A DNA stretch of 64,000 nt. It comes from Stegostoma tigrinum (lineage: Eukaryota). The notes beneath the pieces are model-generated. The model saw only the letters and a list, made by a program, of their open reading frames with translations, was not told the origin of the DNA and did not search any database. The position numbers and the translations under genes were made by a program. Shown in pieces: positions 1-64,000 of this stretch. The DNA lies in contig NC_081396.1 of assembly GCF_030684315.1 (NCBI RefSeq), positions 4,340,001 to 4,404,000 on the forward strand, written 5' to 3'. The stretch's first letter is position 1. The number at the start of each line of letters is the position of its first letter.

Positions 1-11814: not shown

Positions 11815-13423
11815 GTAAGAAATTTGAATGTCCTCAGCAACCGTGATATTTGTTTTACTGATTTAAGTAATTCATGAGTTAAATGAAACTCGGATTCTGG
11901 GCTGTGTTTAGTCTGGTTCCAATTGACTTTTCTGCAAAGTGATGAGAAGCTACATTTAAGTCTCAGCAAATAAACAAAGTGCTGGTGACGGATTCAGTTC
12001 CTCAGGGTTCCTCTCATTTTTATTCAACAGGAAAACTTCAATTCTATGACGTTTAGGCAATGTTTAATGCAATTGACACCCACTATCTTCGAGATAGTAT
12101 CCACAACAAACGTTCAGAATTTGATGATGTTAAAATATTCCCAAGCATGAACAAAATGTGCTGAAATATTATTAACAATTTCTTGAAAATATTCCAGGTG
12201 CAAAATTCTGTTCTTGTCGTGGCTGCATTTTGTGGTTTAGTATGTTATTTTAGTTGATGGCAAGTACGTTCGTATCTGTGTTGAATTTTCCTTGCCGTGC
12301 CCCAGTTCACTCTGTTGATTTGAGTTGAGCAGTTTGATTATCACAAAGGATTTTCCATCATTTCAATCGATTGATTCAAGCTGTTTGGATTCTGAGTTTG
12401 TTTTACTTGACTCTGTTGAATTTAGTTGCTCTCATTCTGAATTTGTTTCATTTAATTTTGTTGAATTCAGCTGGTTGAATTCTGTTTCTCTGATGAGGAG
12501 ACTGTCGATTTGCTTTACTTAAAATTATTAATATTGTTTGAAGTTCGTTGCTTTCCCTGCATCGTTTCTGCACTTGCTGAACTCAATTGGCGTCATTCAG
12601 CTTACTGATTGATTTAAAACATTATATCCATTTGCAATTGTCTGAATAACTTACTGAAGGCAGAAACACAAAAGATTTGAGGATTAAAACAAAAATGCAG
12701 CATTGTAGTGCATTGTTTTTATTTAAAGTCAATTGTAGTAATAAAGTAAGTTAAGTCTGTTCTGACCATCCTCAATCAAAATACAATTTGGGTCTAAAGT
12801 CTCAAAATGCCTAAATGATTAGCTTTCATGATTGATTGTAAAGTTATTATTAGGTACAATTATAACGCGGTAATCGGTGGACATTGACCTAATTTTGATT
12901 CTAACTGAAAGTGAATAATCACTGTATGAATCTGATTGGTCTACTGTAAAGTGCTCGCAATTGGCATGAACAGGAAGGATGTACAGATTGGAATAATTTG
13001 AATTGCTGCTAAAATCTTGCTCAAAATTATATCTTGTTAAGTAAGTCAACTTTCAATTAAATCTGCTGTTTTGGCTTCTGATTTCAATATAATTTGATAA
13101 TTAGCTTGTGTGATGGTGAACAGCGTTGAAGGATTCTAGTTTGAGATTTCATTAACGATGTTACAGTTCTGATGAAAATGCCTGCAGAGTCAATTCAGCT
13201 GCAAGCGCATTCCTGTCCCTCAATGTTGTGATTTGGTGATTTTTACTCTCTTGAGAAGACAATACTTTTGGGGTATCAAAGTTGTGATATTTGTGAAGCA
13301 GTTTCCTGTCTCTACAACGTTTTACCATTGTTTACATGATTGGTGACAGTAAAATGGTCGAGTTTTCTCATTGAATGCAAACAAAATGCGAGTTTGCTCG
13401 CTGAGCTGGAGGGTCAGTTTTCA

Positions 13424-13457
13424 GACGTTTCATCACCATTCTCGGTAACATCATCAG
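13424..13457 (-). ncRNA. Minimal hammerhead ribozyme motif
   Basis: Minus strand CTGATGA-T-GTTACC(GAGAAT)GGTGAT-GAAA-C-GTC. Confidence 0.65.
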
Positions 13458-13488
13458 CGAGCCTCCGACGGGCTTCGTCGCAGTCTCA

Positions 13489-13522
13489 CTGATGACGTTC
13501 CCTACAATGGTGACGAAACGTC
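13489..13522 (+). ncRNA. Minimal hammerhead ribozyme motif (stem II partly decayed)
   Basis: CTGATGA-C-GTTCCC(TACAAT)GGTGAC-GAAA-C-GTC, helix I TCA/TGA. Confidence 0.55.
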
Positions 13523-16500
13523 TGAAGGCTTCGTCGGAGGCTCACTGATGATGTTACCGAGAATGGTGACAAAAAGTCTGAAAACTAACCTTCCAGCTCA
13601 GCGAGCAAACTCACATCCAGAACATCAACCTGAGCTACAAATCTTCTCAAAACTCGCTAACAAAAGTCGAGTTGAAATTTCCTGAAACCTATTATTAGAA
13701 GAAAGCCGACGGCAATGGTTTGAAAACTAAGCAGAAACAGAAAACCTAAGGAACAATGATTACTTTGATTTCACTGTGCCTGATTAAATATAAACGATGA
13801 CTTGCAATCAACTCTTTCGATCACAGGATCTTTCATTATATAGTTTGCAAGTCACCGAGGAATACGAATCGAATTTCAAAATTCGAACGTTCCAATCTTG
13901 GTCTCAAGCAAAAAAAAACCGTAACGGTGATGAAGAATCACCTCCCCACTCCGTCATGTATTTCAAACATATTTTCTGGATGGGAAAGTTAATTGGCAAA
14001 GGATAATTCGCAATTCTTCTGATATACTGAGATGAAGAACAGACCTATTTCAATTTTTTGAACAGTTTAACAAATAACCGACATTAATTAATCGTTATAT
14101 CCTTGAGTCAACATGATTTATAGGAATAAAAACAAAACTTTAACTTAATGATTTAATCTGCACAGCTGTCTACTTTTTCCCAATCCATGTAGTTTAAATG
14201 TACCCAGTTGTAATTTACAACGCCATGTCAACTCAAGGGTCCCTCATTCAGATTCAACTGATGCCTTGGATTAGGTGACCAAGGCTCGAGTTTGTATTAA
14301 TTACCGTTGTCCAAGCATGAACGCATCATGTGAAAGCTTGAGCAAATTCATAAAATGCCTTGTATATCAATGTGTTGAGACATGTGCAGAGTTTACTATT
14401 TTGCAGAAGCAATAAGTACAGAGTGTGAGAACACATTGCTTATTTCAAACAGTAAAATTGAACATTATTTACTTCAATTAATGTACTAGAGAAATTGTTG
14501 CGACTTCGCCATCTGAAGGATATTGTTCGCATTAGGTGAATGCAATTATCATTTATTTAGACAGCAGGTAAAGTGGGCAATTCCCGGCAGAAACGCCTTT
14601 TAAATTCACACAGTTAAAAAAAACTTATCCTTCACTGAAAAGCAGCTCATAAGACAATTAACTCGGCATTGGGAAACAAACCTAACAGTCAATACTTAAC
14701 TTCAAATTTCAACAGAAATTGTTTTCCACACTATAACGCAATTTGTTTCAGTACAGTGTGTGCAAAAACTCCAAATTTAAAGAACTGTTTTAAGAAAATA
14801 TGAAATTAATTTCGATAATTAATCATTTCCTCTTGACTTTTGCTTAAATTAGTCCAATGTCCCGTCTCAATAATTTGGTTTATCATAATGTCTTATGAAA
14901 TGTATTGAAGGAGTAGGTAATCTCTGTTCAATGTGAAAGCATTCCCTTTCCTGTTAATATTTATCTGCGGACCAGTTTCTTTGAACGAAGTTAAATTAGA
15001 GTTAATCTGTAATATTTGACATGGGTAAAATAGATTTATTAACGAGGTTCAAAACTGTTGCATAGTTTGTGCCTGTGCTATTTCTGACCACCTTGACAAG
15101 TGGCCTTAACCTTCGTCAATCTTCTGATTTGGTCTCCAGTAACCGAAGCAATTCATTTTCATCTGGTGCTTCAAAAATTCTTTTATCTGCCATTAATATA
15201 ATGTTTACTTGGCCCCTCGGAAATGAAAACCCTGACCAAATCACTAAAATCAGAGTGAACAACACAGAAATGAAAGACAGACTGCAGATGTTTTTAAATC
15301 GGTTGTTAGAAATAATATAACTGTCTTCAGAGTTACTTTAATTGAGTGAGGCAGTTGAAATAGCATGTGATTTATTTCGTTCCTCCCTCAGTTTTCTGTT
15401 CCCTGTTTGGGGACACAATGGGTAATCAGTATTCATTGTGCATCTTATCATTGGAGTACATATCGTTGGTTGTTCATGTTACTGGTAAAGGTTAAATTAG
15501 GCTTCAAAGGATTTTACTGCATTTGCATTCGAGCAGATCATGTGATGCAGCAACACAAATTGTTAGTTTTATTCCATAGTAGTTCCTCAACAGTTTGTAT
15601 GATTCAAGAGGACTATCAAAGTGCATTTAATTAATTTGTGAAATATTACTTCTACCGTGAAATGACTCTACAACTATTCGTGGTTGCTGAAAGGTTTTAA
15701 TAGTTAACATGGTTTGTGTACTGTCAAACAGTTGGTCTGTATTGTCTCGTTAGTGTCGAGCTGATGGTGTTCTGGTCTCTTGTGGTGTGGTGGTGGTGTC
15801 CCTGAGTTTGAGATATGTGGCCCGTGTTCAATTCCAATCTGTTGCAGTGGTACATAATGCCATCTAAAAACAATTTAAATTGGAAATTAAAAACACTTCG
15901 ATTTCTTTGAGTGTTGTTGGAATTCCAAAAACAGATGCCTGCTTCAATCGCTGACTTACATAGCAGATGGAATTTGGGCGGGGAGGGGGAATGGGGTGAT
16001 ACTTTTATATTAAATAAAAACAATGTTTAGGCATGGAATTTGGGCGTCACTAGTGGGGTTAATTCAGTTTTGCGCCACAGAAATTCCTGCTTCTGGCTTG
16101 CTCTTCCATCAATCGCATTAAAAAGATTCCCACTATTAATGGCCTCAAAGAATACTTGAGGTGACAATATTGAGCTTATCTTAATTTTATTCCAACGAGC
16201 ATTCTATCTTAACAGGAGAGATTGATTGTTCAGGAGGATAAGGTTTCCACTGTATCCATCACTTGCAGCGAATAGTGGCAGATATTCAGTTAATCTTCAG
16301 TTTATGCCTCAGTTCGCCCAGTACGTCTCCTAAGAACACTTTTTTTTATTCAGCAGAAGCCATGTTAACTCATTCAGAGTCGAACCCAGTCGGTGTGAGT
16401 TCCCATGCCAGGAAAAAATGAAAACATTTTGCTGAAGCAAGGTGTACTGGGCTCGAAAGTGTATATTTGTTTTCTCTCTTTAGGAGCTGCCAGAACTGCT

Positions 16501-17369
16501 GAGGTTCTTCAACAATTTGCTTTCTTCATTTTGTTTCAGATGTCGAGCATTTTTGTTTTTTTTTCACGAAAAAATTCTCTGTTGTCAGTGAAACGATGTA
16601 AGTTGTTCACAGAGAAAATATGACAATAAACTAAGCATTTTCAGTGATATTTCATATCTGATAATCATTGAAAGTAAGTAACCTAATCGGGAACCGGAGT
16701 TTCAGAAGAAAAATTGTCAAAAAATAGCAGAGTTTGGCGGCTGCTATAATTGTGCAGGAGTTATTTTGACCACTTAAATGGGGAATGTCGATGCTTCTAT
16801 TCCAAATGATCACCAAGAATTTTTTTTTACCAAAATGTTTTAAAGCATTTTTTCGCTGAATATTTTTCGCAAAGATTCTGACTGCCAGTGATAACTTAAC
16901 ATTTGTCACAATGATAGGAGGATAGTGACAGTTGTAGGGCAAACAAACTCTCGAACACGTCCACCATTTCATCAAATCTTGTTGGACTTGTGTCCAAACT
17001 CCATGTGCCTGCGTTTTGCCAAAAAAATAACATTTGATCATCGAAGAAAATCCATCCAAAACTTATTGATTAGATTGCAAGTAACAAAGTGTAGCGCCTT
17101 TTCTGAAAGACATTTCTCTGATTATTTAATTTTCCATAATGAGGCTCTGTTTAATTGCTCATTAGAAGAATTTATAAATTTCTGACAATTTCCAATTTTA
17201 ACATCACAGTCAAGTTCGTCAGAATGTTTTAATTAACCATTGTATTTCATTATTCCTGGTAAGAGTACTGTATGGTTACAAAGCCAGAAATGAGGAAACC
17301 TTCATTCCCATGAACGAATGAAGAACCTATTCTGTTACTTCAGTAAAAACATGTTGAAACCACACAGCT

Positions 17370-18075
17370 AATGGTCGGGTACTGAGGAGTGCAGTCGAAA
17401 ACCGGGAGCGAAGAGTTCAGGTACATCGTTCCTTGGAAGTGTTGCTACCAATAGAGTGGTGATGAAGACGCTTTGCATGCTTGTATTGATTGGTCAGAGC
17501 ATTGACTGTGAGACTTGATGCGTCAAGTTCCTGCTGTCCCCGACATTCGTGAGGCCACATTTGGAGGACTGCATTTCGGTCTTGTCACCGTGCTGCACGA
17601 AAATTCTTGGTAATTAAGTAAAAGTGCAGAAAAGTTTTGCCAAATGTTACTTGAGGTTGTGAGAGATAGGAAGACGTTGCTCACTCTGGATGTTTCTTTT
17701 AATCTATTGATTTTAGAAGAAAAATTTGTGAGTCGAGAGAAGTTTGTATAATCTTCGGGGAAGCAGATAATCAGAACAACAAAGATTTTCCTGTTCTCCT
17801 ATTTCAAAAGAGATCAAACGTACATGCCTTTGCTTTAAGTTGGAAAAGAAAGTTTTAAAAGGGACCTGTGGGAAACGTTTTTCACGCAGAGGCTGGTACG
17901 TATATTAATGAACTGGTAGAGGAAATGGTAGATGCAGGTTCAGTTACAACATTGAAAAAAAAAATTTCGACAATACATGCATCAAATGCAGGCAAATGGA
18001 ATGCCGTTGATTTGTGAATGCTGTCGGCATGAGTGATTTGGACGAAAGGGCCGGTTTTTATACTGTATGACTCGA
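17370..18075 (+). mobile_element. Decayed CR1-type LINE 3' region
   Basis: TTCGTGAGGCCACATTTGGAGGACTGC (VRPHLEYC-like), TTTTTCACGCAGAGG (FFTQR), 3' end TACTGTATGACTC. Confidence 0.75.
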
Positions 18076-18199
18076 TAATTCTCTGAAACATTTATGGAAC
18101 AGGCTCGAAAATCGAAAATGATGCGTCAGTGAATGGATAGAGTTTGAGCTAGTCACCTTTGAAGTGTCGAGCTGCTACTGGATGAGCTGGCATGCACAA

Positions 18200-18850
18200 A
18201 GCTTGGCAGTTTAGAATCCAGGCAAACGATTATGATTATGAGAAAATGGTTTCACTGAGACGCGTTGGTAACTGAGGGTGTCAATTTACTGGAAATCTAG
18301 TCACTGTTTAAGGTGCCAAGCTAGTTTGTTGACAGACCAGCAGTATGTGGGATTGTTTGGATGACAGATGAAGACAATAGTGAAATGGCAGGAGGTCATC
18401 ACGCACAATGTGAAGCTCGCAGTTTGTCAAAGTGTCAGGCGGTAAACAACGAATGAGAAGAGAGGTGGGATGGAATGTTAGCGGCTAAGATCGGAGTTAA
18501 ATTTTCGAGGCTTTGAGATCATGCATAAAGGAGTTGTGTCCTCACTTCGGTGAAAGGTACTGTCAGGGCGAGATACAAATGGACCATGTGCAGAGTGGCA
18601 GAAGGGGAATTAAGGAATCGCGTGTACATGTCCAGCTGGAAGAACGATTATCTTGGAATGCGTGGTGTTTTCGTGGAAGGGATTTCATGCATGGCAGAGT
18701 GAGTGGATTTGTGACAGTATGAGGGTTATCAATGCCTGGGGAGGTTCAAGACAGAGTGAGAGAGAGTGGTGATCAGACTGAGAAATTAAGAGTTTTGCAG
18801 TGAATTGAGTGTCAATTGAATCATTCCTTGCGAAATGTTTCACAGTAAAC
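18200..18850 (-). mobile_element. Old L2/CR1-group LINE endonuclease-region fragment
   Basis: Purine-rich degenerate stretch resembling the shark L2-type ORF2 N-terminal region; recognised by eye only. Confidence 0.35.
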
Positions 18851-19179
18851 CATAGTTCAACAAAGACTCTGATCATGAATAGAGGAACACATATTTTCAG
18901 AGGCCTCCAGAATTCAGATAATTGCCCATGATCACTGTGAACTTCTATTCAATTGGTATGAGGTCAACTTTGACACACATTGTCACAATTCTCATCCTCC
19001 GCTCCTCTTGGCGCTGCTGCAGCAACGTTCTTCTCGGAGAAAAATATTCTGACTTGCATTGACAGGAGAATGAGCGTTTCCCAACGCACTTGTGTAAAGT
19101 ATATTCAATCTCCCAGAAGAGTGACTTTCAATATTTCTCTTCATAATGTTATTGTCACTGCTGAATCCTGCATCGTCAA

Positions 19180-19600
19180 AATACTATGGGCTGTCATTTT
19201 AAAAAAGACATGAAATCCCATGCAAAAGCTGTGGCGACAAGAGCAAAACATGTGCCAGACATTTTCAGCAAGTCATTTATCTGCTGTCTACAAATGCCTG
19301 CTCACCATCTACAAGACACTGGACAGCGGTGAGACGGAATAATGTCTACTCCTGTGGATGAGTGAAACTTGAATAGTGTTTCATAAACGTGGCACCATTC
19401 AGAACAAAGGAATACACTTGTTTGCAACCCCATTTGTCATGTGCAATATTTATTTCTTTTCTTCAAATGCACTGGACCGTTGTGGGATATCAGCGAGTTA
19501 GAGTGTAGAAAATCAGCTGGTTTCCTTCCCCTGCAAATTTTTATCCCACGACCTGGAACACCATGAGGGATGGGGCAGCAAATGAAAGTCATCACAATCA
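19180..19600 (+). mobile_element. Old LINE (CR1/L2 group) 3' fragment
   Basis: CTGCTCACCATCTACAAG...GGAATAATGTCTACTCCTGTGGATG (LxTIYK...EYxxxxW-like). Confidence 0.55.
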
Positions 19601-21019
19601 ACCGTAACTCATTTTCTCTGTGTAACAATGTTGGCGCTTCTTCACAACTGTTCGGCCAAATATTCTACCACTCCCGTCCAAGAAATAGCATGAGTACCTG
19701 CTTTGTAAGTTCTATAATGGTGGAAGAAAGCAACTTTCCTGCACATCCCCATGGATAAAAAGAAACATGCAAAGAATGTGACTGGAGGCAGCAATGCCGA
19801 CATCACATGCACAAAACTAATCAAACAATATAAGGGCCAATATTTTTCTTTTACAAACTCGGCAATTGTTTGTCCTTCACTGCTTGTCTGGTGATGTACT
19901 TTGAATTCTCTACCATGATGGCGTATACTGCCAACACAATACTCTCTACCTATTCCACCTGGTGTTCAAACTGGAAGAACGTTAAATTATCAGTCAAGAT
20001 ACTGTTGCATGGCAGAATCAAACAACAGAAAGGGCACAGCATCACTGATTTACTTCCTTAATCCAAGACATTTAATGGAGTCACGAGTCAATGTTGATCG
20101 CTGCCTTGCAACTCTACCCCAAGTATCTGGCAATGCCCTGCCACTTCAGATGGATCTGTCTGGCAGTTGGAATGGAATTTTTTTTTAAATGGTGAAATAG
20201 ATCAAATTTGTTGGCTTGCAAAGACCTAATTTCCTTGCAGACAAATCCATTTTCTGTAATATTAGGCAGGAATTAGTTGGAATGTGTTCACTCTGTCTCC
20301 CACAACACAGGAAATCATAAAAGTTGCTTCACATTCTTACGTCATCAGGTTTTTATGATTGTTTCATTGTGATCCTGTAATAGGGATTATCCAGTCACTT
20401 TTCAAGCTTAGTCAATTTAAACAGCTTTGGGCGCATGGAGAACCTGATGTAGTATGAGAGACAGTGCTCAATTTTAACAAAATGCTTACAGAAGCACAGT
20501 CATAGAAAGGACAAGACAATTTAAATTTCACAGAAATCTCTTGATTGACAAATCTCTCNNNNNNNNNNNNNNNNNNNNNNNNNNNNNNNNNNNNNNNNNN
20601 NNNNNNNNNNNNNNNNNNNNNNNNNNNNNNNNNNNNNNNNNNNNNNNNNNNNNNNNNNNNNNNNNNNNNNNNNNNNNNNNNNNNNNNNNNNNNCTGAGGA
20701 AGGATCACTGGAAGAGAAAATTTAAGAACTCTCTCCTTGGATGTTGCCAGAGCAACTGAGTTTTTCCAGAAATTTCTCTTTTGGTTTCTCATTTGCAGCA
20801 CCTGTTGTATTTTAGGTTTTATTCAATTGAACTCCTCCTCTATTCAGTTGTAGTCCAACTGAAATATCAAACTTGTTATTGAGAAATTCTTATAAAACTG
20901 AATGGTGATGGTATTAAAGTGTTTTTATTACTTAGTTACAACAGATAAGACGTGCTCCTGGAGAGCAAAGTAAAAGATCATGACCAACAAATGACATAAA
21001 GCAAAACTAAGCTGAATTT

Positions 21020-21335
21020 ATGCTGCTCAAGGTACCCAGTCTCCCTTTCATCCACAGGCATCGGTCTGTGCTGATATTGCACATTCTCCACATGTCTGCG
21101 TGTGTTTCTGCCGGGTGTTCCCGTTTCCATCCACAGTCCAAAGTGTCCAGGTGAGCTGGAACGGCCATTCATTATTGCTCAAAGTGGAAAGGGGTCTGTA
21201 TGTTCGGTGGATGAGCCATGAGAAATTCAGTGTTAATGGGGAGGGGACTGATTCTAGTTGTGCTGCTGTTCGGAGCGGCAGTGTGGATGTGTTGGACTGA
21301 ATGTCTGTTTTCACACTGTAAGGATCCTATGAATT
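21020..21335 (+). mobile_element. HE1-like V-SINE just upstream of CH1
   Basis: V-domain core TTGCACATTCTCCACATGTCTGCGTGTGTTTCTGCCGGGTGTTCCCGTTTCCATCCACAGTCCAAAG and a CR1-like tail ...TTTTCACACTGTAAGGATCCTATGA. Confidence 0.75.
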
Positions 21336-21374
21336 AATAGAGTTTAACTTGCTTAATCCGACATTCTTTCCCAG

Positions 21375-21671
21375 TGACTCCGTCTTCGCCGACACTTTAT
21401 GGTCTAGTCTCCTGTCGTGAACACAGCACTCATGACTCTGTGATTTTTGGATGCTTGGCGATGGACTACTCCCCTGATGTCACTACTGTGACCTGGAAGA
21501 AAGATGGGACGCAGATCACGAATGGATTTAAGACATACCCATCGGTGAGAAACAAGAAGGGAACTTATACCCTGAGCACCCAGTTAGCCCTGACCGGTGC
21601 AGCTGCGCATTGTGGAAAAGTCTCCTGTGAGGTTCGACACAGCGGGTCCGACAAGAGCAAAGAAATACAAT
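21375..21671 (+). CDS. IGHM: IgM CH1 exon, intact
   Basis: Acceptor ttcccag|. Translates VTPSSPTLYGLVSC...FGCLAMDYSPDVTTVTWKK...SCEVRHSGSDKSKEIQ. 297 nt, donor T|GTAAGT; both domain Cys and the Trp are present. Confidence 0.96.
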
Positions 21672-24402
21672 GTAAGTGTTGTGGGAATGTGGTAGACAGA
21701 TAAGTGTGCTTTACATAAATACGGTCTGATTCATAACACCATTTCACAGAATCGTAGATCTATACAGCAGAAAAAATAGCCCCTCGGCCAATCTCGTAGA
21801 TACAAAAGAAAACTACCCATCTATTCCAGCCCATTTGCCCACACAGAATGAATTGCCTTGTTGATTTGACATTGCAAGTGTAGGCTTCAATATTTCTGAC
21901 ATGTTATAAAGTTTTCAGCTTCAACATGACTCACAGGCATGCGGCTCCAATTCCAACATTGTCTGGATGATTTATTCCATTCAAAACATCTTGGCTTTAT
22001 CTAAAAACGATGTAACTGATTGTGAAATTTGGATAATTTAAGTTACCGGGAAAGGCTGAGTACGATGCATTTAATTTCCCAAGAGATTCAAAGTCTGGAG
22101 TCCTGACAGAAGTTTTTTAAAAAAATCATGAGCAAAATGGACAGAGTGAACAGTCAATGTTTTTTTTTCGCCACGGTCGGGAAATCCAAAACTGGAAGGC
22201 ATAGGCTTAAGTTCAGAAGGCACAGATGTAGCAGGGGCCATGCAAATAGTGATATGTGAATGGATTGAGGTGCCAGTGGAATTGGTGGAGTGCAATGAGA
22301 TAATTTAAAAGTTATCTGGATGGGAACATGAATAGGAAGCATTTAGATGGACATGTGGATTACATCGGGCTATATGGTCACAATAGATGTGTTACACTGA
22401 CGTGACTGTTCCCATGCTATACATGTCGACGATTCTGTGACTTTTTGGCAAGTTATAGCGCTACAAACGGTAGGTGGGGATGCACACAAAAGAATTTCAG
22501 GCATCTCAGGATTCCACTCTTTATAGTGTTAAACATTGCATGTTCTCTTTCAGGATGCATGGCTCACCTCAAAATTAGCCAGAATGATTTCCATTTTCCA
22601 TAAGCAGCCCATCGAGCCAGTCCTTCTTTATTCTACATTACCGCACAATCTTTGATTTCACTACTTACAGCTCAACAATTTTTATTTCATCTGTGAAATT
22701 TCTGAGCAACACTTCTAGATTCAAGTCTAAATATTTTATAGGCATCACGCACAGTAAGAATATTTATACTGATCCCCACAGAGGATCATTCGGCACAGAT
22801 CGCCAGTCGCATAAACACACCACGACCATCGGCCTCCACTTCCTACCACTCAGCCAGTTCTGGAACCAATTAGACATTTTTTTTCAGCTTCCATTTGCTC
22901 TTAGCTTTGCTGTCATCTCCCCACCTGGCAACTCTTTGAAAACTCCTTTCAAGTTCGTTCGGCATGATTTCCCCTGAATGAAAAACAAATGCTGACAATG
23001 TTTGATTAAACTCTTCCAAATGAAGATTAATTGTGTTCCTAGGAATTGCTTCCGATATTTTCCTTACAACTGAGTTGAGGTTGACTGTCCTCTGCTTCCA
23101 TGGTTTATTCTTTGTTTCATCTTGCTCCATGGTATACCTTAGAACGATTGACAGTCATTTGGGATATACCCCGTGGCGAAAGAGGAAGTCAAACATATTG
23201 CGATGACCTCATGCACTACCTTTTGTTCCTCACTAAACAGCCCTGGATATTTTTAATCTGCCCTGTAATACAAAACGTGAGCATCCACTCATCTAATGCA
23301 GATTTTTGAAAGCAAATCACGACCGTTCCCCATGATATTCTGGCCTCATTGTGTTTTACATCACATGTCATTTCTTTGTTGGAACAGGTTGGCCTTTTCG
23401 TCTTTCTGTTTCCTCCCTGAATGCGTCCAACTGTTTTGACTCAAATTTAAAATTAAGCGTCGATCTTAGTTCACTTTGGTCAAACTGTACCCTATCATGT
23501 TAAATATGGCCTTCCCATATTTCATAACTTTGGTTCGGATCCTTGCCTATTGCTTTCCAGAACAACTATGAATTCAATGGATTTGTGTTCAATCTCTGGA
23601 AAACGTTTCTCCTTTCACACATTAAGCACTTTGTCAGCCTCAATACCTAAAGTTAAGCCGAGGTGCAGTGTCTCTTGCAAGGCATTTTACAGGCTGAGTT
23701 TCAAATGTCAATTTCTCAATTCTGCTCCTTCTCGACATTTGAAATGATGAATTTGAAGAATTTGAAATCCTTACAATGATTACCCTATTTACCTACACCT
23801 GTCTGAAATTTTGCTGGAGGTATCCATATTCATATCTCTCGGACCTTTCGAGGAGCCTTTTCTTGCATTCCTGACAGACATTTTGCTTTATTTTGCTTTT
23901 TCAGTACTTTTCATTTGCCTTCATTTGAGGATGTATCTAGGATTTCATTCCTCTTTACTACTGAAAACATCCTGCTCAATATGGCAACAGACACCACCAC
24001 CTCTCCACCGCTCCCCACCCCGCGTCCATTTTATAACTTCCCACAATTCGTCTGAAGGCGACATCTCCAGGAATAATGTGCCTTGTCCCTCTCTCAACAT
24101 ATCTCCGTGATGTCACTACTTAATTTCCTCATTGTTCTCTTGAACTCGTCGGAATCTTTTCATTGATTTGACTGATGAATAATTTCTGCACCATATTTCG
24201 GACTTGCTATTTCTTCCAATTTTGGGACTTGCTATCAACTTTCTTATCTTTCTGCCTGAATTCCATATATTGCTGTTTTGTGCATAATTTGTATCCTTGT
24301 AATGTTTAGGCAAACATCTACTAAACACAATGAACACTGAAAGAAAATTGTTGACTCTATTTTTCACCAAACAAGATAACTTACACGATCTGTTTTCTTA
24401 AG

Positions 24403-24614
24403 GTTCATACGGTAGTGTCCCTCCGACTGTTCTCCTTACTGTGAGTTCCAGTGAAGAAATCGAGAGCAGGAAAGTTGCAACCTTAGTCTGCTCAATCTTT
24501 CACTTGAATCCAAAGGAAATCTCCGTGGTTTGGTTGAAGAATGGAAGAGTGGTAAATTCTGGTGTCTTCACTTCTCCTGTGTGTGAAGCGAATGTAAACT
24601 TCTCACACCAGTAA
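24403..24614 (+). pseudogene. IGHM: IgM CH2 exon, 3' third deleted
   Basis: Acceptor cttaag|GT. Reads ...[42 protein letters not shown]...[11 protein letters not shown] then HQ* (TAA 24612-24614). The second domain Cys region is absent; the nearby GTAATG at 24611 would be out of phase. Confidence 0.9.
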
Positions 24615-25186
24615 TGCAACTTATTTTCCATCGTGTTAAATTACATTAAGCAGAATTTCCGTGAAAGTTCACCACTCCTAAAACATAAAGTATCCATAAT
24701 TACAAAAAGAATAAGAGGATGACTACTTTTGATTACAGGTTTACTGAAATTGTTATTTTTCTTCGCACTCACCATGGCCAGCAAAATTTACATACATACC
24801 TCATGAAAGTAAAAATGAATTTATTATATTGATTGGAGATTAGTTCAAAATTATCAGTAGTTGGCCTTATGTGACGGAAGAACTGTGAAAGGAAATAACT
24901 CCATGAGTTAAATCATGGTACCATTGGTTTTTATTTTTGACACATGATTCACTTGTTTTAAAGCTTGTTTGCTTTGGTAATAATTATACAGGAAATTTTA
25001 TAGGTAATCAACAATGTTTTCACAAGTCAAAATGTATAGACAATAGTAAATATCGTTGCAGGAATAGTTGCAAGTTGCCCTCTCAAAAGTGTTTTTCTAT
25101 AACGTTGTGAGTCAATAGACTGAACACTGAGGTTTTATTTCTCAAGAAGCATTTCATCATTGATTCTGATTTCTGCTCCATTGTAG

Positions 25187-25492
25187 TTTCAGAGTGCCGT
25201 GATTAAACAGCTAAAATACTACCGCCACCAGTTGAACAGGTCTTACTGGAGGCCACGGTGACATTAACCTGCGTTGTGTCCAATCTTCATTTTGAAGCCG
25301 ACTTCACCTGGTTACACGACAAGAAGACTCTGAAATCAGAACTTGTTGACCAGTCCGGAGAGCATTCCGAAGGTGTGATCAGCAATTTAGATATTTCTAC
25401 TGAAGCCTGGCTGAGTGGGGATACATTTGAACGCGTGGTGAACAATCAGTATCTACCGACTCCACTGAGAAACTCCATCCACAAAGAGAAAT
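25187..25492 (+). pseudogene. IGHM: IgM CH3 exon with premature stop and Cys>Arg
   Basis: ttgtag| [29 protein letters not shown]...[13 protein letters not shown]...IHKEK T|GTGAGT. TAA 25204-25206; CGC 25432-25434 at the second Cys position. Confidence 0.93.
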
Positions 25493-25871
25493 GTGAGTTA
25501 AGAAATGAAAGCACAAAGCATTTATAATTTAGATCCAGTTTCATCGATGGCATGTTTTGATTGGTATTAAAGTAGCTCCGTTGATGGCATTGATGATACA
25601 TTTCCTGACAAGAAAGATAAATAAAGAATGAGGGAAAAATCAAAACTCGATTAGCGGATATTCTGTCGAGATTATATTAAAAATTGGAAGAGAACTGGAG
25701 TTTTGTGACATAAACTCCAGTAATGACAAATGTGTAAAATTTCCGAGTTCTGGGCTAATGACATGCAGATGGCATTTCAACTTTTTTTTTGTAATGAATA
25801 GAACGGATACTATTCTACTACTTTAAAAAAAATGAAAGTGAATAAAATCCAAAATAAACATGGAATAGATG

Positions 25872-26976
25872 AAGATAATAAAATGTGAGGCTGGATGAAC
25901 ACAGCAGGCCAAGCAGCATCTCAGGAGCACAAAAGCTGACGTTTCGGGCCTAGACCCTTCATCAGAGAGGGGGATGGGGGGAGGGAACTGGAATAAATAG
26001 GGAGAGAGGGGGAGGCGGACCGAAGATGGAGAGCAAAGAAGATAGGTGGAGAGGGTGTAGGTGGGGAGGTAGGGAGGGGATAGGTCAGTCCAGGGAAGAC
26101 GGACAGGTCAAGGAGGTGGGATGAGGTTAGTAGGTAGCTGGGGGTGCGGCTGGGGGTGGGAGGAAGGGATGGGTGAGAGGAAGAACCGGTTAGGGAGGCA
26201 GAGACAGGTTGGACTGGTTTTGGGATGCAGTGGGTGGGGGGGAAGAGCTGGGCTGGTTGTGTGGTGCAGTGGGGGGAGGGGATGAACTGGGCTGGTTTAG
26301 GGATGCAGTGGGGGAAGGGGAGATTTTGAAACTGGTGAAGTCCACATTGATACCATATGGCTGCAGGGTTCCCAGGCGGAATATGAGTTGCTGTTCCTGC
26401 AACCTTCGGGTGGCATCATTGTGGCAGTGCAGGAGGCCCATGATGGACATGTCATCAAGAGAATGGGAGGGGGAGTGGAAATGGTTTGCGACTGGGAGGT
26501 GCAGTTGTTTGTTGCGAACTGAGCGGAGGTTCATCCCCTCCCCCCACTGCACCACACAACCAGCCCAGCTCTTCCCCCCCACCCACTGCATCCCAAAACC
26601 AGTCCAACCTGTCTCTGCCTCCCTAACCGGTTCTTCCTCTCACCCATCCCTTCCTCCCACCCCCAGCCGCACCCCCAGCTACCTACTAACCTCATCCCAC
26701 CTCCTTGACCTGTCCGTCTTCCCTGGACTGACCTATCCCCTCCCTACCTCCCCACCTACACCCTCTCCACCTATCTTCTTTGCTCTCCATCTTCGGTCCG
26801 CCTCCCCCTCTCTCCCTATTTATTCCAGTTCCCTCCCCCCATCCCCCTCTCTGATGAAGGGTCTAGGCCCGAAACGTCAGCTTTTGTGCTCCTGAGATGC
26901 TGCTTGGCCTGCTGTGTTCATCCAGCCTCACATTTTATTATCTTGGAATCTCCAGCATCTGCAGTTCCCATTATCT
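25872..26976. mobile_element. Penelope-like element 3' end inserted as an inverted repeat (416-bp arms 25872-26287 and 26529-26944) in the CH3-CH4 intron
   Basis: Arms are reverse complements with no mismatch noticed. The loop encodes the GIY-YIG C-terminus on the minus strand (LPVANHF...RRLQEQQLIFRLGTLQPYGINVDF). TSD CATGGAATAGATGAA at 25859-25873 and 26977-26991. Confidence 0.92.
26849..26880 (+). ncRNA. Minimal type-I hammerhead ribozyme motif in PLE terminus (mirror copy on the minus strand at 25936-25967)
   Basis: CTGATGA-A-GGGT(CTAG)GCCC-GAAA-C-GTC. Intact core boxes, stem II, loop-less palindromic helix III (ACGT), only a 2-bp helix I. Confidence 0.7.
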
Positions 26977-27063
26977 CATGGAATAGATGAATATTGGGTA
27001 AAATCCCAATCCTGTTTCCTTACGATTTAAAAATAATTCATACTTTTTTCAAACATTTTGCAG

Positions 27064-27394
27064 TGATAAATCCACTGGAGCCATCGGTGTCCATCCTGCT
27101 GCCAACGACATAAGAAGTCTCCGCACAGAGATTTCTTTCACTCACCTGTTTAGTGAGAGGCTTCAGGCCGCGAGAGATCTTTGTCAAGTGGACAACCAAT
27201 GACAAGCCAATTAATCCCAGTAACTACAAGAACACCGAGGTGACGGCAGAGAGCAACAACACTTCATTTTTCTTGTACAGCCTATTAACAATTGCAGCGG
27301 AGGAGTGGAGCCAGCGGTGCTTCTTACTCCTGTGTGGTGGGACATGAAGCGATTCCATTGAAGATCATCAGCAGAACAGTTGATCAATCCAGCG
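27064..27394 (+). pseudogene. IGHM: IgM CH4 exon with stop and +1 frameshift
   Basis: ttgcag| [41 protein letters not shown]...AAEEW[+A 27309][31 protein letters not shown] 27111-27113; internal TM donor G|GTGAAC at 27395. Confidence 0.94.
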
Positions 27395-27456
27395 GTGAAC
27401 CGAGTTTTGTGAATATTTCGCTTGCACTGATGGACGCCATCAATTCATGCCAATGA
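27394..27456 (+). pseudogene. IGHM: IgM secretory tailpiece ([20 protein letters not shown])
   Basis: Contiguous with CH4; N-glycosylation sequon NIS and penultimate Cys; TGA 27454-27456; ATTAAA at 27479-27484. Confidence 0.92.
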
Positions 27457-28639
27457 AATTTTAAGGTTACAGTAAAGAATTAAATGAAAGTAATAATGTG
27501 TTTTCTTTCTTCAATTTGTCATTTAAATAGACAATCGTTTAATTTATGGTATTTCTCACTTTTCATAATATTCCGCCCTTCCAGTAAAAGTCGATAGATA
27601 GCAGGACTAGGAATCGTGTCTTGTGCAGTTAATGCTCCTTGCTCAGACCAGTCCTTGTTCAGTGACAGACAAAAGCTCAATCATTACGGCATTCAGCAAA
27701 GCACCTTCCCCATCTTAAATGTTACTGCGACAAAATTTGACAATGTCTATTCCATCACAAATGAGCATCATGGATTTTGATCTTGGCTTCCCTGATTCCA
27801 CAATCGCCTATATCTTGAAAATTCATGCCAGCTTTTAAATGCCCCATTGCACCCCCTTGGAGTATACCCTTTCGTGGCATTTAAAACAATGTTTGATTGT
27901 GACACACCAAGAAGGAAGTATTGCTTTGGTTACCAATCATATTGAGTTCAGAGTAACTTGAATTTCTCCTTTTATCGGTGCTATGCCAGGGACCTAAGAC
28001 CAGTGCATCAGTTAACAGAATCCATTTTTTTCAAGTCCACAGCAAACATAATAGAAAGAAACGTTGTTATTTCAAACATAGGGAGAAGCGGGTAGAATGA
28101 GTAATGGATGATATGCGGACACCACTTGCCTAGAGTTCACGTTATATGCCCTCTGTATTGTGATTTCTAGCTGACAGGAAGAGTCAGCTCATTGCTTACT
28201 GGCCAGTGATTCAAATCTACCAAGCAATATAATTCATTTGAAACCTATTCTATACCCTTGATCCCGTTAATCATCTGTTAACATTGTTTCTGCGGAATCA
28301 AAACCAACTTGGCATTGTTCCAGTTTATTTTCAACAGTTCTGACTCAAATTCCTGGAACCCGAGGGATCAGTTCTGGGATACAAACACAGGACATCATTT
28401 TCTTTCACTTGCTGTGGACATATTTTGCACACAAATTTCTCAGAAATGTAATTCTCCATCTCGAGAATGGTCGGAATTTTATTTGAGGAATTTCATTTCA
28501 GAGACAGAAGTTCTGACTTTGCACCAAGAGTTATTCACGTAGCGCTTATCTGTTCACAACAGTGACAAATCTTCCCTTCACCATCAGGGGCAGAGCTAAT
28601 CATTGGCAATTGATGATAGTTACAAAACAGTCAAAAAAA

Positions 28640-29800
28640 ACTCAGTCCGGTAGAAGAGCAGAAACAAATACAAATGCTCACAAACGCTCGCATGACACAG
28701 ATATACAAGCTCTCACCAAAAGGGACATAATTATGTTCAAACATAACTGCGCATACACGTAAGTTGCCACACTGTATGCATGCACACCATACATACTGAA
28801 CGGCACATAAACTGTCCCATAAAGACCAGTGCATTGAAAGAAACACACCCAAATAAACAGGGTCCACCATGCAAAATCATGAAAAACATAGACCCACGTC
28901 AGCACACAAACTCTCTTTAATACATATCCCTTCATAACCATGATACGTACAGATATGCATTTATAAACGCACACATACAATATCCAAGATATATCCTCCC
29001 ATGTACGCACTCACACACATAGACATATGAGTGCAGAGGCAAACTTTAATTTCATCATTATCCCACTTGCAGAAATCTCGACATCTGAGTTAAGAGGCGG
29101 CTTAGTTACTTATTTTACAAAATACTTTAATATACACATCAGAACGTCCACGCATGAACACAATTTCTGAGTCTCACAGGCAGACACAGAAGTGCATTGA
29201 CCAATGCACAGTGGGGTATTTTCAATGAAGGGGAATAGCACAACATCAATAAACATCCACACCTAATAGCACAAAAAAAATCATTTCAAGAGTTGGTTTA
29301 GAATGTAATGACATGCAAATAATAACATCACATAAATTTAAACATGAATCAATACATGAAGTTACACACGAACATAACATGTTTATGGAGCACAAACATG
29401 AAAATAGTTTGAGTCTGGCAGAGTCTGCAATCGATACATAAACACACATTTTCAATCGCACTATACAAACAAAAACTCTCAACGTCATTAAAAAAATATG
29501 GTAGGTATCAACGAATGAGGTAGCATATTAACATAACGTTGCTAACATGTGAAATGAACACAATTTACCGAAAAAGCACAAAGATGTTAATGAACATAAC
29601 GGCGCCCAAGCAACTAGAATATGCTTGGCCATGCATAATCTCCAAAGAGAATACATGTGAAGGAAGAGACACTCATAACCACATACCCAAACAATAAAGG
29701 GAAAAAAAGTACACACCAAGCTGCAGACAAAAAAAACTAAGGTAGAGTTCACAAAATTAAAAAAATCTCAGCGTAGACAGATAATGCAAACAAATATATG
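28640..29800. repeat. Degenerate CA-rich low-complexity tract between CH4 and TM1
   Basis: Strong A/C bias with many ACAC/ATAC units; produces spurious V/C/M-rich ORFs on the minus strand. Confidence 0.65.
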
Positions 29801-30272
29801 AAATAATGATCGTACTCTTGACCAATTTATATTCATGATTTGTCGAGCAATTAATCACATATAAAAATGAAAGATCAGTCGTCACATTTGAACTCATATT
29901 CACTGATGACCACAATTTTCAACTTAACAGCTGCCGCTGCCTATATTGCAAATACAATGCCATAATTAATGTAATCGTTCCCAATCTGTGAAATGACAAC
30001 AGTGATTATATTCTCCATTAATATTTTAAATAAAGAAATGCGTCAAAATGTTCAGACGTGGCTAACCAAGGAAGAACATGTCCAAATGGGATTAGCAAGT
30101 CTTTGCTGGCAAGAAATAAAACAACAATAGGTGGAGATCAAAAGTCAAATTTGAGAACAACCTGACAGCTTGAAGAACGCGTGACAGTTCTTAATTACAA
30201 TATTTAGAGAAAGATATATCAGACTGGGTCAATGAACAATCTCAACTCGTTGTCTCGTTTTTATATTCATAG

Positions 30273-30400
30273 ACTCCAGAGATCATAATTGGATTGAACA
30301 CTCTGAGGATGATAACGGCAACATGTGGACAACTGCTTCTACATTCATTACCTTGTTCTTTCTGAGCATTTTCTACAGTGCTGCCGTCACACTGGTCAAG
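30273..30400 (+). CDS. IGHM: IgM transmembrane exon TM1, intact
   Basis: tcatag| (D)SRDHNWIEHSEDDNGNMWTTASTFITLFFLSIFYSAAVTLVK |GTTAGA; conserved antigen-receptor TM (CART) residues. Confidence 0.96.
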
Positions 30401-30539
30401 GTTAGACAAATGAAATCGCTTGCACCTCAAACAGGCCATTGTTGTTTGTGCAATCTGGTTGTGTGTCAATGAATTAAAATTAAAACCTGAATGCCCTGAG
30501 CATAAATATTTACATCTTTACCTGATCACTCTTTTTCAG

Positions 30540-30548
30540 GTCAAGTGA
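30540..30548 (+). CDS. IGHM: IgM TM2 exon (VK*), completing the KVK cytoplasmic tail
   Basis: ctttttcag|GTC AAG TGA, 139 nt after TM1. Confidence 0.92.
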   Translation, partial: VK

Positions 30549-31054
30549 ATGAACTTTGCACCCCGTTGAATTTCCTAATCTGTTCATCGAGGCCACTGAA
30601 CTCCAAATGTATAATCAGTCATGTGGTTGAAAGTAGCAGTGAGATAAATTCACTTTACGAGTCTGTAAATGAGAAAATCTTTGTTGTGTTTTCAATTTCC
30701 CTTGCTTGGTAACGCCAAGATAGTTAGTGTTTCAATAATTTGTAGCTTCCTAATAGGTGAAGTCAATTTGTGTTGTTGTTGTTGTTATTCCTCACTCAAA
30801 ATTGTTGTTCGTCTTCTATGTTGAGTCTGTAATTTCTTTTTCTGATGACTATTACCGATGAGTATGAAATACAGAGCTCAGATGGTATGTGTTATCGACT
30901 GAATGTGGCATCAAATCATTATGTTCACTTTTGGTAATTTTAACATAAATATTTTGATTTAAATGCAGTCTGAATCAGGAAATATACTGAGACTGAATAT
31001 GTACAAACCTTGAGTTTGCTGTATTCTTTCTTCAAAGGTCATCAGTAATGGCAG

Positions 31055-31500
31055 TAGAATAACGGTCGTGATTTTTATAATGACTGGGCAAATGAGTGTG
31101 AGCTGTGTGCAGAACAGGATACAATAATGGACTGCTTGCGCTGAAATCACTCTGCCTCTGCATTATTCCATGAGAAAGATCGAGTGAAAAATGGGTTTAT
31201 ATTCATGGGCTGTAAGATGGAGAAGCTGAAGATGGAGAAGCTGAAGATGGAGAATTTTCCTAAATTTTACTGTCCCGCTCCGATTCCCGTCAAATGCTTC
31301 AGAGTTAGATCTGATTGTGTTTCCTGTCGTCATTAGGTTCAAGATTCTCCATCTTGCAGCCCATTTTTCACTCGATCTGTCTCATGACACAATCCAGATA
31401 CAGAATGATGACAGCGCAAGCAGGCCATTGTGGTATCCTGTTATGCAGACAGGTCACACCCGTTTGTCCAGCCATTATAAAAATCACAGCAGTTGTTCTA
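31055..31500. repeat. Imperfect inverted repeat (arms ~31055-31224 and ~31345-31500) with a 15-bp tandem triplet
   Basis: GATCGAGTGAAAAATGGG vs CCCATTTTTCACTCGATC; GTGATTTTTATAATG vs CATTATAAAAATCAC; AAGATGGAGAAGCTG x~2.7 at 31214-31254. Confidence 0.85.
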
Positions 31501-32689
31501 TTGTGAAACTGCTGAAGGCAGGCATTGGAGTTAGGAAGATTACTTTGTTCTGACTAAAAGCACAAAACCTCCAGGATCGGTAGACCTTCAGTTACGCACT
31601 GATAAATGTCCACCTAACATGCCCAATTAAACGTTCATCAGTCAAGAATATCACATTCAGTCGCGAATACAGACACATTGAGAACTGTGAGACCCATGAC
31701 AGAATTCGGCACCGATAAAATAAACCGTTCTCAGCATCTGAAACCTGTCCATTCTGGACACACTGAATCTTCCTCTGCGAGTTTGATTTTATTTAGTTTG
31801 GGGGCTATTCATGTAATATGAATCCTTACGACAACAGCTGTTTATAATCACCAACCAATTAAAATGATCTTTGGTCAAATCTGATAAATTGGCCAGAAAG
31901 AGCATCAACAAACGAGGTACGTATGTCAGGTATTTTCTTTATTTTCTCAATTTACTATTCAACACTTAAACGTGAATATTATACCTGAACGAGAGACTGA
32001 TGATCACCTTAAATGCATGCAACCATTACACAAGTGCAAATGCACAAAATTAAAATGAATTGCACGCTAAATTAAATTGGGCACACACGGAGAATCTTCC
32101 AAACTATTGGAGCAAGAGTCGTATTCTTTCACCACTGCTGGAAGATTTAAATGGGCAAAGTATCTGAAAGAAACACACAGGCAGATTTGCAGTGTGGAAA
32201 TCTAAACGACAACAGAAATTGATAGTGTACAAACCATTACGTTCATATTGACTATAGAAGCAGTGCTGTTAAATGTGCGAGATGCTCGGACAAATTTCTG
32301 TGCCTACTCTGTGACAGACACAGAAATTAATCTCGATCCATCACAACATTTCTTTCAAAGCATCTTGCCAGGCTCGTATTTTTTGGAATGTCCCAAATAA
32401 TCCCGAGGTCACAGCGCAGTTTACAGGAAATTTAATTGATTGAACCACTCGCTTCTTTAAAATGAACTTCACTTTATCTAATTTTGAGTTGTTTCAATTG
32501 TCAATTATATTTGACCAGCGTCTGAAAGTTTTCCAATCCTTCCTCAGTGGAAGTAATTTCTCACTATCCAATTCTACTAAAACCATCAGGATTTTCAGAA
32601 AATCAGCCATATTTAAAATTGCTGATCAAAGGAGGAGAACAGTCCTGACTTTGCAATATCGGTGAGGTGCATCATCCCAGGAAACGTGC

Positions 32690-33649
32690 AGTGATATTGA
32701 CATGCTGGTGGCTCCAGACTTCGTCTTCATCAAAAAAAAGTGTCTTCTGAAACTGGACGCAGTTTTCCAGGTGAGCTGAGCGACTGTTTTATTTAAGTTT
32801 AACGTAATTCCTTTCATTTTTACCTCCAGCAGTATTAATGAAGAAATGCATTTTCTGCACTTCCCCTGACATGTCATGGCACATTCACTGATTTGTGCAC
32901 ATAGTCAGGGAGGATCCTCAGCAGATTGGATGGCTCCGCAACTCTTTCCCACATGCTGAGCGTTGAATGGCTTCTCCCCAGTATCAGTTCGGTGCTGTGT
33001 AATGAATTTACAAGACTGCCTGAATATCCTTCCACAGGTATGGCAGCAGAATTGTTTTCCTTCATTTTGAGATGGAACGTATGACAAGGGGATGATGGAC
33101 TTTAAAAATTCCTTCCCACACATGAAGCGAGTCAATGACTTAACCCACAAATAGCTGTGATGATATTTTCCCGGAGAAGAAAGAATCGAATTCTGCAGTG
33201 CCCAAATACTCATGGATATTCTGTGGTGCTGGTCTCCTTCTGAGTGTGGTCATGCTTTGTTAGCCTGGGTGGATAATTAAATACTCTGCCACAATTCTGA
33301 CATCGCCACAGTTTCTTCATTTTGCTGGTTTTCTCTTGTCTCTGCAGTTTGAATGATCAGTTGAAGTCTCATATACACACACTACACTTAGTTTTGTGTC
33401 AATCTGAATATTGCATTTGTTTTAATTTCGACAATTGAAACCTTTCCCATATTCAGTGAGGTTGAAATCTGTCACTGAAATGCATATGTGCCTCAGAGAA
33501 TTTGCAGTCACACTGACCTTTGAACTGTTATAACACAGGCAGGGCAGGCAAATATTTCACATATCATATTTAGTGATCAATTACAGTCAGGTCCAGATAA
33601 TTCATGCGATTGACAAATTTTCGTGCATTGTTTTGTTTGCGTTTCCCAT
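32690..33649 (-). pseudogene. Decayed C2H2 zinc-finger array gene
   Basis: Minus strand KQFCCHTCGRIFRQSCKFITQHRTDTGEKPF, further CGKEF and YGKGF remnants, many frameshifts; acceptor gtttcag| at 33650. Confidence 0.75.
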
Positions 33650-33690
33650 CTGAAACTTGCAACACTCTAAAATGAGTTTACCAAAGACAA

Positions 33691-33894
33691 CAATATAATG
33701 CTGTGGCTGGAAGAACACAGCAGGCCAGGCAGCATCTTAGGAGCACAAAAGCTGTCGTTTCAGGCGTAGAATGAAGGGTCTAGGCCCGAAACGTCAGCTT
33801 TTCGGCTCCTAAAATGCTGCTTGCCCTGCTGTGTTCATCCAGGACCACAATTCATTATCTTGGATTCTGCAGCATCTGCAGTTCCCATTATGTC
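33691..33894. mobile_element. Short hairpin derivative of the PLE terminus
   Basis: Arms ~33706-33765 and ~33784-33842 are reverse complements; same sequence family as 25872-26976; ends with the ...GCATCTGCAGTTCCCATTA tail. Confidence 0.85.
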
Positions 33895-33996
33895 ATGAGA
33901 TAATACTAGTTTCTTTCCGTTGAGTTCCAAACATATTCTAATTATTTCATTCCTCAAATCTTCGTGTTTTACCATCATATCCCATGTTTTGTTTCA

Positions 33997-35265
33997 ATTC
34001 CATCTCCTATTCCCAACTCCTCCACCTCCGCCACATCTCCTCCCAGTATGAGGCATTCCACTCCCGCCCATCCCAGATGTTCACGTTCTACAAGGACCGC
34101 AACTTTCCCCCCACAGTGATCGAGAACGGCCTTGACTGCGTCTCCCACATTTCCCGCAACACATCCCTCAGACCCAGCCCCGCCACAACCGGCCCAAGAG
34201 GATCCCCCTCATTCTTAGATACAACGCCGCCAAACGCTGGTTACAACGCATCATCCTCCGAAACTTCCGTCATCTGCAATCCGACCCCACCACCCGAGCC
34301 ATTTTTCCATCCCCAACCTTGCCTGTCTTCCGGAGAGACAACTCTCTCCATGACTCCCTTGTCCGCTCCACATTCCCCTTCAATCCCACCACACCCAGCA
34401 CCTTCCTCTGCAACCGCAGTAAGTGCTACACGCGCCCCAACACCTCCTCCCTCACCCCCATCCCAGGCCCCAAGATGACCTTCCATATTAAGCAGGTGTT
34501 CACCTGCACATCTGCCAATCTGTTGCACTGTATCCATTGTACCTGGTGTGGCTTCCTCTACATTGGAGAAACCAAGCTGAGGCTTGTGAACCACTTTGCA
34601 GGACACCTCCTCTCATTTCACAATAAACAACTGCACCTCCCAGTCGCGAACCATTTTAACTCCCCCTCCCCTTCCTCAGACGACATGTCTACCATGGGCC
34701 TCCTGCAGTGCCACAATGATGCCACGCGAAGATTGCAAAAACAGCAACTCATATTTTGCTTGGGACTTCTGCAGCCCAATGGTATCAATGTGGACTTCAC
34801 AAGCTTCAAAATCTCCCCTTCCCCCACTGCATCCCTAAACCAGCCCAGATCTTCCGCTCCCTCCACTGCATCACAAAACCAGCCCACCTCGTCCGCTCCA
34901 CCCACTGCAACACAAAACCAGACCACCCTGTCTCCGCTTCACTCACCTGTTCTTCCTCTCAGCCAGCCCTTCCTCCCACCACAAACCACACCTCCATTTC
35001 CTACCTATTGCCTCATCCGACCTCCGTGACCTGTCTGTCTTCCCTGGACTGACCTGTCCCCTCCCTCCCTCCCCACCTATACTCTCCTCTCTACCTATCT
35101 TCTTTTCTCTCCATCTTCGGTCCGCCTTCCCCTCTCTCCCTATTTATTCCAGTGCCTTCTCCCCATCCCCATCTCTGATGAAGTGTCTAGGCCCGAAACG
35201 TCAGCTTTAATGCTCCTGAGATGCTGCTTGGCCTGCTGACTTCATGCAGCTTTACACTTTGTTGT
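33997..35265 (+). mobile_element. 5'-truncated Penelope-like (Neptune-type) retroelement: RT C-terminus, GIY-YIG endonuclease, 3' terminus with hammerhead motif (35175-35202)
   Basis: ORF track 34319-35029 has CNRSKCYT and FTCTSANLLHCIHCTWCGFLYIGETKLRL (GIY-YIG). Upstream SISYSQLLHLRHISS. CTGATGAAGTGTCTAGGCCCGAAACGTC near the end. Confidence 0.88.
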
Positions 35266-38200
35266 TTTGGTTTCAGTTCTCCAGCTTGTGGACACACGGG
35301 AAAGTAAATCAATAAGCAAATGATTTTCTTGTCAGGTCATTGACATCTTAATTGTCTCTTCTCCAGCTCTACAAATGGACACATTCAAATGGCTCAATTT
35401 ACAAAATGTTTTTTTTCCTGTATGCACCTCTGACGACCTGTTCCTATTTCCACAGCACATAGTCTGAACTCAGAGTCAGGTGTCTCAGATTGCAGTTCGG
35501 AAACTCTCGAGATGGCACCGGCTGTCACAAAGTCATCATGCTGTCACGGAAATGACATTTGACGTTGTTCTCAAACAAGATAGCTGCCAGTTGGTCCCGT
35601 GGGTGATACACGTGACCTGAGACCAATGATCCTGGTGCTTTGGCATCAACCAAATGTTTCCAGTCCTACTGCCTTTGACACACTCCATCATTGGATGCAG
35701 TGGAGCCTTGTCATTCAGCCCCAGCGAACTCCCCGGGATATTACTGAAACTTCCCGCTCACCGGGTAATGTCATTCCTCCCCAAAATTCAGACGCATGAT
35801 CTGCAACCCTCTGCGCATACTCCAGGTCACTGTGGGGCTTGGATGATTGATATCAGGTCCATGCCAAGAGGAAGACCACAGAGGGAAGAGGCCGAAGGGC
35901 CAGAGGCTCTTTTGAAACCAATCGGGAGAATGAAGTGTGAAGCTGAGCCTGTGTATCGTTCATTGATTGCAATTTTGCCTCATTTGGAGACCTAATTTGC
36001 CCGACACTCCATGGTAAAATTGGATCTTTCTGTTGGTGGATTTAAAAATGTAAATATCGGTGGTGATGAAGCTAGAATTTCCACAAATATCATTGAAATG
36101 AGGGAACGCAGCGAAATAATTTACAAACAATTAGAATACTACCTAGAAGAAATAAGCACACAGATAACATTGTTACATCATTCCAACAGAAGTCAAAAAT
36201 TCAGAAGCAGAAATTGTACAAATGGTCATGTCAGCGAGCTGCAGACACAAGATCGATGAAGTGGGGATTTTCGTTCTCATTTCAAGTGCTGCGGACGAAA
36301 GAGCTTTTGCACAATTTGTTTTGCCTTAATTAGCACTGACATATTTTATCAGTGTAAACTTGCTTAAAACAATTTAAACAATTGATGCTTTGTGCGTTGT
36401 CTTTGAACAATATAAAGTGAGTGTTCATTTTTTCTTCCATCTATTTTAACTTTTGAACAGATGAGTGCAGTGACAGAATCTTCAAAAGTCAGATCTGAAG
36501 AACATGTTTTAATGGATGAGACTTGCTCATTTCAACAAAACAGGCATGAATAGATTTTTTTAAAATTAAAAAGAAAATAAACGAACTGCAATGCTACTTA
36601 TCTGTCAGAAATGATCCATTAACAAAATTCCCAGCACAGCTGAGAGACCATTCAGTGCTGTGCTGTATTTGAGACATCGTGAAATGGAACACAGTCAGTG
36701 CCAGTCGAGGAAAAATAATTGATAAAGTGAATCAGAACTAAATACTTAATAGGAATGTTTAACTTTGCATGAGTGCTGACTGTGCCGGCTACAGAATGTA
36801 TACTATGAGAAGTGAATAATATTTTATTTTCGACATCAGCTAATGGAACAAGCTGCCGTTGTATGTTGTTTGTCCATGTCAACGCCAAATGTTCGTGATC
36901 ATTGGGAAAATCAATTATCGAAAGGCCAGATAGAAACATGGAGGCCAATTATATCCAAATCATGACACCACTTCCCCGGCCACACCCCACCCAACAGTCC
37001 AACGACAAGAGAGACAATTATCATTTTGAACAAAATTAGAATGCAATGCCAAACTCACATTCAGCATGTTATTGGAAAAAGCCATCACAGATGATTAGTC
37101 CAATTTAGCTCTCTGTTCTTCTATTGTCTCTGCAACGCCTTTATGTCTGAATTCAAGTAAACGATTTTTTTCTTTTCTTTGTTCTCTGGTCGTGTTTCAT
37201 CGCTTTCGAAATTGCCATGCCATCAGTGAACAGCTAACGCCAAATTGAAATAGTTTGAAATTTCTCTCTTACCAGCTGGTGTTCATGTCAGACCGGAAAA
37301 TGTGTTAAAATTTTATAATATTGAGCGAATCGTTGTTCACTTCAGATCGCAGAGTATTTGCAACATACATTATCCATTCAACATCCTGGCTTAGAAATAG
37401 ATCATCATCCTTCATTGTTATAGAGTTTTAATCCTGGAAATCTGTCTTGGAAGGCATTGAGGGTCGAACAGCAACATTTGTCCACCAGCTGTCAAAGAAG
37501 GCAGATAGCACCATCATCCGAAGGTGCAACGAGAGACGGGCAATAGATGCTGACCCTGCCTGGTCCATCTACCTTCCAAGACTACGTTGAAAAAAAGAAA
37601 TAATCTATGTGCTCTGAGGACAGAGAATGGAGAGAAGTTGTACAGAAAACAAAATTGTGAGAGAATCATCAGGACTCTAGGGATATGTCTCATTTGGATC
37701 AGTGACGCGTGGAGAGACAGAGAAAGTGTAATTTCCACAGCAACGGGATGTTTGAGCACTAACCATCATAGAGTTTCAGAGCAATGAATTAATTTTCATA
37801 TGCATTGGAGCCACCGTTCTGAATACTGGTTTCAGAGCATTGTGATATGCTTATTTAATAGGGAAAACAGAGATAATGTGAGTGTGTAAAGCTGGCAGAA
37901 GAACAATCGTCTTATCGAATGAGAGAGCTGCAAGACCTCGATTTGCAAGTAAAGAATGATATCTGTTTTCTGATTATAGAGATAGAGAGGGAAAAATATC
38001 AAAACGTACGAATAGAGGGACAGATACAAAATAAAAACAAGACAGGGACGAAGTGAGAGAGAGAGATGAACAGCACTTAATTTATTTCCTCAATAGTAGA
38101 TGAGATTAATTTGTTCAGAAATTTTGAAACCTTCAGCAAGTTAAAGATCTGCTCTGGCAGAGACTGATGTTAATGCATCAAAAACATTCAGATTAGAAAC

Positions 38201-39889
38201 GCTTAACTTTCCAGAATTTAATAGAACAGAACAGAAGATATGGAAGAATTATATGTCCATTTCGTACGTCGAGTCGTCTCTACCATTCGATAATGGTCTA
38301 AAATGAAACATTCCAACATTTTTCATTTGCCTCAGTTATATTGCGGTCAACTACAGTGACCCGTGCAAATTGGGAAAAAAAACTCCTTTGCAAAGTATGA
38401 ACGTTTCCACTTTCAAACTACAGAATGTAAGAGCACGAAAGGAGATCACTGTACCTGTTGCACCTTCGCCAGGTCCGAATAAGAATGACTGAGCTATCTC
38501 CATCGCCCACTGAACTCATCACTTTCTAAAGTATCCCCAGTTCTCTTCCGTTTTGAACCTCCAAAGGAATCCGCCTCCCCGAAACAATCTTGACAGCATA
38601 TTCCAAATCTTAACACTCTCTCAGTTAAAAAAAACCCTCGATCTTTTGCTGACAATTTTGCAGCTATGAGCCATGATTACTCAACTACGATCCTCAGAGT
38701 TTGAGAGCAATGCATCTATCAACGTTTTTTTTCTCTATTCAGTAGTTCATTTGGACTAAAAACCGATGAACATGTGTTTTTGTGTAATGTAGCTGCTTAA
38801 AGTCCCATATCTTTTGATTGTGAAAACTCGTGGTAATTTCTATTGGAATCGCAAAGGAGGAGAAGAACGTTTTTTTTAAAAAAAGCAGAATCAGAAGCGT
38901 TCTTTTCCTTTCTCTTACTCTCTATTCCTTATATTTTTTGCATTCCTCACTTTGTCTATTTCTCTCCGTCTCTTCCTGGGTATCACATGTTCTCTAAGAA
39001 AACTGTATTAATCCTTGCAGGGATTGTTCTGCCGATTCATGTCTCACAGAATTTTGCTGCCCCTATCATCCTCACGATTTAAAATTGTTTTCTTTTATCC
39101 TGTTTTTTTTTTTCGGATATTGCTGAACGTTGAATGATTAAAGGTGTCTTTCAGGATCGGTTAACCTATTACTTTTGATGTAATTGCAGGCCAGAAATTG
39201 GCGTTTTCAAATTCCAGTGTGACCAGGACTGAAATGCACTCTTCATGAATCGATTTACTCCCAAAACAGTTATAATCCAATCAGTGACAATTTGTACATG
39301 CAGTCTGCACAACTTGTTTCATGGTGAATATTCTGCTCAAAACACTCTTGCTCATTTGTACATCTTACAGACTTAACAGTAAGAAACAATCTGATGCCAG
39401 GCATATTGAAGATAATCTGCTCCCAACTCCCTCTGTTCTCTGCCCTTCTCCTTCGGAGTTACAGTTGATTGCATGCAGTCACACAGTCCTTTGACAAGAC
39501 CAGAGGAGATCATGTCGGCAACTGTCTTCAGACAGTGCTCAGGGAATAACAATGCATTCTTTATCCAACCATGAAAAAGTTGTTGCCGTTTGCTGAAATA
39601 AACCAGAATAAGCATGCATTTCAGTTAAGATTAAGAAAACGAAGCGTTTTAGACAAGGAAGTCTTTTTTTAAAATTGCCTTACTCTTCATTTTTTCTGAA
39701 TTTTCGAGCATGCATTTCCTCCGCTTGTTCAATGATTTCATTCAAACAATTAGATTTGGGACGAAATACTTTAATATCTGTTAAGAGTAGGAGCAAAGCA
39801 TACGTCGTCAGCCGCCCTCATGCCATCACTTAGCAACATAATTGCTGATACATTCATGTTTCTAGTTCCACCAACTCATTTAATAGTAA

Positions 39890-40985
39890 TAGCTTTTCTT
39901 GTTTTTGTATCACTTAGATTTTACAAAAGACTTTTGCATGGGTTTCAGATTGAACTTGCCATTTGCGTACATAGTTAGCTTAATTGCAGAAAATGGAATT
40001 AGTGGCAGATGTTTTATTTCGGCCTCGAGGTTTGTGAATGGCAGTGTTCAACAGGGGTTGGTTTCGGGTCTTCTTTTAGTTGTCATTGATAAAAATGATT
40101 TGTTTGAGAAATATAGAAGGCACAGTAAGTAAGTTTTTGGATGACATGAAATTTGTTGTTTTTTGTGGACAGTGAAGAAGGCTTTCGAATATCACAAAGG
40201 GAGCTTGATAAAATGGATCAATGGGCTGAAAATGACAGATAGAGTTTAGTCTATATGTGTGTGAGGTATGGTGTTTCGTTGCAACAAACAAGGACATAGC
40301 TGATACAATTAATGCTCGAACAATATAGGGGACAAATCTCGGGAACCAGACACGTAATTCGTGAAAGTTTGTGTCACTTGCACAGGATCATTTAAAAAGG
40401 CATTTGGCACACTTGCCTTCATTATTTAATCCTTTGAACATAGGGTTTGAGATGTTGTACAGGACATTGGTGAGGCCCCTGCTGGAAAAAAGGTCCCCAG
40501 TTGTGGTTCACCCAGTGATAAGAGGATATTATGAAGCTGGTGAGGCTTTCGAAGAGATTGATCAGGATGTTGCCGGGTGTGGATTTTTTGTCATTATTAT
40601 TATTCACTGGAGCAGAGGAGGTTGAAAGGTGCCATAATAGAAGCTCGTAAAATAATGAGAGGCAAGGGCAGAGTCTTTGGCAGGTCTCTTTGCCAAAAGA
40701 AGTGGAATTTGGAGACTAGGCAGCATATTTTCAAAGTGAGACGGGAGATACTGAAAAAAAAAATGTCATGAAGCTTTTTTTTATCCACGAGCCTGTTTTC
40801 ATCTGGAATGAAATTCCGGCTGAAGTGGTGAATGAGGATAAAATTAGAATGCTTAAAATACATTTGGATGGGGATGTAAACAAGAAAGTTTCGAAGACAT
40901 ATGGTCCAGGAGCAGGGCGTTGGGACACGTTCAGCTTGGAATTATTTATGGCATGGATTAACTAGGCCGGAGTGTCTAATCTATG
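39890..40985 (+). mobile_element. Decayed CR1-type LINE RT/3' region
   Basis: GSVQQGLVSGLLLVVIDKNDL, SKFLDDMK, LYRTLVRPLLE and SLEQRRLKGAIIE motifs. Confidence 0.85.
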
Positions 40986-42399
40986 TGTCTCCAGAGCAAA
41001 AAAAGCATCTGCCTACCTACTTCTTTAAGCATTTAATGTTCCTTCTATTACTGTCTTCTGAATCAATGTTCCAAAGGTGAACGACTACCTAGTCTCACTG
41101 CTAAGCAATAGCTGCCAATTTGAAAACCATTATCCATATTTGTGGATTGATGAAGCAGACAAAATATGTTTTCAGTGCAAACCTTATCAAGAGCATTCTG
41201 GAATGTGCAAACTTAAATCAAGTCACTGCTCATTTGTACCAGCTTCACTCCAACCTATCTTGATCAGACACTCCACTTTGTTAAGGTCAAAATCTCTCCT
41301 GAAGCATTTATAATTACATCCTATGTTAAAGCTGAAAGCCAAGCTCCGCACAGCTTGTGTGTCATAGCATCATCAATGCCCTCTAGAATTAAAGCACATC
41401 ATTGTTAACTTTCTGTTCAACTCATCTAGCAACAAAGATTAGCATCTCATTTGCCTTCTTGCCAGCTATCTGTGCCAGAATATTGACTTTTTGTGATTCG
41501 TGCACATGAACAATTAAATTCTTCGAAAACTACGCAGTTGTTCTCCGTTTTGTAACTTCCGGGTGTTTTCAAATCTTATATTGTTGCACATTTTGCTATT
41601 GTCTGCAAACTTAACGACAATATCTTCGTTCAACTGACCAACGTCATTTATTTACGTTTTCAATATTTGATAATCCAACAAAGTCAGATTCAGCTTGTCA
41701 CATCATTCCAATTCGGAAAATAAATGCCCCCTGATGATTTGTTATATTTTCCCCCGTCATCCAATCTTGTATTCAACATCGTATCCATTCTCAACTGCCA
41801 AAGCTTTTATTTACCACGACAAACATGACAATAATCTCTGAATGTCGAAGTGCAGTAGCCTTAAGGTTTTCCTTTTTTCACGATTCATTTTGCTTCTTCA
41901 TGAAGCCCAACAAATTGGTCAAACATCATCTCCCATTGAAGAAGCCACGGTGAACCTTCCCTAGTGCTATGGATGTTGTCCATGGGCTCAGTGAGAACAA
42001 ATTGGAGAAATACAGGTGCTGGACATCTGAATCATATACATAGAATAAAGGAGAAACTTAGCATGCCTGGCTGAATTTGTGGGAAGAAAGCAGAATTAGC
42101 AATTCAAGTCTTGTGGCTCTTCAGAAAACTGAGCTTTGGGAAAGAATAAATCGGCCGGAAACTTTACCACCGCTTTCACCCAACAAATTCACGAAAGCAG
42201 TGTCAAACGTATGGTTATTGATGTTGTCAGGACATCAGATCAAGATTAATTTTCAGGAAGTGATTTCAAATTGAAGCCAGTCCAAACTGTCAACATTTTT
42301 CTTCTGGATGACCTATAGATTTTAGAGGTGCAGACTTGTTCTTTGAATGCTTTAACAGCAGCGTTGTTTGTTCTGTCTGTGTATTGGGTAATTTCCATT

Positions 42400-42960
42400 G
42401 TTAGTTCGGCATTTGTACTTTAAAAGAGTATTTAATGGTTCAAGGAATAAATTTAAAAAACATAATCAAGCATTCGACAAATATCGGAGCTGGATTGCAG
42501 CACATTTGGTAATGTGTATAATTCTGGTCTCTCTTCATTAGAAAATGCAGGAATGTAAAGCACAATATAAGAAAGATTATGCAACTGTGACTAGAATTGA
42601 GAGATAATAACTCACAGAAAGAAGTGTGTTGACTTGTGTTCCTTTCTCTACTAATGGGAAGACTAACGGTTAACTGGACTGATGTCTTTAAAATGTTTAA
42701 AAGATCTTATGTTGCGTACACAGAGGAGAACGTTGCAATTGAGGAAGATTCGAGAACTATAAATTTTAAAAATCAGTGGCACACAACAATCGAATAAGAT
42801 TTCAGTGGAAAAATTGTTTAGCCTTAGAACAGGAAAAATATGAATCTTAATGCAACAGTGGTGATTTGATTTGAAGAATAAAGTTGTGTTTTAAAGGGAA
42901 CGATGCAAACTGTGGAGTGGGACAACGATGCAGGGTTTTGCTAATAAAATTGAGGAAGAG
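42400..42960 (+). mobile_element. Very old CR1-type LINE 3' fragment
   Basis: Degenerate similarity to the other CR1 3' fragments (GGAAGACTAACGGTTAACTGGACTGATGTCTTTAAAAT). Confidence 0.45.
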
Positions 42961-43136
42961 GTAGGAAGGATGTTTGTGGTAATTTCAGACACAGGCATGA
43001 GCCAAATGATACGAACGAACTTTCACTCTTCTAACTTCCACCTACTTCAGATAACATCATGAATTTCTGAATTGACACTACTTTGCTCGAATGTTTAAAT
43101 CACTGATTTTGGCTGTGTTCACCTTGTGATCCACAG

Positions 43137-43453
43137 ATGAGTGATGGGGTTTCTCTAGCTCTGTAGGATTCCTTGTTCATACAGATCGAGCTTTATCACT
43201 GACGATGTTTATTATTTGTTCTGATACCGTCAGTACCTCGGTAGATAGCCCGAGTTCGCAGTCTGAATGTTCAAATGCTGCGGTTCTGAAACAAAATGGC
43301 TTTCACGAAAATCCGCTTTTCTGACGTAGTCCAGCACTCGGACAAGTTCTACCACTTGACAATCCCGCAGCCCCTGTTGTCTGACTCCCCAGTCTATGAC
43401 TGTTTAATGAGTCTCCCCATGATTGGACTCAGTGAAAGCCTTGTACAGTCGCC
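43137..43453 (+). pseudogene. Decayed TCR Valpha/delta-like V segment with 23-spacer RSS remnant
   Basis: Acceptor ccacag|. Reads SFITDDVYYLF*YRQYLGR*PEFAV* (TGA for the Trp of WYRQ at 43222), a frameshift, then AFTKIRFSDVVQHSDKFYHLTIPQPLLSDSPVYDC (DxAxYYC-like). Followed by CCCCATG, exactly 23 nt, ACAGTCGCC. Confidence 0.72.
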
Positions 43454-45652
43454 ACGAGAGGTTTCTGGGTCACATCTGCTGCCTGCTGATGGCGACAATA
43501 ACAGCAGGCCATCCACTGAAGATGCAGCAGATGGCCGTGAGGGAAAAGTCCCTGAAGACAATTCAGACAAAGAGCATTTAAAGTTGGATAATTCTGATTA
43601 TTGCATTTGGAACGAGGAGTGAAACGGTTGTTGTTTGTTTTGTAATCTCTCCAAACTCTCCTTTCATTTTGGTAGAGAAAACAAACTCTGCAACCTGGCC
43701 ATCACTGGCTGTATCCAGGGAACACAGATTCGTGAGGGTGAAAACATTAATTTTCGATGCGAAATTCCAGAAAGTCTCATGGACTATAGACTGCCAGGTG
43801 AAGAAATTTCGAATAATTGCAGTAACCTGATTCAACAACACTCAAAGTTAAGGATACACATGGTAAAGACTCTGAATCTATTCCATAACAAAGGAAAATG
43901 GATATGTTTCAAGTACATAATGCGATGATGATGTTCAATGATATATATGGCGATAATCTGAAAGGATTGGCAAGTGGTTTCCTCGGAAATCTTCGTCAGA
44001 AAATCGATTAAATATTCAACTCTATAGGAGTGCTTTGACAAATCTGAATTTTAAGTGCACAAAAAGCATTTGCTTTATTTAAGAGTGACCCATCTCACGT
44101 CACTGTCATGTTTCAGTCAAAATGAACGACTGGAAGACAATGCCCACAGATATTTTGGAAGCCAGTCTTTCTGAAAAGATTAAGTTATAATTTGGCATAA
44201 ATTCCCTCATCATATGTTTGAATGATGTTTGCAATGCACCGACATAAATGGAGCAAATGCAACCTTCTTCAATCAGCACCTATTAATCTCTGTTGTTGAA
44301 TGTTCGATTTTATCTCAATTCACAGCTTAACAAGAAAACGTTCAATAAGTCCTGCTTTCTGTACAGGTCACACGGCCTGTGCATGTCCCACTGTCCACTC
44401 CACTTACGTTTTTTTCCCAATGACAAAATGTTTTCTTTCGTCCAAGGTTCCTCTGGTTCCAGTAACAGGATATCTCAGCCCACAGCAATATACAACGCTG
44501 TCAGACGGCTGCAGCTCACTCATAGTGGAATTCCCCTCACTTCTGGAATTGGCCAGAAATAGCAAAAATCAAGCAACAATGTCAAAATTCTGACAACATT
44601 CCCATATTTAGTGATGAGGATTCTTAAGTTTGGAGACTTTCTGGGGTCCTGAAGGTACAATTCCAAGTAATATGTACAGTCTCTTGACAAACAAGTGAAA
44701 TAAATAGCCAGTGCATTACCTTCAAACTGTACCACAATAACTGGCTCCAGCGAAATCGAATCTGCACAATTAATGCGGACAGAAATATCGAAAGAAAATG
44801 TCATTCAAATGATGATGATACCCCCTGTTACCACGTGATTGCTTACATTGCCATTTGGAGAAAGAAAACCAAAGTGAAATTTGCAATAAGCATACTACCT
44901 AGATTTCGGCATTTGAAGACACCTTAACTTTCAAGTTAAGAGAGTTACAGCAGTGAGGAAAGAGCAAATATAAAGACCACACATGTTTGCAGAATTTATG
45001 GTTGGTTTGTAAAATAAAGCTAATTGAATTTAAATTGTTTCAGCAAAGATTCAACAATGTGTCTTATCAGGCCTCCATACCCATTGGGTTAGTGTCGGGC
45101 AGAGACACAAGGTTTCACACCATCAGCTTTTATTCTTCCTCTTCTCCAACCAATGACATCAAACTGCTGCTCAGTTGACCTGAGCGTGGGAGCTAGAGGA
45201 GATTGCTTGACCAATCAAACCGACTCGAACATGAATAAACTCGTGTTTGAAAGAATTCAGTTCAGGCAGAATCCATGTATCATTTCTGTGTTTCAAGATT
45301 CATTCATTTGTCAACAGTGGATTAAAATATACTCAAAGCCACAGCGAGAAGCATTTTCTGAGCCCAATAATGCCGAAAGGAGTTTTTTTTTGTCTTTAAC
45401 GGAGACAAGTTGGATATTTATAGTTCGGAATTAATGTCGTTGTTGGACCTCCTCCATTTGGTGCAATGCTCACTGATCATGTGCAACTCGCATGTGAATT
45501 CTTCCACAGGAATGTACTGAATTGTCAATGTGAGACCCTATAAACTGCCCTCAACAGAGTGCAGATGGGACACAGATACCTGAAATAGTTATTGTACGAG
45601 CGTTTAACTCATTCGCATCACAGTCAGACCAAATTACACAGTAATAGTCAGT

Positions 45653-46744
45653 GCCAATCATCCAACCTAAACTTTGGGTCCACGATGTGGATGACACCTT
45701 TGTCATCACTAAACAAAACAAATTAGAGGAAACCTTCAAGATCATCAATAATACCCTTTACTGGCATAACATTCACAAAAGAGGAGGAAAACAAAAATAA
45801 ACTTCCATTCCTAGATGTCACAGTCGAGCGAACAGCCAGTGGGGAACTTCAAACCAGCGTCTACACGAAAACAGCACATATGGACGAAATACTGAACTAC
45901 AGGAGCAACTATCCAACACCCACAAACGAAGCTGCATTAGAACATTATTCATACGAGCCCCGACACACTGCAGCACAGAGGAACTACGCAGAGCAGAGGA
46001 AAATCACCTATACAGTGTATTCAAAAAGAACGGATGCCCTACGAAAACAGTCAGCCGATTCCTCAGCAATAAACCCAAACAAACAGATAAAACGGGCTCA
46101 GAAACCATACCCACTCTCCCCTGCATCAAAGACATTTCCGAAATGATTGCCAGACTACACGGACCTCTGGGCATCAGGGGAGCCCACAAACCCACCAACA
46201 CACTAAAACAGCAGCTATGAACTTAAAAGACCCCATACAGACAACAAATAAAGCGAATATCATCTACAAAATACCTTGCATGAACTGTGACAAACACTAC
46301 ATTGGACAAACAGGCAAACAGCGAGCCACCAAGATACATGAACATCTCCTAGCCACAAAACGACATGATACACTATCACTCGTATCCTTACAAACATATG
46401 AGGAAGGACGCCACTTTGATTGGGACAACAAAACAATCCGAGGACAAGCCAAACAGAGACACGCACGAGAATTCCCAGAAGCATGGCATTCCACCCGGAA
46501 CTCCATCAACAAACACCTTGATTTGGAGCCAATCTACCATCCGCTGAGAAAAGGAACAGGAAATGACATCACCAACGAAAGGAAACCGAACCAGATAAAT
46601 AGAAAGTGCGACATAACTCCAGTGCTTCGTCGGAGGCTCACTGATGATGTTACCCAGAATGGTGACGAAACTTCTGAAAACTAACCTTGCAGCTCGGCGA
46701 GCAAACGGACATCCAGAACCTCAACCTGAACTACAAATCTTCTC
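45653..46744 (+). mobile_element. 5'-truncated Penelope/Poseidon-type retroelement (RT, GIY-YIG, hammerhead-like motif at 46641-46674)
   Basis: LWVHDVDDTFVI...LPFLDVTV...TSVYTK (RT YVDD region); NIIYKIPCMNCDKHYIGQTG (GIY-YIG); 10-bp TSD AATAGTCAGT at 45643-45652 and 46745-46754. Confidence 0.9.
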
Positions 46745-47513
46745 AATAGTCAGTTGTGTCAGACATCAGCATCTCCGAGATATTCAATTGGAACAATCAG
46801 TTTATCGGTTGGAGGGTATCAGAAAAGTATGCCTCAGAGAAATTTGCCTTTACTTCAGCAGAACGTCCCGAGTGCCTCCAGGCTTTAAACTCAGGCTGTC
46901 TACCTGGGCACTGACGGCGCCAGCTTAAGGAATCAGCATAATCAGAGACGGTGCACTTTCAAGTGACATCTTCTCCATCTGTCTTTGTTGTTGTTGAGAA
47001 ACAGAAGCTCCACCGCTCAATTCTGGAACACAACGTTATAGAAAAACAGCGATTAAATATTGCATTGAACTGAATTGCAGGTGGGAAGACACGGCACTAC
47101 GAAAACAAAGCGAGGATTGAAAGGAGAAAAGAAGACCATTTCGTGCACCAGGCCAATGTCTGTGAGTGTTATAACTAGCAACAACCTGTCTACATCAGCC
47201 TTTAATTTGATGAGCAAATCTCCCCATCCCTTCCTCCGATGCACATTATTCTTGGCTCATTTTAATTTGCTATTTGTTATTCACTCCAAATGGCCACGGC
47301 CATGACAACCACATTTTACTTGATCTCTTGATGAATGAAATTCTCAAAAAGCCTTCATGGATCATTCTATGGCAAACAATGTGTTCATTTAAATTTATCA
47401 ATGTGGAATCTTTCTCCGGTGGGAATGTGTTATCTTTGTCCAGAACAGAAGATATGTCACCAATGGAATGTCACCAGTCTGGTTCCTCGTTCGTCTTCTC
47501 GCCAGCTCAGAAA

Positions 47514-48543
47514 CTCAGGGGTTCATTATGACTGGCTTTATGAACAGCAGGTATGAGATGGTAAACTGTGAAAGTTATTCTGTTCTCTCAGACCAAATTC
47601 ACATGTTGATATTCATGTTGATAACAATGAATTAATTGTTCATAAATCCGTTTATAGTAAACTACAACATGTACTTCATTGAATTTCAAATGACGCTACC
47701 TCTTGCCGAAGCATATGCTGCTATTGGTGCGATTGGAGAGAGTGCAGACTTTCTTCAAACGTTAGCATGGTGACTGAACAAGTTCTAAATAGAAAGAAGG
47801 TAGCTTTGAAAAGTTGTTAGTTGATTTCTGTAGTTTGAAGAATGTGTAGATTTTAAAATGAGTTACTTGTTATGAGATCTGCAGTTGTAAATAATAAATT
47901 TAGACTAACTGTCATGTTTTTCGGCAGTTAATGTGGCTTGAACAAAGTATCATGACATTGAAGTTGTTAAAATGAAGAATTGTGTTAATGTTGAATAACA
48001 TCCGAAGTCTCCATAGATTGGTTCATTGTTGAACATCGTCAGCAGGTGAACTCCAACAGCCTACTGCTCGTTTCTGCACCAGGTTCTGACATAAGATGTG
48101 CAGCAGTGAATGGAACAAGGACTGAGTCAAGAATTAAACTCAATGTTATTCTTTGAATATTTTCCATCTTCGAGCTGGATGGTCTTAAGTGAATCAGCTC
48201 ACGTTGCCCTGGTATCAGCACCGAATATTCCCTTTAAAATATCTGTGCAATGACTTTTAACCTCCCTACGGGTGACGTAATGTGGGGAATAGACCAACAG
48301 TGCGATTATAACGGGTCACGCTCAGGGGTTTAATATGAATAGCTTTTTGAGCAGCAGATATGAAATGACAAACTGTGACAGCTATATTGCTCTGAAAAAC
48401 CAACATCACATGTTGATATTTACAACAAATTAATTATTCATTAAACCATTTATAATAAAATAATGCCGGTATTTTATTGAATTTCAAATGAGGCTGCCAC
48501 CTGTGGAAGCAGCTGCTGCGATTTAAGAGAGTGCAGACTTTCT
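47514..48543 (+). repeat. Diverged direct duplication (~47514-47754 and ~48321-48543) spanning an exon 3' end and splice donor
   Basis: Shared blocks CTCAGGGGTT, CAGCAG(G/A)TATGA, CACATGTTGATATT, ATTGAATTTCAAATGA and GAGAGTGCAGACTTTCT. Confidence 0.8.
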
Positions 48544-50980
48544 ACTAAGTGTTTGCTGGGAACGAGAAGAAATCTATTCTTAAGGACAGAACTTTCCAAT
48601 AGAAAATGTCCACCTCAATTAAAAACACTGCATTTTACAATTTCTTTCATTGCATTTTCTGAGTTTATGATCACGATGGTCAGGAATTTTGTCTTCTAGC
48701 AATATGGTTGAGAGTTTGGAGAGGTGTTTGGTCAGATTTTGACACTTCACTTGGTGGAAACCTGTTACAATGCAGGGGCATGTGCATGCCCTTTGTCAGT
48801 TCAGTCTCAGTCTGACATGTCAGAATCCTGCAATTGTTCTGTATTGAAGCAGAGTCTTTCAAGTAAGTGGAGGACGTTTTTGAATTTAACAACAGACGCC
48901 ACAATGGCAATGGGTTTATTTCATGAAATCTATTGCTGCAACTGAGTACAGATAGATGTGACCTCTTTGCCCAGCTTCACATTACTGACGAAAGTTTCCT
49001 TCTGCAAGAGGAACAAGCGCTAAATCTTAGAATGCAATGGGAAAAATGTAATAATGTTTCCCTGCTTCAAAGAAATAGTATGGGTCACTATGCAGTCCTG
49101 TAAACGAAAGGATACTTGCTTGTTTCTACATCAGAGGTGGCACAGGCCAGAAAATGATGGAGACTCTGGGAGAAAAATTAAGGGGTGTCAGCAGACAAAA
49201 AGCTGATTTATGTACAGGGAAGTAAAAATATTGAAAGGCAGTCGCGGAAGGTTGAGGTGATTACTCATATTAACATGGAGGGAATCAGTTGACGAGCCAT
49301 TGAGAGAAACACATGAAGTGTCAGGGAGCCATGGCAACTGACAAATACGGAGAAGCAACGAACGTCACTATGCATGAATAGGAGAGGGGGAAAGGGTGAG
49401 TCACAAGAGATATACTGAGAGAAACGTTGATTGAAATGTCAACATGAATTTCAGGAAATGCAATAAAATAAAATGAAACATGGAAGTTGTGTAAATTCTG
49501 AGAGACATTAGAATTTCTCCGGTCGACATAACAAGATTGATCCTATGTATTCATCAAGAATTTATGAATGTCAGCGTTTTAACTACAATTTGGGATCTAT
49601 CTGGGATCTATCTGCTTCTACTTCACACAAGTCATTCGACAATTCTAATGGACAGATGATGAAATCACTGAATCGGTTTCGAAGTGTTTCAAAAAATGCA
49701 GNNNNNNNNNNNNNNNNNNNNNNNNNNNNNNNNNNNNNNNNNNNNNNNNNNNNNNNNNNNNNNNNNNNNNNNNNNNNNNNNNNNNNNNNNNNNNNNNNNN
49801 NNNNNNNNNNNNNNNNNNNNNNNNNNNNNNNGTACATTGAAACTTTTTTTTCTGTTTAGCCTAAGCTTTCTGTGTTAATCTTCATTTCAAGGCTACTGCT
49901 GGAGGTGGAAGATTTCTTTCTCTCTTGTACATTAACGAAGCATATGGTATTTTCTGACAATGCCTGTCGTTTAATGGTCACCACTTCACCTTTGATTCCT
50001 TGTGATTGCAGACTGACTAAAATCAAATTTGCATGTTGCTCTGGGCAAACTTTAAATCAGGATGAATACCCAAATTTTCCTAAATGAATTGTTTGGGTGG
50101 TTGATCACTATGTTAGCGATTTCATAACCGATGGCGGGAATGTGCAAACACTATGTCAGAGCTCCCTCTTTTGAGGATAAGAAATACAGAATCCTTTTTT
50201 ACTTCTGCAAATACATTGAATTCTCAAGAAATCGACAGATTTTGCTGCCTGTCTATGTGAACTATTCTTATCATCACTGTTCCTCGCATAATACATTTTA
50301 AACAGATGAGCGTATTTTCCAGGATTTCTTATCAACTTCAGCTTGAATTATCTTCATTCATTTTGATTTTTTTTCAATCAGTGTTTTAGAAACACCTGGC
50401 ATATACATTCAAACTAATGTGAAATCACAGTGATCACCACAAATGGACATGTTCACACAAATAAAGAAGATAGACAAAATTCTGTTTAAAAATATATCCT
50501 AAATACCGTGGAACTTCAATGAGGTCACATCGATGTGAAGCTTTCCCTCGTGTTCAGTGGGTTGTTACTTTTGTGTCAGTTGTAACTGCTCGCATGACCT
50601 GACTTTGGCATTGATAACTGGGAGATTAGTGGAAGAAACTGAAAATTGATAACCTGGAAAGTATTGTCAGTGCCTCATTGTTTGAGGTTAGAACAGAATC
50701 ATCGAGAAACTTTCGGATTTCTAGTAAACAGTATGTTTGGTTAATAGTTTTGTCCGAGTATTGAAAAATGCTACTGCTTTTGACAATTTCACCCATACCC
50801 CCTGGATTGTGAAGTTAGAATGTACTAGATATAGATTCATAAACATTCAGTGTGAGGTGCTTTATCTGCTCCAGGCAAAGGACAAATGCACAAGGAATTC
50901 TGGATCATGCACGATCACAAGGCAAAATATCAGCTCCCGTTATAACCAAAACAAATGGTGTAGAACAGTAACCTGCGACA

Positions 50981-51430
50981 TGTCGCATGATAAACGGCTA
51001 AGGATCCTCGGATTGTACTCATTAGCGTTTAGAAGGTTGAGGGGAGATCTAATAGAAACGTACAAGATAATGTATGGTTTAGAAGGGGTGGATGCGAAGA
51101 AGTTGCTTCGGTTAGTTGAGCAGACTAGGACCCGTGGTCACAGCCTTAAAATTAAAGGGGGTAAATTTACAACTGAAATGACGTGACATTTCTTCAGCCA
51201 GAGAGTGGTGGGCTTGTGGAATTCTTTGCCACGGAGTGCAGTGGAGGCCGCGACGTTGGATGCCTTCAAGGCAGAGATCGACAAATTCTTGATCTCAGAA
51301 GGAATCAAGGGCTACGGGGAGAGTGCAGGGAAGTGGAGTTGAAATGCCCATCAGCCACGATTTAAATGGTGGAAAGGACTTGATAGGCCCAATGGCCTTA
51401 CTTCCACTCCTATGCCTTATGGTCTTGTAT
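50981..51430 (+). mobile_element. Relatively young CR1-type LINE 3' end
   Basis: RLRILGLYSLAFRRLRGDLIETYKIM...TRGHSLK...FFSQRVVGLWNSLP...GIKGYGESAGKW, then the 3'UTR ending CCTATGCCTTATGGTCTT. Confidence 0.92.
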
Positions 51431-52044
51431 CTCATAAACCCATTAATGCTGCTGCCATCTGTTGTGGAACATTTCTTTCATTATTCTGCATCTTGGTTGA
51501 AACTTTTGAAAGCAAAGTTAAAACACGAGGGGCGTCCTTGGCGTCTCATCTTCAAAGCAGTTTCTACTGATTAATAATCAAAGGCAACACATAATGATCA
51601 GTGTTCAAACCTAATCGACCATTTCACAGAAAGATTTATTTTCTCCACGCGCTCCTTTGTGAAGACAACATTTTGTTGATCCCTAAATCCAGGTGCTTAT
51701 TTTCTTTGGCCCTGACGAAATTATTGTGCATAGGTTTAGCTTTTTCAGTCTGTGGTTTTTGAGATGTATTTTCGCCACCAAAAGTGATGGCAAAACCTCC
51801 ATTTGTGGTGGAATGTTTATACTTCTTTAGAACAAATTTTGGAAAATCAATCTGTTCCACTCGAGGCAACAGCACTTCGCGAAAGATGAGCTGCCTTGTA
51901 AAAGCCTCCGACTTGGAGAAGCACCTCATTTTCTTCTGTTTGTTTCTCCTGACACACAGTATCCAAATTACACTCAGCTGAAGAATTGAATGAATTAATT
52001 TGCTTCAGCCATGTCTTTCACTGAATCAAAAATGCCTTCACTGC

Positions 52045-52234
52045 AAGATAAAGTGTGACGCCGGAAGAACAGAGCAGGCCAAGCAGCATCTCAGGAGCAC
52101 AAAAGCTGACAATGAAGGGTCTAGGCCCGTAACGTCAGCTTTTGTGCTCCTGAAATGCTGCTTGGCTGCTGTGTTCATCCAGCTGCACACTTTGTTGTCT
52201 TGGATTCTCCAACATCTGCAGTTCCCATTATCAC
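52045..52234. mobile_element. Short hairpin derivative of the PLE terminus with TSD
   Basis: Inverted arms around ATGAAGGGTCTAGGCCCGTAAC; 13-bp TSD TGCCTTCACTGCA at 52033-52045 and 52235-52247. Confidence 0.88.
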
Positions 52235-55200
52235 TGCCTTCACTGCAGGTGTGTTTTGCACATGAGTCCAGACCCACAGCAGCGCAGTTGATACTGATTT
52301 GCTTTGTGATGCGGCATCGCAGCGACTCAGTTAAAATTGTGATTGCTAACAAACGTTGCTCTTGTCCATGATTTCAACATCCATGAAGCAGCAAGTAAAT
52401 TCATAATTTGAGTAACTGGCCCAGCAAAATTCTCAGCACTGAAATCTGTCGCAATTATTTTTTCGAGTAAGCTGCAATTAATCAACAGCCATATGTACAC
52501 TTTTTGTTTGTTTCCAAAATAATTGTTGTTTATTTTACCATGTAAATATTTTCTGTCCTTTTTTCATACATTTACGTTATATTTTTATTCCCTTGCTTCC
52601 TCTTTACTTTGTTGCATTTTTGATTATTCCTCTTACTTTCCCTTCATGTTCTGTTGGAAATGTTTACAGAACTTTGTTTTGGACAGACTTCATTTTTCAG
52701 GAAAATGAATGTTTTTAAAAACAGCAACAGTTTTCCAAGCACAAAATACAATTCTCTCAAGGTTAAATGTTTCACAAAATTTCTCCGACAATATGACCTT
52801 GTTTTGAATTGAAATGCGAACTTTCTAGTTCCTCCAATTTCTCAAACAGATTGTCTCAGTCTTCTTTTCCCGCATAACATAGGAGTGATTTGATCCATTC
52901 TCAGAGAATATGTGGGCAGGCTTGGTGTATCAGTTATTAATTAATCATCGTGGCGTCGACAGTTCTGCTGTCAGTGGCCACACTGGTGTAATATTCATCA
53001 GTGTAATTTAATTGTCGTTCAGTTTCCTGTCAATCACACCGATGTGCTGTCTCTGTTTTTGTCTTGCCCTCCATAGCTGAAGACAGTCTCCCTGGTTGAC
53101 AGTTGATTTCACCTTTGACCAACACGTGCCCATTTCTGGTCAGAGCTGAAAATAAACTATTGCACTTTGAAAGCAGCATCTCGTTCTTGTCCGCACACAC
53201 ACCAACATCAAATTTATGCTGTTATATTCTGTAATTGAACACTGGAATAAACTTTTTAGCATGTGGCTCTGCAGAGTAAAACTGATATTCGATTTGATAC
53301 CTGAATAGGCTGCCTATGATTGCATCTATATCATTTTAATACATTCTCTCCCAATGATTTTGATCTTACTGACCAATGTATTTCTGTTGCATATTTTTCA
53401 GTGATACAGAAATTATCCAAAATACTCCAGCACCTCAACAATAACGAGTGTCAACCTGTCCCAGAGGCTGAGAAGCCGAGAAAGTGCATTTTTCCACTCT
53501 TTCTGATCTCGTGAATTTTAACCTGCATTTTGTAACAATCAAGATGCTCTCACCACACTGTCTTGTGCTTCCACTGGTGCTGTGAAACTGGGAAGGGGAG
53601 CTGTGTTTTTTTATCTTTTTAAGTTAATCGACAGCCCACATGGAGGGCCAAACTATTTTTGGGAAAATATACTCGTACAATTTGAGCAATAAATTTGTCT
53701 TTTAGCGCATCTGTTTCTGACTTTCAGAATATAATGCCGACACTCAGGCATACCTTCATAAAAAGACTTATTGATGGCCCATACAAGAGAAGCAGAGCCT
53801 AGCCAGTCATCATTCTTAGGATGGATATTTGATAAACTATCTAGATGGATCCACACCTCGATATTTTAAACAAAATTTTATTTTACAATATATTTATTCA
53901 ACTTCAGTTTGAATTTTACTCGTCAGTTATTTATCCAGACCCCTGTCTGGCCTCAGTTTCAACATCAACATTAATTTATTTAACAAAAGAAAAGGAATTA
54001 CGATTTTTATCGATATCCTACACTGATCAAAAGTTAGAAAACTTTTTTTTTCAGTGTAAGTTATGAAAACAATATCAATCCAACTCTTGAGGAAGAAATC
54101 CCCATGTTACTCTTGTATGACGGGAGATCAAACTCAATCAGACGGGAAAAAATGGACCTCAGTCTCATTTAGAGAGATTACATTTCTAATCGTGCCAGAC
54201 TCCTGCAGAACTGGCTACAAGAATTGGATTGTAGGATAAGGCCCCGATTGATGCAGTTTGCATTTTTGAAATTGAATTGACGCCTCTGGTTTAAAGATCA
54301 GATGGGCGACATTTGATTCCACATGGCGAGCTAACTGGACAGTGGAGAAACAAAATCACGAAGAGATAAATGGCATGAGGTTTGCACGGAGGGCGATGAA
54401 TATATTATTTATTTCCCACTGTTTAATAGAAGCAATGTCAGTGACGGTGGAGCACAGCAGGATGCTCTTCATCCCCTCTCAAAAACGTTTCTGGGTCACC
54501 GCAGAGATGCAGACATTCTGGTTGGGGTTAAATATTAGGGACGTGTTCGTCATCTCTGAAAGAATGCACTGTAGCCATTGAAATCATCAAGGCTGAAATA
54601 GAATCTGTCCGTGGAGGAAATGCACAAAACATGTGGTCCACAGAAGGAGGAAGCTGAGAGAAACAGTGAAGAGGAGGACAATTGACTTGTGGCTGATTGA
54701 CTTCTCCAGTGCTTCTTGCTTACGTTTGTCCCAGAGTCTCCTTCGGTCTTGGCTGGCTGCAGTGATGAGTCTGGCGGTCAGAACATTGAGAAGCAGAATG
54801 AAATTGTATCAGATAAACGGAATGAAGATATATTCCAGCTCTTGGTCAGCCTCTCAGGTGAGTGAGGTGTAAAATGTATGCCTAACGTCACAGAACGACG
54901 GCACACCATCCCGTATACGCATGGGCTGGTAGCTGACGTCCAACAATGATCTTAACACTGATCAGCAGACAAATTACTCCTATGGTCAGAGGTGCAACTT
55001 GGTCAGACCAGTTTCTGTTCTTCAGGCTCTGGAAGCAGGTGGCCACAAAATGGACACTGATAAAGACCACAATCCACCAGGGTGAGAAATCCTGGGAGGC
55101 AAATGCCAGGACATTATTGAGCTTGAAAGAGGGAGTTGTTACAGGACGCATTCATGAAAGTTGCTCCCAATGATCTGGCTGATAATGATGACACGGATGT

Positions 55201-57959
55201 TGACAAGGAAATCAGGCAACACAATCGCCATCAGATAGTAGCATATGAAAAACGAAATGCCACTCGGTCCTGGGGTTAGGATCACAATCGCTACATATCA
55301 GCTTGGTGAAAAATATTACTCAGTAGCCATCAGTAAAAAATAAAAATCCTCGACCAGGTTTGATTGAAACCTTCTTAATTCCTCCCCTGGCCACATCCTA
55401 ACTCTGATTATTATGAAGCACAGATAATTTTTCACCTTCCAATGTTGGATGAAGCAATTGTCATGGAGACTTTGCAGTCAGTGTCTGAAATAAATTTGGT
55501 TCTTTGGCAACTGAGTCAAATCCGTGCTCAACTATAACATGTACGCCAATCATAAAAAAAAATTGAGGCCAGTCCTGTATTCGTATCAAGACCCATTCTG
55601 CACACATTCTCTGTTAGCTGATCGGAAGTTACTTCTTGCCTGGCAACCGCTGGGTTTCAGTCATCACTTCCATCGAATTTCCAACTAATTTGATAGTCCT
55701 GAACTCCCTGTCCTTATTCATTGTTCAATGATCACCGATTTCGGGGATCAGCTTTTTTAACATTCCTGATATCACCTGCTCAGACAGTGCCGTTTATGCC
55801 TGACATATCGATATCCTGATGTATTTAAGTTCACTCCTTCATGGCTCAGCATTACCTAATTTCTTTTGGATTCTTCTGTTGCCCGAACTCCTTCATCAAA
55901 CTTTGAATCAAATACCTCTTGATATTTTTTCTTTATGAAATTTCTTGTTATTCCTGCTCTGAAATATCCACACGATGTGAAATGCAAAGACTGAACAAGA
56001 AGACAGAACTGGCACAGGTAGAAATTAGCAATAAAATGCAACTTTCTCGGAGATATGAACACACAAGCAAAATGTACAAATGACACACTCAGCAAGACAA
56101 CTTTCATTTACCAGTGATCCAGCTCGCTCACAGTGAAAAGGATGTCCAATACTCTTGTACCCTTTAACCAGGGTTTCCTGAGTAGATTAGGTTAACAGCC
56201 TCCATTGGGGGACTCATGTTCAACAGGGCCCACCACCGGTCTTCGTTACAGTCATTAGACCCCAATCTAATCTTACCTCTTTTCTTCCTTTGCATCAGCG
56301 GACACAACCACAGCCTAGACAACCATTCTTCCGAGCTGTCACGTTCCAGTCCAGTCGAGTATCTTCTCACCAATAAAATCACATATTTTCTTTGAATAGG
56401 TCTGTTTGGATATGATATGCCACATCTCCAAGGCAGCTAGTGCTTGACCACAATGTTTGGCAAAGCAGCATCACTGATTGTGCCAGCGTTTAATCCCCAC
56501 CCTAGGGTTCCATTGAGAAGGTGGTGATAAGCTGCCTGCCTGAACTGCTGAAGCACCTCTGCACTCGGTAGACCCACAATGCCCTGAGGGAGGGAATTCC
56601 AGGATTTTAAATCTTTTGAAGTATTGCTGAGATTGAGTACACCTAAATACTTTCTGTTATGGGATGATTAGTCTGAAGACAGGATTTGAGTGCTGGCCTC
56701 ATGAATAACATACATACGTTGTCTTGTTTTTTTTAATCAGTCTCACATCAATGGATTGCTTGTTGAGGGTGTAGTGATTTACAGTGTTCCAATGAATCTC
56801 TGGAAAATTGAAACCAAAGGAGTGACTCTCTGAAAATCAGTTTTTAAAATCTGAGAATGAATTGGATTTCTTTTGACAAGGGTGTCTCTTGCATTTTAGT
56901 CAACTTGATTTCTCATGTCTTTGCTCATAATGATTTCTTTAACTTCTGCATTTTGTCAAGCCATTGGCAGCTCATTATTTTCAGAGATGTTTTTGTTTAC
57001 TACCATGAGAAAATTATTGCAAAACCTGGGGCATTGACGGGTTGCCATCTGAACACAACGTGCACTTGTGCGAGACCATGCCCCCCCAAAATTCAGAAAG
57101 CTCATCTTGTGTGCTTCTGTTCTGGACTGATGGACAGGGAATTTAGAAAGTCTTCTTAGAGGGGAGTGAAGGAGATGACTTACACATTGAAAACTCAAAC
57201 CAAGGGAAATACTTGTCTCCTCGAATGTTCTGTCAGTCACTGACACTCATGACCTTTGTGATACAATTTTCTGGGGAATTAAACGAGTTGACACTGAAAG
57301 ATTTTTTCTCATTTCCCTCAAGAATATGGATCCAGCCAGATTGCTTAAAATTGAAGGCAGTGAAATTGTTTTTAGAGTTTAGAATTATTAAGCTTTTCTT
57401 TGCAAATTGAAGCCTTCGCTCTCCTCTCTTCCTCCATGTTTCTGAAGCTGGTGAGGCTCCTTTACTGTGGATTCCAGTCAATACCCATCCATTGCTTCAT
57501 TACACCTCTGTACTCCCTGAACAGCTCTGACTCTAATCATGTTTGTCTGTTAATTGTGTATCATATTTTGTTAAGGTTTCTGCAGAATGCGTGTCAATGA
57601 ATTTTTCACTGATACCAATTTACCGGATTTACTTTCCCATCATCTGAAACTGCTTTTCCTCCATTAGCGTGCATTTCTGCCTCTGAGCTTATGTAGACAA
57701 TGGCATTCTGCACCATTTTTATGACCTGGAATTCATTCAGCTCATCCAGAAATGTGGCTATTTATCTCCCACAGATTGTTTCCTCACATTAATTAATTGC
57801 AAAATTTTCTCTTCTTGTATCAGATTCAATGTATCCACAGAGTTGACAAACAAGTCTTGAAACACAGATGGACCTGTCAACACAAAGCACACAAGTTGCA
57901 GTATTTTGGATCACGTCAAAATTAACGAGACGCTGAAGATGTAGAGGCAGTTGTGACGA

Positions 57960-58370
57960 TTTTCTTAATTTTATTCACAAGATGAGGGTGTCGCTGACTA
58001 GACCAGCATTTCTAACTCATTACATATTGACCAGAGGGCAGTAAAAGAGAGAACACTGTTGCTGTGTGTCTGGGGTAGCTGGAAAGACGGGCCAGGTAAG
58101 GACGTTTGTTTCCTTACTTGAAGGCCTTTTGAGAACAAGATGGGATTTTTTGACTGTTGATCGTGGATTCACGATCATCGTTACTTAATTCTAGATATAT
58201 TTAAATTCAATTTTAATTCACCCAAATCAAGTGATCGGAATCCAACTTGTTCTTTTGGCAAATGTAAGCCAATATTACTATATTATCATTCAGCAAGGAC
58301 ACATGAAGGCCATTGTCTCGCTGTATGGATGCAGGAAAATGGTTAAGCCCAGAGGTAACAACACAATGGA
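57960..58370 (-). mobile_element. Old DeuSINE-like (SacSINE1/AmnSINE1-type) element
   Basis: GGCCAGGTAAGGACGTTTGTTTCCTTACTTGAAGG...GAACAAGATGGG core-like sequence and a LINE-type tail GATGAGGGTGTCGCTGACTAGACCAGCATTT; recognised by eye. Confidence 0.5.
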
Positions 58371-59040
58371 GAAAATTAAAAACCAAATCAGTTGAGATTA
58401 AATGAGAGGTGAATGGAGTCCCTTTGAAATTCGGTCTTGTCAGTGATATTGTGACTACATTGTTTTGTTTCATTCGGGTTTGACACGATTGTTCCAAACA
58501 GATTGTTTAGGAACTAGATAGTTGCAGGAGATAGGGCTGATATTGTGGACAAGGAGGTTGAATTTTCAGCTGAGACTGAAGCAACTGTTTTATTATTTCC
58601 AGTGTTTCAATGGAGGATATTTCTGCCGATCCCTTTCTGGATGTCAGACAAGTCAGGATTGTGAGAGCTTTTAATGGAATTTGGAGGTCATGCGTTCACA
58701 TACATCCGCTGCCCTGGCCCTTCTAGACGGTGAAGGGTGAGAGTTTGGGTGATTCTGTTCAAATGCTGGTCAAGCTGGGAGAACGTACAATTTATCTTGT
58801 TTCCCTTTGCATTGCTCATGTCGCTGTGGTCCACGTGCAGGCTATGGTGGCAAATGCATTTTCTGCTTGACCTGAGTGAGCCACTTGTGTTTTTACAACA
58901 TTCGAGCACATATAATGATGAATTTCACTCAATAATAATTTACCATGTTCATTCTGCACAGTGTCACAACCTGACTTGTGCTGTTGTTGGTGGGCTGTCA
59001 CTTTTCGTTTTCGTTATTTTCTGTTTCAAAACAATTTCAG

Positions 59041-59934
59041 AGGGTGCCGGAAGAGGAGGGATTACAATCAGGGATCATATGTCTCGTAGCATGGAGGTTT
59101 CAGATTTATTACAACCAAAATGTCATTGGACTTTAAACATGGACGGAATAAGGACAATTCACTTAGAAGGGAAACCCTACCGATGATCTGTGGGTGCACA
59201 AAGCTTCAATCATTCTTCTGGCCAGTCGAGACACGTACACCGTCACATTGGGGATAGACCACAGAATCGGGAGGACTGTGATGCAGAATTCAAATTCCTG
59301 CCTGACTGGATATCCATAGGCACAGGCACATTGGGAGGAGTTAAACACATGCTCAGTGTTTGGGAAAGGATTCATTTTTCAATCCAAAATGTCAACACAC
59401 CAGCAAGTTCTCAACGCAGAGACAACTTTAAAATGCACACACCCTGCAATGTGATGTAAATATTCGTATGAACTGCTGTCCCATCAACGTGTTTCCAGTG
59501 TGGAGAGACCATTCACGGGCTCTCACTGACGAAAAGAATTCAACACATCATCTGAAGTCACTGTGCACCAGAAAATTTACAATTTGGAACAGACTGTTAA
59601 ATGCAGTGTTTGGTCATCACACCTCATAATACACAAGCTAGTTCATTCTGATAAGAGACGTTTTAATTGTTCAATTTGCAAGAAGTACTTTAAAAGTTCT
59701 AAAGAAGTGAGAAGTGCTTTAAAAGTGCCTAAGAAGTGATGACACATCAACGTGTTCACACTGAGGACTGACAATTCAGAAGTTCTTACTATCGGACTCG
59801 GTCCAACAATTCAACTCAACTCATTGCCCACCAGCGAATGCACATTGTGGAGAGGCCATTCACCTGCACTGAGTGTGGAAAAAGGATTCACCTTGAAAGC
59901 CCACCTGCTGACTCACCAGCGAGTTTACATGTAA
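59041..59934 (+). pseudogene. Decayed C2H2 zinc-finger array gene
   Basis: IHLEGKPYR, SGETIHG, HSDKRRFNCSICKK, HQRMHIVERPFTCTECGK/GFTLKAHLLTHQRVYM*; multiple stops and frameshifts; acceptor tttcag| at 59040. Confidence 0.82.
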
Positions 59935-60584
59935 CGACAGGAGTTGGACATTGCTTCTCGTTGCATCCAGGACTGAACATTGTTCATCGTTTAATAAACT
60001 CCAGCTCAATTTTAGCTCTTAATATTATGCATAAAAGTAAATTAAACCAGATTTGTCAGTGAACACAGCTTGGGAAATTCTTTTTTAATCTCTCACACGT
60101 TTGTTCTGACTGAGCTAGTTTGGGAATGCTGACGTTCTCCCCATTTCTTCCATCCTCATCAGCAACACCAAGTGCGTGGAGATTATGGAGCTCCTTTCTC
60201 ACTGAATTTGAGACTACCTGATTGCCTGTTTATGCTGCCTCCCTTCCTCCCACTACCACCCTGGGTAAAAAAAATTCCTCCACAGTTCCTCCCTGCCTGA
60301 ACCCTGAACGTTCATCTTTCTCCAGATTCTCTCTGACAAAACTCATTGTGACTATGAGAACCACCATGTCGTAACTTAACTCTCGTCCCAAAATCTGTTG
60401 ACCATTCAAGTTCTCTGTGTTTACCGTTCTTTTTTAAGATTGCCTCTTATTCTCTCTCCCTCACCTTGAAATCAACAGCATCATCCATCCTACAATAACC
60501 CCTTCACATAATGTCTGAAATAATTACCACACAATCCCCCACATTCTTTCTTTAAACTTGATTGTCCCCGAGTATCATACAATG

Positions 60585-60890
60585 CTTAAACATTAGAAAG
60601 TATCCATTCAGCCCATTGAGTCAGCAACAACCCAAAGAAAGCTCCATCCAAACTCATTCCGTCCCCGTCGCCCCTCTTGGGATTTTACAGGGCCAACCAA
60701 CCTAACTTTCACATCATAGGGATTTTGTCTTTTTTTCGCATGGTCAATCCATCCACACTGCAGATTTTATTTTGAGTGGAAACACGCACAGTCATAGGGA
60801 GATATCAAAACTCCACAAAGACCATCGCCCAAATTTGGAATCAAGCCGGCTTCCTTGGCATTCTAATGCAGCAGTGCTAAACAATAAGCC
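60585..60890 (-). mobile_element. HE1-like SINE, reverse orientation
   Basis: ACACGCACAGTCATAGGGAGATATCAAAACTCCACAAAGAC...GGAATCAAGCCGGCTTCCTTGGC...GCAGCAGTGCTAA is the reverse complement of a V-SINE core plus tRNA-like head. Confidence 0.65.
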
Positions 60891-61340
60891 AGTCTGGATT
60901 GTTCCTTCATGCCTAATATTTCAGGTTTCAGCTCTGTTACATCATCTGGAAGCATTGTTTTCTCATCTGCACTGCTACACCAAGCTCCACCCCAATACCA
61001 TCAATCTCCCTTCCTTCATTGTCACTAAACAATCTGACTGTGTAAACCACATCCAGTATTAGAGGAAAGGAAACATCATCCAATTAAAAATTGCTGAGAT
61101 CAATGTCTCTGTCTTGGATTGCCATTACAAAAATATGTTTCTCAATTAACTTAGTCTCTCCTTGGAACTATGACTCTTCAACACATGGTTCATAATCTCT
61201 GGCACATACTCAGCCACAAGATGAGGTTCTGACCACATGTAATTCTAATAGCAGTCCCAGACATTTCAATTTTATGATGTTATCCATTGCGATTTGATCA
61301 CAGCTCATCTGCTGGTGAAACCCACATCCAAGCCAATGTT

Positions 61341-61441
61341 GGGTCAGCTGCTCTGTTGAAGGGTCTAGGCCCGAAACGTCAGCTTTTGTGCTCCCGGGAT
61401 GCGGCTGGACCTGCTGTGTTCATCGAGCCTCACATTTTATT
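61341..61441 (+). mobile_element. ~100-bp PLE terminus-only insertion (hammerhead motif plus tail) with TSD
   Basis: CTGTTGAAGGGTCTAGGCCCGAAACGTCAGC...CACATTTTATT; 15-bp TSD ATCCAAGCCAATGTT at 61326-61340 and 61442-61456. Confidence 0.85.
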
Positions 61442-63099
61442 ATCCAAGCCAATGTTACCTTCCGGCTTGACCTTTGGTTTGCATTCCTGGCTAGCGTCTC
61501 ACCTGGCTGCATGGGATCATTCAAAAACCTGTTTGCCGTGTGTTTTTCCATACCTCGTCCTTCACCTAACATCCCTGTGATTTGATAGTTCCAAAATTTA
61601 TCTCGGGACACTTTCCAAACTAAAGGTGTGATGTAAAAGAATTAAAAGATAAATCAGATTGTAACAGAGTGTAAAGAATGGTATAACAGTAAATACCCAG
61701 GTGAGTGAGTTGGGTCGCATGACCCTGAATGACAGAAGAGATCTGAGTGACAGAATGGCTTCCTCCTGTAACCATATTCCACAGAAACTTTGGTTCCAAA
61801 CACAAAGGACCAAGCCCCTTAAAGAATGCAAAGTTGCCCTGACTGTCACTGCTCATTTGTGCACGTTCACCCTTCGATTTCTACTGATTCTTTCTGCAAA
61901 TGATATTCACAAAGCTCAACACTGAATCTTGTGTTTCGGTTCCTTTCCACTTCCTGGAGCTGAGTGAATTCCTCAGTGTGTATGGGAAACTGAAAGCTCG
62001 CCACGAGCAGTTTGTTGGATTATTTCACCTTCCAACTCTCAGTTAATGCTGGGAGATTGAAGCTGATATTCCCATGGACATGAAGTGATCTGAGGCATCA
62101 GGAATTCAAGACTTATCCCAGCTTCATGGGAATCAGAAAACTTTGTGTAGAAGTATGGAAAACGTGAAAAGAGCAGCCAAACCATGTCGGATTTGAATCT
62201 GCACTCTGCTGACCTGTCACCTGCGCCATCATCGATTGCATTGGTACCCGACACATATCCAGCTTCCACCTGCTGCAGATTTGTGGTGTGATCGGGAAAA
62301 GGAGCATTCACAACGTGAGAAAGAAGCAAGCGTAATAATTGTCACTGTTTCACTTCAATGGTCCCCATTTTGTGAAGTGGTGAATATCACTGGCAAAGGA
62401 AACACATTTGTCACAGTCGTCAGTTGTCTGCTTCAGTGTCGGCTCTCTCTGCGAGACGTTTCGATCATTTTATTCAAAGTTTCTTCGCGATTTTATGACT
62501 CACCCCCGTGAATCTTATTTCACACTTTGACCGTGGCCTTTTCCAGGTGAGGCCCCAAACAAATTCACCGACAAACGTTTGGTTCTTTGTCGACTGGGCT
62601 TTGGAATCAGACAAGTAGAACGACATTTTTATTGGTGCTACCCTTCACTGGAGCTCAGTACCTCAAAGCAGATCCCTCTTACCATCGGCCTGTTTTGCAC
62701 CTTGCTAAAATATGTTTGCTGAACATCAGATGTTCACAACTCCTCATTCTTCACAGTGAAATAAGGTGCGATAATATGAACCAGTTCAAAATTAGAGAGA
62801 GACACTGTACTGCTGAAGTTGGCTTTGACATCATGAATTGACACAAGTGTGAGTAGAATTTAGTTCGCAAGAGTTTGCCTCGGCAACACTGGTGTTAACT
62901 GCCTCGGATTTATAATTTACTTCACCCTTGACTGGACACAACTCCAAGTCGAGAAATAAAGATTTATTGCAAATTATCTGAATGAAAATTAATCCCTCGT
63001 AACAAGCAGAACACCCATCCAGAATCCGTTCGAATCAGTCCAATGAGAGTTTACTTCATGACTGAAGGACAATGACAGTAGAAATACGGGAAACTATCA

Positions 63100-63320
63100 T
63101 CCATCAATCCCCTCAAAGCACTCACCATTTCGAGTTTGAATACATTACTGTTGCTTCACAGCCGCTGGGTCTAAAACCTTAAACACCATATGTAATAGCA
63201 ACAACGTTTTACCTACGGGTCAACGAGTTCAATGGTTCAAGAAAGCCACTCATCACCTCCATATCTAGATTAATTCGGGATGGGCAACAAATCCTATCTC
63301 ATTGATTGACGTCCATATCC
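63100..63320 (+). mobile_element. Old LINE 3' end fragment
   Basis: CTTCACAGCCGCTGGGTCTAAAACC...GGTTCAAGAAAGCCACTCATCACCTCC...GGGATGGGCAACAAAT. Confidence 0.55.
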
Positions 63321-64000
63321 GAGACTTAATTTTCAGAACTTGTCGTTTCTAATCAGAGAAATGTAATTGCAACATGTCCAGAGTCAAAGCCAGGGAGCGA
63401 AATAAAAGTGAAAAACAATGATCACTGGGAGGCATGGCGTAAGAGGAGAGTATGGAGCTGATGGTGCAAGGTTCAGTGTTGGTGCTCATTGAGGCTCACA
63501 TTTCAGTCCCAGCCAATTCACCACAATGACATCACAATCCTCTTGTGATGTCCAACTTTGCATATTAACACAGGTTATGGTCCTCGATAGAATGAACATA
63601 ACCCCTTCTTACCGTTAGTTTTCAGATGAATATTTCAGTTTGAAACCACTTCCAGAGGAGATTGACTACTTCTGTGCATTTCCATTGGATAATATTCATC
63701 TGAGAACTGTCCATAAAAGCAAGAGTTTTGAAATTCTTGCTGAGCAATTTGGAAGGAAAAAAAAACAAAAAATACAATGCGCTACTGTGAACTAGTTGTT
63801 AAAAAAAGAGGGCAAATGGCTGTAGCCAGGCCAAGAGTATTGTGGTGTAGTTGATTAATGCCTTTCCTGGGAAACAGAAAAACCTGTAATCAAGCTCCCG
63901 TTAGGATGTATACCTCAAATTATTGATTCCTTGCGCAAGCTTCTTTCAAATGCCCTGTGTTGAGACAATTTTTTAATGTGAAACGAGACACCTATTGACT

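Follow-up and report, generated by a model that had tools for sequence, protein, structure and literature searches.

A 64-kb stretch of the Stegostoma tigrinum genome (the window, to which all coordinates refer) carries a dead TCR alpha/delta-like V segment, V1, one of three V relics lying beside a broken IgM minicluster, likely within a mixed Ig/TCR complex; V1 was likely already dead when it was duplicated. We give this reading a probability of roughly 0.8. The coordinates of the features are collected in Table 1.

Table 1. Immune-receptor features of the window, with the evidence for each
Feature	Position	Strand	Evidence
IgM minicluster: leader, VH, two D segments, one J	10055..11815	+	Pfam V-set E 8.9e-16
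IgM CH1-CH4 and TM1/TM2	21341..30548	+	Pfam C1-set matches for all four CH
V1 leader-exon relic	about 43015..43050 (inferred boundaries)	+	homology to V2 promoter/leader region
V1, decayed V exon, probably of TCR alpha/delta type	43135..43414	+	alignment to V2; PDB and protein-library matches
V1 23-spacer recombination signal remnant	43415..43453	+	heptamer 4/7, nonamer 5/9; spacer 15/23 with V2
V3, a third V relic; possible leader with ATG near 44984, signal remnant	44430..44984	-	nhmmer, DNA score
V2 3' end (DYYCVIWS) and signal GACTGTG-23-ACAATAACT	45587..45652	-	5/7 plus 7/9
1092-bp repeat inside V2	45653..46744	.	10-bp target-site duplication (45643-45652, 46745-46754)
V2 5' portion: leader relic (ATG 47139), V exon from 47022	46745..47139	-	Pfam V-set E 2.3e-5

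Structure and lesions of the V1 exon

The two protein motifs by which a preliminary description recognised a V segment at 43137..43453 are both present, in two different plus-strand frames: one carries YYLF*YRQYLGR*PEF, the other RFS...LTIPQPLLSDSPVYDC, with the Cys codon at 43401. The segment itself stands; on alignment to V2 its start likely moves from 43137 to 43135, behind a mutated acceptor. Stop codons include TGA at 43222, in place of the expected Trp, and TAG at 43246, besides others. The span from Trp to Cys measures 179 nt against 180 in V2, which points to the loss of one base near 43299, and an FR1 deletion seen in the V1/V2 alignment removes about 13-20 bases, Cys23 among them. 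As regards the V-set hallmarks, Cys104 is kept, the codon of Trp41 is TGA and Cys23 is gone; the exon ends three residues past the second Cys and has no J-like GxG strand. Its CDR1 reads ITDDVYY, without Cys; two Tyr codons there are one change away from Cys, and a Cys codon may have decayed to Tyr. The residues IPCSY (43168-43182) were considered as the first Cys of V1 and rejected, the V2 alignment showing the Cys23 region to be deleted and IPCSY to be a chance occurrence. Judged as a functional V, the exon fails in its open frame, its splice sites and the CAC of its heptamer, all of which are damaged; with Cys23 deleted, the Trp codon a stop and the frame shifted, V1 can encode nothing now.

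Recombination signal and leader relic

The heptamer/nonamer remnant with 23-nt spacing that had been described earlier is there, and consists of CCCCATG (43415-43421), 23 nt and ACAGTCGCC (43445-43453), beginning 2 nt past C-L-M-S. Scored against the consensus, it is equalled at 0.55% of 123,326 window positions, whereas the spacer identity between V1 and V2 was reached by only 2 of 20,000 random 23-mers of the window. Weak when taken alone, the signal therefore needs its context, namely its expected place and its alignment with the better signal of V2. The CAC of the heptamer is lost in the V1 of the window, and most contigs among the rows listed (40 of 348 substitution rows) have A at 43416, which gives CAC. 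Without CAC, the heptamer of V1 is predicted to be unable to recombine.

A leader exon, which the preliminary description had not recognised, could be traced. Comparison of 42900-43120 with the promoter/leader region of V2 gave a score of 83.7, reached in 0 of 300 shuffles (maximum 58.2), and the 64% identity between V1 and V2 from promoter to signal thereby revealed a decayed leader exon of V1. It has lost its start codon, contains one stop, has AT instead of GT at the donor, and reads ELSLF*LPPTS in its phase-1 frame; no intact ATG-to-GT leader was found at V1. The candidate leader MFKSLILAVFTL at 43091 was rejected, being intronic by homology to V2.

Neighbouring relics V2 and V3

Two further V relics, V2 and V3, both on the minus strand and within 4 kb of V1, are newly found here. 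From acceptor to signal, 204 of 319 aligned bases are identical between V2 and V1 (score 180, against a maximum of 80 in 200 shuffles), and nhmmer aligns the two with E 1.3e-22. The 1092-bp insertion interrupts the last codons of V2; beyond it lie the final residues of V2 and its signal, the quality of which is reached by 0.011% of positions. The end of the insertion matches a repeat at 13528-13648, and a GIY-YIG-like motif suggests a Penelope-like element, for which there was no Pfam match. When V2 alone was compared with PDB, it matched mostly light chains and scFv.

V3 stands tail-to-tail with V1, to which it is related by nhmmer (E 0.0036) and by DNA score (108.7, shuffle maximum 77.4). 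It is more decayed and its V class is less certain than those of V1 and V2: its 3' part matches Pfam V-set with E 0.065, and its 5' part matches mostly kappa light-chain V domains in PDB (best E 0.014). Its CDR1 region contains a Cys (RDCTYY) and a leader-like stretch lies upstream; an origin as a NAR-TCR supporting Vdelta may be less firmly excluded for V3 than for V1. Four other, weak profile matches (40755-40651, 58299-58222, 4073-4180 and 2415-2329) were rejected as V relics, their scores lying within those of the controls.

Domain class of V1

None of four single-frame translations of V1 matched Pfam. A teleost TRAV profile was built from 109 of 120 listed proteins, and V1 scored 31.0 bits on it when frameshifts were allowed for, above the reversed window (at most 23.7) and eight shuffled windows (at most 22.3); repaired with X at the breaks, V1 reached 31.4 bits, whereas the best of 200 shuffles scored 3.9. 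The VH of the window scores 33.7 bits on the same teleost TRAV profile, so that the score of V1 shows a V domain and not its class.

The class is addressed by the homology searches. With stops as X, the 5' frame of V1 had 34 matches in PDB, all weak (E 0.33-1.7), of which 32 were TCR alpha chains (31 named so and one named only T-cell receptor); the other two were a nanobody, which ranked top, and a TCR beta chain. The 3' frame had two PDB matches, the best being the TCR entry 1tvd, which we take to be a Vdelta (weak, E 0.72), and it matched V-set clusters at 0.92 in Atlas. A search of 1.84 billion proteins with the 5' frame gave four matches. Three of them were V-set arrays of teleosts (best E 2e-6); the fourth (P0002) was set aside as an unrelated repeat protein. 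In a search with a perch domain, the closest named relatives of these arrays among the 120 of 280 matches listed were TCR alpha V domains; none of the same 120 was named as a cartilaginous-fish protein, all being from bony fish or unnamed. Neither the 3' ORF nor the V2+V1 alignment had a match in word-index protein searches. With a profile of V2+V1, NITR V domains of the catfish type and scFvs ranked higher than the TCR alpha chains of PDB or were mixed with them, NITR10/11 V domains being 3rd to 6th (E 4e-7 to 8e-7). At the DNA level, V1 and the VH of the window score 56 against each other, below the shuffle maximum of 73. On PDB and protein-library evidence, and by comparison with bony-fish rather than shark TRAV, V1 is likely most similar to TCR alpha/delta V domains, in agreement with the pseudogene class first suggested for it.

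Genomic versions of the V1 stretch

Genomic contigs of four runs were compared with 42300-44300 at 80% likeness. Three runs, from two samples of one study, yielded 72, 67 and 71 contig pieces, with likeness ranging from 99+% down to less than 90%, these contigs being short and possibly including alleles; in the fourth (X8), no contig piece matched 42300-44300 at that threshold. In run X1 (n=72), 26 pieces were at 99+%, 17 at 95-99%, 18 at 90-95% and 11 under 90%. Among the 24 of 216 pieces listed, one that covers 42796-43226, and with it the FR1 deletion of V1, shows 48 differences and is free of gaps; another, covering 43253-43588 and the frameshift near 43299, shows 35 and is likewise free of gaps. 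Versions about 10% diverged thus have the same indels as V1, so V1 was likely duplicated when already dead. Two other contig versions lack 560 and 197 bases of the V1 segment.

In all, the V1 stretch exists in no fewer than four versions, the window's own included, which supports a duplication of the relic; the preliminary description had, as one option, a relic co-duplicated with the IgM cluster unit. The depths of the versions are similar in run X2 (21-26 each), and separate loci fit this better than alleles, although depth is not a copy number. One contig joins at 43197, with upstream letters, read by eye, that spell EDVTFTCT, an FR1 with its Cys; intact relatives of V1 therefore likely exist.

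The IgM minicluster and other features of the window

Miniclusters of the V-D-D-J-C type are known for cartilaginous fish, and the IgM cluster of the window fits this type. Its VH (10055-10572, plus strand) has an intact leader, an open frame and the signal CACAAAG-23-ACAAAAACA; a Cys replaces the conserved Trp. CH2 ends prematurely, CH3 contains a stop and no second Cys, and CH4 a stop plus a frameshift, so the cluster looks dead, with assembly errors possible in its exons. TM2 ends at 30548, which places V1 12.6 kb downstream on the same strand, exactly as first described. No TCR D, J or C was found within the 64-kb window, where J motifs were those of the IgM JH and repeat-borne matches. 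The CH3-CH4 intron contains a perfect 416-bp inverted repeat with a 241-bp loop (25872-26944), which is either a recent foldback or an assembly artefact. A second inverted repeat (31052-31503) with 144-bp arms, 83% complementary, comes right after TM2.

Several other features were noted. The sequences at 47514-47739 and 48321-48537 form a tandem pair, spaced by about 800 bp, with 74-79% likeness and without Pfam match; they were rejected as D or J, having no J motif. At 50426-50463 (plus strand), a perfect heptamer, a 22-nt spacer and a 6/9 nonamer have no V, D or J beside them in the scans and probably occur by chance. A broken rhodopsin-family GPCR-like sequence lies at 54553-55151 (minus strand; 7tm_1 E 0.042), and C2H2 zinc-finger debris at 59772-60059 (plus strand; zf-H2C2_2 E 3.9e-6) and, by motif only, at 32908-33249 (minus strand). 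The Pfam search over 30.5-64 kb covered 14 chosen pieces, and runs of N at 6455-8422, 20559-20693 and 49702-49831 (2102 bases in all) hide the sequence there.

Discussion

The setting of V1 resembles what has been published for other sharks. According to Flajnik et al. 2025 (PMC12227049), IgM, IgW and IgNAR miniclusters show linkage with TCR alpha/delta within an elasmobranch antigen receptor complex, and TCR alpha/delta-type V exons, some of them pseudogenes, lie between IgM clusters in several elasmobranchs. For one chromosome of the great white shark, its Table S1 records nine IgM models with V exons of this type in between; in the great white shark list, two V exons are marked pseudo and one V lies 28 kb from an IgM that is marked 'pseudo?'. 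At three places in that species, 9-1-like or 9-2-like V models stand 45-85 kb before a same-strand IgM, which, on our own reading of these tables, hints at a repeated unit. The window and this complex are alike in the IgM minicluster, in nearby TCR alpha/delta-type V in both orientations and in the pseudogenes, some published IgM clusters also bearing the mark 'pseudo?'. They differ in that the published features, as tabulated, are NCBI gene models, which are unlikely to cover relics decayed to the degree of V1-V3, and in that the gap between V1 and IgM is 12.6 kb here, with no TCR C found within the window. Ig and TCR parts are likewise intermixed where TAILV and IgM/IgW VH serve TCR delta, as the same source has it; those, however, are Ig-like V serving TCR, whereas V1 is TCR-like and has no DNA likeness to the VH of the window. 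Two V relics in the opposite orientation, together with the published layout, support the mixed Ig/TCR region proposed in the preliminary description, and a linkage to TCR C genes would follow from that layout. With such an arrangement already in print, V1 is ordinary, one more instance of it. The literature covered held no work devoted to TCR V relics co-duplicating with IgM clusters, a weak result, as key papers on NAR-TCR, TAILV and linkage lie outside that scope.

With conventional TRAV/TRDV segments V1 shares the split leader, the FR2 pattern W-Y-R-Q-Y-x-G-x-x-P-E-F, the FR3 pattern L-S-D-S-x-V-Y-x-C, an exon end three residues after Cys and a 23-spacer signal; it differs from them in that all its functional hallmarks are damaged. 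The main alternative concerns location only: the V relics could be passengers of an IgM minicluster duplicated elsewhere, the window being an orphan unit outside the TCR locus. The occurrence of the V1 stretch in at least four versions with flanks, the decay of the IgM cluster and of all V relics alike, the GPCR-like and zinc-finger debris downstream, and the mention in PMC12227049 of some Ig genes outside the complex would all suit such a unit; three relics in both orientations nevertheless resemble a piece of a V array, and in the tables of that source the TCR chromosome holds both TCR-type V exons and IgM clusters, which leaves the orphan location unlikely. That motifs have arisen by chance in intergenic DNA, as the missing single-frame Pfam match and the PDB E-values near 1 might suggest, is refuted by the scan, in which V1 exceeds all controls, and by the V2 alignment and nhmmer relation to V2, itself V-set-positive.

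The remaining alternatives would make V1 another kind of V. As a NAR-TCR supporting Vdelta, it would be the second V, without a leader, of a chain that rearranges twice, an origin entertained in the preliminary description. The presence of a V domain of TCR delta type in this region of shark genomes, the Vdelta-like FR3 of V1, its two Tyr codons one change from Cys, and the NAR-TCR cassettes that PMC12227049 places among great white shark IgM clusters accord with this. Such segments, however, have no leader and carry a Cys in CDR1 according to PMC1845163, whereas V1 has a leader relic, which argues against this origin, and the Cys-free ITDDVYY; the extra codons ahead of its FR1 match those of V2, as in a leader-derived exon start, and no NAR V-D-J or J motif lies upstream, the plus strand between IgM TM2 and V1 having no V or J above background, although the TRAV profile could miss a decayed NAR V. 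We therefore regard a supporting-Vdelta origin as very unlikely. Scarcely credible, too, is descent from a V-set gene that does not rearrange, such as an NITR-like or UrIg-like one, with a signal present by chance: the ranking of NITR10/11 and the weakness of the V1 signal by itself would allow it, but V1 has no J strand, 23-spacer signals that align with each other follow both V1 and V2, and paralogous contigs have CAC at the heptamer.

On the preferred reading, of a dead alpha/delta-like V in a mixed complex, V1 would once have been a conventional V segment, with a leader and a 23-signal, and likely a member of a TCR alpha/delta array; as long as it was intact, RAG would have joined it to D segments of TCR delta or J segments of TCR alpha. 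It would then have decayed and been copied with its flanks by segmental duplication, after which the copies would have decayed further; V1 would be birth-and-death debris of a V array holding embedded IgM miniclusters.

A more tentative extension, which probably does not hold in full, is that the IgM miniclusters multiplied across the TCR alpha/delta V array in the form of a single large repeating unit, taking dead TCR V segments along, and that the VH here survives only as a donor to TCR delta. The donor idea is based on the open VH with intact leader and CAC-bearing 23-signal beside dead constant exons. If the spread as one unit were true, lesions common to V1-type relics would date and order the duplications of IgM clusters, for which the insertion in V2 provides a clean marker. 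Beyond gene models, the window adds three relics, several genomic versions and lesions that appear older than the duplication. If such relics travel with IgM clusters, they would be neutral markers of the multiplication of IgM clusters inside the TCR locus, and would also mark the clusters placed to lend VH to TCR delta.
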